The notes beneath the pieces are model-generated. The model worked only from the letters and a program-made list of their open reading frames with translations, did no database searches and had not been told where the DNA came from. This document shows positions 1-64,000 of a stretch of DNA of 64,000 nt, in pieces. Within the stretch, counting starts at the first letter, position 1; the number at the start of each line of letters is the position of its first letter. The DNA lies in the IMG/VR virus record IMGVR_UViG_3300027736_000026, positions 1-64,000 of that record; one strand, given 5' to 3'. The translations under genes were made by a program, and so were the position numbers. Origin of the DNA: a virus.

Positions 1-2
1 AC

Positions 3-1313
3 AGCACCTTCGCGACGATAACAAACTTAGCTGCAACTGGTTCTACCCTTGATACTAAGATTAACACTCTGAGCGGTTATTCCAACGCGAACTTTGCGAC
101 GATCCTTAACCTAGCTGCTACTGGTTCTACCCTTGATACTAAGATTAACACTACGAACACGAACCTAGCTGCCACAGGTTCGGTCCTTGATACGAAAATC
201 AACACTCTGAGTGGTTATGCAAATAATACTTTCCTTTCTGGAGTCGGAGTATCCAACTATGTCCCTCGTTGGAGTGGAACTAAACTATTAGTTACTGGAA
301 GTATTTATGATAATGGAAATGTCGGGATAGGAACGACATCAGTAGGAAGTCCTTTGGAAGTTTACGGTACGTCAATGGACCCCAGTTTAACTCCTAGTTC
401 TGCCTCAATTTTTAATGTTAATAGCTTAGGCGTAGAACTAGCGGTTGGCAGAATGGTCACTTCTCCATTTAGCCTATGGTTGCAGGGCAAACATGCCACA
501 GTTGGTGGTGATTTATCATATCCTATAGTTTTAAATCCTCTTGGCGGTAATGTTGGTATAGGGTTAACAACTCCTGCTTATAAATTTGAAGTCTCTGGTG
601 GTGATGTTAATATCGCTGGTGCAAATGTTCTAAGATTTGGAACTGTCGCAGTATTAAATATAACCTCTAATCCTCAAGATATATACGCAAACATAAGAGT
701 CATTAGAAATGAATCGACTACCAATGCAGACGGAATGTTTATCGGTTATAATAACGGTGGTACTACTGCTGGTCATTTAAGATTCTATGCTAATGGTACA
801 AATGAAAGAATGCGTATTCAGGCAAACGATGGTCATGTTGGTATTGGAACTGATACTGCTGCTGGAAGACTTGATGTATATAATGATACAGATGCGGGGC
901 ATCTTTCTTTTGTTAGAAATAACAATTCAGGAATAAATGCTTATTCAGCAATAGTATTGCGCAGAAATGGTAATACTAATGGGTTGGTAATGTTTACTAA
1001 CTCTTCAAACAGAACCACTGATGGTGGCGCAGGTAACTCTACTATTAGAACAGACAATGGTAAACTATTAGTAGGAGCAGGAGCAACGACCTATCACTCA
1101 TTCGAAACAAATGGCAACGTTGGAATTGGTTTAACTAATCCAGCCGCAGCAAGGCTTCATATTAAAGGCGATGGCTCTGCCCCTGTATTAAGAGTAGAAT
1201 CTGCTTTATTAGAAGCAGGGACAAGTACAGCTAGCAAAACTTTCGTTTCTTGGCTGCCAATTATGACCGGCGCAGCAGCAGGAGACAAAGTCTATATCCC
1301 ACTATTTAAATAA
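3..1313 (+). CDS. Tail fibre-like protein, 5' truncated by the window edge
   Basis: The frame of the listed ORF 354..1313 is open back to position 3 (STFATITNLAATGSTLDTKINTLSGY...), so the TTG at 354 is probably not the real start. It has repeated G(N/H)VGIG-T/L motifs and 'LRFYANGTNERMRI', typical of phage fibre repeats. Confidence 0.75.
   Translation, partial: STFATITNLAATGSTLDTKINTLSGYSNANFATILNLAATGSTLDTKINTTNTNLAATGSVLDTKINTLSGYANNTFLSGVGVSNYVPRWSGTKLLVTGSIYDNGNVGIGTTSVGSPLEVYGTSMDPSLTPSSASIFNVNSLGVELAVGRMVTSPFSLWLQGKHATVGGDLSYPIVLNPLGGNVGIGLTTPAYKFEVSGGDVNIAGANVLRFGTVAVLNITSNPQDIYANIRVIRNESTTNADGMFIGYNNGGTTAGHLRFYANGTNERMRIQANDGHVGIGTDTAAGRLDVYNDTDAGHLSFVRNNNSGINAYSAIVLRRNGNTNGLVMFTNSSNRTTDGGAGNSTIRTDNGKLLVGAGATTYHSFETNGNVGIGLTNPAAARLHIKGDGSAPVLRVESALLEAGTSTASKTFVSWLPIMTGAAAGDKVYIPLFK
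24..206 (+). repeat. Three imperfect 45-bp coding repeats (NLAATGS[TV]LDTKINT)
   Basis: Copies at 24-68, 108-152 and 162-206, e.g. aacttagctgcaactggttctacccttgatactaagattaacact. Confidence 0.9.
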
Positions 1314-1319
1314 AATTTT

Positions 1320-1595
1320 ATGGAAGAAATAGAATACAAAATATACAAATACGAGTTCTGTCCAGTCGATGATCCAGACAGGATTATTGTTGGATTCCTA
1401 ATAACCGACACTACAAATGGCAAGTCTTTAAACATCGAAGAGATAGCCACTCTCTTAGAGTCTACAGGCAAAGACCAAGAAGAGGTGTGCCAATTAGTTT
1501 ATGAAAAAGTTAAAGATCGAATCGAAGTTCTAAAGCAAAAACTATTGAGTAAAAGAGACTCAGTAATAGGAAAAGTATTCTTACCTTCAAATTAA
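1320..1595 (+). CDS. Hypothetical protein, possible fibre-associated chaperone
   Basis: 91-aa acidic ORF directly after the fibre gene. Function inferred from position only. Confidence 0.55.
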   Translation: MEEIEYKIYKYEFCPVDDPDRIIVGFLITDTTNGKSLNIEEIATLLESTGKDQEEVCQLVYEKVKDRIEVLKQKLLSKRDSVIGKVFLPSN

Positions 1596-1612
1596 CAATA
1601 TAATAATAAAGT

Positions 1613-3196
1613 ATGTCTGTCCAACATGCCAACCGAGGAGTAGTAAAAAAAGATTTACAGTTATATTATAACCGTGAATTTTCTAAAAGCTTTAGAGGCG
1701 AAGCTACTACAAATATATACAGTACAGTTGCAGGAGGAGCGGCAAATACCTATCCATCCGCAGGAAATAGCTGGGGAACATATAGAGATAGTTTGTATAA
1801 TGGAGGAGTTTATGGATCTATAGGAACAATAGCTTCTGTTTCTGTTGATAACGTAATAACCGTTTCGTCTCCTACTGCATATTTTAATAGTTTTGCAACT
1901 TATGATGTAATCCGACCTCAAAGTACTGGAGGGGGATTAAATCTAAGCACTAATTATTATTTTAAAAGATTAACATCTACTACTTTCACATTGCATCAAT
2001 ACGATGGAACCAATGACGCTTCAAAAACTCCAGAGCAAGTATTAACTTATATAAATTCTGATACAAGAATTAGCGTTAATGCTACAAGTTTTCCTACAAT
2101 GTGGTGGGGAGAACCTCACCTTCCTAATGTCGCTTTAATTAAAACAGCAATAACAAATGGTTTTGCTTATGATAATAGACTTCATGATTGTGTAAGGTTA
2201 AATTGGTTTAGATCTGATAGAAGCGATGGAATGGCTTATGGAGTTCAGCCAACTTATATAGCAAATACACAATACGCTTTTACCGCTTACATTAGAGCTA
2301 CATCTCAAAATGCGATAGGTGGAAAGGTTAGTATTAGTGCGTATCAAACAGGCACGGCAACATATCCAGAAATTACTGGAGTTTATTCTCCTATCTTGAC
2401 TTCTAATTGGCAAAAATGGACAGGAACATTTACTAGTAGTGCAACGGGAGGATCTTTTTTCTTTTATTTTTTTCCAGTTATTGCTACTTTACCTGCTACT
2501 GTTGATATAGCAGAATTACAATTAGAACAAAAAGCATACGCATCAGAATTTACACCAACATCTCGCTCTGCTAATACTGTTGCTGGTGGTGGTGGTTTGT
2601 TGGATATGAGTGGAAATAATTATAATATTGATCTTACTAGTTCTGCTATTTCATTTGATAGTGGAGGATTTTATTTTAATGGAAATGCTGGAGGGCAATT
2701 TATAACTCCAGTAGCTAATTCAGTGTTAGATAGTTTGAGTAATAATACTCATACTTATGAAATCTGGTTTAAATTATTAGGGACTCCTCCCGGATTATAT
2801 GACGGTTATCTTTTTGGAAGACAGGGGTATCATGAAGGATTTGGGCATTATAAATCACCTTCAAATGTTATATATATTATAACATGGTATAATGACGCAA
2901 CAAATGCGTCTTTAGGCGTAACTTTAAGTTTAAATACTTGGTATCACGGTATTTATATAGCAAATGTAGAAGAAGGTACTAGAAAATTATATATAAATGG
3001 AGCTTTAGTAGATAGCAATACATTAACTAAACAATTAAGACAATACACTTCTACTACTCCTTATTTTATTGGCGGAGGAGACGCTAATTGGCCATGCAAT
3101 AGTATCATTTCAAATATTAAAGCTTATAATAGAGCGTTAACCGTAACAGAAATACAACAAAATTTCAATGCAACCCGTAAAACTTATGGAATATAA
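1613..3196 (+). CDS. LamG/concanavalin A-like virion protein with an internal carbohydrate-binding-like module
   Basis: C-terminal LamG signature (TYEIWFK, WYHGIY, KLYING, IKAYNRALTVTEIQQNFNA). Internal CBM-like segment (YAFTAYIR, LTSNWQKWTGTF, QLEQK). Confidence 0.75.
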   Translation: MSVQHANRGVVKKDLQLYYNREFSKSFRGEATTNIYSTVAGGAANTYPSAGNSWGTYRDSLYNGGVYGSIGTIASVSVDNVITVSSPTAYFNSFATYDVIRPQSTGGGLNLSTNYYFKRLTSTTFTLHQYDGTNDASKTPEQVLTYINSDTRISVNATSFPTMWWGEPHLPNVALIKTAITNGFAYDNRLHDCVRLNWFRSDRSDGMAYGVQPTYIANTQYAFTAYIRATSQNAIGGKVSISAYQTGTATYPEITGVYSPILTSNWQKWTGTFTSSATGGSFFFYFFPVIATLPATVDIAELQLEQKAYASEFTPTSRSANTVAGGGGLLDMSGNNYNIDLTSSAISFDSGGFYFNGNAGGQFITPVANSVLDSLSNNTHTYEIWFKLLGTPPGLYDGYLFGRQGYHEGFGHYKSPSNVIYIITWYNDATNASLGVTLSLNTWYHGIYIANVEEGTRKLYINGALVDSNTLTKQLRQYTSTTPYFIGGGDANWPCNSIISNIKAYNRALTVTEIQQNFNATRKTYGI

Positions 3197-3199
3197 AAT

Positions 3200-5320
3200 A
3201 TGAGTACAGTAAATGCAGGCGGAAGAAGTATAACAGACGGTTTAATTTTTCAATTAGATGGTGATCTTTCCGTTTCATATGTTAAAACTCCAAAGCAATT
3301 GAGCGGATGTATATTATGGCTCGATGCCTCGGATTCTTCAACTTTAACTACTGAAGGTATAGGTTATGTAAGATATTGGTCTGATAAAAGCACATCTGGT
3401 GTTGTGGCTACTGGCGGTGGATTAACTTTAGCGAATGAACCACTATTAACAAGTAATGCATTAAATGGTTTGTCTAGTATTTATTTTGACGGAACTGATT
3501 ATTTTGAAATTCCAAATAACTCCGCTTTACAAACTCAAAATGAAAAAACAATTTTTGTAGTTTATAAATACACAAAAGTAAGTAATACTAATTATGGAGT
3601 TTTAATTCAAAGAGGATCTGGTGATGCAAATGAAGAAATAAGACTTGCTGTTGTTAATAGTGCAGATTGGATATATTTTGATATTGGTGCTGGAGCCGGT
3701 CCTTATATTCAACCAACCGGACAAACAGCCAATATTAGAGATTACGCCGCAAATATAATTACTGCGACAGCAACAAGATCTGCTGGATCGTCTACATTAA
3801 AACTTTACTCTAATGGTAAAGATATGGGTGGATCTACACTTAGCCCGACACTTACTCCATCTGTTGGTTCATTTGTTACTAGTATAGGAAAACAAATAGA
3901 AGCCGCTTCAAATGTGAACTTTTTTACTGGTTTTATTTCTGAAGTTATAGTTTACAATCGTTGTTTGTCTGACACTGAAAGAAAACAAATTGAACAATAT
4001 TTGGGTTCAAAATGGGCAATACCACTAAGTTTAACAACATCAGTAACCAATGTTAGAGATTTGACTAATACTACAACATTAAATACAATATATCCAACCA
4101 CGTATCCTATATTACAACATCCATACAAAGATGCAATTGAACAAAATGCGCAATCAGATTATATTAGTTTTAATTCAAACACTACCATAAAAACTTTAGG
4201 TGCTATTCCATTTACTATTGAATGGGCATTTGCAATTATTGCTAGACCAAATAATGGTACAAATTATGGTATTTTTGATAATGGAGAATCATATCAAGTA
4301 AAAGGTGTGGTTATTAGAGTTGATGGTGCATCAAAAAGATTGTATGTGAGAATAAGCAGAGGTGGAGCTACATCTTTTACTGATTTTTATGACACAACCG
4401 TTTTAACAACTGGAAAGTATTATCATTATATTGTTTCGTATGATGGTGCTACTGTTCGTTTTTATTTGAATGGATCGTTAACAAATGCTGTAGCCTTTGA
4501 CAAAGGTACAACGGCGACAGATTCATTGTTTTATCCAACCGGTACAAGTCAAAATCTTCAAGGAGAAATTTTATTTTATAAAATATTTAATAGAGCATTA
4601 ACAACTGCTGAAGCATCTTATCAATATGAGTTGGAAAAAAATAGAATAACTTCTATGCCCAAAATTGTAACTGATGATCTTCTTTTGTGGTTAGATTGTA
4701 ATTATTATTCAAGTTATCCGATATCTGGTACAACTTGGTATGATTTAACCAACAGTCAAATAAATGGAAGTCTAAATAATGCTCCTACTTTTACTAGCAC
4801 TGAAGCAAGGAATCTTTTTTTTAATGGCTCTACTCAGTATGTGTCAGTAACCAGAACTTTATCTGTGCCAATGACTATTTCTGGATGGATGAAGTATACA
4901 GACCAAGCTAAAGCTTTAAATACTTTTATTAACGGTCAACCGCATAATACTATTGCAATATCATTAAACAGAGATGGTGCTGGTAATTTAGTAGTTTATC
5001 TTGGAAATGGAAGCGCTTGGATAGGCACACCATCTATCACTTCATCCTCAACAGTGACTGTTAATGTTTGGTATAATATTACATTTACATGTGATGGGAC
5101 AATTTCAACGCTTTATTTAAATGGTGTTGTTGTTGGGACAAGCTCTCATATCCCGTCTGGATTTGGGTCTTCTTTTTTTATAGGACATTTGACTGATAGT
5201 GTTTCTAGTTTAGAATATTTTAAAGGAAATTTTGCTAATTTCTTATTATATACTGCGTCTTTAACAAGCAATCAAATAGTTCAAAATTACAACGCTCAAA
5301 AATATAGATTTGGAAAATAA
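3200..5320 (+). CDS. Multi-LamG domain virion protein
   Basis: Three LamG-like units ending EVIVYNRCLSDTE, KIFNRALTTAE and LLYTASLTSNQIVQNYNA, with LWLDA/LWLDC starts. Confidence 0.8.
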   Translation: MSTVNAGGRSITDGLIFQLDGDLSVSYVKTPKQLSGCILWLDASDSSTLTTEGIGYVRYWSDKSTSGVVATGGGLTLANEPLLTSNALNGLSSIYFDGTDYFEIPNNSALQTQNEKTIFVVYKYTKVSNTNYGVLIQRGSGDANEEIRLAVVNSADWIYFDIGAGAGPYIQPTGQTANIRDYAANIITATATRSAGSSTLKLYSNGKDMGGSTLSPTLTPSVGSFVTSIGKQIEAASNVNFFTGFISEVIVYNRCLSDTERKQIEQYLGSKWAIPLSLTTSVTNVRDLTNTTTLNTIYPTTYPILQHPYKDAIEQNAQSDYISFNSNTTIKTLGAIPFTIEWAFAIIARPNNGTNYGIFDNGESYQVKGVVIRVDGASKRLYVRISRGGATSFTDFYDTTVLTTGKYYHYIVSYDGATVRFYLNGSLTNAVAFDKGTTATDSLFYPTGTSQNLQGEILFYKIFNRALTTAEASYQYELEKNRITSMPKIVTDDLLLWLDCNYYSSYPISGTTWYDLTNSQINGSLNNAPTFTSTEARNLFFNGSTQYVSVTRTLSVPMTISGWMKYTDQAKALNTFINGQPHNTIAISLNRDGAGNLVVYLGNGSAWIGTPSITSSSTVTVNVWYNITFTCDGTISTLYLNGVVVGTSSHIPSGFGSSFFIGHLTDSVSSLEYFKGNFANFLLYTASLTSNQIVQNYNAQKYRFGK

Positions 5321-5323
5321 TAT

Positions 5324-6130
5324 ATGTTAATAACAAAAACATTACCAATTTTAATTGTAGGTGGAACTGTAAATTATTATAGATCCAAAGGAGTTGTTTG
5401 CAACGTGGGCGACAAAATAAATTTGCCTGTAGAAATGTTAAAGAAAAATAGCGCTTCTAGAATTCAATATCAATGTGATAAATGTGGAGTGATAAAAGAA
5501 ACTCCTTATTCTGCTTTTAATAGATCGAATGATTGTTATTGTCATAAATGTAAATTAGGAATTTCAGGAGAAGAGAGAGTCGATAAATCAATTATCGGTC
5601 AAAGATTTAATAGATTAATCGTTTTAGAAAAATCTTACAGAAGAAATGATAGATGGTATTGGCTGTGTCAATGTGATTGCGGCAATAAACACAACGTTAT
5701 TTCTAAAGATTTAAAAAATGGAAACGTAGGATCATGTAAATGTTTGCAAAGAGAAAGAAAAATTGAAGGTGTTAGAAGATCATCGAAAGAAAGAGTTGGT
5801 CGGAAACATCATGCTTGGAATCACAATTTAACAGAAGAAGAAAGAAAATTAAGAAAAAATCAAAAATTTATCCTTAAAGGACTCTCTAGGTCTTGTTTCG
5901 AAAGAGATAGATTCCAATGTGTTATTTGCGATTCTAATAAAAATATACATGCTCATCATTTAAATTCATGGAAACATTTTTCAGGCGATAGATTTGAAGT
6001 CAATAATTTAATAACATTATGCAATCCTTGTCATAAGCAGTATCATAAACTAGTCAAACTAAAAGACGCAACCAAGGAAAATTTTAATATTTATCTTAAC
6101 AATATAAAGGAACAAAATGCTTCAGTATAG
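5324..6130 (+). CDS. HNH homing endonuclease with Zn-ribbon motifs
   Basis: C-terminal CVIC...HAHHLNSW...NLITLCNPCHKQYH. N-terminal CDKC, CHKC, WLCQCDCG and SCKC motifs. Lys/Arg rich. Confidence 0.85.
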   Translation: MLITKTLPILIVGGTVNYYRSKGVVCNVGDKINLPVEMLKKNSASRIQYQCDKCGVIKETPYSAFNRSNDCYCHKCKLGISGEERVDKSIIGQRFNRLIVLEKSYRRNDRWYWLCQCDCGNKHNVISKDLKNGNVGSCKCLQRERKIEGVRRSSKERVGRKHHAWNHNLTEEERKLRKNQKFILKGLSRSCFERDRFQCVICDSNKNIHAHHLNSWKHFSGDRFEVNNLITLCNPCHKQYHKLVKLKDATKENFNIYLNNIKEQNASV

Positions 6131-8150
6131 CCCCAAAATAGTTCAGGATTCTTTAGTGATGTGTTTAGATGCATCACAAAATAAATCATATCCAACTGAT
6201 TTGCCTGTAAAAAATGGATTGTTGGTTTGGTTAGATGCTGCTGATGACTCTACTTTTAGTTACAGTTCAGGCACAGAAGTAAGCCAATGGAGAGATAAAA
6301 GCGGAAATAATTTTCATGCAAATCAAGCAACAGTTGCATATCAACCGGGTAGGACATCAGTAAATAATGGCAGAAAGAGCATAAATTTTATTGCTGGTAA
6401 TTTTGATTATTTGACAATAACGTCTGGAATTTCTGTCCCAAATGATGTTAGTATTTTTATAATTTATAAACCTACAACGCAAACGAATCAATACGCTGTA
6501 TTAATTGATAACTATCATGCCGCTGTAACCTATACGGGATTTGTAATTCAAAGAAATTCTAATGCAAGTACTTTTTATTATGCAAATGGAAATGGATCTG
6601 CTTATTTAGATACTGCATCTAGCCAATGGTCTTATACAGATAATGTTATTGGGATATTGTCATTAAATAAATCTTCTTCGACTGCGACTCCTTATGCAAA
6701 TGGAACTGCTCAATCATCTTCAACTGTTAATGCTGCTATAGTTCAATCTACTACTGGTTTAGTTATTGGTTCTTTAGCTAGTGGAGCAAGTCGTTTTTAT
6801 AATGGTGATATGTGCGAAATACTTATTTTCAATAGATCATTAAGCTCTACTGAAATGAAACAAGTCCACACATATCTTGGACAAAAATGGGGTATATCAA
6901 ATACTGATAGAAGTTTTATTGATTTAGCAAACACAAGTAATTATTTTTATGCTGGCACTAATTTGCCTAGATTTGATTATTACAATAAAGGATCATTTGT
7001 AGGCTCATCTACATCAAATAGTTTTTTTCAATCTCAAAACTTGAATGTTGATTTTAATAAAGATTGGACCGTATCTATTTGGTTTAAACACAAAAATCCA
7101 TCAGATTGGGATTTTTTAATGGATTACGCTCAAGGTGGAGGAGGAACTTTATTGACAGTTTATTCAGGTCAATTAAGATGGAATTATGGTGCGTGGTTCA
7201 CAGATTCAGTAACTGATTCTCCTACTGCAAGAACTTATTTAGTACGAGATACTATTTATAACGCAGTATTTCAAAAATCAGGAACAACATTAAAAACTTT
7301 TTTAAATGGTGCGTCATATGGTTCACCAACAACGAATAGTCAAACTTTAACCGCAAATTCTACTTTAAGATTTGGCGTTGGTCCATCAGTAGGAACCGAT
7401 TCTTTTACCGGAAATATTTACGCATGTAATGTATATAGCAGAGCATTAAGTGCAACAGAAGTTGCTCAAAATTACGAAGCTCAAAAGTCAAAATTTGCAA
7501 ATACAATTGTACAACAAGGATTAGTATTAAATCTTGATGCTGGTAATCCATATAGTTATGGCGGCGCAGGAACAACATTTTATGATGTAAGTCCAACCGC
7601 TTTATCTTGGACAATTAATAATGCAACATATAATTCAAGTGATCCAAAATATTTTAGTTATAATGGTAGTGATAGTTGGTTACAATCATCTACTTCCGCA
7701 GCTTATGATTCTCAAACAATAACAATGGAATGTTGGTGTTATCCTAATAGCTTGAGTCAAAATGGATTCTTATTTGAAAAAGGACAAGTAAATACTCAAT
7801 ATAGCATGTTTTTTGAAAATGCAAATTTTGTATTTAGAACGATGGGTTCAGTAAGTAATCAAAGTTCGACTTTTTCTCCATCTACTTACTTAACTGTAAG
7901 CGCATGGAATCATATTGTCTGCACTTATAATGGAAGTTCAAAAATTATGTATGTTAATGGCATTCAAGTCCAAAGTGTAGCCGCTTCTGGAGCGCTTCCT
8001 ACTGGTCAAACAGATCAATATATCGGAAGACATAGCAGTGGTTATTTTTTCAATGGAAGAATAGGAGAAACAAGAGTTTATAATATTGCATTATCTGCCG
8101 CTCAAGTTTTACAAAATTACAATGCTACAAAAGGAAGATTTGGATTATAA
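6117..8150 (+). CDS. Multi-LamG domain virion protein
   Basis: Three LamG-like units (EILIFNRSLSSTE, VYSRALSATEVAQNY, RVYNIALSAAQVLQNYNATKGRFGL). Paralogous to 3200..5320. Confidence 0.8.
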   Translation: MLQYSPKIVQDSLVMCLDASQNKSYPTDLPVKNGLLVWLDAADDSTFSYSSGTEVSQWRDKSGNNFHANQATVAYQPGRTSVNNGRKSINFIAGNFDYLTITSGISVPNDVSIFIIYKPTTQTNQYAVLIDNYHAAVTYTGFVIQRNSNASTFYYANGNGSAYLDTASSQWSYTDNVIGILSLNKSSSTATPYANGTAQSSSTVNAAIVQSTTGLVIGSLASGASRFYNGDMCEILIFNRSLSSTEMKQVHTYLGQKWGISNTDRSFIDLANTSNYFYAGTNLPRFDYYNKGSFVGSSTSNSFFQSQNLNVDFNKDWTVSIWFKHKNPSDWDFLMDYAQGGGGTLLTVYSGQLRWNYGAWFTDSVTDSPTARTYLVRDTIYNAVFQKSGTTLKTFLNGASYGSPTTNSQTLTANSTLRFGVGPSVGTDSFTGNIYACNVYSRALSATEVAQNYEAQKSKFANTIVQQGLVLNLDAGNPYSYGGAGTTFYDVSPTALSWTINNATYNSSDPKYFSYNGSDSWLQSSTSAAYDSQTITMECWCYPNSLSQNGFLFEKGQVNTQYSMFFENANFVFRTMGSVSNQSSTFSPSTYLTVSAWNHIVCTYNGSSKIMYVNGIQVQSVAASGALPTGQTDQYIGRHSSGYFFNGRIGETRVYNIALSAAQVLQNYNATKGRFGL

Positions 8151-8151
8151 A

Positions 8152-8167
8152 GTGTAAAAAACATTAG
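8152..8167 (+). promoter_or_regulatory. Candidate phage late-promoter motif GTGTAA-N7-TAG
   Basis: gtgtaa aaaacat tag, intergenic upstream of 8198. The same motif recurs at other operon starts. Confidence 0.5.
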
Positions 8168-8197
8168 AATAACTTAAATTTCAATTAAAATAAGAAA

Positions 8198-9055
8198 ATG
8201 AATACAATATTTATACCCGTTTACCCAAAACCATCTGGCGCGAATGTCACCAGATTGGACGTAGACTTTAATGACTTTGATCCACATAATGGAATCAAAT
8301 TTTCAGTAGTCCTTAAAAACCCACAAGATTTAAGCCTAGATAGGACTTATACTTGCATGTACGGAGATGATTGGCAGGATTGGCCCTCTGAACAAACTGC
8401 CGAAGCTGACTATAATTATGTAAAGAAAGTAGTGCTAGATAATTTAGGCTATACTGAAGCTATTGCTCCATTTATTACTACCCAACCAGTAGATCAAAAA
8501 GTTATAGATGGGCAACCTGCTCAATTCTCCGTAGTCGCAAGTGGCGATTCTCCATTGAATTATCAATGGGTTAAAAATGGAACCGCTATCGAAGGAGCTA
8601 CCTCTCCAGTTTATTCCATTAATTCAGCCGGGACTGGCGATCTAGGCTCTTACAATGTACAAATTAATAATCCAGTGAGTTCGATTATCAGTTCTTATGC
8701 ATCATTAAATTTCTTTCAAGCTCCAACCATTACATCACAACCTCAAAATCTTAATTTGACCGTTAGCGGATTTGGTGTTTTAAATGTAGGTGCAATGGGC
8801 GATCAACCATTAGCTTTCCAATGGAGTAAAGATAATGAGACTATTATTGGAGCAAGCGGAAGCTCTTTGCAGATTGCGGATGCCAAGATCTCTGATTCTG
8901 GAAACTATTTTGTAACAATTAGTAATGTAGCTGGATCTGTGCAAAGTGATCTTGCCGTTGTTGCTGTCACTGAGCCCGTTCCTCCACCTGCTCCAATCCC
9001 TGATGTTATCCCTGATGTGGTCCCTGATCCAATTCCCACTAGCGATAATGCTTAA
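8198..9055 (+). CDS. Ig-like (I-set type) domain protein, two Ig domains and a Pro-rich tail
   Basis: Two repeats of APxITxQP...G..PLxYQW/FQWxK...DxGxYxVxIxN. C-terminal PVPPPAPIPDVIPDVVPDPIP. Confidence 0.8.
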   Translation: MNTIFIPVYPKPSGANVTRLDVDFNDFDPHNGIKFSVVLKNPQDLSLDRTYTCMYGDDWQDWPSEQTAEADYNYVKKVVLDNLGYTEAIAPFITTQPVDQKVIDGQPAQFSVVASGDSPLNYQWVKNGTAIEGATSPVYSINSAGTGDLGSYNVQINNPVSSIISSYASLNFFQAPTITSQPQNLNLTVSGFGVLNVGAMGDQPLAFQWSKDNETIIGASGSSLQIADAKISDSGNYFVTISNVAGSVQSDLAVVAVTEPVPPPAPIPDVIPDVVPDPIPTSDNA

Positions 9056-9075
9056 TTTTTAAAATATCTCTTCTC

Positions 9076-9098
9076 AAGCCCCGAAAGGGGCTTTTTTT
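9076..9098 (+). terminator. Rho-independent terminator
   Basis: aagcccc-gaaa-ggggctt hairpin (GNRA loop) followed by a T run. Confidence 0.85.
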
Positions 9099-9106
9099 GT
9101 GTAATA

Positions 9107-9487
9107 ATGTGTATGAATTTAACAGGTACGCAAGGAAACTCTTTTTACAAGAGACTTGTAGCCCGTGATTCTGATAATAATATAATGAATTTATCAGGTT
9201 TCACGGCCTCTGGATATATAAGAGCTAGTTATGGCGCGGGATATACAAATGATAACGTTTATGTGCCTAGCTCTGGTATCTTATTAAATTTAAATCCACA
9301 AATAATCTCAGGAACAAATGGTTCCTTATATAGTAGTGGATATGTAGACATCGATGTAGGCAGGGCTGGAATGGCAGCTTTACCCTCTAGTTACCTATTG
9401 TTTGATGTTCAAGTATTTTCAGGAGCAGATTATGCTCGTACTATTGAAGGTGGATATTTCATCATTAACCCAGAAATAACATACTAA
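9107..9487 (+). CDS. Hypothetical virion protein (true start possibly ATG 9113)
   Basis: 126-aa ORF. The pattern 'NLSGFTASGYIR...FDVQV...RTIEGGYFIINPEIT' resembles small beta-sandwich phage structural domains. Confidence 0.55.
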   Translation: MCMNLTGTQGNSFYKRLVARDSDNNIMNLSGFTASGYIRASYGAGYTNDNVYVPSSGILLNLNPQIISGTNGSLYSSGYVDIDVGRAGMAALPSSYLLFDVQVFSGADYARTIEGGYFIINPEITY

Positions 9488-9488
9488 T

Positions 9489-9983
9489 ATGAAAATCGTA
9501 GACATGGCTCAAGAACTTTATTTCGAATTAGGTCAGCCAACTGACCTTTCAGTACCAGCTATTAGCTACTGGCTTCGAAACAATATTGGTATCCTTAATA
9601 ATAAATTAAATAAAGATATCGTTATTAATGACGCCACTTTAGAGCTTGACCCAAACCTTGGCGAAGCAGAGAAGTCTGTTTATAAGAAAATTTATGAATG
9701 CTACTTCTATGATTTAAAAGTCAAACAAACTCTAAATTCAATAAATAACGATTCTGTCCTAGAAGTAACAGATGGCGGCGGGACTGTCCGAAGAATCAAC
9801 CGAAACGAAACAAGTAAAATATACTTAGATGCAAAGAAGACTGCCTTGACTGAATTAACTATGATGGTTGGTGATTATAACGTTAATGATGTTGGCCCTC
9901 TTCAAATTGCTGGCGACGATACTGTCGCTGGCTCCTTTATCACTGATAAATATTATACACCTCGTCCATTTAATAGAGTTTAA
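9489..9983 (+). CDS. Putative head-tail adaptor/neck protein
   Basis: Size, helical character and position at the start of the neck-tube-chaperone-TMP gene order. Confidence 0.45.
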   Translation: MKIVDMAQELYFELGQPTDLSVPAISYWLRNNIGILNNKLNKDIVINDATLELDPNLGEAEKSVYKKIYECYFYDLKVKQTLNSINNDSVLEVTDGGGTVRRINRNETSKIYLDAKKTALTELTMMVGDYNVNDVGPLQIAGDDTVAGSFITDKYYTPRPFNRV

Positions 9984-9985
9984 TT

Positions 9986-10426
9986 ATGGCATCTTTATTA
10001 ACAAACGAACAAAGAGCTAGCTTTGGATCAAACTACAATGATCTTTTTGATACATTGTGTCAGGATATTGTCATTTATAAAGAGCCTATTAAAAACATCA
10101 CTTCCATAAACCAAACTCCAGCTTTTGGATACCCCGGCGACGAGTTGCCAGAAAGCGTAACTTATACCCCGGTGTATGGCACTTACAAAGCGAGAATCTT
10201 CTATGGCAATCCAGAAGAAGACCTTATTGGTTTAGGTTCAGAGATTAAAAATCCAAAAGCAATTGCGAGAATCCGAGTAAAGACAGAAACTAAAGATTAC
10301 ATTGAAAATGGAAGCACTGAAAAGATAACTTTTGATGGCAAATCTTGGAATGTCCAATATGGTTTTGTTGTTAAAAGATTTATTGATGAACCTTATTATG
10401 AGTACATGATGAAAGAGTCTACATAA
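9986..10426 (+). CDS. Putative head closure/stopper protein
   Basis: Position, plus a beta-rich C-terminus 'KITFDGKSWNV' like head-closure proteins. Confidence 0.45.
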   Translation: MASLLTNEQRASFGSNYNDLFDTLCQDIVIYKEPIKNITSINQTPAFGYPGDELPESVTYTPVYGTYKARIFYGNPEEDLIGLGSEIKNPKAIARIRVKTETKDYIENGSTEKITFDGKSWNVQYGFVVKRFIDEPYYEYMMKEST

Positions 10427-11037
10427 TGGCAACCATAAATAAGACAATCTTAAATAGGGAAGTCAAAAAACTTCTCTTTAATAAAGACATTCAAAATTTA
10501 GCTTATCAAAGAGCCTTTAAGGAATTTGAAAGGATTAAAAAACAAGCTCTTAGAGAGTTCAATCAACACCCTGTTACTAAAGAGTTAGAGGAGGGGGTTG
10601 GCGCTTCAAATATTTCAAAGACTTTGCCCGGAACGAAAAGTGATGCAAATTTGTTTTCATTTATTGGGTTTGCAGAAGGCGCTAACCCAACTCAAGAAGT
10701 AAGGCAAATTTTAGAACAAGAAATCGATCTAAATCAAAAACCTACAGTAAGAAACATAGAAACAGGAATACAATTCAATTTCAAAGTCTTAGCTCCAACT
10801 CTTAAAGCAATAGAAGCGGAGACTCCATTGCCTTGGGAAAATGGTAGAAGCTGGGTTAAGGGCATTGAGAGAGGAATTTCTGGCCTTGGTTACTACTTGT
10901 CTGGCCGATTCAAAAGTCCAGAGCCTAGCCAATCTGGCGGAGGTATTCAATCAAGTTATAAAGTTAGAAAAGGTTCTTTCGTTACTGTAGACTACTTAAG
11001 CGAGATATTAAGAAACCTAAAGGAAAAACTTAAATAA
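10426..11037 (+). CDS. Putative neck/tail completion protein
   Basis: Basic 203-aa ORF coupled by TAATG overlaps on both sides. Function inferred from position. Confidence 0.4.
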   Translation: MATINKTILNREVKKLLFNKDIQNLAYQRAFKEFERIKKQALREFNQHPVTKELEEGVGASNISKTLPGTKSDANLFSFIGFAEGANPTQEVRQILEQEIDLNQKPTVRNIETGIQFNFKVLAPTLKAIEAETPLPWENGRSWVKGIERGISGLGYYLSGRFKSPEPSQSGGGIQSSYKVRKGSFVTVDYLSEILRNLKEKLK

Positions 11038-11885
11038 TGAAACCCCAATTTGATAACCAAATATCTTCTTCGTTCCTAATGTGGTTTGACCATACTCTAT
11101 TATCTAAAGGCGAGGCTTATTATAATGTCACAAGTGCTTTTCCTGCCAACTCATCTTACGTCAATGGGTTCTATGCATACAATGGGCCTTATAAAGGATT
11201 AGTTTATGATACTTCTATATCTGGCGCTACAGTAATGACTGGGGTTAGTATTGGTGGAGTAAATTATAATTTAGGTCAAAACCCAGTTAGCGGTATTAAT
11301 TATTCAGAAGGGCAAATCTATTTGGCTTCTGGGTCTCTTACTGTTTCAGGGACTTACTCAGTTAAAGAATTTAATGTATTATTAACCTCTCAGCCAGAAG
11401 AGGTCCTACTTTTTGAGACTCAATACGTCAGAAGAAATAAGACCTCAACAGAGTCTTTAAAGTCAAGTCTTAAAGAAAATACTATCACTTATCCTGTGGT
11501 TTTTATTAAAAATAATAGCAGTACAAATGACCCTTGGGCTTTTGGCGGCACTGACAAAACGAAAATGGATTTCCGAGCAATCGTGATCGCCGATTCTCAA
11601 TATACATTAGATGCAGTTTGTTCTTTATTCAGAGATAGAAATTATGATAATGTTCCTTTAATTGACGCAACTTATAATCCTTTTAATGTGTTAGGGAGCT
11701 TCAAAAGTGGAATAGCATTTAATTACGATTCTTTAACATCTGGAAAAGATTACTGCATGATAGATAGTGTTTCTGTCTCTAAAGTCGCGAGTGTAAGAGA
11801 TATAGAGAACAATCTCAATCCTAGCTCCTATTATGGGCTGATTGATTTTGAACTGATCAAGTTTAGACAACCAAGACAAACATAA
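11037..11885 (+). CDS. Putative tail terminator protein
   Basis: Immediately upstream of the tube genes. 'TYPVVFI' and terminal 'GLIDFEL' are reminiscent of tail terminators. Confidence 0.45.
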   Translation: MKPQFDNQISSSFLMWFDHTLLSKGEAYYNVTSAFPANSSYVNGFYAYNGPYKGLVYDTSISGATVMTGVSIGGVNYNLGQNPVSGINYSEGQIYLASGSLTVSGTYSVKEFNVLLTSQPEEVLLFETQYVRRNKTSTESLKSSLKENTITYPVVFIKNNSSTNDPWAFGGTDKTKMDFRAIVIADSQYTLDAVCSLFRDRNYDNVPLIDATYNPFNVLGSFKSGIAFNYDSLTSGKDYCMIDSVSVSKVASVRDIENNLNPSSYYGLIDFELIKFRQPRQT

Positions 11886-11891
11886 TATTTT

Positions 11892-13550
11892 ATGCCAAGA
11901 ACAAGAGTAATTTACCAAAATGAAGCTTTATATGTTGGCCCTAGCCCAGCTATAAGTGGACACTATAAATTCGTTACAGGCAATAATGCCGTAAATGTTC
12001 CAACTCAAAAATTGAATCAATTAGATCCTCTTTCTGTGCGAACAGTAAATTCAGGCAGCACTACGGCGAGTGCTTCTTTGGCGCAAATGACTAGCGGCTT
12101 GGCCGCAAATATTACTAATCTTGATCGTATTCAAAGTATTAATTATAATTTTAATATTACAAGGAAAGACGTAAACCAGTTTGGCGCTTTGGCCGCAATT
12201 GATAGAGTTATAATTGATCAGCCTACTGTTTCATTGGATTTTTCTTATCTTCAAAATAGCTTCAATAATGAAGAAGAATTAGGATTCGATGTTAAGGCCC
12301 TTAAGAGGAGTGCTACTGTAAATTTAACTATCGTTACTTCTGGACAAGCAGAATATGCAATAACTGCGGCTTCTATTGCCGATGGCGGTCAAGGATATTT
12401 AAATCCATTTACATTAACGCTACCTCAAGGAGGAGCAAACGTACCTCCAGTGCTTTCTTTTGGTGTCGCAACGGGAGGCCTATTTGCTGGTCAAGCGACA
12501 GGGGTCTCAATAACTAACCAAGGGTCAGGAGTTATTTTTATAAATGGATCTCAAACTAGCGCTGGTAATCCTACTAATGTGCCAGTTAATGTCGGGATCG
12601 GCGGTACGAGCAATATCCAAACTTTTTCTCCAACTTTAGCAAATAATTATCCAGAAGGAACGGCTAGCGTTATCAACGTTACTTGCCTATCTGGGATATT
12701 AACGAAAGTCACTGACGATAAAAACATGTTCGTTAGGACGGTCGCTCAAGGAAACGACGTAACAGTAGCTACTACTGGCACATTAGATCAAGCGATTATT
12801 GCATTTGGAAATGTTGTAATTAATAATTACTCTACAAATGGCGCTGTTGGAGACTTCCCTACTGTTACTGTTGGTAATGAAGCTAGGAATATTTCTTTCC
12901 ACACAGGCGCTAATGATTTTAAATCTTCTGCGGCTGGGCAACGTTATCAATTACCTTCATTAGATTCCAATGGATCTAGAGTAAATGGAACATTCTCTTT
13001 GCCTGATTTTAATGATAGGAGTGATTTGACTAACAATGTTTCAGTATTTAAGCCCGGAAGCATTGTCCTTGATTTAAGTCAATATGCCCTTTCTGGTTTT
13101 GGTATTGATACGTCTTCAGCTTCTTTAAATGCTCAAAGCTACAGCTTATCAATTGCTATGCAAAGAGATTCGCTAAAGAAATTAGGAAATACTTTCGAAT
13201 TTTCTAAAGAAATAACTTTCCCAATTAATTATTCTCTTTCTGTAGATGTTTTGGTTTCTGATCTTGTTGTTGGAAATCTACTAACTATGGTTACTGGCAA
13301 AGATGTTTCTTTCGATGTGTCAATTTCTCACATTAAACCCGGAACAGAAAATTCTTCATTAGGAAGAATCACAGGAGCTAAATATACAGCCAAATCTACA
13401 CTATTAGAATCTATGAGCTTTAGCTCGTCAATCGGAGCGAATAAAACAGCAACTTTAACTTTTGGAGGGCAAATGAGTTCTCCTCAAGACGCAACTAAGG
13501 GTATTTTAATGCATGGAGATTATTGGATGCAAATACCTGATATAATTTAA
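11892..13550 (+). CDS. Tail tube-like protein 1, with inserted domain
   Basis: Clear paralogue of 13611..14792 (MPRTRVIYQNEALY, RIQSINYNFNITRKDVNQFG, SSSIGANK), upstream of the chaperones and TMP. Confidence 0.65.
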   Translation: MPRTRVIYQNEALYVGPSPAISGHYKFVTGNNAVNVPTQKLNQLDPLSVRTVNSGSTTASASLAQMTSGLAANITNLDRIQSINYNFNITRKDVNQFGALAAIDRVIIDQPTVSLDFSYLQNSFNNEEELGFDVKALKRSATVNLTIVTSGQAEYAITAASIADGGQGYLNPFTLTLPQGGANVPPVLSFGVATGGLFAGQATGVSITNQGSGVIFINGSQTSAGNPTNVPVNVGIGGTSNIQTFSPTLANNYPEGTASVINVTCLSGILTKVTDDKNMFVRTVAQGNDVTVATTGTLDQAIIAFGNVVINNYSTNGAVGDFPTVTVGNEARNISFHTGANDFKSSAAGQRYQLPSLDSNGSRVNGTFSLPDFNDRSDLTNNVSVFKPGSIVLDLSQYALSGFGIDTSSASLNAQSYSLSIAMQRDSLKKLGNTFEFSKEITFPINYSLSVDVLVSDLVVGNLLTMVTGKDVSFDVSISHIKPGTENSSLGRITGAKYTAKSTLLESMSFSSSIGANKTATLTFGGQMSSPQDATKGILMHGDYWMQIPDII

Positions 13551-13574
13551 TTATTTCTCAAAACTGAATAAAAA

Positions 13575-13590
13575 ATGTAATAATGAATAG
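13575..13590 (+). promoter_or_regulatory. Candidate late-promoter motif, one mismatch
   Basis: atgtaa taatgaa tag upstream of 13611, followed by an AAGGA Shine-Dalgarno-like site. Confidence 0.45.
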
Positions 13591-13610
13591 AATTTTAAAG
13601 GATTAAAAAT

Positions 13611-14792
13611 ATGCCAAGAAATCGTGTAATTTACCAATCAGAAGCGTTATTCAATACAAATGATAGTGTTGACGTATCAGCTTCTACACCATCACAAACT
13701 GGAGCTTTATTTGTTAACCAGTTTTCTCGCGTTCAATCTTGCAATTATAATTTTAATATTGCAAGAAAAGATGTCAATCAATTCGGCAATCTTGCTGCTA
13801 TTGATCGTATTATCGTAGAGCAACCAACTGTTGGTTTAGATTTTTCATATCTACTTTCAGATATGGCTAATGAAAAGAATTTAGGATTTTCTGTTATAAC
13901 AAGTCAAACTACTACCGCTGGCATTACTTCTGTCAATGCTGTTCAGTCTTGCTTATCTGGAATCTTAACTAGTGGCTTTGTAAATACTAAAAATTATTAC
14001 GTTAGAACAGTTAATGAAGGTAATGATGCTTCTGCATTTGCATCCGACGCTATTCCAAATATTACTCAAGGAAATACAATTGGCTTAGGAAATGGTTTCT
14101 TGACTAATTATAGCATAAATGCTGCTGTAGGAGATTTCCCAACTGTTTCTTCTACTGTTGAGTGCTTAAACATGAATTTTACTGCTGGAAATTCAGGAAA
14201 TGCTCCCGGTGTAACTAGTGCTGGAGCAATCGCTGGCGGGATTTTCTCTTTACCACAAACCGCTACAAATCCTAATGGTGAAAACTCATTAGGCAGAATT
14301 TCAGCACTGAGACATGGCGATATTACCCTCACTCTAACAAAAACAACTGGAACAGCTTATGGTGGTACAGATGTCACTACTGCTGCTGCTATCCAAAATT
14401 TCTCTATCTCAATGGGTTTAAATAGAACTCCATTACAAAAACTCGGTAGTAAATACGCTTTTTCTAGAGAAATCGATTTCCCAGTTACTATTTCTTTCAG
14501 CGTGAATGCTCTAGTCCAAGATCTTACCACTGGAAATCTTGTTGATGTAATAAATAATGATGCTACTTATGACGCTGTCGTTGTGTTGGGCGCTCCTGCT
14601 AGCGCTAACACTAATTTGGCTACTGGTGAAGGCGTTGGATATGTTCTCAAGAGATTAAGCCTAGACTCTCAAGATATTTCTTCTTCAATTGGCGCTAATA
14701 AATCAGTAACACTAAACTTCACTACTCAAGTTGGTTCTCCTCAACAAACCGATAGAGGAATGTTCATGTTTGAAACATTGCCTCTCCAATAA
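13611..14792 (+). CDS. Probable major tail tube protein
   Basis: Ser/Thr/Gly/Ala-rich beta protein with its own promoter-like motif, SD and downstream terminator (high-expression layout), in the canonical position before the chaperones and TMP. Confidence 0.7.
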   Translation: MPRNRVIYQSEALFNTNDSVDVSASTPSQTGALFVNQFSRVQSCNYNFNIARKDVNQFGNLAAIDRIIVEQPTVGLDFSYLLSDMANEKNLGFSVITSQTTTAGITSVNAVQSCLSGILTSGFVNTKNYYVRTVNEGNDASAFASDAIPNITQGNTIGLGNGFLTNYSINAAVGDFPTVSSTVECLNMNFTAGNSGNAPGVTSAGAIAGGIFSLPQTATNPNGENSLGRISALRHGDITLTLTKTTGTAYGGTDVTTAAAIQNFSISMGLNRTPLQKLGSKYAFSREIDFPVTISFSVNALVQDLTTGNLVDVINNDATYDAVVVLGAPASANTNLATGEGVGYVLKRLSLDSQDISSSIGANKSVTLNFTTQVGSPQQTDRGMFMFETLPLQ

Positions 14793-14811
14793 TAGTTAGA
14801 ATATTTAAACT

Positions 14812-14841
14812 AAGCTCCAGCCTAAAAACTGGGGCTTTTTT
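14812..14841 (+). terminator. Rho-independent terminator
   Basis: aagctccag-cctaaaaa-ctggggctt stem (one G-U pair) followed by a T run. Confidence 0.75.
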
Positions 14842-14852
14842 ATTTTTACAGA

Positions 14853-14868
14853 GTGTAAATACCATTAG
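14853..14868 (+). promoter_or_regulatory. Candidate late-promoter motif GTGTAA-N7-TAG
   Basis: gtgtaa ataccat tag, just after the terminator and before 14891. Confidence 0.5.
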
Positions 14869-14890
14869 GTAAAGGTTTTTCAAAGGTTAT

Positions 14891-15109
14891 ATGGCAATAG
14901 ATATTAAGCTAAAAGAATATGTCCTATTTAAAAATAGGCGACAAGTCGTAAATTTATATAAAAACTTCTTAATCTTACTTGAAGATTTAAAGGAAGATGG
15001 TTATAATATTAATGATGAAAAGTACCAACGTCTAAGAAAGAAAATACTAGACAGCGGCAACGATAGCATCAGAAATTTTGAAGAAGATCTAAATAATATA
15101 AATTTATAA
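14891..15109 (+). CDS. Hypothetical protein
   Basis: 72-aa ORF with an AAAGGT SD-like site, coupled to the next gene by TAATG. Confidence 0.65.
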   Translation: MAIDIKLKEYVLFKNRRQVVNLYKNFLILLEDLKEDGYNINDEKYQRLRKKILDSGNDSIRNFEEDLNNINL

Positions 15110-15849
15110 TGAAGACTACATACGAATTTGCAATTAATAAAGAAGGGCTTGTGAAAGAAACAGAAGAGTCGGTAAACGAAGAAGGACAAAAGGTAACTAT
15201 TACCAAAGATGTTGTATCTCAAGTTCCTCATAAGTACTTTATTAAGAAACCCACAAGAGTTTTATTTGATGAGGCTGAATTATTTTATGGAGTTAGACTT
15301 TCTGAAGGCGTTAAGGCTGGCCTCCTTACTCGATCTTTGTTAAATAAAAGATACGTTGATGATGGCGGCATTTTAGGGGATAAAGCTAAAGGTGCCGAAG
15401 CAGATGCTTATAAAGACCTGTATAATGCTCAAAACGAAATTCAAAGGTTAGACGTTCTAGAAGAAAAAGATCGTCCAGATTATTTTGAAACCAAGAAAAA
15501 AGAATTGCAAGACAAGATTTCTGTTATTAAGAGTTCTTTGACCGAATTGGAGATGCAAAAAGAATCCCTGTTTGATAATACCGCAGAGACAAGGGCTCGT
15601 AATAAAGTAATAACTTGGTGGATATTATTTTTGTCATACTATGAGAAAAACGGGGAAAAACAACCATTTTTTGGCGAAGGAAATTACGAAACCCGAATGA
15701 ACAAGTATGACGAAATTTTTGAATCAGAAGATCCTCATATGATAAAAGTAGCTAATGCTTTTATTTATTTTATTAGCTTCTGGTATGTTGGAAGAGCGGC
15801 ATCAAAGGAAGACTTTGATTTATTAAAAACGGATCAACAAATTTTTTAA
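15109..15849 (+). CDS. Putative tail assembly chaperone
   Basis: Charged, coiled-coil-like protein between the tube and TMP genes. Function inferred from position. Confidence 0.5.
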   Translation: MKTTYEFAINKEGLVKETEESVNEEGQKVTITKDVVSQVPHKYFIKKPTRVLFDEAELFYGVRLSEGVKAGLLTRSLLNKRYVDDGGILGDKAKGAEADAYKDLYNAQNEIQRLDVLEEKDRPDYFETKKKELQDKISVIKSSLTELEMQKESLFDNTAETRARNKVITWWILFLSYYEKNGEKQPFFGEGNYETRMNKYDEIFESEDPHMIKVANAFIYFISFWYVGRAASKEDFDLLKTDQQIF

Positions 15850-15871
15850 TCTCTTGGCGTAAATTAATCCT

Positions 15872-15897
15872 AGCCCCTGCGCGAGCGGGGGCTTTTT
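15872..15897 (+). terminator. GC-rich hairpin plus T run (terminator/attenuator-like)
   Basis: agcccctgc-gcga-gcgggggct followed by tttt, ending 5 nt before ATG 15903. Confidence 0.7.
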
Positions 15898-15902
15898 AGC
15901 AT

Positions 15903-16919
15903 ATGGATCTAGAAGCTTTTAATAAAAATTTAAAATCTCTTTATTGGGAAATAGTAAAGGGCTCATCTTCTTTTCTATGCAACAATAATCAGTATTATAT
16001 AAAGCACATGTCTCCAAAAGATGCAGGAGAGATCGAAGTGCGCGAAAACCACTATTACGAAAAAGCTAGATCACAAGGCATACCCACAAATGAAGAAAAG
16101 ATAAAAGAACTTATTAAAGAAAAAATCTATGACGAAAAAGACGATCAGAAAATAATAAACAATAGATTAACCCTTGCTAATTTAAATAAGACTAGACGCA
16201 AGCTCTATTTAACTAGAGACCTTGATAACATTGACAAACAAATAAAAGAAATTAATGAAGAGACAAGTCTGCTAGAGACTAAGAAAAATGATTTGTTAGA
16301 AAATACTTGCGAAACATACACTGGCAAACGGATGAATGAGTTTTACATTTATTATTCGGTTTACTCTGACGAAAATTGCCAAAATCACGCTTTTACATTA
16401 GAAGAATTTGAAGAACTAGATCAAAATGAGTTATTTAGATTAGTTAGTTCTTATTCTAAGTCTGCTCATAAATTTAATAATCATAACGTAAAAAGAATTG
16501 GAGTTAGCGGATTTTTCCTTAATTATTTTTATTTATGTGATGACAATGCTTATTTCTTCTATGGCAAACCTATTTGCAATTTAACATTTTATCAGGTCGA
16601 GCTATTTGGTTATGCAAGGTACTTTAAAGATTTAATGGGCAAGTCTACAGTTAAGCACCCTGATGAATATAATGATAATGTAGACAAGATTATAGATTGG
16701 TATGAGTCTAGTAGCAATCTTGAAAAATTACACGAAGATAAGAACATGACTAACGGTAAAGAGACTGCTGTCCAAGCCGTTTCTGTCATGGGAGCCACAA
16801 AGGAAGACCTAAAGAAATTAAAACAAGACAACACCGGAAGCGTTTCTTTGGAAGATGCGGCGAAGAAAAAAGGTGGCTCACTAAGCTTTGAAGATTTAAT
16901 GAAGTTGCACGGTGTTTAA
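15903..16919 (+). CDS. Putative second tail assembly chaperone
   Basis: Charged helical protein immediately upstream of the TMP. Function inferred from position. Confidence 0.5.
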   Translation: MDLEAFNKNLKSLYWEIVKGSSSFLCNNNQYYIKHMSPKDAGEIEVRENHYYEKARSQGIPTNEEKIKELIKEKIYDEKDDQKIINNRLTLANLNKTRRKLYLTRDLDNIDKQIKEINEETSLLETKKNDLLENTCETYTGKRMNEFYIYYSVYSDENCQNHAFTLEEFEELDQNELFRLVSSYSKSAHKFNNHNVKRIGVSGFFLNYFYLCDDNAYFFYGKPICNLTFYQVELFGYARYFKDLMGKSTVKHPDEYNDNVDKIIDWYESSSNLEKLHEDKNMTNGKETAVQAVSVMGATKEDLKKLKQDNTGSVSLEDAAKKKGGSLSFEDLMKLHGV

Positions 16920-16935
16920 GTGTAATTATTCTTAG
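16920..16935 (+). promoter_or_regulatory. Candidate late-promoter motif GTGTAA-N7-TAG
   Basis: gtgtaa ttattct tag between 16919 and the TMP start, followed by an AAGGA SD. Confidence 0.5.
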
Positions 16936-16947
16936 GTTTAAGGATAT

Positions 16948-19900
16948 ATGGCTACATCAGCAGGATCAATTCCAATTACGGCAACATTTAATGCAGCACA
17001 GCTTGAAAAAGATGTGTTATCAGCGTTAACTCGTATCCAAAGCAAAAGCACACTTAATTTAAATACGAGGAATTTCACCCAACCATTGGGTAAAATCACT
17101 GGCCTTGCTAATGAGTTTAACAAATCTTTAGAAGCTTCAAATGCCCGTGTAGTCGCATTCGGCGCTTCTGCTGGTGTTATTTTTGCAGTTCAGAAGTCTT
17201 TTTCAGCATTAGTTAATACTACGATTGATGTAGAAAAGTCTCTTACTGATATCAATATTGTATTAAATACGTCTTCTGCTGGAATTAAAAAATTTGGTGA
17301 TCAATTATTTGAAGTAGCAAAAAATACTGGCTCTTCATTTAAAGATGCCGCTGGTGCTGCGACAGAATTTTCAAGACAAGGTTTAGGACTAGAAGAGACA
17401 CTAAGGAGAACTAGAGATGCTCTAATCTTAACTCGTCTTTCTGGTCTTGATGTAGTTTCCAGTACAGAAGCTCTTACTTCTGCTGTTAACTCATTTACAC
17501 AAGAAGCTTTAACAACTACAGATGTTGTTAATAAACTCGCAGCAGTTGACGCTAAGTTTGCTGTTAGCTCCAGAGATTTGTCAGAAGCTATCCAACGTGT
17601 AGGATCTTCTGCCAGCGAAGCTGGAGTTAGTTTCGACGAATTGCTAGGTATTGTTACTTCTGTACAGCAAACTACTGCCCGTGGTGGTGCTGTAATTGGT
17701 AATGCCTTAAAAACAATTTTCACAAGAATAGAAAGACCTCAAGTCATTAGCGATTTGAAAGATTTTGGTATTACTGTCGCTGATATTTCTGGGAATACTT
17801 TGCCGACAATTAAAATAATTGAAAACTTAGCTCAGTCTTTCCAAAATTTGAATCCAATTGTTAAATCTCAGGTCGCTGAACTTGTCGGTGGTGTTTATCA
17901 AATTAACATTTTAAAAGCTGCTTTGGCAGATGTTTCTAAACAAAACTCTGCTTTCGCCGAAGCGACGAAAGCATCTTCTCAAGCGGTAGATGATGCCATA
18001 TTAAAGAACAATGCATTAAATCAAAGCTTATCTGCTTTATTCAACGCAACAACAGCTAATTTTGCTAAATTTGCAGTTTCTATTGGCGAAAGCAGTGTGG
18101 CTCCCGGAATTAGAAAAGTTTTAGACTATGTTAATTCTGCTTTAGAAAGCTATAATGAAAAAGACTCTGAAAGTATAGGAAAAAAAATAGCAACAGGTTT
18201 ATTAACAGGCATTACTAGTTTTGTCACTGGCCCCGGTTTAGCTTTAGGTGCGCTTGCTGTAGGTAAATTAATAGGTAATTTTGCTTCTTTCGCTGGAGAT
18301 GCTACTAAAAACATTTTAGGATTAAATAGTTTAGGAAGACAACAAGCAGTTCTCCAAGGAGAAATAAGCAACATCCTTTCTAATAACCCTCAATTAATTC
18401 AACAAATAATAGCTGGTAGCAAGAGCCGCCTACAAGTAGAAAAAGAAATAAAACAAACTCTTATTGAACAAGCAGCAGTTTCAGAAATGCTTAAAAAAAG
18501 TTCGGCATCTATCGCTTATGGCTATATTGCGTCAGGTCTTGGGGTTTCTACATCTGGTGGTATTACTGGAAAAAGAGGAAGTGCTGGAGGTTATATTCCC
18601 GCTCGACAACAAGCTTCCGAAATGGTAGGGGCAATGCAAGGGGGTTATACTCCCGGTAAAGTAATTGCTGCCCCCAAATCAATTGGCGGCGTAATGAATA
18701 CTGCCGAAAAAGTTAAATATATTCCCGGCTTTGCTCAACCTTATATACTACCTCCTCAAGGATCTCGCGCAGCACAATCTTTGGCTTCAAAGTCAATGGC
18801 AAAGAATGGCATTAATCCTTATATGGCTAGAGGATTCGTGCCTAATTTCGGTGGTCCTCCACCACTAGATAACGCTGGCCGCTATGGGGATAATGATTAC
18901 TGGTATTCTTCTAAATCAGGGAAGACTTCTTTGAGTGAAGTTAGATTAAAAGATAAAGATGGTAATCCTGATAAAGCTGCTTGGGGTGGTCCAGATAAAG
19001 GATTTTATAGAACAGATGGTCTACCATTTACTGCAACTGATTTAAATAAATTCGTTAGAGCAGGAGTTACTTATGGAGAAATTAGACGGTATCTGCCTGA
19101 TTCATTTGTACAAGATGATCCAAGAGCTAAGGCAGGGGTATCATTAGATCAATTAAAAAAAGAGTATAAACCCGGAGCAAAAATAGCTACAGTAGAAAGC
19201 GTAAAGGAAGAAGCAAAAAGAGTGTTTGAACCTTTTACTCCTCCTGCTTCTATGTTGATTTGGGATCTTGCAGGAAAAAATAGTGACCAAGATGAGATAG
19301 TTGATTTAGAGAAGCTCACTGAAGATAAAAAACAAGCAGGAAGATCATTTAGAATTAAAATTCGTGCTTTATCAGGGAGTCCTTTGAATGAAGAAAAGTT
19401 TGGTTTAATTGATAAAACTTCTAAGTTTGCCCGTGATATAACAAAAAAATTAGCTACTGGAATTCCCGGAGCAAAATCAGATTACTCTGATAAGGAAGTA
19501 GATAGTTATTTTAACAAAACTGGTAAAAATTACAATGTATTAGCTGGTACGATATTTGAAGCTGGAACTAACTTAGCAGCAAGCTACGTTAGAGATCAAG
19601 AGTTTAACAAAACTGCGTCAAAATTAAGTGCTATAGGTGGAGACTTTGACGTTAAGGGAGGAGCGAACCTTGCTAATGTCCAAAAATTCTTTCCCGGATT
19701 TACTGATTCTTATGGCGATTATAAGCTAAATAATTCTTATGACGCAATCAGAGAGTTTATTGATAAAGTTCGAAAAGAATTCCCTCTTGAAATAGGCAAC
19801 CATTTTGATAAACAAGAATCAAAAATAGCAGGAATAAAAACAAGTGCTAAAGGTTTTATTCCTAATTTTGCTCAAAAAGATTTTCAAACAGTAAATACCG

Positions 19901-22900
19901 CTAGACTAATGGGAATTAATTTAGCACAAATGGATATTAATCCCGAAACAGTATTTAGAGAGTCTTTGCAAAACGCTGTCGCTCACGGTCAATCAGGACA
20001 AGAAAAAGGAGTTTTCATTGGAACAAGCGGATATGGAAAACCAAATGAGTTTGCAATTAGTGATGTCGGCACTGGAATGTCCCCTGAAGATGTCTTTACT
20101 AAATTTTTACCATACGCTCAAACAGGAAACGAAGGAGGCAATAAAGGATTGTCTGGATTCGGAATGGGAAAAGCTTCTATTTTCATGGGTTCTAAGAAGT
20201 TCCTTCTTGATACTATAAAAGAAATAAATGGTAGAAAAATAAGAACAATTGTTTCTGGAACTCCAGAAGGATGGAATAATTTTATACAACAGGGCAAAAT
20301 AAGCTTAGATGATAATCTTTTTAATCAACCAAGAGGTGATTTAAATTTTGATGGATTAAAAATGTTTTGGAGAGAAGTTAATCCAGAAAAAAAGAATACT
20401 CCAGTAATGGGAACTACTTTTGCTGCTTCTCCTTCTAAAGAGGGCTATATATCTTATGGAAGTTATTTAGAGAATAGAGCAGGAAAAGTAGCAGAACTTC
20501 CATTTAAATTTACTACTGCTTCTTCTGGTTTATTGAAGCAAACAATTAATACTAGAAATGAAGATCCTAGCTATAGAAAATATTATTTTTCTAAATTTGA
20601 TCCTAGTAAATCTTCAGTACAAAGAACTTTAACGGCAGAAGGTGGAGAAGTAGATATATTGTTTGATCCTCAAGGAGATCCTCAAAAAACTTATGGATAC
20701 GCTCAGATTCCCATGCTGTCAGAGGGAATGAAGTATGCTAACTATAAAGTACAAGGAGTAGACTATATTCCTAAAAGTTTAATGTTTAATGTTAGGAGTA
20801 ATGTTGGTGCAGGTGATCCAAATTATCCTTGGAATACTGACAGAACTGAGTTAAGAGGGCCATTAGGCAAAATGGCAAAATCTGCCGTACAGGATTTAGC
20901 TGCACAATTAAAACGCGCTCAAGAAGATAGCGTTAGGAATGTCCCTTCTTATCAAATGGGTTCTGATCTTGAGCTTCTTGATGTTTCTTCTTCTTTGCCT
21001 AAAGGAACAATGGAGAGTATTGCTGGAAATCCTAAATTCCAAAATTTTGGTACTGCTTTAAAAAGCGTTTTTGAACAAACAATTGGACAGGCTTCTGAGA
21101 TTTTTGATCCAAGAATGGCTAATGCTTCATTTAGAGGTTTAGCTGTTGGAGCTAATTGGATGGGTTTAAATACTGCTTCATCAAAAGAAGTAGGTACGAA
21201 ATCTATAGTTGAACCATTTGCTCATGTAGAGACAGTTATAGATAGAATTAGAAAGATTTCTCAAGAAAAAGCTAAACAAGGAAAGAAAATAAAATCAGTT
21301 GGTAAATTTAGAGACATCTATTCTAGAGAAATATTAGATACTGTTTTTCATGAAGCCGCTCACCAAGTTAATAGAACAGAAGGAGAAGCTCATGCTAAAT
21401 CAATGGCAAGCGTTTGGGCAGCTAACGCAGAGCAAGTAGGCTCTTATTTAAAAGAAATTCAAGGTTCACTAACTCCCGAGTTGATGAACTTCATCATTTC
21501 TACTTATAAGCAAAACAAATCTATTATTGATGAGGGCAAATCTTCAAAGTTTAGAGATTTCGTATCTAATTATTCATCGGGTCATATACCTAATTTTGCA
21601 AAACCAAAAATAAAATCTTTTAAAACAGGAGAAGGCGAAAGAGTTTTAGGTCCTACGGCGATAGTCAATAAGCAAACTAGAGAAAAATTTATTGAAAAAG
21701 TTTTAGCGGGACATCAAGACAAGAGCTATATAAGATACTCCAAAAAAGATAACTCTATTGATGTAGATTTCGTTCGTTCTTCTAGAAGAGGGGATGGAGG
21801 AATGCTTTGGGATAGAGCGGGAAATATAGCTAAACAATTTGATATCCCATTAACTACAAGCGCATTTATACCTCAAATAGAAAATCTTGAAAAGTACGAC
21901 GCAGAAACTAATTCTTTCGGAGACGTTCTCTCTACAGGGTTCCCTCAATTAAAATGGAGCGAAAGAGGTAAAGCTAAAAACACTAAATTAAATGTTTATA
22001 ATAATCACTTACAATATCCAGTAGACTCAAAACGCACATTTTCAGAAGCGCAATCTATATTAAATAATATATATAAATATAACGCTCCTTCTTTAAAAGA
22101 TTCTATTTTGTCTGAATCCACTTATATACAAGATATTGTCAGTTATTTTGCAAAAGGGCATGTCCCTAATTTTAATGCAGTCCAAGAAGCAATAGGAAGA
22201 GAGATGTCCGCTGGATACTCCTCTTCTCAAGTTAAAGTAGGCCAAAGCAGCAAGCTAAAGACAAATTTCAATCCAATGGGATTAGGAGTTTATAACTCCA
22301 CAGAAGGTTCTCTTAATGGTGGAATTGGGTTAGCAGAAAAAGCTGGCATAAACCCCAAAACAAAAGGTATGTCTGCAAGGGGACATATTCCTAATTTTGC
22401 TGAATTTGGTGGGGTAGATTTTTCTATTGCAATTGGTGCCTTGGCTTTGTTTGCTACTTCTATAAAAAGTTCACTTGATTCATTTAAAAATTTAAATCAA
22501 GCATTAGAAGTTACAAAAAAAACTAACGCTGATGCTGCTAAGGCATATGAAGCAGAGCTAAAAAAAGGATCAGGAACGATAGCAAAAGAATTTGCTGCTA
22601 GAGAAAAACTAATACAGGATGAAATTAAAAAAACTTTTACAAACGTAAACAATAAATTAAAATTAACAGGTACTTTAACTGCTCCTTTAGTAATGGGTCC
22701 ACCTACTAGAGATAAATTTGGGATAATTACTCGTTCTCCTCAAGCCGCCTCTGCGGATGAAGTGGCAAGACTAGCAGAATTAAGAGAGCAACGAGCGGCA
22801 AATAGAAAAGAAAAATTAGCTCAACGAGAAGCTGCTAGAACAGGGAAAGCTGAAGCAGAAGCGGCACTTTCTTTAGCAAGCGCTAGTACATTTGATTCAA

Positions 22901-25900
22901 AAACGATGTTTAAATACGATTCAAAGTTTAGTAATTATGCTAAGGCAATTGGAACGCCAGTAGGTTTAGGGGTAAGCGCAGCATCAAATATTGGTGGTCA
23001 ATTTGTTTCTCCAGAAAACAAAACAGGCAAAGCAGCCTATTCTGGACTTGGTGATGTAGCTAGTTTTGCAGGTTTAGGAGCCCAATTTGGCGCTCCCGGA
23101 GCAATTATTGGTGCAGTCATTGGATTTGGATCGGCTATTTTAAAATTTAAAGATGCAAAAGCAGAAGAAGCTATTGATAAAATAAATAAAAGTTTAGACG
23201 AAACAAAACAAAAATCTTCTGATTTTTCTGGCGCTGCACAAGGTTATTCCTCTTCTTTACAAGGGTTGCAAGATGCTTTAAATGACCCTAAAACTAAACC
23301 AGAAGCTTTGTTAAAATTTCAAAATAATTTAACAGAATCTCTTAGCTCTATCCCAGAAGAATTTAGAGTAAAAGTACTAAAAGCGGGGACAGACATAACA
23401 AAAGTCACTGAAGCTATTGCTGGAGTAAATAAAGAGTTGGGAAATACTCAAAAAAATATTGAAAAACAATTACTTATTGCGAATATAATTAAATCAGAGT
23501 CAGGCCTGTTTGACAGTACTTCAGTATCGCCGCAAAATCAAAAAACATTAAATGCCTTATTTTCTTCTTCTTTGAATACAGAATCTATTACGAGTAATTT
23601 TAAAGGGCCAAACGCAACTGATGAAATGAACACTTTTTTTAATAATATAAAAAAACAAGCTATAGGAACGGCACCTATGTATATCTCAGATGAAGGCGGA
23701 GACACATACCTTGGAGAACTTCCTTCCTTAAATAGATCAGCTTCAGAAAGTGTAAAAAAAGAATTACAAGCCAAAGGAGGTCTTCCTGACATATTAGGGC
23801 CTGTTCTCGATTCTGCTTTTAAAACATTTGATGTTACTGCTGTAGAATCAATTATTGATGCATTAAAAAAACAAGGGTTAGCAATTATTGATAGCGCGAA
23901 AAGAGCGAAAATTCTTACTGACATTGTAGATGATAACACTAAAAGGACTATTGCATTTGCCGAAGCTCTAAAACAATTAAATGCAACATATAATGCCTCT
24001 AACCTTTTGATCTCTAATCAAATAGATATAGAGAAAAATCGCGCTAAGGCTATTAGAGAGATAAATAAAATACAAGCTGAAGGTGCGATTTCTGTTCAAA
24101 GGGCTAGAATTAAAGGTCTTTTAGATGCTTCTAGTCCTATAATTAGCGAAGGAGCCAAAAATAATATTCAATCTCAGTTAGATGTTAATGAAATAGACAC
24201 TAGGCAAAGTTCTAAAATACGAGAAGCTTCAAATAAGGTTCTTGATTCTTTTTCAGAGACTATAACTAAAAGAGCCGAAGAAGCTAGAGGCACTATTGTT
24301 TCGGTTATTGAAAATGCTAGAGATGACGCAGCAATAACAAAAGAAAGAAGTATATTTCAAGCGCAAATACAAAAATTAACTCCTCTTATTTCTGCATCAA
24401 TAAAAAGGGTTGCTGAAGGCGGAAATATTGGAGATATCCGAAATAGTTTAGAACAAGAAATTAGAGGGGCGAATAACGCTTTTAAGCCTGAGCAACAGGA
24501 AGTGCTAATTCAATCTCTTAATTTATCTTTCTCTAGTTTCCAAGATACTCTCGCAGAAATCAAAGCTCAAGGAGATGTAGATAGGGAAATTCAGCAAGCT
24601 CAAAGAGAATATCAAAAACAATCATTAGCTTTAAATCAAAGACTTTCTTTTGCTGGCGGTGCCCAAGCTTTGGGTTCAACTGGTAAAACTGGAGTCTCTG
24701 ATCTTTTTGATAGCCTTTCTGAATTAGTTTCAGAATTTAGACAGACTAATGCTATTGGAAACGCTGCTCAAAAGGGCTCTACTTCTTTTAAGTTTTTAGA
24801 TATCTTAACTAATCAATTACAGTTAAATAGAGCTACTGAGGCTCCTGTACCGTATAAAGATGCTCAAAGCTTTAATAAACAAGTTTCTTCTGACTTGAAT
24901 CCATTAGCAGCTACAGCAATTGCAGGAAGAGTTCAGCAAATAAGAGAGAGCTTAGATTTAGCTAAAAATGTTACTGAAATTCAAACAGGAAAATCAACAG
25001 AAGGTACTGCTTTGGGTAAAGCTTTTGATATGGCTAAAGAAGGCGCAGTGAAAACTGCTTTAGATCAAATAGCTTCTCAATTTAAGTTAGAAAACATGGG
25101 CAATTATCTTGACGTATTGCAGCAAGAGGCTAGATATTTAAATGAGTTGACAACTGATCAAAATGAAATTTTGGCGAGGACATTGCCAAAATCTTTGAAT
25201 GATAATTTCAATTCAGTAATAAGAACACAAGTAGGTGATAAATTAGGAGAATTAACTCGTTCTTTAAGTGAGGTTATTAATGAATTATCTACTAAAACTC
25301 AAAAAAATATACTTGATACTGAAATACGAAACCTTTTACCTGCTAATGTAGATCCGAAAGGAAGAGAAGAAATATTAAAACGCATAATAGGATCAGGAGA
25401 TTTAAAAGAAAAAGGAACCAAGGTTCCAGCAACATCGCTGGTCTATTCAAAAGAAAGCGAGGCTAAAATAAGGGCTTCAAGAGAAAAAGAAATCAAGCAA
25501 TTACAAGATTATTTTGAAAGCTTTAACACGCTAAAAGTAGTCGGAGACCAAAGCTTATACGGCAGGACTGCCAGCGAGATAATGGGAAATCCAAACGACA
25601 AAGCAGTAAGAGATGATTATGGCAATATTGAAGGTGGTGTCGTTTATAGGCCGGGTTATCGCGGAGCAAAAACCTTGGCGGATCGAACCGTTAGGGATAA
25701 AGCGATTGAATTGCAAGAAACTTTTGGAACAAGTGATGAATCTGTAAACAGAAATCAAAAAAGATTAAGTCAATTAATTGATTCACGCAAAAAACCAGCA
25801 TTAGGATTTGCTAACGAAAGAATGGATTTTACTGGGACATACAAAGAACTTGTTGATAATATAAATAGAGACTTTCAAAGCTCCATGACAGAACAAGATA

Positions 25901-27774
25901 TAATTTCTATTAAAGAAAAAGATGCAAAAAAAACGAAGATAGCCGAAGGGATCATGCGTCCGCGTACAAAAGAAAGCGAATTTGGACCTTTTGCTGGCGG
26001 ATATAAATTTCCATTAGACGAACCACTTAGTTATCAGTCTCGACTGCCTGATGACATGTTAAAAAGGACAAGAGAGAATATACAGAGGCTTGATGAGTTT
26101 TCAAATAGGAGATTCGATAACGAAGATCTCAATCAGATTAATATTAAAATAGAAGAACTATTAAACAAAAAACAAAAAAGCGCAGAAGAAGAAGAAAAGC
26201 TTTTAAAATTACAAATTGATATCAGAAACAAAACTTTGGAAATACAAAATAAAATTGCTGAAGACCAATTTAAATTGTATTATAAAAGCGCATTTGGCAA
26301 CAAGTTTTTCAAAGACGAAAGAGCGGCTTTTGCTAATGCCAGAATTGAAAGCAATGCTCGCGAAGGGAATGTAGATATAGGAGCTATCACTGAAAAAAAT
26401 ACTACTTACAACAAAGCAGATTTTGCCAGAGACACTGGTCAACTAATTGATACATTTCAAACTGATTTTAAGTCTGGTATTGGCAGCGCATTTGGCGAAG
26501 CTATCAAAGGCACTAAAACCCTTAAAGATGCATTTAGAGACATGTTCCAAGGTATCTTAAATAGAATGCTTGATAAGTCTTTAGAGATGGGAGTTGATGC
26601 TTTGTTTGCTTTTGGTAAAGCCGCTGCTGGACTTAAAAATGGTGGCGAAATAAAGAAATATAATTCTGGAGGTATGGTTACTGGCGGCTCTGGGATGAAA
26701 GATGATGTGCCCGCGATGATGAGCGGCGGCGAGTATGTCATTAAGAAATCTTCTGTTGATAAATATGGATCTGACTATTTAAGGAATCTAAATGGTGGAA
26801 TTATCCCAAGATATGCAACTGGAGGATTCTCTATTGGCCCATTACAAAATGAATTCTTGTACGATAACCCTGATCGCCCAACTTCTGGAGAATACGCTGT
26901 TGATTCTAGATTGTCAGCCGCAGCCCTAACTGACGACAGTAATCCTCAAAATAAGTTAAGACAAGATCGTTATGAAAAACTTGATCAGTACTTACAAGAC
27001 CGAGCGCAATATGAGGCAGACAAGAAGCAGAGCCTTAAAAACTATAAAAATCAAGTAAATAGTACCTTCTATTCGGGATTAGCTGCCGCTGGCATTCAAA
27101 TAGCTTCTGCTGGCCTCACAATGGGAGCAGAAAAATTAAGAACACCTAAAGCTACAGTCGGCAAACCTTATCAGGCGTACTCATCTTCTATGCCTAATTA
27201 TACTGGAAAAAAAGCAAGTGGTGGTTATATTGCTAAATTTGCTGGCGGCGGCTCTACAGGCCAAGACAATATCCCCGCTTTGTTAATGGGCGGCGAATAC
27301 GTCATGAATAAAAAAGCCGTCGATATGTACGGCAAAGATTTCATGGGTCAATTGAATTCTGGTTCTCTTCCTAAATATGCTAGAGGCGGGATGGTGGGAA
27401 CAAGTTATAGTGGTCAAAGCAATACAGACCAGTCTTCTAGCATGGATGAATTAGTAACTGCATTGAATACTTTAAATGATAACTTATCTAAGGATTCGGG
27501 AATAACTCAATCAGAATCAGGAAGGTCTTCTCTTGCTGGAGCTACCCAAGAGTCTGGTATGTCTGTAGTAAATAATATTTCAATTAACATGTCTCAAGGC
27601 GGCGAAGTTACCTCTGAAGCTAACTCCAGCACTCAAAAAGGCGCATCCAATTCCAAAACCGATCAGAACAGCATTCAAAACAATGGCAAACTTGCTGAGT
27701 TACTTAGAAGCAAAGTTGTTGAAGTATTAGTCGAACAAAAGAGACCCGGAGGATTACTTTACTCCAGTAGATAA
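16948..27774 (+). CDS. Tape measure protein (3608 aa) with embedded enzymatic cassettes
   Basis: N-terminal TP901-type TMP core (EFSRQG...LSEAIQRVGSSA...GAVIGNALKTIFTRI), Gly/Ala hydrophobic stretches, long coiled coils and two C-terminal D[DN][VI]PAxxxGGEYV motifs. Internal GHKL and HExxH motifs. Confidence 0.9.
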   Translation: MATSAGSIPITATFNAAQLEKDVLSALTRIQSKSTLNLNTRNFTQPLGKITGLANEFNKSLEASNARVVAFGASAGVIFAVQKSFSALVNTTIDVEKSLTDINIVLNTSSAGIKKFGDQLFEVAKNTGSSFKDAAGAATEFSRQGLGLEETLRRTRDALILTRLSGLDVVSSTEALTSAVNSFTQEALTTTDVVNKLAAVDAKFAVSSRDLSEAIQRVGSSASEAGVSFDELLGIVTSVQQTTARGGAVIGNALKTIFTRIERPQVISDLKDFGITVADISGNTLPTIKIIENLAQSFQNLNPIVKSQVAELVGGVYQINILKAALADVSKQNSAFAEATKASSQAVDDAILKNNALNQSLSALFNATTANFAKFAVSIGESSVAPGIRKVLDYVNSALESYNEKDSESIGKKIATGLLTGITSFVTGPGLALGALAVGKLIGNFASFAGDATKNILGLNSLGRQQAVLQGEISNILSNNPQLIQQIIAGSKSRLQVEKEIKQTLIEQAAVSEMLKKSSASIAYGYIASGLGVSTSGGITGKRGSAGGYIPARQQASEMVGAMQGGYTPGKVIAAPKSIGGVMNTAEKVKYIPGFAQPYILPPQGSRAAQSLASKSMAKNGINPYMARGFVPNFGGPPPLDNAGRYGDNDYWYSSKSGKTSLSEVRLKDKDGNPDKAAWGGPDKGFYRTDGLPFTATDLNKFVRAGVTYGEIRRYLPDSFVQDDPRAKAGVSLDQLKKEYKPGAKIATVESVKEEAKRVFEPFTPPASMLIWDLAGKNSDQDEIVDLEKLTEDKKQAGRSFRIKIRALSGSPLNEEKFGLIDKTSKFARDITKKLATGIPGAKSDYSDKEVDSYFNKTGKNYNVLAGTIFEAGTNLAASYVRDQEFNKTASKLSAIGGDFDVKGGANLANVQKFFPGFTDSYGDYKLNNSYDAIREFIDKVRKEFPLEIGNHFDKQESKIAGIKTSAKGFIPNFAQKDFQTVNTARLMGINLAQMDINPETVFRESLQNAVAHGQSGQEKGVFIGTSGYGKPNEFAISDVGTGMSPEDVFTKFLPYAQTGNEGGNKGLSGFGMGKASIFMGSKKFLLDTIKEINGRKIRTIVSGTPEGWNNFIQQGKISLDDNLFNQPRGDLNFDGLKMFWREVNPEKKNTPVMGTTFAASPSKEGYISYGSYLENRAGKVAELPFKFTTASSGLLKQTINTRNEDPSYRKYYFSKFDPSKSSVQRTLTAEGGEVDILFDPQGDPQKTYGYAQIPMLSEGMKYANYKVQGVDYIPKSLMFNVRSNVGAGDPNYPWNTDRTELRGPLGKMAKSAVQDLAAQLKRAQEDSVRNVPSYQMGSDLELLDVSSSLPKGTMESIAGNPKFQNFGTALKSVFEQTIGQASEIFDPRMANASFRGLAVGANWMGLNTASSKEVGTKSIVEPFAHVETVIDRIRKISQEKAKQGKKIKSVGKFRDIYSREILDTVFHEAAHQVNRTEGEAHAKSMASVWAANAEQVGSYLKEIQGSLTPELMNFIISTYKQNKSIIDEGKSSKFRDFVSNYSSGHIPNFAKPKIKSFKTGEGERVLGPTAIVNKQTREKFIEKVLAGHQDKSYIRYSKKDNSIDVDFVRSSRRGDGGMLWDRAGNIAKQFDIPLTTSAFIPQIENLEKYDAETNSFGDVLSTGFPQLKWSERGKAKNTKLNVYNNHLQYPVDSKRTFSEAQSILNNIYKYNAPSLKDSILSESTYIQDIVSYFAKGHVPNFNAVQEAIGREMSAGYSSSQVKVGQSSKLKTNFNPMGLGVYNSTEGSLNGGIGLAEKAGINPKTKGMSARGHIPNFAEFGGVDFSIAIGALALFATSIKSSLDSFKNLNQALEVTKKTNADAAKAYEAELKKGSGTIAKEFAAREKLIQDEIKKTFTNVNNKLKLTGTLTAPLVMGPPTRDKFGIITRSPQAASADEVARLAELREQRAANRKEKLAQREAARTGKAEAEAALSLASASTFDSKTMFKYDSKFSNYAKAIGTPVGLGVSAASNIGGQFVSPENKTGKAAYSGLGDVASFAGLGAQFGAPGAIIGAVIGFGSAILKFKDAKAEEAIDKINKSLDETKQKSSDFSGAAQGYSSSLQGLQDALNDPKTKPEALLKFQNNLTESLSSIPEEFRVKVLKAGTDITKVTEAIAGVNKELGNTQKNIEKQLLIANIIKSESGLFDSTSVSPQNQKTLNALFSSSLNTESITSNFKGPNATDEMNTFFNNIKKQAIGTAPMYISDEGGDTYLGELPSLNRSASESVKKELQAKGGLPDILGPVLDSAFKTFDVTAVESIIDALKKQGLAIIDSAKRAKILTDIVDDNTKRTIAFAEALKQLNATYNASNLLISNQIDIEKNRAKAIREINKIQAEGAISVQRARIKGLLDASSPIISEGAKNNIQSQLDVNEIDTRQSSKIREASNKVLDSFSETITKRAEEARGTIVSVIENARDDAAITKERSIFQAQIQKLTPLISASIKRVAEGGNIGDIRNSLEQEIRGANNAFKPEQQEVLIQSLNLSFSSFQDTLAEIKAQGDVDREIQQAQREYQKQSLALNQRLSFAGGAQALGSTGKTGVSDLFDSLSELVSEFRQTNAIGNAAQKGSTSFKFLDILTNQLQLNRATEAPVPYKDAQSFNKQVSSDLNPLAATAIAGRVQQIRESLDLAKNVTEIQTGKSTEGTALGKAFDMAKEGAVKTALDQIASQFKLENMGNYLDVLQQEARYLNELTTDQNEILARTLPKSLNDNFNSVIRTQVGDKLGELTRSLSEVINELSTKTQKNILDTEIRNLLPANVDPKGREEILKRIIGSGDLKEKGTKVPATSLVYSKESEAKIRASREKEIKQLQDYFESFNTLKVVGDQSLYGRTASEIMGNPNDKAVRDDYGNIEGGVVYRPGYRGAKTLADRTVRDKAIELQETFGTSDESVNRNQKRLSQLIDSRKKPALGFANERMDFTGTYKELVDNINRDFQSSMTEQDIISIKEKDAKKTKIAEGIMRPRTKESEFGPFAGGYKFPLDEPLSYQSRLPDDMLKRTRENIQRLDEFSNRRFDNEDLNQINIKIEELLNKKQKSAEEEEKLLKLQIDIRNKTLEIQNKIAEDQFKLYYKSAFGNKFFKDERAAFANARIESNAREGNVDIGAITEKNTTYNKADFARDTGQLIDTFQTDFKSGIGSAFGEAIKGTKTLKDAFRDMFQGILNRMLDKSLEMGVDALFAFGKAAAGLKNGGEIKKYNSGGMVTGGSGMKDDVPAMMSGGEYVIKKSSVDKYGSDYLRNLNGGIIPRYATGGFSIGPLQNEFLYDNPDRPTSGEYAVDSRLSAAALTDDSNPQNKLRQDRYEKLDQYLQDRAQYEADKKQSLKNYKNQVNSTFYSGLAAAGIQIASAGLTMGAEKLRTPKATVGKPYQAYSSSMPNYTGKKASGGYIAKFAGGGSTGQDNIPALLMGGEYVMNKKAVDMYGKDFMGQLNSGSLPKYARGGMVGTSYSGQSNTDQSSSMDELVTALNTLNDNLSKDSGITQSESGRSSLAGATQESGMSVVNNISINMSQGGEVTSEANSSTQKGASNSKTDQNSIQNNGKLAELLRSKVVEVLVEQKRPGGLLYSSR
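18580..22401 (+). repeat. Six dispersed peptide motifs xxG[FYH][IV]P(NF) within the TMP
   Basis: SAGGYIPAR 18580, MARGFVPNFG 18823, SAKGFIPNFA 19843, YSSGHIPNFA 21571, FAKGHVPNFN 22147, SARGHIPNFA 22372. Confidence 0.9.
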
Positions 27775-28581
27775 TTCTTTAATCTTAGAGTCTATAGTCA
27801 GTATAGCCTGATTATAGATTTGCTCTATATTGTTATCTTTGGCTAGTGGCAAGTTTAAGAAAGGAGTCTTCTCTACTTTAAGAATAAAAGGATGGCTAGA
27901 GTATTCTTTGCCTGTAGGTTTATTTAAAGTGACGCGATATCGTTTTATATAAATCTCACCAGTAAGGAAGTTATCTTTAATTTTTTCATCCAATTCTACA
28001 AAAGTAGAGCCCTGTTCTCGCTTGACGTTTAATACCGAGAAGAATTTTAAAACCTTTTTGTCGTGCTTACCTAAGATTAAGCTTACTTTTGCTCCCTTGC
28101 CAGAGCCACCATCTAGGTCTGCTTGCTCAAAGTTTTGAGTGAATTTACCATTGTTAATTAAATGGAGTTCGGTAATACCTCCATTGCTATCAACAGATTT
28201 GACTTGGAGAATAGCTCTTTCATTTCTATCGTTGCTAGAATCGAAATAAGTATTTTTATTAATGTTAACATATTCATTTAATTTATATCCAGACCCAGCT
28301 TCGGTAATTTCATTCACTAATGCAGTATAATAAGTAACAAAATAACAATCAATAGTGTCTCCATCTAAAACTAAATCATTAATGGTGCTATCGATTTTAA
28401 TTGTAGAATTTGACTCTACTGTAAAGACTTTATTATAATTAATAACGTTAGCACGAACGACAGAGAATGTCTCTTCATCGCCTATGATTTCGATCTCTTT
28501 GCCGGGGGCAATTATGGACCAATCTGCTAAATTATTAGAATAAATGAACTCATCACCAAAACAAAATAATACATCTGTCAT
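27754..28581 (-). CDS. Hypothetical tail-associated protein
   Basis: Last gene of the tip operon, with an EAGSGY...ITELHLINNG...GGSGKGA structural-repeat motif. Overlaps the TMP stop convergently by 21 nt. Confidence 0.55.
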   Translation of the reverse strand: MTDVLFCFGDEFIYSNNLADWSIIAPGKEIEIIGDEETFSVVRANVINYNKVFTVESNSTIKIDSTINDLVLDGDTIDCYFVTYYTALVNEITEAGSGYKLNEYVNINKNTYFDSSNDRNERAILQVKSVDSNGGITELHLINNGKFTQNFEQADLDGGSGKGAKVSLILGKHDKKVLKFFSVLNVKREQGSTFVELDEKIKDNFLTGEIYIKRYRVTLNKPTGKEYSSHPFILKVEKTPFLNLPLAKDNNIEQIYNQAILTIDSKIKELSTGVK

Positions 28582-28583
28582 AC

Positions 28584-29282
28584 TTACATTATATTCGAAA
28601 CCACTGCTTTTAGAATAGGATGTTTAGCATTTTCTCCTTCGTATCCACTGATTTTGATTTCTGGATCTGAGATGTAACCGCATCCTAATTTTTCCATAGA
28701 CACAGAGAGTAGCTCTCCTTTTGATCCTCTAATAGCATTAGCAGCCGCTACCAATCCATAGTTGTAATCAGTCTCTTCAGGAGGAGAGATAGTAACGCAA
28801 GGAACAGGCTCTGAGCATCCGTAACCGGGGTCAATGATTTCTATGTCTACTATATTGTAAAATGCGTTAAACTTATGGATCTTTTCGCAATCATGAACGT
28901 GATGCATTTCTGTTCTGCAAGAGAGTTCCCTTAAAAAGTTTTTGTTCTTTTTAATGACTTGGGTTTGTCTGTTGTTCGTAGACTCAAGAGATATAAGAAA
29001 GTCTATATCAAGTTTCTTCAACAAGGCGTTTCTTTTAATCGTTATGTCTTTGACTTTTTTATTAATGAGATTTTCTTTTTTCCAAATTGAACTGCCGTCA
29101 GGTAAATACTTTCTGTCCTCTAGCGTGTTTTGATCGATGTGCTTATCTAATGGTACTATATAATCAATAAGGTCATAATTTAGACCTGCTAGATGCAAGT
29201 TGTCTAAGTTATTCATTAGATCGAAAGAGGTATGCAAGTATTGATAGCTGCCGTTAATAAAGTAAATAATATAGTATTTCAT
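28584..29282 (-). CDS. Hypothetical tail-associated protein, possible fibre assembly chaperone-like domain
   Basis: KRNALLKKLDIDF...KNFLREL segment, then a DPGYG...GCGYISDPEI module. Confidence 0.5.
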   Translation of the reverse strand: MKYYIIYFINGSYQYLHTSFDLMNNLDNLHLAGLNYDLIDYIVPLDKHIDQNTLEDRKYLPDGSSIWKKENLINKKVKDITIKRNALLKKLDIDFLISLESTNNRQTQVIKKNKNFLRELSCRTEMHHVHDCEKIHKFNAFYNIVDIEIIDPGYGCSEPVPCVTISPPEETDYNYGLVAAANAIRGSKGELLSVSMEKLGCGYISDPEIKISGYEGENAKHPILKAVVSNIM

Positions 29283-29285
29283 TTT

Positions 29286-32200
29286 TTAGTAAGTTATTAC
29301 TATTGATAATTCTAATGTTTGGATGTGGAAGTTGTATTTAGGAATTGAGCCTCCTAAAGCATTTTTTGCTGATAAATGTGCAAAAGCTAAATTCTTTGGA
29401 TCTTTAAATCTCCAGAAATTTGAATTCGTTATAGAGGCCGAAGTATTATAAGAGTTGGCATAAGTGTAGTAATTGTTAAATTTTAAACTTGTTAGAGTCA
29501 CTCTGATTTCGTTGTAATTACCTTTTTCTATTGTCGTTTTATTTACTGAGCTTTCAATTAGATCTTCTCCATTAAAGCAATATACTTTTATTGGTTTAGT
29601 TTCCTTTATGTTATCAGTAATAGTTAATGATACAGATATACTGTCTTCCTCCAGAACAGGGACTCCTGCATAGAAAAGGCTATTCAATGCAGGTATTTGA
29701 AATTGACTACTGACAGCATCTCCGTTTAAACTATAAACAGTAAATTGTTTTGGAGAATTCCCTATGTTGCAAATAATATTTTTAGGGAGAAGGCCAAGTT
29801 CGTTCCAGTTATTTTCAGGAGTCAGATTAATGACATTAAAAGAAGAATTAAAAAGATTATTAGTAATTGCACTATCAAATATAGTTTTAGAACTAGCTTC
29901 TGTATTTGAATTTGTAGATGTCACAGCTATATTATTAAAGATGGGGGAGTAATCGGTAATTTTACTCTTTATATCTCCAGATAAGTCGCTTAATCTAATA
30001 ATAGAAATATCAAATACTTCTTGCCCATTTTTGCCAAATAAACTATCCTGCGTAATTGTACTTCTAAGTTTGTAGATGTTTGGGCTGTTTCCTTCTGAAT
30101 TTATTCCTTGAATTAGCTTAGGAGAGGCAGAGGTGTCTGTATTTTGTATCAAAGCTCTTGTAAAAATTTTATTACCATTTAATACATACGCTCTTGCGCT
30201 TTGAGGAATAACAGGAGAAATTGGAGAGTTGGAAATGTTGTCTCTATTTTGTAAAGAGAGCTTGTAATAAGCCATAGTCCCATTTGGATCTGTAGATACA
30301 ATTCTATTGTCTTGAGTTACTAAATTTGTATCTAAAGTAGGCTTATAAATTACGCTTCTTCTGCTTATTGTATAATTAGGCAAAACAGACGTAGCGGCTA
30401 CGGAAGTGTCAAAAATATTTTCAATCATTATCGTTTTATTCAAAGAAAAATGAAGATATTTTCCACTAGATTCCTTAAGTACTGTTTCCAAAGAAGAGAT
30501 TACAGTCGGGTCTGCTATTTTCTTTATATCAATTGGATCGCTTATTTGTGGATAAATTTTGCCAACCGTTTCATTTTTATCAATGAATGAAGAGTAGTAA
30601 TCTAATATTTCTCTTGCAGCATTTAAGTCTGCGGCTTTCCATGCTTCCATCAAGGAGTCTTGTGCTATTAAATAAGCTTTATAAGAAGTAGAAGAAAAAG
30701 ATTTACCGTTGTCATCGACTTTTTGATCAAAACGAAATTCTGATTGAGTATTTGTAAAAGACACAAAATGAGAATCTATGATTTCGTTTCCAGAAGAATT
30801 TCTAATAGAGAATGGAATACGATTTTTATAAATTATTGTGTTGATTCCAAATTGAAATTTTTGATCAATAGGAATTAATAATATATAAAATTTATTGACA
30901 AAAGCATTTGATGAGCTTTGATTAATTGATATCTTAATTGAGTTTTCGCCGTTCTGAGTTGTTAAAGTAAAAGAGTTGCCCGTGTCAAGGAGTATCGTAT
31001 TTAAAAGATTTACTAATGAAGATTCTTCGTTGTCGTAAGTTAGTAACAAAAATCCATCTGAGTTAACAAAATCATTTGAGGTAGATGAAAGTGTATCAGT
31101 TGAAGCGCTAGCTTTATCAATCGCTATAGAAAAGCTTCTGTATCTTGCTAATGTTTTTGAAGTTTCATAAGAATAAAATCCTCTTGAGTCATACGTCTTA
31201 TCTTCAAAGATGTAATCGTTTGGGCTGCTTGAATTTTGATACTTAGAAAAGCTTGAAATAAATGCTTGTTTTGTTTCTACTTTCTCTGGAATTACTTTAA
31301 TTCTATAAGGGAATTTATCGTCTGTAAATTTAGTAAGATTAGAAATAAAATCTAATGGTATATTTATGCTTAAAGAGTTTATAGGAGTTACAGAAGATAT
31401 ATTTGTGGGAGAATCATTTTTAAAATAGTTTGATCTTGTTTGAGCAATAGGAGAGATAAATCCATAGACTTTATTATCAGATAAAGATATAGAAGAATTT
31501 TTATTTACATCGTTGTAGCTAATATTTAAGTTAGAGCTTACAGATGAGCTAGATGTGTCAGAAGCATCTTGTCCGAGAGTGTAAGATAATGTACATTCAT
31601 TATTAATATTCACTCCGTATACTCTCATGGTCCCGCCGCCATTTGGTGGAGTTATGTTTATGTTCACAAATGATTCATAAAGATCAATAGCTACAAAAGA
31701 AAAAACTGTATATTTATTAGGATCGAAAGATGCATCGTAATTTTGTACAATAAATACTTTGAATGCAATAGTATTTGTTTTAATTGAGGAATCATAAGAA
31801 ATAGAAACGTCTAAAGAATTATTAGGCAAAGGATTGAATATAACTTTTGAAGGCACAGAGGCTCCTCCAGCGGAAGGTTTAGTTGGAGTGATGTTTAAAC
31901 CAGATTCTATTTGAGTATATTTCAAATTATACATTTGAGAACCCATAACTGTATAGTCCGCGCCTTCAGTAGATTCTTGAATCCTAAAGACTCTATAAAA
32001 GTCATAATCGCTATCAGTAGATCCATTTAAATTTCCTGAATTTTCTAAAGCCCAAGTAATTGATTTTGGAGACATCCCTGATGCTCCAGTAAAATAAGAT
32101 AGTCCAGTTACGTTTAATCCAGAAGCCATTACTGGCGCTAATCCAGTAATCCTAATAGAATCATAATATTGACCAGTGATTAAGTTGCCGCTTCCTATAA

Positions 32201-35200
32201 TAAAAGAATTAGTTAATGGTTTCCTGTATTCATTATAATCGTTACTTGTTGTAACTGCTCCATTAATACTAGGATCTAAATTGTATTTAGGAGAAAGGAT
32301 AGTTAGCTTATAGTTTTGTCCTCCAGAAAAATTGAAATCAAGTTTTCGATCTAAAGTTAATGTCCCAGTGGTAACGTTTGCATCTCCAGAAATGTCAATA
32401 TAATTTAAGCGTCCGCCTACTGTTTTATATTTTTTATTGTAATCATGGACTTTAATTACGTCTCCGGGTTTTAGATAGACGCACTCTGGACCTGCTTCAA
32501 AAGAAACGGTTTCTGTTTCATTATATTCTGAGGCCAATAACCATCTGCCTAATCTTTGAGCTTGCCCTCTGCTTGTACATCCAAAAGCGGTTAATTCAGT
32601 TTCTTTAAACCCAAATTTCCTAACTGCTTCTATGTTCTCTACATATTCTACTGCTGGCTTATAAAGGTTATTCTTGTCAACGTATCTAACGTAAACAGCA
32701 GAATTCCTATCTTTTAGAGAAGTAGATTCATAATTAAAATTACCATCTATAACATTAGAATTTGTAAACGAATAAACAGGGGTCTCTTCTGGCATGTCAT
32801 TTATTGCATAAATAAATCCATTAGAATAATAAAACATACCTCTAAATATCGAAGCCATATCAGCCAATACTTTAAGAGCATCTTCTTGAGATTGGATATA
32901 AAGATTACAAGAGAATCTTGGCTCTACTCCTCCAAATCCGTCAGATACCAATTGATCGCAGTATTTCGCTATTTGATATAAAGACCACTTGTCTACATCA
33001 GTAGTCGTTACATGATTTCCTGCGCCATATCTCTTGTTGGTCAAAAGGTCAAAGAAGCACCAAGCTGGATTATCAGTCCATTCTTTGTTTGTTTTAAAAG
33101 TGCCATCCCAATAATCGCTTGAAGTCTCATAAGGGGTTACTCCTTGTGGGGCGTATATGATTTGTTTCTTTGGTAGGCCTTCTGTAAAAATAGTTTTTGT
33201 ATAAGCTTTGCTAAGTGACGCTCTATCGAATTCTATTTGGTTTACTCTAATAGAGTCTGCATTTCCTAGTATTTTACCACCAAAAGAAGTGGCGCTTTTG
33301 TCTGTAAATATTTCTATTTGAGAATTATTGTTAATAAAAGAAGCAGGGATGAATGGGCCAGACTTTAATCCATCAGTGTAATTTGGCGCAGTGCCAAAGA
33401 GATAGATTTCATCTTGCCTTACTGGTAAAAGTACGCTGCTTTGCGTGGAGGATAAAGTTATGTTATTAGAGTCGAAAGTAGCGTCTACATCTTTTTTATT
33501 GTATGCTTCTAATGATTGATTTAAGCCTATTATATTGTAAACAAATATAGACATATTTCTAGAATAATTGTAAGTGGAATTATATACGCATATTGCATAT
33601 CCGGGTATGAGAGTAGGGACGTTCGGAGCTATAACCATTGGTCTAACATTGTGACCTACACAAAGTGTCTGATAAGCTTCATAGTCAGCAATATTAATAT
33701 TACATCTTATTTGAGTGTTAAAATCAGTTAAAATATTAATCTCTGCATTTAAAATATCAGGAAAAAAATCGTTAGCAGGGATGCGATCAAAATTTACGCT
33801 ACTTGCTACCGCATTAAGAGAACTTGTAAAAAATTGCATGCCGATAGTTTTCATGCATGTATTAGGAAGATTAGATACTTCGCCATAAGTATCATCTTCT
33901 CTAAAGGTAATATTTGAGACTAAAGATACTGGATCGTATCGTTTTCCATTAAAAAATCCATACTTAGTCGCAATTTCATAAAGTTTATTAGTGCTAATGC
34001 CATTTTGAGAAACTTCAGCCGCTCCGGGTTTGAAATTAATAGTAGGTTTTACTAATTTTGGAAGGATATAAATGCTAAAACGTTTAAAATCATTTTTCAA
34101 CACTGCCGGAGAATAATTAGTAGTATCTAGTAATTTTGTTATTGTGTAGTTTTTATTTGGAGTAATGATAGTAAGAATAAGAGAAGCTTGAGCGCCAAGT
34201 AGTTTAATAGAAAGATTAAATTGATTATCTCTATGTATTAAAGAATATGTGCCATCAACAATATCTGATTTTAATTTTAAGAAAAAGTCGCAATAAAAAC
34301 TACAAAATCCTTGTTCTCTTAAATAAAATTTTCTATCAGAATTTGTTCCGTCCCAATATCTTTGAGGAATTAAATCGAATTGATATGAGTCAGCAGATTG
34401 CCCTTCTGTGCTGTATCCTTTGCTCTTTTGGCCATTTGCACAAATAGTCTTTAAAGGCACTTTCAAATAAGTAGTTGCTCCTACTGTTAAAGAATTGTCA
34501 TTAAGATATTTCGTTGAAGTTGAATAAGTAGTGGCACTATTTTTTGTTACATTCCATTTGTTATTTAACCAGTTCCTTACTTTAATTGCTTCTGTTTTCG
34601 ATAAAGCTCTATTGTAAATTAGAATTTCAAAAACAGTACAATCGCTAGGTTCTCTAACGTTTATAGCTAATCCTTGTGGTGCAGTTGATTTAAAAGTTGG
34701 TTTGGCATAATAAATAGAATTTTGCCAAAATATATTTACATCTTTGGTATCTCTAATCACTGCGCCAGCAATATAAGTATTAGAATCACTTGAAGTGAGC
34801 CAGTAATTTGAAGAATTGAAATTGCCATCGTTGTTGCCCATTGGGCCATAAACCCAAGACCCGAAAAGGAAAGCTTTATTGTAATTACCCCAGTTTCCGA
34901 GCGTCCAGTTGGTGTTAGTATATCCTTGTAAAATTCTCTTTCTTGTGCCAGAAGTTGATGAAGCGCCCCATTTAGACACTACAAAAATAGTGCAGTTGCC
35001 GTTTGCATCAGCAAAAAATTTATCTCCATCTAAAAAAGTAGCAGTTTGAGCGCTGGTAAAACTTACTCCAAAAGAACCATTTGGACTGGTCTCCCCAGCT
35101 TTGCCATAAGTGGGCTTGCTCGCTGATAAAGTGCAAGTCAAATTGCCAGCAACTCTATTTGCCCATGCAGTTACTGGTGTGGTCGCTCCACCATTTGTTG

Positions 35201-36614
35201 TATTCCCTGCATCAAATTGACCAATCAATTCTGCTGTAATAGGGGGGTTGATATTATCTGAATTGGTATAAGCATTATTTTCTCCGACGTAATAATCTAT
35301 AATTTCTGGCTTTATAGTTTGGGAGTAAGAGATCGTTTGATTAATTGTTAAAGTATTCGTTTCTCCATAAGTTTTAGTAAGAGGGTCATAGTTTTGAGGG
35401 ACTTTAACTTTTAACAGCTTTACGTCGTAAGTCCTTTCCGGTATTTTTGAAAAGTACGCAGCATTAAATCTAGAAGTTATGATTGCAGAATTTGGATATC
35501 GGAAAGAAGAAGAATATATTTCAGTAATGCTTTCTAAGCTGATAAACGAACTTCTTGAAGAGAATGTATCTTCTGGGGTGATTTTTATAATCGAAACATC
35601 CCAACCTAACCAGTTTTCGTTTTGATTTAAAGCAGAAAAAGAACTAGACATATCAAGCGTAATTTGTTTTACATAGCCTTGAGTGACTTTGCCTTTACAT
35701 TCCACCTCTATAAATAAAGGTAATTGCATGGCATCTTGCTGTACTATTATTAAATTTTTATCATCGTTTATTACTTTAGGGGTCGAAGACACCATGTCTA
35801 AACTAGGGAGACCGGAATTCGCTCCTTCTTTATATATTGGAGTTGCTCTAATTCTGATTTTAAATTTATTATAAATTACAGATCCTACGCCAGCCTTAAT
35901 TGTAGATTGATTATTTTCTGCTTGGCGGTCAGTAGAGCTAAGTTTAAAAGTGTTGTCTGTCGTGTCTACTCCTGCTACGCCATCAATAGTTATTTTATTG
36001 TCAACAATTGCTTTGCCGTCTTGGTATTTTAAACTTATATATAAGCTAGACACTCTAAAGCTTAGGCTAATTTTTCTACATTCTTTATTTAGTATCCGAT
36101 ATGTCCTTTGATAATCAGAGACTTCGTCTTCGGTTAATGCTAGTTGATTTGGCCCTCTTAGTCTTTCTCCAACAGATCTTATATAAGAAACGTTATCGAA
36201 CCCTCCGCCTAACGCTGTTCCCGCTGGTTCACCTTTTGTTACATTAACATCTATTTGTTGAAAGTTGTACTTATCTTGAGTATCTAATAAGGGGTTTGCG
36301 TTCCATTGGATGGATCGTAAATACTTAGATTCAGTAGTGTCTCCAACAACTAAAGGGTATTCGTTATAAACAATTTCAGTAAAACCTAAATCTCCAACTC
36401 TTCCTTTATAAAGATATTGTCCTTCAACTAAACCTTCAATTGGCCCTTCTGACAATAGATCTTTTACTTTGGCAAACTGATAGACGTTATAGCTTTGGCC
36501 TCCATAAACAAACCCCTCTAAGTCTTCATAAGCAGCAGTCGGTTGCGCTGCTTGAGAGCCTCCCCCTTTTCCTCCAAAGCCTTTTATGTATTTAAAATCT
36601 TCAAGATTGTTCAT
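29286..36614 (-). CDS. Tail tip / host specificity protein, lambda gpJ (TipJ)-like
   Basis: DLLSEGPIEGLV, YPNSA, KVKVPQNYDP...WDGTFK...WTDNPAWCFFDLLTNKRYGAG, DKWSLYQIAKYCDQLVSDGFGGVEPRFSCN, AFGCTSRGQAQRLGRW, PGDVIKVHD. Confidence 0.93.
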   Translation of the reverse strand: MNNLEDFKYIKGFGGKGGGSQAAQPTAAYEDLEGFVYGGQSYNVYQFAKVKDLLSEGPIEGLVEGQYLYKGRVGDLGFTEIVYNEYPLVVGDTTESKYLRSIQWNANPLLDTQDKYNFQQIDVNVTKGEPAGTALGGGFDNVSYIRSVGERLRGPNQLALTEDEVSDYQRTYRILNKECRKISLSFRVSSLYISLKYQDGKAIVDNKITIDGVAGVDTTDNTFKLSSTDRQAENNQSTIKAGVGSVIYNKFKIRIRATPIYKEGANSGLPSLDMVSSTPKVINDDKNLIIVQQDAMQLPLFIEVECKGKVTQGYVKQITLDMSSSFSALNQNENWLGWDVSIIKITPEDTFSSRSSFISLESITEIYSSSFRYPNSAIITSRFNAAYFSKIPERTYDVKLLKVKVPQNYDPLTKTYGETNTLTINQTISYSQTIKPEIIDYYVGENNAYTNSDNINPPITAELIGQFDAGNTTNGGATTPVTAWANRVAGNLTCTLSASKPTYGKAGETSPNGSFGVSFTSAQTATFLDGDKFFADANGNCTIFVVSKWGASSTSGTRKRILQGYTNTNWTLGNWGNYNKAFLFGSWVYGPMGNNDGNFNSSNYWLTSSDSNTYIAGAVIRDTKDVNIFWQNSIYYAKPTFKSTAPQGLAINVREPSDCTVFEILIYNRALSKTEAIKVRNWLNNKWNVTKNSATTYSTSTKYLNDNSLTVGATTYLKVPLKTICANGQKSKGYSTEGQSADSYQFDLIPQRYWDGTNSDRKFYLREQGFCSFYCDFFLKLKSDIVDGTYSLIHRDNQFNLSIKLLGAQASLILTIITPNKNYTITKLLDTTNYSPAVLKNDFKRFSIYILPKLVKPTINFKPGAAEVSQNGISTNKLYEIATKYGFFNGKRYDPVSLVSNITFREDDTYGEVSNLPNTCMKTIGMQFFTSSLNAVASSVNFDRIPANDFFPDILNAEINILTDFNTQIRCNINIADYEAYQTLCVGHNVRPMVIAPNVPTLIPGYAICVYNSTYNYSRNMSIFVYNIIGLNQSLEAYNKKDVDATFDSNNITLSSTQSSVLLPVRQDEIYLFGTAPNYTDGLKSGPFIPASFINNNSQIEIFTDKSATSFGGKILGNADSIRVNQIEFDRASLSKAYTKTIFTEGLPKKQIIYAPQGVTPYETSSDYWDGTFKTNKEWTDNPAWCFFDLLTNKRYGAGNHVTTTDVDKWSLYQIAKYCDQLVSDGFGGVEPRFSCNLYIQSQEDALKVLADMASIFRGMFYYSNGFIYAINDMPEETPVYSFTNSNVIDGNFNYESTSLKDRNSAVYVRYVDKNNLYKPAVEYVENIEAVRKFGFKETELTAFGCTSRGQAQRLGRWLLASEYNETETVSFEAGPECVYLKPGDVIKVHDYNKKYKTVGGRLNYIDISGDANVTTGTLTLDRKLDFNFSGGQNYKLTILSPKYNLDPSINGAVTTSNDYNEYRKPLTNSFIIGSGNLITGQYYDSIRITGLAPVMASGLNVTGLSYFTGASGMSPKSITWALENSGNLNGSTDSDYDFYRVFRIQESTEGADYTVMGSQMYNLKYTQIESGLNITPTKPSAGGASVPSKVIFNPLPNNSLDVSISYDSSIKTNTIAFKVFIVQNYDASFDPNKYTVFSFVAIDLYESFVNINITPPNGGGTMRVYGVNINNECTLSYTLGQDASDTSSSSVSSNLNISYNDVNKNSSISLSDNKVYGFISPIAQTRSNYFKNDSPTNISSVTPINSLSINIPLDFISNLTKFTDDKFPYRIKVIPEKVETKQAFISSFSKYQNSSSPNDYIFEDKTYDSRGFYSYETSKTLARYRSFSIAIDKASASTDTLSSTSNDFVNSDGFLLLTYDNEESSLVNLLNTILLDTGNSFTLTTQNGENSIKISINQSSSNAFVNKFYILLIPIDQKFQFGINTIIYKNRIPFSIRNSSGNEIIDSHFVSFTNTQSEFRFDQKVDDNGKSFSSTSYKAYLIAQDSLMEAWKAADLNAAREILDYYSSFIDKNETVGKIYPQISDPIDIKKIADPTVISSLETVLKESSGKYLHFSLNKTIMIENIFDTSVAATSVLPNYTISRRSVIYKPTLDTNLVTQDNRIVSTDPNGTMAYYKLSLQNRDNISNSPISPVIPQSARAYVLNGNKIFTRALIQNTDTSASPKLIQGINSEGNSPNIYKLRSTITQDSLFGKNGQEVFDISIIRLSDLSGDIKSKITDYSPIFNNIAVTSTNSNTEASSKTIFDSAITNNLFNSSFNVINLTPENNWNELGLLPKNIICNIGNSPKQFTVYSLNGDAVSSQFQIPALNSLFYAGVPVLEEDSISVSLTITDNIKETKPIKVYCFNGEDLIESSVNKTTIEKGNYNEIRVTLTSLKFNNYYTYANSYNTSASITNSNFWRFKDPKNLAFAHLSAKNALGGSIPKYNFHIQTLELSIVITY

Positions 36615-36616
36615 TT

Positions 36617-37348
36617 TTATATATTATAAATTTCGTTTTTAACGTCTTTAGCGGTTGACTTAACATCAAGTTCAACATTATTCATTGATATCTCAACTGT
36701 TTGAGAGCCTATCCTCATCCTCCCATATCCAACTGGCACAGGGCCACCTTCTCCAAGAATGTTAGAAGGGCCATCAAATAAGTAGCTAGGTTTACCGCCT
36801 CCGTTATCTATTTTCCTAAAATCATCAAATTTTGGAGGAGACATCATCAATAAAGTGACACCAGTTACGGCCAAGCCAATGCCTGCTCCAATTAACGCAG
36901 CAGAAAGAACAGTGGCAGCAGTTGATGATGCAGCAATGCCCAACATAGCGACTCCTCCTGCGGCTCCAATGCCTGATGCAATTAATAAAACACCAAGCAC
37001 TAAAGCTAAAACTCCTTTTGTTGTGCTATCGCCACCACCGCCAGCACCTTTGATAATTGGAACAATGTCTAAAGTTTCTAATTTTTCATTAATCATTACT
37101 AATTCAGAATTGACAATAGACTCTGGCATTTCTAGAGAAATATTTTCTGGATTTATTATTTCTCTTTTATTGACTAGTACTTTATATTCTACGCTTTTTT
37201 CTGCGGCTCCAATTAGATATTTTAACAATTTACCCTTAGACAATACTTGAATAGCTCGTAAGGCTTCCTTTATGGAAGTTACGTTTAAGCTCCAATTCTC
37301 TCTGCCTACCTGTTCTGCTATTTCACCGTGTAAAGTTATGTTAGTCAT
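36617..37348 (-). CDS. Tail assembly protein, lambda gpI-like
   Basis: ITLHGEIAEQVG...EALRAI (ubiquitin-like N-terminus), IVPIIKGAGGG, hydrophobic segment, SYLFDG...GGPVPVGYGRMRIGS. Confidence 0.9.
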   Translation of the reverse strand: MTNITLHGEIAEQVGRENWSLNVTSIKEALRAIQVLSKGKLLKYLIGAAEKSVEYKVLVNKREIINPENISLEMPESIVNSELVMINEKLETLDIVPIIKGAGGGGDSTTKGVLALVLGVLLIASGIGAAGGVAMLGIAASSTAATVLSAALIGAGIGLAVTGVTLLMMSPPKFDDFRKIDNGGGKPSYLFDGPSNILGEGGPVPVGYGRMRIGSQTVEISMNNVELDVKSTAKDVKNEIYNI

Positions 37349-38087
37349 AGAGGTTGTTTCTCATTATATAAATTACCCATTTTTTATATCTATTAGAAAG
37401 TCTTTCGGTAATAGAGATTCCGTCTCCCGGATGATGTAAGATCGTGTCTTTACCTAAATAAACCGCACAATGAATAGGAAAATTGAATTTCTCTGTTCTC
37501 ATTATTAGGACATCGTTTTTCTTTAAGTCGTAAACCTGCCTAAAATTATTATACTCAAAATATTTTTTTAAATAATTGTCTTTATTTTTTAAAGATTCTG
37601 CTTCATCAATGAATCTTTTGCTCGCCATTTCATTAAATTCTTCTTCAGAAACATTACTTTTAAGAGCTTCTAATTCTGGGCAAAGATGGATGTTTAAATC
37701 ATGGCAGTAATAATCTTTTACTAGCCACAAGCAATCAGCAAACCCCAAAAGGAAAGGCCTTCCTGTGTACTGAATTTTATAACTATTTGGATTATAGATG
37801 TAGAAAGATCCGCTTTGCTTATTGTAAATAATACAGGCTAAACCAAGCCTTTCCGAAACAATCTTGTCCGCTTCTGAAATAGCATCAAAATTAATATGAG
37901 AATGATAATATGCAGCAATGCCAGACTGACCATTCAAATCCATCATGAACTCAGTAGCAGAATTAATTAGATTTTCTTTTTTTTCAATCGCTAATCCGCC
38001 ATCTGTGCGTACTAAAAATCCACACACTTCATTATTGGAAGTATTAGCGTGTTCAATGATCTGATTTTTTATTTCTTCTGTTAACAT
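37341..38087 (-). CDS. Tail assembly protein, lambda gpK-like (JAB/MPN + NlpC/P60), copy 2
   Basis: EVCGFL, YHSH...SEAD, YTGRPFLLGFADC, HCAVYLG...ILHH. Confidence 0.88.
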   Translation of the reverse strand: MLTEEIKNQIIEHANTSNNEVCGFLVRTDGGLAIEKKENLINSATEFMMDLNGQSGIAAYYHSHINFDAISEADKIVSERLGLACIIYNKQSGSFYIYNPNSYKIQYTGRPFLLGFADCLWLVKDYYCHDLNIHLCPELEALKSNVSEEEFNEMASKRFIDEAESLKNKDNYLKKYFEYNNFRQVYDLKKNDVLIMRTEKFNFPIHCAVYLGKDTILHHPGDGISITERLSNRYKKWVIYIMRNNLYD

Positions 38088-38839
38088 AATTCCTTGCTCC
38101 TTGCGAAACAGTATATTCTTCTTTTTTCTGCGTCTGTTAGTTTTTCAATAATTGATTTTTTATTTCTTGGCTGGTGTAAAATATAATTTTGTCCAAGGTA
38201 AATACCAAAGTGAGAAGGGTAATTCTCTAAATATTTAAATACTATAATGTCATGTTTCTTAGCGTTTTCTATGCCTTCGACTTTAATGAAATTCTCTTTT
38301 TCGAAAAACTTGTCAAAATTTTGTGATTCACAAAACTCTGCTAATTTATTTTTTACAAACTCTGGATAGTCTTTATCCCAATCTGCTGTTCTTCCATAAT
38401 GGAAAATCTTAATGCCAAATTCTTCATTGTAATAGTTTTCTACTATTGATAAGCAGTCAGATACCCCAATCACAAAGTCTTTATCAATGTATTTATTGTA
38501 GTAATTTTCTGGAGAATATTCTTCAAAAGAATCCCTTTTCAGTATATAAACTATGTTTTTTATGTTAAGCTTGTAGCTTATCTGCTTATCTAACTCTGAA
38601 AAAGAATTATCTTGTATACAATGAGAGTGATAAATACCAACAATTTTGCCATTCATTGCTGCTTTTAAGTAGTCTAGCTGACATACAACAAATTCATTTT
38701 CTTTATCTTGAGCGATATTCCTACAAGCGAAAGCCTCTAGTGCGTTCTTTTTATTTAAAAGCAAAAGGCCGCAACATTCATCTGGGTTTTCCTTTAATGA
38801 ATGCGCTTTTATTTTAGCTTTTATCTCATCTGAAATCAT
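38081..38839 (-). CDS. Tail assembly protein, lambda gpK-like (JAB/MPN + NlpC/P60), copy 1
   Basis: PDECCGLL, YHSH...SELD, GVSDCLSIV, HFGIYLG...ILHQ. Confidence 0.88.
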   Translation of the reverse strand: MISDEIKAKIKAHSLKENPDECCGLLLLNKKNALEAFACRNIAQDKENEFVVCQLDYLKAAMNGKIVGIYHSHCIQDNSFSELDKQISYKLNIKNIVYILKRDSFEEYSPENYYNKYIDKDFVIGVSDCLSIVENYYNEEFGIKIFHYGRTADWDKDYPEFVKNKLAEFCESQNFDKFFEKENFIKVEGIENAKKHDIIVFKYLENYPSHFGIYLGQNYILHQPRNKKSIIEKLTDAEKRRIYCFARSKELC

Positions 38840-39963
38840 TACATCGCCCCTCTATTGTAATTAGATACTCCATAAAATCCTCCAAAAGGTAAAGGATTTT
38901 CTCCAAATCTAATTTTACATCCTTTAATGCTTTTAGAGCATTGATCTGCTAGCCAATATTGTCCATTAGGAGGAGGTGTATTAATTGGGACAAGTGATTT
39001 TGCGACGAAATAAAAATTTATATCTTTTTTAGTTATAAAAACTACTTTTCCTTTGACATACTCCGTTGATGATCCCCATTCGCTAGGAGCATTTGCTGCG
39101 ATAGTAAGATCGGAAAATAAAGCCATTTTTTGAATTACTTGATCATCTTCTGTGCCGCAAACTGGTGCTGATACTCCACTTGAATCGCTTTGATTTGATA
39201 TTGGGGTAGTTGTCCCGTGAATGTCTGTATTTAATCTATCTTTATATTCATACAAACATCCTTCTCCCCTGTATTGCCAAGGACAAATATAACTTAAAAC
39301 TCTCCTTTTGGGAAGCTTCACTCTATCTAAGTCTATTATGCTTGATAATTCAAACTGAATGCTATTTCGATTTTCAGAAGATTTTCTATCAAAGTAATAG
39401 ATGTCTCTAGGAAATTCGCAATTAGGATCAGGGTCAAATCCATCTGGTATGATTAATTTATCTGGAGATAGCGCAGAAGTGCCGTCGTTTTGATAAAAGT
39501 TGCTCCTGTCAAGAAACTTAGCGAATGTTCTAATTCTTGTGAACTTCGCACCAATCAAGTCGCCAAAATTAATAGTTCCCCTAAATAAAGAAAAGACATC
39601 AAGCATATCATCAGAAAAACTAATCTGCACTTTCGGTTTTGGGAACACACCTCTAGAAGCTATCTCAAATCCCTCAGTTGAAAGAGGTGCTGGTAAATAA
39701 GCATCGCCTTTCCAATAAATAATATTTCTGCCTAATTTAAGATTATTATGCAATCTAATAACGCTATAATTAAATATCCCGCTTTTTGTTCCGGGTAAAG
39801 TCAATTGAAAATTCCTTAGATTAATTACAAATTGAGAAGCATTTGTTACTCCAAGATTGGTTAAGTCAATTTCAAATAAAGAAATAATCGAAGAAGGTTC
39901 AAGAGAGAAAAATTCTTTATTTACTTTTAAAGATGCGTTTTTAATTTCTTGTTGAGTGGCCAT
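38839..39963 (-). CDS. Minor tail protein, lambda gpL-like
   Basis: LFEIDL, IYWKGDAY...EGFE, GAKFTRIRTFAKFLD, FELSS, and the four-Cys pattern CPWQYRGEGC...DQCSKSIKGCKIRFG...PFGGF. Confidence 0.92.
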   Translation of the reverse strand: MATQQEIKNASLKVNKEFFSLEPSSIISLFEIDLTNLGVTNASQFVINLRNFQLTLPGTKSGIFNYSVIRLHNNLKLGRNIIYWKGDAYLPAPLSTEGFEIASRGVFPKPKVQISFSDDMLDVFSLFRGTINFGDLIGAKFTRIRTFAKFLDRSNFYQNDGTSALSPDKLIIPDGFDPDPNCEFPRDIYYFDRKSSENRNSIQFELSSIIDLDRVKLPKRRVLSYICPWQYRGEGCLYEYKDRLNTDIHGTTTPISNQSDSSGVSAPVCGTEDDQVIQKMALFSDLTIAANAPSEWGSSTEYVKGKVVFITKKDINFYFVAKSLVPINTPPPNGQYWLADQCSKSIKGCKIRFGENPLPFGGFYGVSNYNRGAM

Positions 39964-39967
39964 AATC

Positions 39968-40522
39968 TTATGCTGGGACTTCTTCGAAGGTAGTTTTTAT
40001 AGAGAAATTATTAAAGAATGGATTAGATGATCCCCATCTTCTACATACAAATAATTTGGCATCTGTAGCCGCAACTGTATAAGGTGCAGATGGGTAATAA
40101 ATAAAAGCTGTCTTGGCTGACCTTGCGCTAAAGAAATGAAGGATAGCAGTACATTCATCTAAGGTTAACCCGTCAAAATTCAATTCAAAATTGAGAAGAT
40201 TAAAGTTAATTTGATCGCTTACTCTTTTTTCGTATCCATCTCCATATTTTATTACGCTAACTTTGGGTTCAAAATTAGCTTGGGTCTGATAAGACGGTCT
40301 CCAAATGAACAAAGGATAATCTTTTTTAATTACTGGGTGTTGAAAATAACCTCCCCAGTAAGCGTCCGAATTAGATATCACGCTAGAGTAAACTGGTGGA
40401 TTATTCGCGGGCACAGCGGCTTTAGCGTAATAATATCGATTATCTGTGTATACGATAATATCATGCTTATTGTATGCGACAGAATTACTCCATGAACTAA
40501 TATTAAAAATTGAGCTAGACAT
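39968..40522 (-). CDS. Minor tail protein, lambda gpM-like
   Basis: FIWRP...KYGDGYEKR...F...ILHFF...AFIY...FEEV. Confidence 0.85.
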   Translation of the reverse strand: MSSSIFNISSWSNSVAYNKHDIIVYTDNRYYYAKAAVPANNPPVYSSVISNSDAYWGGYFQHPVIKKDYPLFIWRPSYQTQANFEPKVSVIKYGDGYEKRVSDQINFNLLNFELNFDGLTLDECTAILHFFSARSAKTAFIYYPSAPYTVAATDAKLFVCRRWGSSNPFFNNFSIKTTFEEVPA

Positions 40523-40538
40523 ACCTTTTACCTTTTAC

Positions 40539-40576
40539 CAACTTATTATTACACTTTTTTGTGTAAATATTAAAAT
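40539..40576. promoter_or_regulatory. Back-to-back divergent GTGTAA motifs
   Basis: ttacac (40549-40554) tttttt gtgtaa (40561-40566) in the 57-bp gap between the divergent operons. Confidence 0.55.
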
Positions 40577-40579
40577 AAG

Positions 40580-41398
40580 ATGGCATTCTCTAGAATAAAC
40601 AAGAAAAATTTGGATTTCTACCTGAATCAGAAGCAGATTCATGGTGTTCAGGATATTCAATGCTCTTACAAAATACCAGTTGACCATAACAAGTTCATTG
40701 GTATGAGTAGCAGTACCCATACGCCTCAAGGAGCCAGAATAGGAAGTCTATCTGTAAACAGTTTGCTAACAACAAGTAATGACTTTCTTGCACTAACTGG
40801 TGATGTCGCTAACTATGGGTTCATAACTAAAAAAGCAAATCCTAGTTCCAATATATTATTTGGGTTCCAAGGGTGTTATTTAAATTCTTATTCATGCTCT
40901 GCTCAAATAGATGAAGTGCCTATGGTCAGGGCTTCATTTGATATATTTAATGATGCTGGCACTATCCCTTCTTCGGGCGCTTTTAATTCTTCAAGCGCTG
41001 TTTCTTTAGTTAATTCTAATACTATTGATATAGGTATAGCAGATTTTGCTACAAACAGAGTATCTTCTTTTAATTTAACAATAAATACTCCGAGATATCC
41101 AGTCTATTATATAGGAAGTGCAACTCCTTTTTCTGTTACAACTGACTATCCAATCGGAGTAGAATGTGATTTTACTATTTCTCAAGATAGCTATACTCTT
41201 CAAAAACTATCTACTTTAAGCTTTGATCTGAAAAGTTCCAATAACTTTTATATAAATACTAAAGATTTTAATGGAAATGCTGTTAATTTTAACTTTGCTA
41301 ATGCGTTATCTTATTTTATTGATGTTTCCGAAGACTTCTCTGCTAGTGTAAATTCTGCTGTAGAGGTTGTGGTAAAGTACAAGGGGTTTTTTAAATAA
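40580..41398 (+). CDS. Tail tube-like paralogue
   Basis: VQDIQCSY...FIG and VSSFNLTINTPRYPVYYIG...DYPIGVECDF align by eye with the tube protein's VQSCNYNF...QFG and IQNFSISMGLNRTPLQKLG...DFPVTISFS. Confidence 0.55.
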   Translation: MAFSRINKKNLDFYLNQKQIHGVQDIQCSYKIPVDHNKFIGMSSSTHTPQGARIGSLSVNSLLTTSNDFLALTGDVANYGFITKKANPSSNILFGFQGCYLNSYSCSAQIDEVPMVRASFDIFNDAGTIPSSGAFNSSSAVSLVNSNTIDIGIADFATNRVSSFNLTINTPRYPVYYIGSATPFSVTTDYPIGVECDFTISQDSYTLQKLSTLSFDLKSSNNFYINTKDFNGNAVNFNFANALSYFIDVSEDFSASVNSAVEVVVKYKGFFK

Positions 41399-41408
41399 GG
41401 AAAAAGGG

Positions 41409-42218
41409 ATGAAATATTTTAATGAGTGTGACGTATTCGTCAATTCAATTTTTGGATCAGGGCTAATCCAAGCTCAGAATGCTTCTGTTAATGTAAATAG
41501 AAGTATAGATTCTACTTATGCATTTGGAAGGAGAAATGCTTCTCAAATGATCAAAACTAAGGCAGATGAAACAACTGTTGATTTCTCTTATTTTTTGTTT
41601 TCTGCTGATCCTATTTTTAAGTGTTTTGATTACCTAAAAACAGGAGTTTTTATTAATAGCTTTCCAGAGTCTAGAATTCCTATAATTTTGAAAATTGCTG
41701 GTGTTAGCGGGATGTTCTATCCTTCTAGATTTTCTTTAAATATTGTACCAAATTCAAAAATTCAAGCTACGGCTTCTTTCTCTAATTACTCTGATATTTC
41801 GGGATCTTTACTTAGCAAGACAACTTCTAATATATTTAGTAGTGGATCTGGATTGGCGCATTCTTGGAATGTTAGAGTGTCTGGTACTGTGTCAAATACA
41901 GCTTATAATGTGCTTGGTCTTGATTATTCTCTTTCCGTAAATTGGAATCCAATCTATTCCGTGGGTCAAAGAAGGCCAAGACAGATAGACCTTTCGGCAG
42001 GACAAGAAGATTTTAATTTTACGATTGAGGACTTTAATTCTAATTTTTCTAATTCTGTTGTCGCTACAGCAGAAAATGCAAAAGTTAATATCCGCACTTT
42101 CGGAGGTGATTCTATTTTTATTATAGATACGTCTGGAAGTAAAATAGATTCATCTAGCATGACAATTAATGTTGATGAATATGCAGAAAGTAAGATATCA
42201 TTAAAAAGGAGTTTTTAA
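41409..42218 (+). CDS. Tail tube-like paralogue
   Basis: AQNASVNVNRS...AFG...TVDFSYFL and LDYSLSVNWNPIYSVG resemble the tube protein and neighbour 40580. Confidence 0.5.
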   Translation: MKYFNECDVFVNSIFGSGLIQAQNASVNVNRSIDSTYAFGRRNASQMIKTKADETTVDFSYFLFSADPIFKCFDYLKTGVFINSFPESRIPIILKIAGVSGMFYPSRFSLNIVPNSKIQATASFSNYSDISGSLLSKTTSNIFSSGSGLAHSWNVRVSGTVSNTAYNVLGLDYSLSVNWNPIYSVGQRRPRQIDLSAGQEDFNFTIEDFNSNFSNSVVATAENAKVNIRTFGGDSIFIIDTSGSKIDSSSMTINVDEYAESKISLKRSF

Positions 42219-43298
42219 ATGTTTTTTAATTATAAAAATTGTACGTTTAGCTTAAGTGGCGTTGATGTTCTCGCCTCTAATGTAAACATGTCCCTTGATT
42301 CATCAAACACTCCTGTTTATAATGAAGAGTTTAAAAAGAATTCTTATTCTTATGCCGCTGAAGACACAGTAGATACGACCTTCTCAGTTTCTTATTACTT
42401 AACAGGCAAAGACTTTGTAAAAGAATATCTATTAGGAGCTAATTCAGAGCAGGGTATTTCTGGAAACTTTTGCGGTTTGTATTTCCAAAGTGGCTACATT
42501 ACAAACTATTCTATAAAAGGTTCTCCTGATGCTCTGGCTAAAGTTGATGTAGAAATCAAAGTTTTCGAGCCTTTGAAAGGGGCTTTTTCTGCTACTACTC
42601 CTATTAATAGACCAGAATTCGCTCCATTAAACTTCTCAAGTTTTTATTTATCGGGCAATTTAGATGGAGTCCCTTTTGATTCAAATGGATATAGCTTTAC
42701 TAATTTTAGTTATCAATATCAGAGAGAGGTACAGAAGTACAATAAAGAAGGTGCAACTACTTTCGATCAAAGCGGCAGAGCGTATTTAGGTAAAAGATCT
42801 CAGTCTCTTTCTTTTGAGTTAGATAATTTTAATGTGTCGCTTCCTTATTCTGGTGTTCCTTGTACTTTTTATATTTCTTTACAAACAGGGGCGGCTCCTT
42901 TGGATACACTTTCTTTTGCAGGAATAGTTTCTTCAAAGAGGACTTCTTTAGAGACTCAAGGATATGCAAGATCAGAGTTTTCGTTAAAACAAGATTTCTC
43001 TCATTTTAAACCAGTAATAACTGATTTTACACCAAGAGTTATTTTACCCGGAGCGACAGTCACTATAAATGGCAGTAACTTTATTAATGTTAAAAAAATA
43101 TTTTTTGGTAATACTGAGGCTACTTCTTTTAACCCAGTTTCTACTTCTCTAATCACTGCTGTGGCTCCTATTAGTTTGAAAGGCGCTGCTGCTATTCTAA
43201 TAGATACAGAAGAAACTAGTTCTTCTTCTATATTCAATTTTAAAACAAGCGTAAATAAAAACGACATAAGACTGTCTATAAATTTCGAAGGATTATAA
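42219..43298 (+). CDS. Tail tube-like paralogue with C-terminal IPT/TIG domain
   Basis: N-terminus resembles 41409. C-terminal PVITDFTP...GATVTINGSNF...IFFGN...SLITAVAP. Confidence 0.6.
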   Translation: MFFNYKNCTFSLSGVDVLASNVNMSLDSSNTPVYNEEFKKNSYSYAAEDTVDTTFSVSYYLTGKDFVKEYLLGANSEQGISGNFCGLYFQSGYITNYSIKGSPDALAKVDVEIKVFEPLKGAFSATTPINRPEFAPLNFSSFYLSGNLDGVPFDSNGYSFTNFSYQYQREVQKYNKEGATTFDQSGRAYLGKRSQSLSFELDNFNVSLPYSGVPCTFYISLQTGAAPLDTLSFAGIVSSKRTSLETQGYARSEFSLKQDFSHFKPVITDFTPRVILPGATVTINGSNFINVKKIFFGNTEATSFNPVSTSLITAVAPISLKGAAAILIDTEETSSSSIFNFKTSVNKNDIRLSINFEGL

Positions 43299-43299
43299 T

Positions 43300-46200
43300 A
43301 TGCCAAGTTACAATACAGGTTTAATCAATCAGAGAATGCGCGTAACTGGCGCTGGTCTTTATGCGGTAAGCGGTTTGCAGCTTCCCGGTGCTGGATTTAT
43401 TGATTTCTCCTATTATGATTCAACTCCTGAATACATAGAGTTTAACGTACCCGAAAGCGTATTGCTAGGAAAAGCAAATTTTTATTTCATTACTGGGACT
43501 ACTCTTTCTTCGCCAATGTATGTTACTGGAATTGATTTTTATCCAATTCCAAGATTAGACGCTGTAATCCCGCAAACACAAGAAGTAGGACAATTTGTTG
43601 CAATTAGCGGAAAATCTTTAAGCGGAGTTCAGTATGTAGCTTTTAATAACCTTACTGGAACTGATATATCTTATCAGCCTACTAGTGGAGTGTTATTGGT
43701 AAAAGTCCCAAGTGGTTATACTACTGGTCCAATTAAAATTAGTGGCTATAATAACACTGGCATAGCTTCTGTATCTAGTGATTTTAACTTTTATGGAAGG
43801 ATATCAATAAGTGGTTTTAGTAATAATTTGCCATATGAGGGAGATATCCTCAGAATTTCAGGTAATAATTTTAATTTATCTTATGTTAATGAAAGCTATT
43901 TCCCTGTAAATTTTACCACTTCTGTAGATAATGGAATCACGGGCTTTATAACTTCTCCGTTTACGGGCTTAGGTGACGTTATTTCAGGCACAGTGCCTCC
44001 AAACGCTAATGCAGGGTTCGTAACGATAAATTCTAAAGATAATACATCTTTCAGTTCTAAAAATCAAATTTCAGTTCTTAAAGCTCCTGTGGTTTTTAAC
44101 GCTTTAAACTATTATTTAAATTCTGGACAGTCCAATATTGCTATTGGAAAAAATTTCAATTACGCCACCGGCATTGTCCTAAGCGGATTAAATTATAGAC
44201 AGCCTAAGACGATTTTAAATAGTGGAGTTAGGAGTTCTCAAGTTGGAATATTTGGAAGATCTTTGTTATTCAGCGGAAGTTCTTACTTGCAGATACCTTC
44301 TCCTTCTGGAGGAGATTTTAATTTTGGAGCAGATCCATTCACTATTGAATTTTTAGTCAATCCATTACCCTACACGACTGCCCAAAGAATTGACATGTTC
44401 CAAGACCAAGGATGGGATGGGAATGGTTTTTACTTTTATAAAGCTGCCGCTACCACTAATTGGACTTTTTATGCAAGCAATACTGCAAAATTTAATATAG
44501 CTACTTCTTTAATTCCAGCTAATCAATGGACTAAAGTATTAATTTCTAGGACATCTGCTAATGGTGATACTTTCTATGCCGTCAGTGGTAATAATAGACA
44601 GAGTTTCACAACAGTATCAGTGGCAACTCCTTATACAATCACAGCAGGTAGCGGATTATTCATTGGAACTCATAATGTAGGTTCTTATGCTACTTATGGG
44701 GTTAATCCATTTTCTGGATATATAGAAGATTTTAGAATTGTCAAAGGCGCAGGATTGTATAACAGCATTAATCAAGTATTCACTGGTTCTGGGATGTTCG
44801 ATATTCCGAATACTGTTCTACTACTTCAAGGAAATTATTCTGATTATGATTATAGAGGAGATAGGACTCAAGTATCGACAATTAGAGATATCTCTGGATA
44901 TGTAGAAGATTATAATTATGGAGCTTATAATAAAGTTTATCCAGTATCTGGTTTTGTAAAGAACTCTGCTAATTCTGCTTTAACATTTACAGGAACAAAC
45001 GCTGATGTCGGTTGCTACGACATTATTATAAAAAATTCTGGAGGCAGAGACTTTCCATTCCAAAATTTTGAAGTAATTAAAAACGATCCAATCATTAAAA
45101 GTATTTCCACTTTTGAAAATTATATTGGCGGAGCTATTGAAATTTTAGGCCACAATCTTTATCCAAACACTCAAGCTCTTTTTCAAGATACTGGTGACGC
45201 TAACTCACTTGTAGACGCAACAGAAAATTCAAATAGTTATTCGTATCAGTCTACATTTAGAAACAAAAAAAACTTAACCATTTCTAGTTCTGTAGCGATA
45301 AGCAATAATACTTCTAAGTTTGATGATAGGAGTTTCTTATTCTCTGGAAGCCCCGGTCCTTACATTAAATTTTCTATTACGGGACAATCTCCAAACGTCC
45401 CTTTAAGTTATGGAAATAGTTTCGCTGTAGAATTAGATTTTAAGTCATTAACTAACCTAAGTGCTTCAGATAAAAAATTCTTAATAGGAAGCGAAAATGG
45501 TTTAAATGTTTTTGCGACATCAAATCAAATAGTCATCTCTGGAATAGAGTGGAATGGGTTTACTCCAGTATTCTCTGGTCAAATAAGCGCTACAGATTGG
45601 AATCACTTATCGATATCAAAGAGCTACATTAACAATGGTAGTATAAGCGGAAAAATATTATTAAATGGAAACCCCGTAAACTTATCTGGATTAACTTATT
45701 CTGGCCCCTCCGCTTCTCAATTAGACTTTAGTATTTCAAATCTTGACTTTAGTTTAAATAATGATAAGAATTTAACTAGTCCAGTTTTTGATATTTATAT
45801 AGGAAGAGACTATGCAAATACTCCTGCTAATTATTGGAGTGGATATATAGACGAGATTAGAGTAGTTAAAGAAAATCCATATCAATATTCAAATTTTGCT
45901 CCGATTAGAAGAGCAAGAAATAATATCAATACAGAAGTTTTAGTTCATTCAAATGCTGGTCTTATCGATGACACTATTAGAACGTTTGGATATCTAAGTT
46001 TAAATACTCCTAACTTATCATCAATAAGAAAATCTAATTTAATATTAAATAATTCATATTCAAGAATAACTGGCGGATTTGATAAAACTTTTACTTTCTT
46101 AAGAACGCCAACTATAACAGGAATATATCCTGCTGTATTGACGCAAGGCCAATTAGCTACTGGTTATGGAAGCGATATTTACTATGTCGGATCTATCAAT

Positions 46201-48828
46201 ATAGGGGACTATCCAGTAACTGGATATTCTATTTCTCAGTTTGGATCAGAGTTTTCTCAAAGATTAATATTTACTGTGCCTGATTTAGTGCAAAGTGGGA
46301 ATAGCTTGACAATAAATTCTAATTACTATAACTATACTTATCCCAGCGGATTGTCTATTAATAGCGGCGTTCTCGTCGTAAACGGGTTTAATCCTACTAC
46401 TGGCATAGCTGGTTCTTTAATTTCTATATCTGGTAAATTCTTAAATACGGTTTCTTCTATTGAATTAGGAAGACAGGATGGCGCATATAAAGTGATAACA
46501 GCTTTTAATAGTCAAAGTATTACTGGCTTAAGCTTTTATATCCCTCAAGTCTATGATATTGCTGATGGCCCAATTGTCCTAAATGGCTCAAGTAGAGTTA
46601 CGACTTCTCAGTCTTTAACATTTTTAAATCCAATTGTCTTAAGAATTACTCCAAATTCAGCTTATTTTAATGATACGATTTCTTTATCAGGAAGTAATTT
46701 AAGCGGTTTTGAATTCTATGGAGTTGGTTTTAATAATGAAGTAATTAAATATCCAAATATTTCTTTAGTGTCTACTACTGGAGTAAGGGTTTCTGTCCCT
46801 AGAGACGTTAAGAAAGCTAGTTTTAGATTCTTTACTTCTGGGACTACAAATGAAGTCAAGGGCTATTCTCCATCATTTAATCCAAGCACTACAATTTCTG
46901 GTTCAAATCTTGGCACTTATAGGACGAGAGATGGAATAGTCATTACTGGAATAAACGCCCACAACTTTCAAACAAGAGACCTCTATATTAGCGGATTCAA
47001 TAATTTAACAAATAAAACTGGGCAGTATTTAATTTCTCAGGCAATGTCTGTTATTGATATATCTACTCTTTCTGGATTGTCTCAGCCATATACTGGATAC
47101 TCTATACTCTCTGGAAATTTAAATATTACTTCAGATGTCTCTTCTCAAATTCCAGATCTAGGGTTGTTGCTTAGTGGTTCTGATGTTGTCGGAATAGGAA
47201 CCACTGTAAGTGCAAATAGTTATGTAGTATTGGATGGGTATATTGGAAGCGGTCAAATCTTCTTCCAAAGGAACAGCTTTGATGCTGATAATCTTTATAA
47301 GACAATAACGATTAAACCTCCTTCTATCTCAACTTCTACTTTAAATATTACAACTGGGACATTTAGATCACTAATTACGTTAACTGGAGCTAATCTTAAC
47401 TATGTAACTGGAATTAGATTTGAAGGCGTAACAACTCTTGCAAGAGGTGCTTCTGGGACAATAACTCCAAACTTCCCTTATTTAGCTGCAAATTATAAAT
47501 CAGGAATAACTGTAATAACTGATGCTAGAGAGCTAAGTAGTAATGTTGTATATAAAGATTATAGTAAATTAAAATTCTATCCTCCATCAATGGCAGGAAG
47601 AGGTATGCATGGTAAAGATGTGGAAGATATCAGACCGATTTCTGGAATGTTCTATCTGCAAACTTACTTGGGAGAAGAATATCCTGTAACTGGAAACTTT
47701 AATTATATTCCTTTTATATCTGTCAATGATGCTTATTTAAACAATAATTTAACTTATAGATTAGATGGGACTACTCAAGTAAGTGGCTGGGATGGCTCTG
47801 TAATTTCTTTTAATGGAGAAGGGATAAGATACCTAACAGGAGTCAACTTCTTTACTAAAGTCAATGGACAAATAATAGAAGACTTCGCAACAACATTTCA
47901 ATTCAATAAAAAACAAACAAAAATAAATTTCTACAATCAACCGGGAGGCATCATTACTGGTTATAATATCGTAAGTGGAGGCGCTGGTTATACATTCTCT
48001 CCTATTAGCATCGGTTTAAATAATGGTGGAGCAGGAGTTCCTACTATAGATGCTATTGTTTCGTTTATGCCTCCTTATGTAGGTCAAGTTACGGGAGTAA
48101 ATATAACATTTAATCCAACTTCTCCTACTCAAGACTTCTGGCAAGGTAATAATGCTATCGTTCCAAATCCTTTATCAGGTTTCATATTAAGAAATCCTCC
48201 AGCTAATCTTGTTTTCTCTGGAGATAATTTTGCAACTCAAAGTGGAGATGGGTCTAAGTATTATGCCTATTATACTGTTTCAACGACTTTTCCATTAGAT
48301 AATGGTTTTGTGGTTGGTGAAAAATTAGACTTGAGATTAGCTAACTATGGTGCAGTTTACGAGACAACTGATCAGCCCTTCTTAAGTATACAAAATCCAA
48401 ATAACTTCGCCAGAATAGTGGACATCATTTTAACTGGAAATGCTTATGTTGGAGAAAGCAGTTTCACCGTTAGATACGATCAGATATATTCAACTGATGA
48501 TGCTGATTTTAATGATATGGATTTGCAATTTAAGACTTCAGTGCTTTATCCAACTGGATACAATGGGAAGAGGTTCTTACTTACCACAACAAAGCCTTCT
48601 AAGAATGGAAGGAACTTAAGAGTTGATTTCTCTACAAAAGTCCCTTCCACGGGTGATTATGTAAACCCAATAGACCCAATTGATTCCAAATTCCTAAAAT
48701 TAAGAATAGAAAGTATAAACTCAGCAGCTTCTTTGTTTAAAGGATTAGGAAGCGTTAGTTCGACAAGTAAAGTATTTGCTGGTTCTGTTGGCGCAGGGTC
48801 TAGTTCGCCCGGAATTGGGACTTCTTAA
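43300..48828 (+). CDS. Large virion protein with IPT/TIG repeats and LamG domains (fibre/adhesin-like)
   Basis: Repeated P...G...I[ST]GxN[FL] units and two LamG units (FTIEF...FSGYIEDFRIVKG, WNHLSI...WSGYIDEIRVVK). Confidence 0.75.
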   Translation: MPSYNTGLINQRMRVTGAGLYAVSGLQLPGAGFIDFSYYDSTPEYIEFNVPESVLLGKANFYFITGTTLSSPMYVTGIDFYPIPRLDAVIPQTQEVGQFVAISGKSLSGVQYVAFNNLTGTDISYQPTSGVLLVKVPSGYTTGPIKISGYNNTGIASVSSDFNFYGRISISGFSNNLPYEGDILRISGNNFNLSYVNESYFPVNFTTSVDNGITGFITSPFTGLGDVISGTVPPNANAGFVTINSKDNTSFSSKNQISVLKAPVVFNALNYYLNSGQSNIAIGKNFNYATGIVLSGLNYRQPKTILNSGVRSSQVGIFGRSLLFSGSSYLQIPSPSGGDFNFGADPFTIEFLVNPLPYTTAQRIDMFQDQGWDGNGFYFYKAAATTNWTFYASNTAKFNIATSLIPANQWTKVLISRTSANGDTFYAVSGNNRQSFTTVSVATPYTITAGSGLFIGTHNVGSYATYGVNPFSGYIEDFRIVKGAGLYNSINQVFTGSGMFDIPNTVLLLQGNYSDYDYRGDRTQVSTIRDISGYVEDYNYGAYNKVYPVSGFVKNSANSALTFTGTNADVGCYDIIIKNSGGRDFPFQNFEVIKNDPIIKSISTFENYIGGAIEILGHNLYPNTQALFQDTGDANSLVDATENSNSYSYQSTFRNKKNLTISSSVAISNNTSKFDDRSFLFSGSPGPYIKFSITGQSPNVPLSYGNSFAVELDFKSLTNLSASDKKFLIGSENGLNVFATSNQIVISGIEWNGFTPVFSGQISATDWNHLSISKSYINNGSISGKILLNGNPVNLSGLTYSGPSASQLDFSISNLDFSLNNDKNLTSPVFDIYIGRDYANTPANYWSGYIDEIRVVKENPYQYSNFAPIRRARNNINTEVLVHSNAGLIDDTIRTFGYLSLNTPNLSSIRKSNLILNNSYSRITGGFDKTFTFLRTPTITGIYPAVLTQGQLATGYGSDIYYVGSINIGDYPVTGYSISQFGSEFSQRLIFTVPDLVQSGNSLTINSNYYNYTYPSGLSINSGVLVVNGFNPTTGIAGSLISISGKFLNTVSSIELGRQDGAYKVITAFNSQSITGLSFYIPQVYDIADGPIVLNGSSRVTTSQSLTFLNPIVLRITPNSAYFNDTISLSGSNLSGFEFYGVGFNNEVIKYPNISLVSTTGVRVSVPRDVKKASFRFFTSGTTNEVKGYSPSFNPSTTISGSNLGTYRTRDGIVITGINAHNFQTRDLYISGFNNLTNKTGQYLISQAMSVIDISTLSGLSQPYTGYSILSGNLNITSDVSSQIPDLGLLLSGSDVVGIGTTVSANSYVVLDGYIGSGQIFFQRNSFDADNLYKTITIKPPSISTSTLNITTGTFRSLITLTGANLNYVTGIRFEGVTTLARGASGTITPNFPYLAANYKSGITVITDARELSSNVVYKDYSKLKFYPPSMAGRGMHGKDVEDIRPISGMFYLQTYLGEEYPVTGNFNYIPFISVNDAYLNNNLTYRLDGTTQVSGWDGSVISFNGEGIRYLTGVNFFTKVNGQIIEDFATTFQFNKKQTKINFYNQPGGIITGYNIVSGGAGYTFSPISIGLNNGGAGVPTIDAIVSFMPPYVGQVTGVNITFNPTSPTQDFWQGNNAIVPNPLSGFILRNPPANLVFSGDNFATQSGDGSKYYAYYTVSTTFPLDNGFVVGEKLDLRLANYGAVYETTDQPFLSIQNPNNFARIVDIILTGNAYVGESSFTVRYDQIYSTDDADFNDMDLQFKTSVLYPTGYNGKRFLLTTTKPSKNGRNLRVDFSTKVPSTGDYVNPIDPIDSKFLKLRIESINSAASLFKGLGSVSSTSKVFAGSVGAGSSSPGIGTS

Positions 48829-49527
48829 TTACTTGGCTTTTTGAATTCTCTCAATCATTTCAAAGATTTTAATCTTTGGGATGTCGGCTATTGACATAAA
48901 CGAGTCTGCGTTAACGTAGCCTTCTTTTATAAGGCGTTCTTTCAATTTTGCGAAAGTAACGCTTTTGTCTTTCATCACTTTTTCAAGAATGGCATGAGGT
49001 TCAAATACAGCCGAAGACTCAGCAGAGTCATCGACAACGTTATTCTTCGACTTGCCAATTTCGTCTTGACCTACGATATTAATCTTTAAGAAGTTTCGGA
49101 CGCAACGAATGAATGCTCTATTTTCAGCAATCGGACCCAAGAAGTGGCGAGCAAAATCTTTAGTGTTGCCGGGAGAAGCGTCACCAATAGAAGAGAAGGC
49201 TATTGAATTGCCTTGTGTTTCGTAGTTTGCAATCCACTCTATTTTACAAACCGCCACTACATAGTCTGAACTTGGAGAGGTTACAGTGTAATCAACATAG
49301 AAGAATCCTCTAAGTTGAGCTACATATTTAATTCCAGCGAGAAGAATAAGTAGGTCTTTATCTTCTAGTTTGGTGACATCGGTTTCATTGGTCTTGTCCC
49401 TATTTGGGACAAGAAACTCTGGCTTGATCATTTTGCGCCAGTTAATAGAGCCGTCATCATTAAAGTGGTATTCCACACCTTCAATGAGACCATCAGAGGA
49501 ACGAACAAGTTTCTTTACGGTATTCAC
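48829..49527 (-). CDS. Possible single-strand annealing protein (Rad52/Sak-like)
   Basis: LAGIKYVAQLRG...GDAS...IAENRAFIRCVRNFL pattern, located in the replication block. GTG start. Confidence 0.45.
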   Translation of the reverse strand: MNTVKKLVRSSDGLIEGVEYHFNDDGSINWRKMIKPEFLVPNRDKTNETDVTKLEDKDLLILLAGIKYVAQLRGFFYVDYTVTSPSSDYVVAVCKIEWIANYETQGNSIAFSSIGDASPGNTKDFARHFLGPIAENRAFIRCVRNFLKINIVGQDEIGKSKNNVVDDSAESSAVFEPHAILEKVMKDKSVTFAKLKERLIKEGYVNADSFMSIADIPKIKIFEMIERIQKAK

Positions 49528-49533
49528 ATAGGT

Positions 49534-49562
49534 ATACTATGCGGCAACCGGCGACTTGTCAA
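49534..49562 (-). promoter_or_regulatory. Sigma70-type promoter
   Basis: TTGACA (49562-49557), 17 bp, TAGTAT (49539-49534). The GTG start at 49527 is 7 nt downstream. Confidence 0.6.
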
Positions 49563-50709
49563 CTCTAAAAATCCAAAAACTCTCTGCTTCTTTCCAAAAC
49601 TCTGGGCAGTCAATGACTGGTTCAGCAATCTGCTTTGCTTCCATGCCATTCTTGAGAGAAGATTCGCTTAAATAAATTTTACCATTACTAATTATTCTCT
49701 TATTAGACTTATAGAAAGCATTTAAAGTATACTCAATGCCTGTCTTTTGCTTCAAATTAGTTGGCATTTCTACAATTATTTCTTGGTCAAGATACTTAAG
49801 CTTCGCTTGTTCAAGCTTGTCTCCTTGTAAATAAGTAAATAGTTGATAAGAAATATTTTTATGAGCAAGAAAATTAACGAACTCTAGGCTGCTATTTTCT
49901 TTAATTTCATAAAAGATTCGTCCGATATTCTTTTGATTGTTTAAAATTAGATTAGCATCAATTGGCTTATCTGTCATAACGAAACATTGACAGACTTGTA
50001 ATTGCTCGTTTAAGAATTTTTCATCATGTTGCAAATCCATTCTAACTACAATATTGTTAGAATTAAATTGGTTTGGATTTACTATTTGATTAGGCACCAT
50101 TTCTAATCTCATATTATTGTATTCGGTGCCGAAATAAAGAGTTTGAATTGAATTCGAATGAGGGATCTCTAAAAGATTTAAGATGTTTCCTGCAATTGCT
50201 TCTGGTTTAATAGAGTTAATCGTCTTGGGATTTTCTTCAAAAGAAAAAGTTGGTTTGCTATTTCTTTTAGGCTCAAGCAGAATGTGATCCTTGGGGTTTC
50301 CAAAGAAAGGCTTTACGCAGTTAACGTAATTATTAGAATACAAAGCCACAATTTTTTTATTGTATCCAGAAGCGATATGAGTAGGAAAACTATCTGCACC
50401 AAAGTGCAGCAAACAGTCTCTTAAAATAAAAGCAGTTTGATTTATATTAGTAAATCCTACTAAGCTTACAACACCGTTATAGACCTTTTCTTTTTCTTGT
50501 CCAAGCTGAATTATTTTAATACCTTTACTATCTAAGATAGGAGAAATGATATTTATTACTTCTTGCCAGTAATCGTAAGTCTTCGAAGGCTTTGAGCTTG
50601 GATGGAAAGTGATATACTTTTCGGCAGTTACTGGGAAAAACTTTTCGTAAATATATGGCTTCTTAATCTTAACTCCAGAAGCTAGAGAATATTGTTCTAA
50701 AAGGTGCAT
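49537..50709 (-). CDS. Glycosyltransferase family 9-like protein (C-terminal GT-B half plus extra domain)
   Basis: YITFHP...KTYDYWQEVI...IIQLG...TAFIL...HFGADSFPTHIA...KIVALY. Confidence 0.75.
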   Translation of the reverse strand: MHLLEQYSLASGVKIKKPYIYEKFFPVTAEKYITFHPSSKPSKTYDYWQEVINIISPILDSKGIKIIQLGQEKEKVYNGVVSLVGFTNINQTAFILRDCLLHFGADSFPTHIASGYNKKIVALYSNNYVNCVKPFFGNPKDHILLEPKRNSKPTFSFEENPKTINSIKPEAIAGNILNLLEIPHSNSIQTLYFGTEYNNMRLEMVPNQIVNPNQFNSNNIVVRMDLQHDEKFLNEQLQVCQCFVMTDKPIDANLILNNQKNIGRIFYEIKENSSLEFVNFLAHKNISYQLFTYLQGDKLEQAKLKYLDQEIIVEMPTNLKQKTGIEYTLNAFYKSNKRIISNGKIYLSESSLKNGMEAKQIAEPVIDCPEFWKEAESFWIFRVDKSPVAA

Positions 50710-50710
50710 A

Positions 50711-52618
50711 TTATTTAATATCGAATGCGATCTTATCTTTGCCGTTGTGAAGATAATTGAGCATCTTTTGTGTTCCTATATGGGGAAGAAATGCTATTTC
50801 AAAGTAGCCTTGATGATTACCGTGTCCTTCAAGCCACAGTAGACTATCCATTTGAGGGATATATTCTAGTATTTTATGGATGCATGGATTACCCTCAAGA
50901 ACTGAGAAGTACTCTTTCTTGGTAGCAAAATACAAATTATGATCAGGATAAGTCTCTTTAATTGATTCAAGAAGAGAAGTGCAGAGATAAATATCTCCAA
51001 TACTTTCAGGCATTACAAACAAGATGCGCTTTCCTTTGTCAGCAGGATCTAAAATATCTTCAAAATCTACTTTTCGATTCTTTTGATTTTCTTGTGATGC
51101 TATTTGGCGAAAATAGTTTTCAACATTCTGTCGAGTTTCTCCTTTAGAAAGTTTTTCCATCCAATGCTTGTATCCATCTTCATTCTGATCCACCTGTTTC
51201 ATCTTCAGAATGTTGTGATACATGAAGATCAACCATTCTCCATTGTCGGTTATATTTGGAATAGCTGCATTGGGATCTTTTTCTTCTTCCTTTAAAGAGA
51301 AATCGTAAGTGGTAAATGGAATAGAATCAATATATTGCTCAAACATCTTTCCAATAACAGGAACAGAATAATTCTCTATAGCCCATTTCCTCGCCTTTTG
51401 CCCAAACTGTCTCCTCTCTAGGTCAGACATCTTGTAGGCGCGATATAGCTGCTTGGCAATAGAAGAAGGGTATGTCGAAGCCTTTCTGAATTGTGTTCCA
51501 TGTTCTCTGTACTCTGACCATTCCAAAGGAATAGATGCAGCATCAGGATGGCACATGTCTTCGCCGCAGCTATAATTAGTGACGAGAGTTAGTAATTCGC
51601 AATACTTAGCTTCTTGAATTGGAATTTCTTGACCCCCGCTAGTAAATGGATGACAATACACATCCATCAAATTATAAATCTCACATAGCTGCTCTTCGGA
51701 TACACCGAATCCAGTGTTGGTAGTTGAGCAACTCTTCTCAGACTTGCATACTGGACAGCCTAATTCTTGACCTTGAAAATGCGAGATAAAGTAATTTTTA
51801 CATTTATTGCAAACGTAAGTCGTCTGGATATCTTTTTTATCTATCTTGTATTCGTCAGCAAGCTTATGGATATCCCAGCCTTCTCCCCAATGAGTATGCA
51901 ATAGCAACTTTGCATTTTTAACATCGGGATTATTTTTAACAAAGTCTCTAAATCCTTCTAATAGATTTGGGACAGACTTGCGAAGTTGATTTCTAAATAC
52001 GAAGCCGACAATAAAAGAATCAGAAAGCCCGAAATTAGCCTTTAACTGCTTCTTCTTCTCTGCTCCTAAGTAATTAAATTTAGAATGATTTACTGGGCCA
52101 TGTACAGTTTTGGCATTATTGATGCCAATTTTGTGCATTTCATTTGTAGCAAATTCACTCCAAATCCAATACTGAGAAGACTTTTTAGCTTGATTAATCG
52201 CCTCTTCATAAATGGGCAAAGAATCAAGAGTCACCCAAAGCAGAGAAGTGATGTTCTTATACCAATGTTTATTATAGTATTGAGTGAACGCCCAAGGGTC
52301 TTGTGCGCCAATCCAAACATCAGGCTTCTCTTCTTTGATTACTTGATCAATATAATAAGACCCATAAGAAACATCTCTTGCAAGAGTTTGATCGGCGTTA
52401 ATTCTATTGACCTCGTTTTGATCGGTAGGGATACTCCCAAGACTCTTCCAAGGAGTCTTGGATAAAACGGGAGAACCCACTTGGGTTCCCCCGCAATAAT
52501 GGATAATATCATACTTACCCGTGTTGTATAGGTAAGAGACTAGTTCCTTCGCCGCCCTACCGAATCCAGTTTTAGCGAGGCACCAATCCGTTTGAATTAC
52601 TATCTTTTTCTTTCGCAT
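50711..52618 (-). CDS. Glycosyltransferase family 4 with Zn-ribbon insert and C-terminal GT9 N-domain
   Basis: TGFGR, FRNQLRK, YNLMDVYCHPFTSGGQEIPIQEA, CNKC...CPVC, and C-terminal RILFVMPESIGDIYLCTSLLESIKETYPD. Confidence 0.8.
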   Translation of the reverse strand: MRKKKIVIQTDWCLAKTGFGRAAKELVSYLYNTGKYDIIHYCGGTQVGSPVLSKTPWKSLGSIPTDQNEVNRINADQTLARDVSYGSYYIDQVIKEEKPDVWIGAQDPWAFTQYYNKHWYKNITSLLWVTLDSLPIYEEAINQAKKSSQYWIWSEFATNEMHKIGINNAKTVHGPVNHSKFNYLGAEKKKQLKANFGLSDSFIVGFVFRNQLRKSVPNLLEGFRDFVKNNPDVKNAKLLLHTHWGEGWDIHKLADEYKIDKKDIQTTYVCNKCKNYFISHFQGQELGCPVCKSEKSCSTTNTGFGVSEEQLCEIYNLMDVYCHPFTSGGQEIPIQEAKYCELLTLVTNYSCGEDMCHPDAASIPLEWSEYREHGTQFRKASTYPSSIAKQLYRAYKMSDLERRQFGQKARKWAIENYSVPVIGKMFEQYIDSIPFTTYDFSLKEEEKDPNAAIPNITDNGEWLIFMYHNILKMKQVDQNEDGYKHWMEKLSKGETRQNVENYFRQIASQENQKNRKVDFEDILDPADKGKRILFVMPESIGDIYLCTSLLESIKETYPDHNLYFATKKEYFSVLEGNPCIHKILEYIPQMDSLLWLEGHGNHQGYFEIAFLPHIGTQKMLNYLHNGKDKIAFDIK

Positions 52619-53217
52619 TAGAATACGAGTTCTTCTGCTTGAGCTTCTGCTTCAGTCTGAGCAGCAGGTTTGACAGCAGGTTGATTTAGTTGGATTTTGC
52701 TATAAGCCGCCTTCGCTGGATATTCTTCCTGTTGAGCTTCTTTTGGAGCAGGTGCAGCGACATCATCTTGAGGATAGAAAGAATTCCTAATGAACTCCAA
52801 AAGGAAAGTCTTAACCAGTACAGATTCTGCAAAAGTAAATCCAATCAAGAAACTTACCTTGTTAACGGTATCTCCCTTTTGCTCCTTGGTGGCATTAAAA
52901 GAAAACCCAATCTGAGCGTTGTCCCTTAGATAAGGACAAAACTTGCCCATCGCGTTTGAATTAGGAGCAGTGTGATAGAACTTGTATTCTGCGTTTCTAT
53001 CAATTGCGTCTACCATACCTGCGGCTTCTACCGCATTGAACTTTAAGACAGTAGTCTTCTCTGGATTCTTAGCGTTCTCGCGAAAAGACCCAAGCTTCTT
53101 GGCTTCATTCCAAGAGTGCTGCTTGATGAAGTTAACGAACAAAGAGGTTCCCTTTGTCTGAAAAGAGCAAGCGGTTCCAGTTACTTTTGCATTTCCCTTA
53201 TAAAATTGTAGGTTCAT
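52618..53217 (-). CDS. Hypothetical protein, possible ssDNA-binding protein
   Basis: Aromatic/basic beta-rich N-domain, Pro/Ala/Gln linker and acidic-hydrophobic end (EAEAQAEELVF). Adjacent to the polymerase. Confidence 0.45.
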   Translation of the reverse strand: MNLQFYKGNAKVTGTACSFQTKGTSLFVNFIKQHSWNEAKKLGSFRENAKNPEKTTVLKFNAVEAAGMVDAIDRNAEYKFYHTAPNSNAMGKFCPYLRDNAQIGFSFNATKEQKGDTVNKVSFLIGFTFAESVLVKTFLLEFIRNSFYPQDDVAAPAPKEAQQEEYPAKAAYSKIQLNQPAVKPAAQTEAEAQAEELVF

Positions 53218-53251
53218 TCAGACATTATTTTGCCTGAAAAAAGCCGATTTA

Positions 53252-55810
53252 TCAATTATTTTTTTCGGCTTTTAATTGAGAAAGTTTCGTGTAAACCGTA
53301 TGGGTTTGGATAGCGACCATTCTGGCAAAAACAGAGTCTCCAAACTTTTGTCCGGTAATAATTACTATATCTTCTTCCTTTGGCATTCTGTTATTAAGAT
53401 TTTGCATCTCATCTATTTTATCGGAGAAGATCATCGTGTTGATGGCAGAAGTTTCGTCAGAAATTTGCATTTTAAAATACCTAGTCTTCTTCTCTCTTGA
53501 GACCCCTGACATGCATTCTTTAATTACACCGATGAAACAAACTTCATCTTTCTCACCGAAATTAGCGATGTCTTTTATATAAACTAGATCATCTTTCTTT
53601 GCAATAAACACTTCTCTCAGTTTACTTCTTACGCTATAACCAATAATAGAATTCTCATAATACCAATTAGCAAAACTCTCTGATTTGCTATTGATCTCAT
53701 ATATCTTTTTATAGGCATCTGCTTTGGTTCGCAGCGTTTGGAGTCTTGATTCTTTTATGTAAGGTTTGCCCTGCACATCTTTGTTGTCTTTCATGTGCAT
53801 GAGAATTTTAACCAAATCATACTCAAAAGTCTCGCCAAACAGTTTGGCGTTTATTTTTTCTTTATTAGTTAAGATGTTCCAAAGTTGAGCCTCGTATACT
53901 ATTTTGCTTCTTGATTGCTTGAAGTCTCCGTCTAAGGCTCCTGCTTGGATAAGGGCGCAAAGGACTCCAATGTTTAGATTAGCTTGAGAGGCTGTTTCAA
54001 AGATGTCGAATTTGTTCTTAAACTCTGCTCTGAATTCATTTACGGCTTTAATGGTCTTCTCACTGATGCCTTTAACAGAAAGAAGTCCAAAACGGATATT
54101 ATCACCTTCAATACAAAACTCTTCTTTTGACTTTAATAAATGAGGAGGCAAGAGTTTAATATTAAAATAAGTTAATTCTTTTTCTGTTTTAGATATCTCT
54201 CCAATAGAATCGGGCTCATGCTTACTCATTTTCAATAGGGACAAGAAGAACTGTTGCGGATATTTAAATTTAAGATAGATAGATATTGCGGCGAGAGCAG
54301 CGTATGAGACTGAATGCGATTTATTAAATTGATAATTGGCTGAATCGTTTGCAATTCTCCATAATACTTCGCCAATCTTGGGGTCAAGTTTCTGCTGGGA
54401 GATCTTGTCTTTAATCTTCTGCTCCCACTCCTTCATCTCTTCGACCTTCTTTTTGCCTACGCAGCGTCGAACAATTTCTGCTTCGTCAAGTGAGAATCCA
54501 ACCTTGCTCACCATCTTCATCAACTGTTCTTGATACAAACAAACTCCTCCAGTTACTCCTAAGATATCGTCGAAGAAAGGATGGATACTTTCGTAATGAT
54601 TATTGTTTGTATAGTTAGCATACTTATCAATAAACTGCAATGCACCGGGACGAGCAAGAGCTAATACGCCACTTAACTGTTCAAGATTTTTAGGCTTTAC
54701 CTTCTGGCATACTTTAAAGTTAGTTTCTGCTTCAATTTGGAATAATCCATGAGGCAACTTAAAGTCTTGTAATTGCTGATATATGAAAACATCATTTACA
54801 TCAATATCCTCATATCTGATTCCAAGAGATTTGCAAACATCGTCTACAACTGAGACTCCTCGCAAACCAAGCAAATCAAGTTTAATATTATAAGCTGTAA
54901 CATTATTCATGTCGTAGCTTGAAACGACCTGCTTGTCTGATGACAATTCTACTGGACAGGATTCTTCAAGGAGTGAGTGCGCCAATAAAAGCCCAGACGG
55001 GTGTACGCCTTTATTTTTATTAAGATTCTGGAGCTTTAAGGCGATCTTATAAACTTCTTGGTTTGTGCCGACCCATTCTGCAAATTTTTCGCTTTCAGTG
55101 ACTGCTTCTTCCAAGCTCTTGACTTGACCGAAAAGTTTAGGAATATAAGAAGAGACATTATTCATTTCGCTCTCTTGTTTCTCTGCAACTACTTTACCTG
55201 ACTCTTTGATGCAGAGTTTAGAGCTTAAAGTGTTTAGAGTAAGTATCTTAGATGTCTTGCCCTTGAATTTCTCTTCAAGATAAGCTATTACTCTATGCCG
55301 ATTATAATAACAAATATCAAGATCAACATCAGGAAATAACGAGCCATCAAAATAAGTTACTCCATCAACAATAGTTTTCTTTGCTCTGGCTTTAGAAATG
55401 AATCGCTCAAAAAATAGTTCATATTTAATGGGGTCAATTTTGGTTACATCAATGAGAAATAACAGTAGAGAGCCAGCGCAAGATCCTCTTCCCGGTCCAG
55501 TTGGGATACTCGTCTCTCTGCAATAATTAATAACATCCCAAATGAGGATGATGTAATCAATAAATTCTAACTCTTGAAGAATTTGTAATTCGTAATTAAC
55601 GCGATCAATATACCTCTTGTAAAGAGCGCTTCCTTTTTCGAGATCAAGCTTATGAAACCCCTCTCTAGCTAGGCTTCTTAAAAAGTCGTAATTAGAAGTC
55701 TGAGCAACTAATTTAAGTCTAGTCTTGTGTCTTTGGTCAATTTCAAAGACAGGCATTCTAAGTCCGTGAAGGCCAAGTTCGTATTTTTGAAAGTCTTTTG
55801 AAAAGTTCAT
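53252..55810 (-). CDS. dnaE: DNA polymerase III alpha subunit core, lacking the N-terminal PHP domain
   Basis: GPGRGSCAGSL, FERF, PDVDLD, GVHPSG, KLDLLGL, YQEQLM, FNKSHS, IRFGL and a C-terminal OB fold. Start placed at ATG 55810 (ATGA overlap with the upstream stop) instead of 55840. Confidence 0.93.
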   Translation of the reverse strand: MNFSKDFQKYELGLHGLRMPVFEIDQRHKTRLKLVAQTSNYDFLRSLAREGFHKLDLEKGSALYKRYIDRVNYELQILQELEFIDYIILIWDVINYCRETSIPTGPGRGSCAGSLLLFLIDVTKIDPIKYELFFERFISKARAKKTIVDGVTYFDGSLFPDVDLDICYYNRHRVIAYLEEKFKGKTSKILTLNTLSSKLCIKESGKVVAEKQESEMNNVSSYIPKLFGQVKSLEEAVTESEKFAEWVGTNQEVYKIALKLQNLNKNKGVHPSGLLLAHSLLEESCPVELSSDKQVVSSYDMNNVTAYNIKLDLLGLRGVSVVDDVCKSLGIRYEDIDVNDVFIYQQLQDFKLPHGLFQIEAETNFKVCQKVKPKNLEQLSGVLALARPGALQFIDKYANYTNNNHYESIHPFFDDILGVTGGVCLYQEQLMKMVSKVGFSLDEAEIVRRCVGKKKVEEMKEWEQKIKDKISQQKLDPKIGEVLWRIANDSANYQFNKSHSVSYAALAAISIYLKFKYPQQFFLSLLKMSKHEPDSIGEISKTEKELTYFNIKLLPPHLLKSKEEFCIEGDNIRFGLLSVKGISEKTIKAVNEFRAEFKNKFDIFETASQANLNIGVLCALIQAGALDGDFKQSRSKIVYEAQLWNILTNKEKINAKLFGETFEYDLVKILMHMKDNKDVQGKPYIKESRLQTLRTKADAYKKIYEINSKSESFANWYYENSIIGYSVRSKLREVFIAKKDDLVYIKDIANFGEKDEVCFIGVIKECMSGVSREKKTRYFKMQISDETSAINTMIFSDKIDEMQNLNNRMPKEEDIVIITGQKFGDSVFARMVAIQTHTVYTKLSQLKAEKNN

Positions 55811-56445
55811 ACTGCGATTTGGAATTTCAGTCTGTTCCATACTTTAATGTTTAAATGTAAATCGTTAAGTGCGTCGTGAAGAGTCTCGTAATCGTGTTCT
55901 ATGCTATATTCTTTTCCAAGGCTTGTAAGGTTAGTTTTCACTCCTTTTCTTCTTTCGTTCAGTACTCTATACTGGTACTCAATTAAGCTCATTTCTTGAG
56001 AGTAAGGGATTTCATATTTAACTCCCTTCGCTAGACAATTAGTATCTATAACTTTACTCACTAAGTGCTTCCATTCTTTCCCATACATTTCGTAATAATC
56101 TTTAATGAGATACATATCAAAGTTTAAGATATTGTGCCCGATTATATAATCACAATTTTCTAACCAATGTGCTATAGTTTTAATAGCTTCGCTAGAATGG
56201 ATAGCAATTTTATTATATTTGTACTGATCGAAACGAGTAATTTGGGCAGCTTCTTTGCTAACATTAATAGGCTTATCCCATTTAATATAAATATCAGAAG
56301 TTTCTAAGACCTCATTTCCTTTAACTTTGATCATGCCGCATTGCCAAGGGCGATTATTTATAAAGCTAAGGCATAAATTCTCGGTCTCTAAGTCTATAAA
56401 AGTATAGACTTTATCTTTATCATAACGAAGAAGATTTTCCATCAT
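55807..56445 (-). CDS. DEDDh 3'-5' exonuclease (DnaQ/epsilon-like)
   Basis: FIDLETE, GHNILNFD, IDT, LHDALND. Confidence 0.9.
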   Translation of the reverse strand: MMENLLRYDKDKVYTFIDLETENLCLSFINNRPWQCGMIKVKGNEVLETSDIYIKWDKPINVSKEAAQITRFDQYKYNKIAIHSSEAIKTIAHWLENCDYIIGHNILNFDMYLIKDYYEMYGKEWKHLVSKVIDTNCLAKGVKYEIPYSQEMSLIEYQYRVLNERRKGVKTNLTSLGKEYSIEHDYETLHDALNDLHLNIKVWNRLKFQIAV

Positions 56446-57203
56446 ATAGAATTAACCTCCTTCCAGCTTTCGAAACTAAATTCAGCGCTGCACATGTGTT
56501 CTAAATTCGGCTTGTTAAGGGTAGTTCTGTTATTAATGCATCTAAAAGTCATGTAGGCTTTAAAGTCTTCTCTTGTCTCGTAATAAATACTTTTGCTGGC
56601 AACTGTCTCATATTGATCAGCGCAGAATTTGATTACTTTTTGCCTTACTATCTGATCAAATGGAAGATCATTATCTTCAGTAAAAAAAGTAGGCTTTGTG
56701 AACTTCAACTCTGGGCAGCACAAGGAGTAAGACATTGTATTTTTGAATAAAAAAGAGTCATAGAATGGGACGCATAATTTTAGGCTAGCTTCATCCCACT
56801 CTTGTGTCAAGGTCTTTTCGTCTATTCTTGGTGTATAATAAAAACCATCTGTCGCGGCGATACTAAATATCTTAATGAGTTTCTTGTATCCATTGCCATT
56901 TTTAGCGAAGATGATAATTTTACTGGACTTTTTCAAAGACTCGTCAGTCTTTTCATTGATATCAGGGCATAGCTCTAATCTAAGTCCGTAATAGAATGGA
57001 ACCTTAATAGAGTTAAAGTTTTTAAAAGCGTCAAGAAAAGAACTCATATTCTCTTCTACAAGGAAAACTTGGTCCAGTTTGTTTTCTTTAACGATGTCTA
57101 CGATAGAAGAGGAGCCTTCTTTAGAAGAAGATCCGGCCTTATCTAGGGTTAATATTGATTTGCCGATGCTATAATGGCTTTTAAAAAGAGGTAATATTTT
57201 CAT
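56442..57203 (-). CDS. Stand-alone PHP domain of DNA polymerase III alpha
   Basis: LFKSHYSIGKSI, YYGLRL, IIIFAKNGNGYKKLIKI, FYYTPRID. Confidence 0.85.
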   Translation of the reverse strand: MKILPLFKSHYSIGKSILTLDKAGSSSKEGSSSIVDIVKENKLDQVFLVEENMSSFLDAFKNFNSIKVPFYYGLRLELCPDINEKTDESLKKSSKIIIFAKNGNGYKKLIKIFSIAATDGFYYTPRIDEKTLTQEWDEASLKLCVPFYDSFLFKNTMSYSLCCPELKFTKPTFFTEDNDLPFDQIVRQKVIKFCADQYETVASKSIYYETREDFKAYMTFRCINNRTTLNKPNLEHMCSAEFSFESWKEVNSI

Positions 57204-57212
57204 AAATAAGAG

Positions 57213-58139
57213 TTATTTCCATCTGGGGCAACCTTCATACTTAAATTTTTTGATCACTTGAAAATCGTCTTTCTTTGCTGCTTTTGCTTCTTCTGCTGTG
57301 AAAAAGCTTTTTACAAATTTGTCGTTCTTGTCGTAAATAGAATAAAACCACATCTCATTCTTAAAGGGACAAACCCAAGTAGCTCCTGCCTGACATAGCC
57401 ATCTGCTCTTTAAGTCATCTGCGGCAAAGTTTTGTTTTGCATCTTGTTCAGAGAAGTTGCTGACTTTACCGTAAACATGCTTAAGGTAAACCTCAAATCC
57501 TGACAATTCATCATCTGTAAATTTTACCGGCTGCACTGGTGCTTTAGGAAATCTGAGAAATATAAACTCTACTTCTGGCTCGTACTCAGGCCAATAAATT
57601 TTAGAAGCGATAGAATATAGCATCGCCTGTACATTGGCTGTCAACTCTTCTCCCTTGAATTTTGCTTTGCTAGACTTGTAATCTCTAATCTTACTCTTCT
57701 TTTCTTCCTTATAAAGAATTGGGAGATCAATAAATCCTCTGGCCTTATAGCCGTCTCTTTCGATTTTGAATTCGAACTCTGGGTTTTGAATGTCGCCGCC
57801 CTTTGGAAAGAAGTCGCTCTTAAGGCCGACAAGAATCATTTTATTGATTAACGCTATGTCTTCAAGATTGTTGATCCCTTCTCTCGTAGCGTGTTTTATT
57901 ACTAACCTGCCTACTGGAGCGCAAGAGAGAGGATCGCCAGAGGCAATGATTTCCTCATAAAGCTCTTTATGGCGAGGGTTAAGAAGCAACTCAAATACTA
58001 AGTGACAAATTGTACCGCGCTTTGCTCCTGAATTAGACTTCTCGGGAATGTTTAAATGATACTTACAATAATAAGACCATGAACAAGTTTCAAGAGCTTT
58101 AATTCTGGACGCAGATAGGTAGACTTCTTTCTTATCCAT
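57213..58139 (-). CDS. PD-(D/E)XK exonuclease, RecB/AddB/Cas4-like
   Basis: LSASRI...C, RGTICHLVFE, GFID, IRDYKS, QAMLY, and C-terminal Cys residues. Confidence 0.88.
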   Translation of the reverse strand: MDKKEVYLSASRIKALETCSWSYYCKYHLNIPEKSNSGAKRGTICHLVFELLLNPRHKELYEEIIASGDPLSCAPVGRLVIKHATREGINNLEDIALINKMILVGLKSDFFPKGGDIQNPEFEFKIERDGYKARGFIDLPILYKEEKKSKIRDYKSSKAKFKGEELTANVQAMLYSIASKIYWPEYEPEVEFIFLRFPKAPVQPVKFTDDELSGFEVYLKHVYGKVSNFSEQDAKQNFAADDLKSRWLCQAGATWVCPFKNEMWFYSIYDKNDKFVKSFFTAEEAKAAKKDDFQVIKKFKYEGCPRWK

Positions 58140-59049
58140 TGAATTCCTTCATATATAAGTCTATCTCATTTTTGCCCATTAATCCAAAGTCTTTTTTAGT
58201 AGGGAGCTTTATCTTCACTTGGTTTTCGTCAAAGAACATTAATAGCTTAGAACGAGCTTTTTTGGCAGCTTCGTTGCCAGCAGAATTATTAAAAGAATCA
58301 TTATTAAATGCGACAACCACTCGTTGGACAGAGTTTTCTAAAAGAAATTTTATTATTTTGGGAGAGATTGCCAATCCAAAAGTGACAATGACATTCTTGT
58401 AACCAGCTTGCCATAAAGCCAGCATGTCTCCAATGCTTTCAATTAGGAATATCGTCTTGCTTTCAGAGATAGAATCCTTCCCAAAGAGCGCTGGGTAAAC
58501 CCACTCTTTTTTTGCTCCAAGATGTTTCCATTTTATGAAATCAGATCTATTTGAATCAATAAGCGATCTGCCGCTAAATCCTACAATTTTGCCAGAAGGA
58601 TTGTAGATAGGAAAGACATAACGATTAATCATGTTTCCTTTCTTAGCTGTTCCTCCTTTGAACTCAGCTATGGTTTCTTCTTTGATTCCTCTTTTGAACC
58701 AATAAGAGTGATCTTTTACAAGACCATCGAGCATTGACTCATTATAAATCTTTACTTGACTGATAATTGTTTTGTCTGGATTAGATACAATTCCTGTGAA
58801 ATTGAACTTCTCAGCAAGCATCTTATCTGCATGAGATAGATCGTTTAGATTAAGCGTGATTTGAACTAATTCACTTAACCTACCCCCTTTGCATAATTTG
58901 TAGTCATACCAGTAACCAGTGTTTTTATTTATGGCTAAGACGGTATCATTATCAGAGCTTCTATAAATTGGACGAGTTCTATACCAACTGCCAAAATCTT
59001 TAAGGTTTTGATAACCGATGTTGTTAAGTATTTCTTTTATATCGCTCAT
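58132..59049 (-). CDS. DnaG-like DNA primase (TOPRIM)
   Basis: RYVFPI...IVGFSGR, KWKH, FLIESIGDMLAL, AFNND...AGNEAA, KDFG. Adjacent to the helicase. Confidence 0.88.
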   Translation of the reverse strand: MSDIKEILNNIGYQNLKDFGSWYRTRPIYRSSDNDTVLAINKNTGYWYDYKLCKGGRLSELVQITLNLNDLSHADKMLAEKFNFTGIVSNPDKTIISQVKIYNESMLDGLVKDHSYWFKRGIKEETIAEFKGGTAKKGNMINRYVFPIYNPSGKIVGFSGRSLIDSNRSDFIKWKHLGAKKEWVYPALFGKDSISESKTIFLIESIGDMLALWQAGYKNVIVTFGLAISPKIIKFLLENSVQRVVVAFNNDSFNNSAGNEAAKKARSKLLMFFDENQVKIKLPTKKDFGLMGKNEIDLYMKEFNG

Positions 59050-60530
59050 AACAAAGAACCATCATTGGGATTGGCATCATTCAATAAAAATGTCTGGCGC
59101 TCTCTCTCAATAATGTTAGCCAAGGAACCCCTCTCTTCTACGCTGAAATTACTAATCTGAAAGTTGATAAAGTTTTGAACATATTTTTCATCGCCATGAT
59201 CATTTCTCCTTCTCATAAGATCCTGATGTCCAGCAGCATCTTTGCCTTGGAAGCGGCTCTTTAAAGTTATCAATTTATGTGTGCCGAAGTCTGGCGTATC
59301 GCGCTCTATTTCGTCAAGAGTTTTTCTTCGGAAAATCGCAACATAGCTGGCAAACCATTGAAGCCGATCAGACAAGGCGATTGCGGAACTATCATCGGTT
59401 ACGTCTCCAGCATTTCTATTGAAATTTTCACCAGATCTATTCATTTGCATTGCAGTGAATAGAGGGGCATTAATTTCTTCTGAAATCTTTTTAAGTTTAT
59501 CTATCTTTTCGCCAATGGCTTGATGCTCTGCCCAGTTTTGGCCGACCTTTTCTCCGGTAAGTTTGACGTAGTCATAACAAATAAGAGCAGGATTCCCTCT
59601 TCCAACTTTACTGTAATACCATCTACGGATAAAAGATATAATTTCGTCAATTCCTTTATTGCCAACACAATGATGAGTATAGTTATATTTGCTAAACTCT
59701 TTTAAGAAAGCTCTGATTTTGAAAACCATCTCAGGATCTTTACGCCAGTTTCCCGTGTCAATATACCAGAAAGGTACTCCAGTTTTCGCTGCTGCAATAC
59801 GGAGTTTCACATCTTGTGAAAACATTTCTGTATCAAGGTAAAGGACGCTAACCTTTTTATTCTTTAAATAAGCTCCAAGAGACATCTCAACCAAGAACGA
59901 GCTTTTGCCTTGACCGGGGCGACTGACGATTGCATAAACATTCCCATTTCTCAAGCCTCCATAAAGCCTTGCGAACTCTGGATAGTGCAAATCTATGCCT
60001 GATTCTTCTTGAGGATTATTACCTTTTTCTTCTATAAATGCCTCTATGTCATCAAAGATATTTCTAATCTCTTCAGTAGCATCAAAAGAATTAATCTTTT
60101 CGCCATATATAGAGTCTACTTCAGCTATGATTTGATTGGCGTTTTTCTCAGGATTGGTAGAAACAGTTTCTATTATTCTTTGCGCCATGCCTTTTATATC
60201 ACGACGAATAGAAAACTGCTTTAACTCTTGAGCATATTTAATAGCAGAATCTTTATTTGAAACTATTAAAGAAAGACAATCGATATAATCATATATGTCA
60301 AGATCCTCTTGGAAAGAAATGCCAAGATTCTGAATTTTCTGAGCCAGAATGACTTTATCTATTTTTTCTTTAGCGTTGCATATCTGGCGAATTATCGAAT
60401 ATATTGTTCCGTTTACATCGTTTGTAAAATCAATCTCTGATATAAAGTGATCTATATCGTAGAATGATTCTGAGTTTTTAATGAGCGAACCAAGCAAGGA
60501 TTGCTCTACCTTAATAGAGGAAAGTTTCAT
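59046..60530 (-). CDS. dnaB: Replicative DNA helicase, DnaB family
   Basis: EQSLLGSL N-domain, Walker A SRPGQGKS, LDTEM, YDYVKL, QMNR, KSRF. Confidence 0.9.
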   Translation of the reverse strand: MKLSSIKVEQSLLGSLIKNSESFYDIDHFISEIDFTNDVNGTIYSIIRQICNAKEKIDKVILAQKIQNLGISFQEDLDIYDYIDCLSLIVSNKDSAIKYAQELKQFSIRRDIKGMAQRIIETVSTNPEKNANQIIAEVDSIYGEKINSFDATEEIRNIFDDIEAFIEEKGNNPQEESGIDLHYPEFARLYGGLRNGNVYAIVSRPGQGKSSFLVEMSLGAYLKNKKVSVLYLDTEMFSQDVKLRIAAAKTGVPFWYIDTGNWRKDPEMVFKIRAFLKEFSKYNYTHHCVGNKGIDEIISFIRRWYYSKVGRGNPALICYDYVKLTGEKVGQNWAEHQAIGEKIDKLKKISEEINAPLFTAMQMNRSGENFNRNAGDVTDDSSAIALSDRLQWFASYVAIFRRKTLDEIERDTPDFGTHKLITLKSRFQGKDAAGHQDLMRRRNDHGDEKYVQNFINFQISNFSVEERGSLANIIERERQTFLLNDANPNDGSLL

Positions 60531-60546
60531 TTAACTAAAAAAAGAG

Positions 60547-60831
60547 TTACTTACTAGCAGGACCGTCTTCATTATCATCGTCTTCATCATCTTCTTTATC
60601 AGCAGCGATAATGTTATGGATCGTGTTTTCTAAATTGATTTGTTCAACAGCACTAAGCCAATTATTAATATAATAATGCATAGCCATTGCGTTCTGTGCA
60701 TTATCGAATTTAGATCTCACTTCTGGCATTCCTTTTTTATCAAAGGTGAATAATAAAAACCCTCCTTGAGAGCATTCATCTATTTGAGATAGAATACTGT
60801 CTGGAAACTGGAATTCTTTATTTTTTGCCAC
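60547..60831 (-). CDS. Hypothetical protein with acidic tail
   Basis: 94-aa ORF with GTG start that fits the operon packing. Confidence 0.65.
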   Translation of the reverse strand: MAKNKEFQFPDSILSQIDECSQGGFLLFTFDKKGMPEVRSKFDNAQNAMAMHYYINNWLSAVEQINLENTIHNIIAADKEDDEDDDNEDGPASK

Positions 60832-60839
60832 AGCTTATA

Positions 60840-61259
60840 TTACACCAGTGATATCTTGAATGTATGATATATATAATCGTAGCTTAATTTATTTAAATCA
60901 GATGTCTCTAACTCTAATAGTTGAAAACCGTTCTTCTCTAACCATACAGATTTCTTATAGTCTCTTTTTATAGAGTTAAGATAATTCAATCTAGAATTGT
61001 TATGAAAGAATTTATTAAAAGAAGAATGCTGATCTCCATTAACTTCTATCGCTATTTTGCGGGAAATATTAATAAAGTCTACTTTCATTCTGCTTCCGAA
61101 TACCGGGAACTCTTCATAACAGACATGAGTTTTCCAAAATGGCTTAAGAAACTGTTTAACTTGGAACTGAATCTTAGAGCGAGACTGTTTGTCCCAATCT
61201 ATTAAAAATTGAGAAACATTTTTGTTAATTATCCTGCCGGTTACAGAATATAACTTCAT
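60840..61259 (-). CDS. Vsr/DUF559-like PD-(D/E)XK endonuclease
   Basis: EEFPV...VDF...IAIEVNGDQH...RDYKK...GFQLLEL. Confidence 0.8.
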   Translation of the reverse strand: MKLYSVTGRIINKNVSQFLIDWDKQSRSKIQFQVKQFLKPFWKTHVCYEEFPVFGSRMKVDFINISRKIAIEVNGDQHSSFNKFFHNNSRLNYLNSIKRDYKKSVWLEKNGFQLLELETSDLNKLSYDYIYHTFKISLV

Positions 61260-62407
61260 TTTGATTGGACAGCTTTTAGCTTGCCAAAAAGATACTTGGT
61301 AGCTTGTTCGTTTTCTTCAAGCCATTTTCTGAAATTCTCTCTTCCTTGGTGTTGCTTAGGCATTTCAATTCCAGCGTTCTTAAGCTCTTCGACTAAAGAA
61401 TCGTCTACCGTAATCCAAGCCCCCTTTGCAACTACAAGATCCCACATGAGTAGGCAATCAAGAATCTCATACTCAACCCAGATGCCAGAAGGCTTTTTTC
61501 CAAATTTAATAGGATATTGGACGATGTTTTTGCGAGTAGCTTCGCTGGTAGATTTTTGGATCATTACTTTGGAATACTTACCAATCGATTTAGTCTTGCC
61601 ATCATTCATCTTCCCTGCTGGGTTGTCAAGAATATAGTCGCCCATCGCTGTCGTGCTATACTCTAGGATAAAGTCAGCCCAATGCAATAATGCATTTCCG
61701 CCGCTAAACATTCCTCCTCTTGGAGCATTTTTAGCATAGGGATCGATCTTAATTTCAGAAGTGATCTGGCTAACTGCGATCATTAGATGACCATGCTTAA
61801 ACATACCAATACTTAGTGATTGCAGGAGCTTCTTGCTGATGACTTGAGTTCCGGCGACCTTGCTCGCGTCTGCTGGGCTTGTGTCCTTATCTCTCTTTAA
61901 GATAAGACCGTCCATAGAATCAATAACAAAACAATAACGATTATCTTCTTCATTATTAAGGACAAGATCTTTAATAACGTCAATTACTAAATCATAAACA
62001 TTAGATTCAAGGATAAACACTGAGCCGTCAGTCCATTCTGATGCATCGGTGACGAACTTGATCCCGCAGCGTTCTCTGTTTTCCTTAGAGAGACGACCCT
62101 CTGCTAAGACCCAGACTACTCTACTTTTCGGGATTTCTAAAAGAAAATTTCTGCAAATTTCTATCGCTTGGGGTGTTTTGCCTTCATTATTTGGTCCACA
62201 AAGACGGATAAGAGAAGGGGTGATGCCTCCACCTACCGCAGCATCTAAAAGCAAGCTCCCAGTAGAGATCTTCCAAGTCACTGCTTCTTCAAAATTAAAG
62301 TGATCATCTTTGTGATCTTTGTGATTAAGAATAGATTGGAGTCTGCTTGAAGCTCCAATGCTTGAGTTTTTTTCTTCAGGTTGCTGTTGTTTCGGGGGCT
62401 TTGCCAT
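61256..62407 (-). CDS. recA: RecA/UvsX-like recombinase
   Basis: ISTGSLLLDAAVGGG, GPNNEGKT (Walker A), VIDSMDGL (Walker B), SGGNALLH, AKGAW. Confidence 0.85.
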   Translation of the reverse strand: MAKPPKQQQPEEKNSSIGASSRLQSILNHKDHKDDHFNFEEAVTWKISTGSLLLDAAVGGGITPSLIRLCGPNNEGKTPQAIEICRNFLLEIPKSRVVWVLAEGRLSKENRERCGIKFVTDASEWTDGSVFILESNVYDLVIDVIKDLVLNNEEDNRYCFVIDSMDGLILKRDKDTSPADASKVAGTQVISKKLLQSLSIGMFKHGHLMIAVSQITSEIKIDPYAKNAPRGGMFSGGNALLHWADFILEYSTTAMGDYILDNPAGKMNDGKTKSIGKYSKVMIQKSTSEATRKNIVQYPIKFGKKPSGIWVEYEILDCLLMWDLVVAKGAWITVDDSLVEELKNAGIEMPKQHQGRENFRKWLEENEQATKYLFGKLKAVQSK

Positions 62408-62768
62408 GATTAAGAAATTCTTTTAAAGTTCTGGGCTTTTTGACGATAGGAATGTCTTCGCCCACTTTGCTGTCCTCTTGATTATAGCTGGTCGCGACCT
62501 TTGAGTCAAAGCTTTCTTTCAGCTTTTCTTTCGACTCCTTGAGGTCTTTCCGTTGAAGGAAAAGGGAATATCTGTCTTTTAGTATTGTTAAGTTCTTTTT
62601 AGACCGAAAAAATCCAAGATTAGAAACTGTTGGGTGCGGCTCAAGCCATTCCCAAAACCCATGCTCAGGGAAAATTTTTAAAAGCGCCGTAGCAGCCTTC
62701 ATATCCCTAGCCCAGTTTCTTTCGTTTTCCCTGACAAATTTTTCTACAATTGTTTGTTGAATGGACAT
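62376..62768 (-). CDS. Hypothetical protein
   Basis: 130-aa ORF coupled to gmd by a TAATG overlap. Confidence 0.65.
   Translation of the reverse strand: MSIQQTIVEKFVRENERNWARDMKAATALLKIFPEHGFWEWLEPHPTVSNLGFFRSKKNLTILKDRYSLFLQRKDLKESKEKLKESFDSKVATSYNQEDSKVGEDIPIVKKPRTLKEFLNHGKAPETTAT
62481..62509 (-). promoter_or_regulatory. Sigma70-type promoter upstream of the recA-like gene
   Basis: TTGACT (62509-62504), 17 bp, TATAAT (62486-62481), inside the upstream ORF. Confidence 0.65.
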
Positions 62769-63820
62769 TAAGTTTGATTCAGATCAGAAATTACCATGTC
62801 TTTTACTAATTGATGAAAAGACCATTTTGGCCTCCATCCTAATTCTAGGCGAGCTTTGGAAGAGTCTCCAAGTAAAAGCTCTACCTCTGCTGGGCGAAAG
62901 AATTTTGGATCAATTTTAACCAGAACAGAGGAGTTGACTTCGTTCTTGATGGCGTATTCAGTCGAGAAGGAATATTCTTCACTCGTCCCATGACCATGCC
63001 AAAACCCTTCTACACCAACTTCTTTAAATGCTAGCTCAACGAATTCTCTAATCGTATGAGCTTCATTACTAGAAAGGACATACTCATTTGGATGTTCTTG
63101 GTTAAGCATCTTCCATACTCCATCAACGAAATCAATAGCATGACTCCAGTCTCTTTTTGCGTCAACATTACCTAGATGAATAGGTTCGAAAGAATCTCCA
63201 TTTTTAATAGCTTTAAATATCTTTGCTACTCCTTTAGTAATTTTTCGCGTAACAAATTCTTCTCCTCTTCTTGGGGATTCGTGATTAAAAAGTTGGCCTT
63301 GAATGGCAAACAAATTATATGATTCTCGATACACCTTCATAATGTGCCTTGCGGCGCATTTTGCTGCTCCATAAGGAGACCTTGGGGAAAGCGGATGCTT
63401 CTCGTCTTGAGGTATATACTTGACATCTCCAAACTCTTCTGAGCTTCCAGCGTTGTAAAATCTGCACTTAGGAGAGTGCTTTCGCACGGCCTCAAGACAT
63501 CTTAGCACTCCCATTGCGTCAACGTCAAATGTTTGTTCAGGAATTTGCCAGCTTGAGCCAACAAAAGATTGAGCCGCGAAATTAATAAAGTAATCGGGCT
63601 TTACGTCCCTTACTACATTATCAATAGATTGAGAATCTGAGAGATCAATAGTGACAAGACTGAATCTTTTATTATCTAAGTGATTAGAAAAATTAGAATA
63701 GTTTGGCTTAGAGAGTCTTCTCACTGCGCCAAAAATATTATAATTAGTATTCTCAAGTAAATAATCTGCCATGTAAGATCCATCTTGCCCAGAAATTCCT
63801 GTGATTATTACGTTTTTCAT
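62768..63820 (-). CDS. gmd: GDP-mannose 4,6-dehydratase
   Basis: ITGISGQDGSY, AAQSFV, SSEEFG, PRSPYGAAK, FNHESPRRGEEFVTRKIT, RDW, RPAEVELLLGD. Confidence 0.95.
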   Translation of the reverse strand: MKNVIITGISGQDGSYMADYLLENTNYNIFGAVRRLSKPNYSNFSNHLDNKRFSLVTIDLSDSQSIDNVVRDVKPDYFINFAAQSFVGSSWQIPEQTFDVDAMGVLRCLEAVRKHSPKCRFYNAGSSEEFGDVKYIPQDEKHPLSPRSPYGAAKCAARHIMKVYRESYNLFAIQGQLFNHESPRRGEEFVTRKITKGVAKIFKAIKNGDSFEPIHLGNVDAKRDWSHAIDFVDGVWKMLNQEHPNEYVLSSNEAHTIREFVELAFKEVGVEGFWHGHGTSEEYSFSTEYAIKNEVNSSVLVKIDPKFFRPAEVELLLGDSSKARLELGWRPKWSFHQLVKDMVISDLNQT

Positions 63821-63999
63821 GTTTTGAATTCGGTTATTCTATTAGAAAAAAATTTGTTTTGTAAATTAATCTTCATTTGATACCTTACAAAATTAGTTTT
63901 ATCTAATTCTTTTGATGTAATTTTATTATTTCTAGCAAGCTCAACAGCATCAAAAGTTTTTTTATTAGCATCGACCATGTCTCTATACTCTTGCGAATT
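63817..63999 (-). CDS. Hypothetical protein, 5' truncated by the window edge
   Basis: Open frame NSQEYRDMVDANKKTFDAVE...NRITEFKT* ending in an ATGA overlap with the gmd start. Confidence 0.6.
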   Translation of the reverse strand, partial: NSQEYRDMVDANKKTFDAVELARNNKITSKELDKTNFVRYQMKINLQNKFFSNRITEFKT

Positions 64000-64000
64000 G

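Follow-up and report, generated by a model that had tools for sequence, protein, structure and literature searches.

A giant siphophage tape measure protein with a variable array of modules delimited by a conserved peptide

Results

The tape measure gene and its genomic setting

The window analysed here (the whole stretch of 64 kb) comes from a large siphophage of aquatic origin that has not been cultured, with a tail tip of the lambda type, represented by a contig of 119.7 kb. The tape measure protein (TMP), P0001, is encoded within a tail gene module, which has gpM-, gpL-, gpK- and tube-like genes at 37341-41398, as follows.

16948..27774, plus strand: TMP gene, protein P0001 of 3,608 aa, a single ORF matching PF10145, TIGR01760 and PHROG TMP families
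16948..18579, plus strand: N-terminal TP901-type TMP domain, aa 1-544 (PF10145, TIGR01760, PHROG)
22402..27774, plus strand: C-terminal TMP part, with phrog_3547 at aa 3098-3316
26620-26889 and 27184-27453, plus strand: two repeated modules inside the C-terminal TMP part

The N-terminal domain matched PF10145 at aa 122-310 (E 6e-28, 98.5 bits, cut-off 33.2) and TIGR01760 (E 3e-35, 121.7 bits, cut-off 28.8), and PHROG TMP families matched both ends of the protein. Judged by these profiles, P0001 is a TP901-type tape measure protein, and the description of both flanks as ordinary TMP in the initial annotation was borne out. The N-terminal domain shared about 37-89% identity with the relatives listed. 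The two ORFs directly upstream of the TMP gene were found to be syntenic in 37/45 and 38/45 loci, respectively.

Six copies of a delimiter peptide

When P0001 was scanned with the pattern G[FYH][IV]P[NA][FR], six matches were obtained at aa 548, 629, 969, 1545, 1737 and 1812 (nt 18589, 18832, 19852, 21580, 22156 and 22381). The initial annotation had placed six motif copies within this one ORF at identical sites, with the start counted three residues earlier, and that numbering is kept below. The consensus of the delimiter peptide was [AS]-x-G-[FYH]-[IV]-P-N-F-[AN], and the first copy was degenerate.

18580..18609, plus strand: delimiter copy 1, SAGGYIPARQ, degenerate and without N-F (motif scan, as for all copies)
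18823..18852, plus strand: delimiter copy 2, MARGFVPNFG
19843..19872, plus strand: delimiter copy 3, SAKGFIPNFA
21571..21600, plus strand: delimiter copy 4, YSSGHIPNFA
22147..22176, plus strand: delimiter copy 5, FAKGHVPNFN
22372..22401, plus strand: delimiter copy 6, SARGHIPNFA

The span from the first to the last copy was 1,270 aa, in agreement with the length first proposed for the inter-motif region. Five copies of the strict form G[FYH][IV]PNF were observed against 2.3e-4 expected from composition, and at least one strict copy arose in only 9 of 20,000 shuffles. The motif was absent from the other frames of the 64-kb window and, by the same scan of P0001, from the 1,790-aa C-terminal TMP part; it was confined to the TMP ORF in 45/45 IMG/VR loci. 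The spacing between copies (the inter-motif segments) ranged from 9 to 977 aa.

Among 374 distinct peptide copies, the N was kept in 98% and the F in 91%, and the flanking residues were uninformative. Because all four Gly codons and all four Pro codons were in use among 181 distinct DNA copies, purifying selection acts on the peptide and not on its DNA. The exact DNA common to the motif copies within the window amounted to about 9-11 nt. Structure prediction placed the peptide in a flexible linker outside the module folds; in the AF2 model of cassette B (described below), both motif-bearing ends had a pLDDT below 50 (about 45).

Modules between the delimiter copies

The segments between the delimiter copies were as follows.

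18610..18822, plus strand: bracket module A, about 71 aa (BLAST cluster 2)
18853..19842, plus strand: cassette B, about 330 aa, alpha/beta module (AF2 model)
19558..19725, plus strand: invariant core of cassette B, F-E ... G-D-F-D ... D-x-K, aa 871-926
19873..21570, plus strand: cassette C, about 567 aa, with GHKL ATPase, middle region and HExxH zincin
19945..20223, plus strand: GHKL (HATPase_c) region of cassette C, aa 1000-1092 (Pfam and scores of relatives)
21349..21363, plus strand: HEAAH zincin motif of cassette C, aa 1468-1472 (alignment of relatives)
21601..22146, plus strand: cassette D, about 182 aa (BLAST cluster 3)
22177..22371, plus strand: bracket module E, about 65 aa (BLAST cluster 1)

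The cluster of module A comprised 49 copies in 38/81 proteins and that of module E comprised 64 copies in 58/81, and the two modules were homologous to each other in an hhalign comparison (probability 96.9%, E 1.6e-10). The array is opened and closed by what the profiles identify as paralogous modules of about 70 aa each. The three large segments B, C and D had no BLAST cluster in common, as expected from the initial view that they are unrelated. That view also held them to be globular, which was borne out for cassette B only, with a mixed alpha/beta AF2 model (mean pLDDT 80.2, pTM 0.66); the joint model of B, C and D was poor (mean pLDDT 39.8), and cassette D reached a pLDDT of 50-68 within it.

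The profile of cassette B matched 38/81 TMPs, and the core residues E246, D274, D276, D299 and K301 were invariant in 31/31 aligned sequences. Their order resembles the ordered E ... D ... (D/E)xK residues of PD-(D/E)xK nucleases, a likeness of residue order. Cassette B had no match in Pfam, and its best fold matches were at E 1.8 (PDB profile), E 0.15 (Foldseek, PDB) and E 0.59 (BFVD), while a wide structure search (VIA) gave helical matches with a best Z of 5.6; the structure searches used the whole B model.

Cassette C of P0001 scored 23.7 bits against the Pfam family HATPase_c, below the cut-off of 25, and relatives retrieved with C as the query, such as P0122 (57.7 bits) and P0112 (40.9 bits), were above it. 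In the alignment of C, the N-box residues E31 and N35 were kept in 48/57 and 44/57 sequences, the remainder being mostly gaps. The H, E and H of the HExxH motif were invariant in 57/57 aligned relatives, and a conserved EGE or similar acidic stretch followed 6-9 residues after it in most of the rows shown. The assignment of cassette C as an enzyme-type module, with a predicted GHKL ATPase and a predicted HExxH zincin, is supported by these alignments. One relative of C was fused to Acb1/2H, and a zincin in cis occurred in only 4/81 TMPs.

Cassette D belonged to a cluster with 25 copies from 16 proteins, and some relatives carried it in tandem. No Pfam match to cassette D was found at E up to 1, and the best hits were at E 0.74 (PDB profile) and 0.88 (Atlas), neither of them a GNAT; acetyltransferase rows appeared only at a non-significant E of 1.2-1.3. 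When 42 cassettes were scanned against Pfam, five families were matched, with at most six member matches, and most of the cassettes were without a family. The matches included ART-PolyVal in one of the 42 cassettes, that of a relative (E 1.8e-5). PcfJ was hit in a relative's cassette (E 2e-6), and GNAT in the relative P0076 (precomputed Pfam). The enzyme content proposed for the segments is supported for the GHKL/zincin cassette C; B matched neither a nuclease nor any other known fold, and D gave no GNAT signal. Domains of the polyvalent type were encountered in relatives (ART-PolyVal, PcfJ and GNAT).

Relatives and exchange of cassettes

A total of 80 giant TMP relatives were found, and delimiter copies were present in 80/80 of them (2-21 each). 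Across these homologous TMPs the inter-motif content varied and the flanks were kept, as had been predicted. The peptide was kept across TMPs with N-domains of only about 40-50% identity. Distant relatives carried a canonical GFIPNF at the position of the degenerate copy 1 (about aa 540). No delimiter copies were found in the Firmicutes N-domain relatives taken from genomes (L119-L128), and a comparison of aa 540-1831 with cultured-phage records gave no match except one weak GHKL hit.

The 324 inter-motif segments fell into 81 BLAST clusters, of which 53 were singletons. HSP ends lay within 10 residues of a delimiter copy in 166/206 BLAST homology breaks, against a background of 10.5% of positions within 10 aa, the relatives not being independent. 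The commonest HSP ends were at copy 5 (q1734/1735), and ends were also seen at copy 2 (q634-639, in many relatives) and at copy 6 (q1817-1822). Nucleotide identity to the IMG/VR locus L001 rose from about 0.6 to about 1.0 (above 0.95) at motif 3 and fell from about 0.98 to about 0.4 at motif 4. At the amino acid level, cassette C was 98% identical to its counterparts in L001-L008, against 48-50% for the adjacent B and 81-83% for E. The jump and collapse of nucleotide identity to L001 at motifs 3 and 4 show that cassette C was swapped recently, with the junctions on these two motifs. Among related phages, entire modules are gained, lost, duplicated and exchanged, with junctions at the peptide on both the protein and the DNA level.

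Discussion

The usual view of a tape measure protein is that of a ruler, to which one fixed enzymatic domain may at most be added. The ruler described here hosts a fast-evolving, recombination-shuffled region marked by one conserved peptide, and searches of the literature found no description of a motif-delimited, exchangeable cassette array in a TMP. Within the TP901 family, the Firmicutes relatives L119-L128 resemble P0001 in the N-terminal domain and lack the delimiter.

Three known systems come close in part. The polyvalent proteins of phages and conjugative elements are giant, consist of many domains and are presumed to reach the host together with the DNA; mosaic domain shuffling has been described for them, as has a zincin (MPTase) whose proposed role is to cleave the protein into units (Iyer, Burroughs, Anand, de Souza, Aravind 2017, PMC5512222). 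ART, GNAT and similar domains occur among them, and ART-PolyVal was found in a cassette of one relative; here, however, the array lies inside a tail ruler with one conserved peptide per junction, and a zincin is present in only 4/81 members. The terms 'tape measure' and GHKL/HATPase each occur 0 times in PMC5512222. The TMP gp96 of Thermus phage P23-45 has 5,002 residues, and its N-terminal part is a working virion RNA polymerase (PMC10770324). It is likewise a giant TMP, and its enzyme works in the host when infection begins; it differs, by description and not by sequence, in having one fixed N-terminal enzyme, and the passages on it describe neither a repeated delimiter nor an exchange of cassettes. 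In T5, the TMP pb2 is a trimer in the lumen and is processed during tail morphogenesis by a cut after R1127, between a hydrophobic stretch and an enzymatic domain, which yields pb2* and pb2C; lambda gpH is cited there as processed too (Linares et al. 2023, PMC10038345). By contrast, pb2 as described is cut at one C-terminal site and carries one muralytic domain, with neither a repeated motif nor a variable array, and its cleavage site bears no resemblance to the delimiter peptide.

In the explanation that we propose, a variable array of modules, probably folding independently, is inserted between the N-terminal TP901-type domain and the long C-terminal part. Because TMPs leave the tail at infection, the modules may act as a changeable payload to the host envelope or cytoplasm; here, the GHKL-ATPase/zincin module and two further modules would enter ahead of or with the DNA. 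In-frame recombination at the common peptide would allow payloads to be swapped with the ruler undamaged. The peptide would most likely be a cleavage site at which a trans-acting protease, of phage or host, frees the modules, and the TMP would become a polyprotein comparable to the polyvalent proteins. We regard the chances as even that this explanation as a whole, payload and cleavage site included, is right. The full form of this idea is that the peptide is a universal processing signal, every copy of which is cut to free exchangeable host-takeover and anti-defence enzymes inside the host at DNA entry, and any folded module between two delimiter copies would then be tail-delivered cargo; we hold it only tentatively. 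No conserved candidate protease was found in the 45 loci or in the 81 TMPs, of which only 4 have a zincin in cis, and just one gpK-like gene seems to be present in distant relatives. It also speaks against this explanation that neither B nor D has a recognised enzyme fold or family and that most cassettes are without a Pfam family. Judging from known siphophage tails, a folded stretch of about 1,270 aa would be hard to fit three times into the lumen of the tail tube, so the explanation does not account for where in the virion the modules sit.

A payload need not be cut free, since the passages on the P23-45 polymerase, which works fused to its TMP, mention no cleavage (PMC10770324). The peptide may instead be a structural or assembly element, with modules that stay attached and act within the ejected TMP; as a short linear motif, it could dock the junctions on the wall of the tube or on a chaperone of tail assembly, or it could hold the three TMP chains in register. 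This is a reading to which we give some weight, well short of an even chance. The missing conserved protease agrees with it, as do the two upstream ORFs conserved in 37/45 and 38/45 loci, where chaperone genes usually lie, and the conserved paralogues A and E, which suggest a structural unit with the motif on both sides. However, a copy spacing of 9 to 977 aa would give no register with a periodic tube, and the C-terminal part of 1,790 aa, which also needs chaperoning, has no copy of the motif.

It is rather improbable that the modules are not injected effectors and instead serve the producing cell or the building of the tail, for instance as length spacers, as aids to envelope penetration or as intramolecular chaperones, or that they are cut out of the tail before its completion. 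Most cassettes are without an enzyme family, B-like modules in 38/81 TMPs look more like a core part than an accessory, and the presumed poor fit of folded modules in the tube lumen would point the same way; yet 81 clusters with 53 singletons and recent exchange typify payloads driven by conflict and not structural components, and activities directed at the host are suggested by the relatives with ART-PolyVal, GHKL/zincin, PcfJ and an Acb1 link. We consider it very unlikely that the motif has no function in the protein and is only a footprint or handle of the recombination that inserts cassettes. The junctions of the recent swap do fall on motif DNA, as the initial idea of a recombination handle would have it, and any insertion at a common motif would by itself end up flanked by two copies. 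Against this, the motif DNA is conserved only as the peptide requires, with all synonymous Gly and Pro codons in use in 181 copies and N and F kept at 98% and 91%, and the exact common DNA within the window is only about 9-11 nt.

If the modules of the proposed payload are delivered, they would make up a large and so far unused stock of early effectors of phages, most cassettes being without a known family, and the order peptide-module-peptide would be a simple rule for finding effectors in metagenomes. The same rule would make the delivery of proteins with the DNA by siphophages directly testable, and it would point to a way in which phage tails could be loaded with proteins.

The tape measure gene and its delimiter peptide

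The tape measure protein (TMP) of the window, P0001, is encoded by a single ORF. Its N-terminus is that of a TP901-type TMP (PF10145, aa 122–310, E 6e-28; TIGR01760, E 3e-35), and PHROG tape-measure families were matched at both ends of the protein. The pattern scan of P0001 confirmed, at their annotated positions, the six motif sites of the initial annotation. The first copy (SAGGYIPARQ) is degenerate, and the remaining five match G[FYH][IV]PNF. The number of copies expected from composition was 2.3e-4, at least one copy occurred in 9 of 20,000 shuffles, and, apart from that of the TMP, no reading frame in the 64-kb window contained the motif. The copies fence an array of five units, namely module A, cassettes B, C and D, and module E.

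Features of the TMP gene
16948–27774, + strand: single ORF encoding the TMP (3,608 aa)
aa 548, 629, 969, 1545, 1737 and 1812, + strand: motif copies in P0001, from the scan with G[FYH][IV]P[NA][FR]
19852–19869, + strand: motif 3, pattern scan
21580–21597, + strand: motif 4, pattern scan
aa 976–1542, + strand: cassette C, delimited by motifs 3 and 4

Downstream of the array, a C-terminal TMP module occurs in two copies (26620–26889 and 27184–27453) with the pattern …DD[VI]PA..[MS]GGEYV…YG…LN.G..P.YA.GG, and both copies are bordered by stretches resembling the delimiter (G-x-I-x-x-[FY]-A-x-GG-like). An origin of the delimiter and of modules A and E from this repeated module was unsupported: hhalign of alignment A8 gave probabilities of 0.8% against alignment A7 and 0.4% against A5, the alignment of module E, and in this comparison of the C-terminal module with modules A and E the aligned part was confined to the brief G-x-I-x-x-[FY]-A segment.

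Modular architecture of the array in relatives

Eighty giant relatives of 1,997–5,251 aa, nearly all with PF10145, were retrieved from a large protein collection with aa 540–1830 as the query, and each contained 2–21 motif copies under a slightly looser pattern. When P0001 was compared with these proteins by BLASTP, the flanks were collinear and homology was interrupted at the motifs. The match to P0004 covered residues 1–979 of P0001 and resumed only from residue 1523, that to P0003 covered residues 1–1555 and then continued from 1734, and many relatives matched up to residue 635 only, resuming at 1734/1735. Within aa 560–1830, 166 of the 206 HSP ends (79 proteins) lay no more than 10 residues from a motif copy, as do 10.5% of all positions; the proteins are related, and hence no probability value is attached to this count.

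The segments between motifs (n = 324; 9–977 aa, median 179 aa) fell into 81 BLAST clusters, 53 of them singletons. This agrees with the earlier proposal of a cassette array, the content between motifs varying while the flanks are kept. Two clusters were nearly constant: module A, which directly follows the N-domain (49 copies in 38 proteins), and module E, which is last in the array (64 copies in 58 proteins). The two were aligned by hhalign with a probability of 96.9% (E 1.6e-10), a score to which their common terminal motifs contribute, and this comparison shows them to be paralogues, which bracket the array. The smallest members (∼1,900–2,200 aa) consist of the N-domain, a motif, module A, a motif, a single cassette, a motif, module E, a motif and the C-terminal part. 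One TMP ORF of the IMG/VR loci (L016, 4613–22687) exceeds 6,025 aa with its 3′ end open, and carries 16 motif copies and cassettes of up to 1,370 aa.

The strict motif was confined to the TMP ORF in all 45 IMG/VR loci (flanks of up to 10 kb). In a check for natural splits of the TMP gene at the motif, the five relatives lacking PF10145 resembled truncated gene calls, and one locus (L114) was spread over many frames, as from an error-prone assembly. Among cultured phages, blastn with 18400–22600 gave no match, and tblastn with aa 540–1831 gave a single weak one, in the GHKL region and covering 10% of the query (Arthrobacter phage Atuin, E 8e-4).

Exchange of cassette C and selection on the peptide

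In loci L001–L008, cassette C is 98% identical to that of the window at the amino acid level, compared with 48–50% for the neighbouring cassette B and 81–83% for module E. The nucleotide sequences of the window and L001 were aligned, and identity was calculated in windows of 60 nt. Identity was 0.55–0.68 up to ∼19840, 0.95–1.00 from ∼19866 to ∼21575, and 0.35–0.47 from ∼21605. As these steps coincide with motifs 3 and 4, both junctions of this recent exchange were placed on motif-coding DNA.

The logo of 374 distinct copies reads [AS]-x-G-[FHY]-[IV]-P-N-F-[ANS], with flanks almost devoid of information; the N is kept in 98% and the F in 91% of copies, within the residue sets allowed by the pattern. 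The 181 distinct DNA copies draw on every Gly and every Pro codon (four each) and on both codons for Asn and for Phe, and the DNA common to the copies of the window is CCT AAT TTT alone (9–11 nt). With all synonymous codons of these residues used and so little common DNA, the motif is more than a DNA handle, and the codon counts show that the peptide, rather than its DNA, is under purifying selection. The earlier suggestion of a recombination handle has to be refined accordingly; the exchange junctions with L001 do lie on motif DNA. Microhomology may favor the exchanges, or joints at the motif may be the sole in-frame joints to survive.

In the more distantly related TMPs that possess a B-like module (L073–L084), the peptide occurs in degenerate versions only. 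In L073, L074, L079 and L084, the B-like core (GDFDV … D-x-K) is kept at ∼aa 520–880 of the TMP ORFs and the junction peptides read QIPRFN, GSLPNL and HVPNYA; these forms may represent either the origin of the delimiter or its decay. The Firmicutes relatives of the N-domain are without the delimiter peptide.

Content of the cassettes

The AF2 model of cassette B, built from a 31-sequence alignment of IMG/VR loci, was of mixed alpha/beta type (mean pLDDT 80.2, pTM 0.66), with low confidence at both motif-bearing ends. For B, the only cassette modeled confidently, the motif thus lies outside the fold, as expected of a domain boundary. The residues invariant in the 31 sequences (F-E, G-D-F-D and D-x-K, including E871, D899, D901, D924 and K926) fall in the core of B (∼aa 760–965) and are ordered as in a PD-(D/E)xK site. 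No known fold was recovered for B by Foldseek (best E 0.15 in the PDB and 0.59 in BFVD), by VIA-align against 48,161 chains (best Z 5.6, on long helices) or by the PDB profile search (best E 1.8), and neither Pfam nor the ESM Atlas gave a usable match. A PD-(D/E)xK nuclease is a possible reading of cassette B, one that its residues fit and that no fold or family match backed. The B profile matched 38 of the 81 TMPs, once per protein.

Cassette C gave a near-threshold match to HATPase_c (23.7 bits, cut-off 25). An exhaustive profile-free search returned 195 relatives (E ≤ 0.001), nearly all of them parts of 1,200–5,900-aa proteins, and several of these passed the HATPase_c_3 or HATPase_c cut-off of Pfam (57.7 bits in P0122, for example). 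In the alignment of C relatives, the GHKL N-box Glu is kept in 48 of 57 sequences and the Asn in 44 of 57, while the H, E and H of HEAAH (aa 1468–1472) are invariant in 57/57 and are followed by a conserved EGE. On the basis of the HATPase_c matches in relatives, the kept N-box and the invariant HExxH, cassette C is predicted to combine a GHKL ATPase with a zincin-type metallopeptidase. The strict delimiter was found in only 2 of 149 C relatives (P0082–P0230), and no other repeated 5-mer was seen in 29 of the 30 giant C-module proteins checked, the exception (P0083) being itself of the GFIPN type. Two C relatives (P0082 and P0084) gave no PF10145 match. The GHKL–zincin module may constitute an independent module that is widespread among virion proteins. 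In P0108 the C module is fused to an Acb1/2H phosphodiesterase domain (anti-CBASS-type), and P0084 has a weak GNAT match.

Cassette D represents a family that is present in tandem triplicate in some relatives. It gave no Pfam or PDB signal, the ESM Atlas value of 0.88 was below the useful range, and a GNAT reading of D found no support in the Pfam, PDB or Atlas searches. Single-sequence PDB searches with B, C and D returned nothing or weak, chance-level rows, and the joint AF2 model of B–C–D (22 rows; mean pLDDT 39.8) gave no Foldseek match at E ≤ 0.001.

Forty-two cassettes of relatives were also scanned individually against Pfam. Matches were to HATPase_c_3 (two), HATPase_c (one), DUF7178 (one, E 1e-16), ART-PolyVal (one, E 1.8e-5) and a SprA-related family (one); the remaining cassettes had no Pfam match. 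A PcfJ-like match was present in P0036 and a GNAT was assigned to P0076 by a precomputed list, whereas whole-protein scans of P0071, P0038 and P0045 showed nothing further of note. The enzyme cargo proposed in the initial annotation is accordingly retained for some cassettes and may apply to others, most cassettes being without a Pfam family.

Genome context and host

The window derives from a JGI/IMG record of 119,674 bp. The TMP gene (+) is convergent with lambda-like tip genes (−), and the tube-like gene lies beyond the tip (16948–41398), a gene order that is unusual for the tail module of a siphophage. A replication module occupies the right end of the window and comprises a split PolIII-alpha, DnaB, primase and a PDDEXK nuclease.

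Genes surrounding the TMP gene
5324–6130: HNH endonuclease ORF, left end of the window, with large ORFs around it
15109–15849: ORF upstream of the TMP gene, no family; for the two upstream ORFs, synteny extends to 37 and 38 of the 45 loci
15903–16919: ORF directly upstream of the TMP gene, no family; syntenic as the neighboring ORF
37341–38839, − strand: two adjacent gpK-like genes, both NlpC/P60; Pfam JAB match only in 38081–38839; next after them is a 2,442-aa ORF
38839–39963, − strand: gpL-like, lambda-like tail tip
39968–40522, − strand: gpM-like, lambda-like tail tip
40580–41398: tube-like gene, the only tube-like Pfam match, below cut-off
49537–52618, − strand: glycosyltransferase family 9 ORF and adjoining 635-aa ORF, the latter with weak Aspzincin_M35 and glycosyltransferase matches below cut-offs
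53252–55840, − strand: PolIII-alpha core of the split replicase
55807–56445, − strand: RNase_T-like exonuclease of the split replicase
56442–57203, − strand: PHP-domain ORF of the split PolIII-alpha-type replicase
57213–62407: PDDEXK nuclease, Toprim primase, DnaB helicase and a weak RecA-like ORF, adjoining the split replicase

Both gpK-like paralogues matched one and the same place in 12–13 distant motif-bearing loci, within the available flanks, and the duplication seems to be specific to the clade of the window. A prophage and host search of genome contigs with alignment A1 gave no match. With alignment A6, 31 loci were found, mostly in aquatic MAGs labeled Flavobacteriales, Flavobacterium, Crocinitomicaceae and others; loci L001–L045 came from lakes and seas. 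The relatives in genome collections lie on aquatic bacterial MAG contigs with a GC content of 0.32–0.47, most often labeled Flavobacteriales; a host of the Flavobacteriales type is suggested, although the binning of phage contigs is unreliable.

Discussion

TMPs are expelled at infection, and for this reason the cassette modules would be expected to leave together with the TMP, the delimiter peptide then acting as a protease site that would free them. We hold this reading, expulsion with the TMP followed by release at the peptide, to be about evenly poised between right and wrong. The peptide might instead have a part in handling or assembly while the modules remain attached, which we consider possible but doubtful. 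Folded protein amounting to ∼1,270 aa in each chain would be hard to fit inside a tail.

Regarding the protease that release at the peptide would call for, the zincin of cassette C was considered as a general processing enzyme acting in cis and was rejected: general self-processing is disfavored because the zincin and GHKL profiles matched only 4 of the 81 TMPs (6 of 81 in a crude HExxH scan). The idea that the second gpK-like gene might be a dedicated protease is likewise weakened, since distant motif-bearing relatives seemingly possess one gpK-like gene.

Related systems are described in published accounts. Polyvalent proteins are shuffled multi-effector proteins with MPTases (PMC5512222), and that account mentions neither tape measure nor GHKL. 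The T5 TMP pb2 is cleaved after R1127, which splits off an enzymatic domain (PMC10038345), and gp96 of P23-45 is a 5,002-aa TMP with a virion RNA polymerase at its N-terminus (PMC10770324). A full-text literature search, with most subscription journals outside its coverage, found no description of cassettes fenced by a motif within a TMP. The motif-fenced TMP array is real, widespread and highly modular. Two known themes, the enzyme-bearing TMP and the polyvalent effector protein, are joined in it with a conserved junction peptide.

Follow-up and report, generated by a model that had tools for sequence, protein, structure and literature searches.

An Hsp90-type ATPase joined to a zincin-like domain in a cassette of a phage tape measure protein

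The cassette and its carrier

Why should a tape measure protein, the length ruler of a phage tail, contain the motifs of an ATPase and of a metallopeptidase? The question is raised by a locus in the viral record IMGVR_UViG_3300027736_000026, of which we analysed the 64,000 nucleotides from position 1 to 64,000 (hereafter the window). A preliminary description of this DNA, made from the letters alone, had noted GHKL boxes and an HExxH motif inside a tape measure protein, and translation confirmed the arrangement: frame 1 runs from 19873 to 21570 without a stop, encoding 566 residues within a single ORF of 3608 aa (16948-27774). All features described here lie on the + strand, and residue numbers of motifs and domains refer to the 566-aa segment unless ORF residues are stated. 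Profile matches make the identification of the carrier as a tape measure protein a solid one, with the Pfam profile PhageMin_Tail aligned to ORF residues 122-310 (E 6.1e-28) and tape measure families accounting for 13 of the 15 PHROG matches, some at the N-terminal end (ORF residues 20-983) and one at the C-terminal end (3098-3316). Elsewhere in the window, adjoining the tail-tip genes, two candidate peptidases are encoded, both of them NlpC/P60 proteins, one of which also has a Prok-JAB part.

A motif scan and translation placed the segment between two copies of a repeated linker motif, G[FH][IV]PNF, with GFIPNF upstream (19852-19869, ORF residues 969-974) and GHIPNF downstream (21580-21597, ORF residues 1545-1550). 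The ORF holds five copies of this motif against a composition-based expectation of 1.5e-4, and only 3 of 20000 shuffled sequences contained at least one copy, the maximum being one. The stretch between the two delimiters (19870-21579), which we call cassette B, is supported as a unit by cassette clustering (cluster 4, with 10 members of 570-590 aa), colinear conservation across 150 rows and nucleotide identity. Cassette B is one conserved module of three domains: an Hsp90-type GHKL ATPase domain, an Hsp90-type middle domain, and a minimal HExxH zincin-like domain that stands where Hsp90 has its C-terminal dimerisation domain. For the 566-aa segment, AF2 gave a model with a pLDDT of 79.2 and a pTM of 0.67. 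The earlier interpretation was upheld as to a GHKL ATPase followed by a zincin-like HExxH domain in a tape measure protein, while its spacer and its third His needed correction and its proposal of linker processing was weakened. What had been taken for a spacer of about 300 aa is made up of the Hsp90-like middle domain and the first half of the zincin domain: the ~310 residues from VMGTTF to HExxH form structured, conserved domains.

The Hsp90-type ATPase half

The Bergerat-fold (GHKL) ATP-binding domain is of Hsp90 type (19873-20517, ~residues 1-215, placed by the model and by fold and profile matches); at its N terminus lies a strap (residues 1-21), and its lid (residues 84-95) is modelled with low confidence. 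Each of the four GHKL boxes was verified by translation, in order, and their residues are strongly conserved in the 150 aligned rows of the family: motif I, or N box, VFRESLQNA (19951-19977; Glu30 in 147 rows, Asn34 in 146), motif II, or G1 box, ISDVGTGMS (20056-20082; Asp64 in 149, Gly66 in 146, Gly68 in 149), motif III, or G2 box, GLSGFGMGKAS (20146-20178; Gly95 in 138, Gly97 in 147, Lys100 in 145), and motif IV, VMGTTF (20404-20421; Gly180 in 146, Thr181 in 126). The catalytic Glu and Asn had been judged intact, and Glu30 and Asn34 are indeed present and near-invariant. Structural alignment of the model delimits an Hsp90-like middle (transducer) domain (20608-20940, ~residues 246-356), which contains a near-invariant loop, YPWNTDRTEL (20824-20853; Tyr318 in 149, Pro319 in 148 and Arg324 in 149 of 150 rows), located at a predicted dimer interface. 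Judged only by its position in the alignment ranges, this loop is a candidate counterpart of the catalytic-Arg loop of the Hsp90 middle domain.

A profile of 11 family members matched HtpG (E 1.8e-19), TRAP1 (1e-14) and Grp94 (7e-13). Model residues 1-356 aligned with the Hsp90 chains 7l7i_A (Z 16.2, rmsd 4.4 over 278 residues) and 2cg9_B (Z 16.0), covering residues 20-433 and 6-413 of these chains, respectively, that is, the N plus middle domain, and structure prediction thereby bore out the expected Bergerat fold. The ATPase regions of GyrB, ParE, Topo VI-B and Topo II also aligned, at Z 14-15, and a Foldseek search with the model gave 426 matches at E <= 0.001, among them TRAP1 4j0b_A (E 1.3e-10). 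This half of the cassette is thus very probably an Hsp90-type ATPase plus middle domain, sharing with the Hsp90 family (HtpG, TRAP1, Grp94, Hsp82/Hsp90) the Bergerat domain with its four motifs, the LY-type helix ahead of them and the middle domain, although its sequence identity to Hsp90 is only 10-15% and, unlike Hsp90, the module ends in a zincin-like domain and sits inside a tape measure or polyvalent protein of a phage.

The present copy departs from its family at two positions, since Asp37 and Lys86, each kept in 143 of 150 rows, are replaced by Ala and Asn, respectively. An HMM search for HATPase_c succeeded with the relatives, which clear the Pfam cut-offs (e.g. 57.7, 42.8 and 35.4 bits), and the family profile led to HtpG, but the present copy itself stays narrowly below (HATPase_c_3, 23.7 bits against 25; HATPase_c, 22.6 against 26.4). 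The two replacements and the scores below cut-off suggest that the ATPase of this copy may be altered or weak.

Dimer prediction with two copies of residues 1-356, ATP and Mg gave a score of 0.68, compared with 0.00 for the best of three controls, and the runs shared at least 91% of contacts with a partner pLDDT of at least 71. Of 30 proteins solved as one-chain pairs, 20 attained this mark, as did 1 of the 23 proteins known as single chains; these counts are a rough calibration here because our runs used their own alignment and riding ligands. The predicted interface involves the strap (1-21), the lid (75-84), residues 96-98 and 137-147, and the loop 313-329, and this strapped N-terminal dimer resembles the closed state of Hsp90. 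Since solved dimers of Hsp90 and other GHKL proteins exist, the score may be a memory of these, and it shows likeness only.

Among viral structural matches of the N plus middle part, the best named ones were RIIA-like proteins, with RIIA of the Vibrio phage KVP40 at E 1.1e-8 and many more besides over ~360-370 aligned columns. RIIA-like proteins are phage-encoded GHKL proteins tied to host conflict (PMC7824862), in which an N-terminal GHKL ATPase is joined to a variable C-terminal part. Unlike the cassette, however, they are encoded as separate genes and are without an HExxH domain, and no RIIA sequence match to the tape measure ORF was found in PHROG or Pfam.

The C-terminal zincin-like domain

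The last domain (20941-21570, ~residues 357-566) is modelled as a helix, a three-stranded sheet, the HExxH helix and further helices, and the model of this domain alone reached a pLDDT of 88 and a pTM of 0.85. Motif scan and translation located HEAAH at 21349-21363, the sole HExxH in the whole 3608-aa ORF, which supplies two putative metal-binding His and a putative catalytic Glu conserved across the family (His493 in 146, Glu494 in 147 and His497 in 146 of 150 rows). The preliminary description had paired this motif with a third His and likened it to SprT/WLM proteins. That residue, His507 (21391-21393), proved to be subfamily-specific, its column holding His in only 21 of 150 rows (Phe in 91, Leu in 23). 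Column 503 (21379-21381), at +6 from the second His, holds His in 96 rows, Glu in 50 and Asp in 1, and the pattern HExxHx5H is matched by 70 of the 150 rows. Judging from these columns, the third ligand of a metal bound here would likely be the residue at +6, Glu503 in the present copy.

When the C-terminal model was compared with 48161 chains, almost all of the best fold matches were zincin-type metallohydrolases, namely YbeY (1oz9_A, Z 7.5; 1xm5_A, 7.1; 7y7o_A, 6.5), Wss1 (5xbn_A, 7.1; another Wss1 row, 6.9), ERAP1 (7.0) and SPRTN (6.2), with aminopeptidase N and BepA also among the best rows; the aligned range, 37-199 of the model, corresponds to segment residues 365-527. None of the 48161 chains reached Z 8 and 24 reached Z 5, and according to the guidance of the fold search a best Z of 7-8 is common for models without a true match, while differences within 1 unit count as a tie. 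Foldseek with the same model returned nothing at E <= 0.001 (best E 0.26), and profile searches gave no sequence-level match to the WLM/SprT or YbeY families. With fold support that is only middling, we regard the domain as probably a zincin-like hydrolase. The likeness to SprT/WLM proteins thus stood in part, through the HExxH motif, the zincin-like fold and the Wss1 and SPRTN matches, WLM/SprT and YbeY being the nearest solved folds at middling Z. The spacing of WLM/SprT and YbeY enzymes, His x3 His x5 His, is common to the majority of the family, whereas the present copy has Glu at +6, and the DNA or RNA context of these enzymes is not indicated for the cassette.

The MPTase domains of polyvalent proteins (Iyer et al. 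2017, PMC5512222) share with the cassette an HExxH domain in which a helix, a three-stranded sheet and two helices are combined, and they too lie within giant multi-domain phage proteins bearing unrelated enzyme domains. Auto-processing or effector roles have been proposed there for these zincin-like domains of phage and plasmid proteins. However, the likely third ligand of the cassette lies at +6 in a loop, whereas theirs is a Glu located on a second, distant helix, the zincin of our family is always preceded by the Hsp90-like N and middle domains as one unit, and the carrier of the present cassette is a tape measure protein. The terms Hsp90, GHKL, HATPase, histidine kinase and tape measure are all absent from the main text of PMC5512222.

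Distribution, exchange and possible function

A search with the module gave 195 hits at E <= 0.001, and 149 of the 150 relatives listed, almost all of them in giant phage proteins, were retained as colinear modules (P0052 was dropped). Stand-alone forms of ~500 aa occur as well, in P0010 and in viral clusters. The giant carriers of relatives also hold LPD38 and a SNF2-type helicase C domain (both in P0020) and an Acb1-like 2H phosphoesterase, together with weak GNAT and methyltransferase matches, a company that resembles the injected polyvalent proteins described by Iyer et al. 2017 (PMC5512222). Neighbour genes of the carriers other than tape measures were uninformative. We found no paper describing a cassette of an Hsp90-like ATPase and a zincin-like domain, and the two-part unit of Hsp90-type ATPase and zinc-protease-like domain seems to be undescribed so far.

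Among further IMG/VR loci, 10 of 11 have the module at full length, and eight IMG/VR loci hold the cassette at 98-99% identity. Compared with three relatives (L001, L002 and L007), protein identity is 98-98.6% in the cassette against 83% in the N-terminal part, 51% in cassette A and 58-62% in the C-terminal part. DNA identity to relatives is 94-99.7% within the cassette (L002 included) but 58-88% upstream, a contrast that indicates recent exchange; cassette B has thus moved horizontally and spread lately by recombination.

What would such a unit do in a tail ruler? Siphophage tape measure proteins exit the tail at infection. Peptidoglycan-hydrolase motifs are embedded in mycobacteriophage tape measures, likewise enzymatic domains within the ruler that are presumably delivered at infection; however, those cell-wall enzymes act outside the cytoplasm, whereas the cargo considered here would need ATP, lies between repeated linkers and is swapped as one cassette. 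We propose that cassette B is an optional cargo enzyme and no part of the length ruler, which would ride in the tape measure protein out of the tail during infection and then act in the host cytoplasm, where ATP is available, a site of action that is plausible. The ATPase half would hydrolyse ATP and close as an N-terminally strapped dimer in the manner of Hsp90, and this clamp would control or feed the zinc hydrolase, which would most likely cut proteins, either those of the host or the carrier's own cargo. Met again in many giant proteins of phages and seemingly undescribed, the two-part unit may therefore represent an ATP-controlled enzyme that phages carry into cells. Taken whole, from the domain identities to a function as an injected ATP-regulated hydrolase, we hold this explanation to be right with about even probability.

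Folded domains of cassette size can hardly pass the tail tube, so the cargo would have to refold after ejection, and the module might accordingly be mainly a chaperone that refolds ejected cargo domains in the host, with an accessory or regulatory HExxH domain. The top sequence and fold matches over the N and middle domains are the Hsp90 chaperone family, and the module is present in many multi-domain giant proteins. We nevertheless think this unlikely: the Hsp90 C-terminal dimerisation domain is missing, many related tape measures bear cargo without the module, stand-alone copies are known, and the HExxH residues are conserved like those of the ATPase (146-147 of 150 rows), which points to a hydrolase partner with catalytic activity.

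The preliminary description had also suggested that the zincin processes the polyprotein, as a maturation protease cutting the tape measure at its G[FH][IV]PNF linkers and releasing the cassettes. A linker stands on either side of the module, auto-processing of carriers has been predicted for the zincin-like peptidase domains of polyvalent proteins (PMC5512222), and all three tape-measure-type representatives with the module have repeated linkers, although these three came from a search with the module itself and their co-occurrence is therefore one of ascertainment. However, 20 IMG/VR loci share a related tape measure N domain, and 11 of them, nine with a complete ORF and two with an ORF open at the 3' end, have 4-8 linkers without the module; of the remaining nine, seven have linkers and module, one has neither and one is truncated. 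None of the six module-less tape measures checked contains an HExxH, the linker motif is absent from the carriers of 146 of the 149 other representatives (P0121 has one copy), and other candidate peptidases, the two NlpC/P60 proteins mentioned above, are encoded in the window. The cassette is dispensable for the linker architecture. Because 11 of the 20 related loci have linkers without the module, the zincin is probably not a general processor of GxIPNF linkers, and the suggestion, weakened by these counts, now appears quite unlikely.

The C-terminal domain, with the ATPase driving or gating it, might instead be a metal-dependent hydrolase other than a peptidase, for instance a ribonuclease like YbeY. 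YbeY, a ribonuclease, is the top structural match, and its spacing is found in the family majority; yet Wss1, SPRTN and M1 aminopeptidases lie within 1 Z unit of it, a tie, and the residue behind the first His is Glu in 147 of 150 rows, as in peptidase zincins, which leaves the ribonuclease reading improbable. Very improbable is a decayed, non-catalytic passenger that merely makes the tape measure heavier or longer: the present copy has lost the family's Asp37 and Lys86, scores below the Pfam cut-offs and has relatives that do without the cassette, but its 566-aa frame is open and intact, the core catalytic residues are present in both halves, a globular domain makes a poor ruler element, and the cassette, spread by recent recombination, retains 98-99% identity in eight loci.

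Domain composition of the module and its host protein

Translation of window positions 19873-21570 gave 566 residues without a stop codon, by which the module is numbered here, and the whole module lies within an ORF of 3608 aa on the + strand (16948-27774). Pfam placed PhageMin_Tail on ORF residues 122-310 (E 6.1e-28), and 13 of the 15 PHROG matches of the ORF were tape measure families, some of them N-terminal and one at residues 3098-3316. Its N domain of PhageMin_Tail type, its long helical C part and the adjoining tail genes mark the ORF as a tape measure protein. Downstream of it, on the - strand, lie lambda-type tail-tip genes (37341-40522; Phage_tail_L, Phage_min_tail and a gpK-like JAB/NlpC-P60 gene), among which an ORF of 2442 aa is also found on that strand. 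Three further large ORFs of 527, 706 and 677 aa (1613-8150, + strand) matched PHROG virion structural protein families through similar C-terminal parts, with phrog_8510 common to all three and phrog_10356 to two of them; judged by these matches, they look like paralogous decorated structural proteins.

The preliminary description had proposed a GHKL ATPase in the first half of the module, and checking by translation located every motif it named where it had been placed. HMM search and structure prediction bore the proposal out: the model shows a Bergerat alpha/beta sandwich (Z 14-16), and motifs I (Glu...Asn), II (DxGxG), III (GxxGxG) and IV (GT) follow one another in order, each near-invariant across the 150 rows of the family module alignment. 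Searched alone, the window's copy fell short of the Pfam cut-offs (23.7 versus 25 bits for HATPase_c_3, 22.6 versus 26.4 bits for HATPase_c), gave no phmmer match to PDB sequences at E ≤ 10 and none in NCBIfam better than E 0.015, and among PHROGs matched only phrog_6361 (E 0.0014), whose function is unannotated. When it was compared by tblastn with 50,697 phage records, a single record was returned, for the hypothetical protein gp154 of Arthrobacter phage Atuin, with 28.6% identity over residues 10-132. Relatives did exceed the Pfam cut-offs (57.7, 42.8 and 35.4 bits for the representative proteins P0044, P0007 and P0006), as did six of six IMG/VR host ORFs. Against PDB sequences, an 11-member family profile retrieved E. 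coli HtpG (E 1.8e-19), followed by TRAP1, Grp94 and Hsp82, placing an N-terminal ATPase domain of Hsp90 type in the module. Because all of the best 60 matches of this profile were Hsp90-family proteins, Hsp90 appears to be the closest GHKL branch and is named here over MORC, MutL and sacsin.

The AF2 model of the segment, built from a 38-row alignment, reached pLDDT 79.2 and pTM 0.67; its only weak regions were residues 1-15, the lid (84-95) and the loop 218-245. Foldseek against the PDB put TRAP1, Grp94 and Hsp90 on top (E 1.3e-10, with 426 matches at E ≤ 0.001), and VIA-align superposed 278 residues of the model on Hsp90 (Z 16.2, rmsd 4.4), with model residues 1-356 spanning Hsp90 residues 20-433, that is, the N and middle domains; the ATPase regions of GyrB, ParE, Topo VI-B and Topo II followed at Z 14-15. 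In the model, the ATPase half is thus a Bergerat fold followed by a second domain of Hsp90 type. The family-consensus Asp37 and Lys86 are replaced by Ala and Asn in the window's copy, which is a weak point for its predicted ATPase function.

In the PDB sequence search, the family profile gave no significant alignment over the middle domain. This region, previously taken for a spacer, is not one, as several of its positions are among the best conserved in the family (Tyr318 in 149, Pro319 in 148 and Arg324 in 149 of the 150 rows). Its position in the alignment range suggests that the Arg324 loop may lie near the catalytic Arg of the Hsp90 middle domain. Unlike Hsp90, the module has no Hsp90 C-terminal dimerisation domain: the Hsp90 alignments end at model residue 356, and the last 210 residues give a zincin-like model instead.

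The C-terminal HExxH domain

Modelled alone, residues 329-566 gave pLDDT 88 and pTM 0.85, with a layout in which a helix and a three-stranded sheet are followed by another helix, the HExxH helix and three more helices. No Foldseek match of this domain reached E ≤ 0.001; the best had E 0.26, and most of the weak ones were zincins. A fold search covering all 48161 representative chains was headed by YbeY 1oz9_A (Z 7.5, rmsd 3.2, 112 aligned residues), Wss1 5xbn_A and YbeY 1xm5_A (Z 7.1 each), ERAP1 (Z 7.0) and Wss1 5ln5_A (Z 6.9), with aminopeptidases N and A, BepA and then SPRTN (Z 6.2) in lower rows; 24 chains had Z of at least 5 and none reached 8, values that the tool's own note calls middling. 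The HExxH motif lies on a helix, with His493 in 146, Glu494 in 147 and His497 in 146 of the 150 rows. We propose a zincin-like fold because of both together, the near-exclusively zincin top rows and these near-invariant residues.

A metal site of three His residues had been proposed, with His507 as the third. The two His of the motif (493 and 497) are kept throughout the family, but His507 is not: its column holds His in only 21 of the 150 rows (Phe in 91, Leu in 23). Six positions after the second His, the same rows carry His in 96, Glu in 50 and Asp in one, and the window's copy has Glu503. As this column is mostly His or Glu and the other rarely His, Glu503 is the likely third metal ligand, at a WLM/SprT/YbeY-like spacing, which gives a predicted His-His-Glu site. 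The HExxHx5H signature of WLM and SprT is matched by 70 of the 150 family rows but is absent from the window's copy, which reads HEAAHQVNRTE with Glu at +6. The predicted zinc hydrolase is most likely a protease; weak points for this reading are the middling zincin fold match and that YbeY, which heads the fold search, is a ribonuclease.

Relatives of the module and a proposed mode of action

Among 1.84 billion representatives (50% clustering), searched exhaustively with HMMER, 195 relatives had E ≤ 0.001, of which 38 had E ≤ 1e-10 and four E ≤ 1e-30. From the 150 listed relatives, 149 were retained as colinear modules, P0052, a repeat protein with insignificant matches only, being left out; by phmmer, most of those retained matched in at least two colinear stretches and a few in the ATPase part or the C-terminal part only. 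Of 11 additional IMG/VR loci, 10 also have the module at full length, within ORFs 1320-2803 aa long (local HMM E 1e-132 to 1e-173). Most host proteins are giants of 1200-5900 aa, and a stand-alone form exists in P0010 (513 aa). The near-invariance of the catalytic residues in both halves argues that the family is under selection for activity. In the ESM Atlas, the module falls nearest to clusters of hypothetical viral proteins 495-631 aa long, in which about 70% of the members carry HATPase_c_3. In BFVD, an unnamed viral protein of 1404 aa is the best match and spans the whole module (E 3.9e-16, TMq 0.52); RIIA-like phage proteins come next, over the N and middle part. A homologue search with the family alignment yielded five proteins, none informatively named.

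Other domains stand beside the module in several relatives: LPD38 and an SNF2-type helicase C domain in P0020, a weak GNAT match in P0006, a methyltransferase domain at the IMG/VR locus L013 and, directly upstream of the module in P0030 (825 aa), an Acb1-like 2H phosphoesterase (PF23474, E 5.3e-8). The last is an anti-CBASS-type domain, which hints at an association of the module with counter-defence enzymes. PHROG scans of 10 genes neighbouring the non-tape-measure hosts at L013 and L011 detected no structural or packaging context, eight of the 10 having no match. With at least four unrelated cassettes in the window's ORF and relatives carrying LPD38, helicase, Acb1-like and methyltransferase domains, the host proteins have the build of polyvalent proteins, giant phage or plasmid polypeptides that join several unrelated effector-type domains, often with a zincin peptidase. 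In the main text of Iyer et al. 2017 (PMC5512222), the zincin-like peptidase is described as the commonest domain of such proteins, with auto-processing or effector roles proposed, and Hsp90, GHKL, HATPase and tape measure are never mentioned in that text; its domain tables might list an Hsp90-like region under another label.

A FastTree of 144 of the 150 module rows, made after removal of six fragmentary or poorly aligned ones (P0048, P0050, P0065, P0071, P0093 and P0121), joined the window's copy to P0003 (support 100) and placed P0005 elsewhere, on long branches that make such joins unsafe. The tape measure label changes twice on this tree, a hint of more than one capture, from which, with long-branch rows involved, we draw no conclusion.

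When two copies of residues 1-356 were predicted together with ATP and Mg, the dimer scored 0.68 and the best of three controls 0.00. This mark was reached by 20 of 30 solved one-chain pairs and by one of 23 solved single chains, a calibration that holds only roughly, since a custom alignment and added ligands were used for the module. At least 91% of contacts agreed between runs, with partner pLDDT of at least 71. Contacts in the predicted interface run through an N-terminal strap (1-21), the conserved loop at 313-329, the lid (75-84) and two further stretches (96-98 and 137-147), the same pattern as in closed Hsp90; the prediction may reflect memory of solved Hsp90 and GHKL dimers, and it speaks for likeness to these rather than for dimerisation of the window's copy.

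From the tape measure host protein, we infer that the module is packaged in the virion and delivered with the DNA. It would thus be a cargo enzyme, brought in with the tape measure and active only where ATP is present: ATP would dimerise the Hsp90-like clamp, which in turn would control the zinc hydrolase. A fuller version, which we consider unlikely as a whole, makes the module an ATP-gated protease switch. In the virion, where ATP is lacking, the module would be open and inactive; ATP of the host cytoplasm would then close the clamp to a strapped dimer and turn the zincin on, which would cut host defence or housekeeping proteins or free neighbouring cargo. The processing proteases of MARTX and large clostridial toxins are switched on by inositol hexakisphosphate, found only in the target cytosol, and as such a switch the module would be their phage counterpart.

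GHKL/Hsp90-type ATPases, zincins, polyvalent cargo and tape measures are each of already known kinds. In the literature, supplements aside, we found no Hsp90-like or GHKL-zincin fusion in tape measure or polyvalent proteins, nor the family of this fusion or its carriage between linkers of a tape measure. If the cargo reading is right, phages bring into their hosts, within tail rulers and giant polyvalent proteins, an Hsp90-like machine that depends on ATP and is joined to a zinc hydrolase. The weapons that phages deliver early and as protein would then include a new enzyme class, and ATP would be coupled to proteolysis in a new way, through a GHKL clamp as opposed to an AAA+ ring. Were the module indeed a switch, it would be the first known protease driven by a GHKL rather than an AAA+ ATPase.

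Linkers, cassettes and exchange of the module

Five G[FH][IV]PNF motifs occur in the ORF, at aa 629, 969, 1545, 1737 and 1812 (starts at 18832, 19852, 21580, 22156 and 22381, + strand), and cut the tape measure into cassettes (18832-22398). Composition alone predicts 1.5e-4 such motifs, and only three of 20000 shuffles contained at least one copy. The module, called cassette B, coincides exactly with the stretch bounded by the second and third linkers.

The preliminary description had suggested that the zincin processes the protein at these linkers. Among the listed representatives, only P0003 and P0005 have the N domain of the window's tape measure, and only these two have repeated linkers (seven each). 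That all three tape-measure-type representatives contain the module was rejected as support for processing, since they had been found with the module as query. A second search, with the tape measure N domain alone, gave 20 loci: seven had linkers and module, 11 had 4-8 linkers and no module (nine complete ORFs and two open at the 3' end), one had neither and one was truncated. As linkers thus occur without the module in 11 of 20 loci, and no HExxH was found in any of six module-less tape measures checked, the linker architecture is independent of the zincin, and the suggestion has lost most of its support. Two adjacent gpK-like genes at 37341-38839 (- strand), one encoding Prok-JAB and NlpC/P60 and the other NlpC/P60 only, are possible sources of tail or tape measure maturation peptidases.

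Cutting 23 related tape measures at their linkers gave 16 cassette clusters, with the GHKL-zincin cassette forming cluster 4 (10 members), and cassettes were swapped, lost or multiplied among phages with N domains 87-89% identical. Compared with the tape measures of the IMG/VR loci L001, L002 and L007, that of the window has 83% protein identity in the N part, 51% in cassette A, 98-98.6% in cassette B, 84% in cassette D and 58-62% in the C part; cassette C has no match there, a different, unrelated cassette taking its place in all three. In 300-nt bins, DNA identity is 58-88% up to about 19.7 kb and then rises to 94%, 97% and 99-99.7% over 20.0-21.5 kb. Cassette B was found at 98-99% identity in eight IMG/VR loci. 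Because the step in identity affects synonymous and non-synonymous sites alike, it is best explained by recent exchange of cassette B by recombination between diverged phages. The cassette system lends itself to the swapping in of cargo, and these 16 clusters and this recent exchange open to direct test how tape measures carry and release folded enzymes.

Several further features of these proteins were noted. Gly/Ala-rich hydrophobic stretches, seen by eye at 22399-22480 and about 22990-23170 (ORF aa 1818-1845 and about 2010-2075), start right after the last linker; with them the tape measure may insert into a membrane. Cassette C (21598-22155, ORF aa 1551-1736) matched no family in Pfam or NCBIfam; its cluster has 20 members, three of them in tandem in each of L020, L022, L028, L029 and L030. 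Cassettes of cluster 5 (P0003 aa 947-1357 and 1364-1581, P0005 aa 1943-2187, L023 aa 1536-1759) start with a Gly-rich loop and then a Val-Ile/Ser-Lys stretch that looks protein-kinase-like by eye, and Pfam gave no kinase match on P0003 or P0005 at E ≤ 0.01. Residues 664-868 of P0003 are a DUF7178 cassette.
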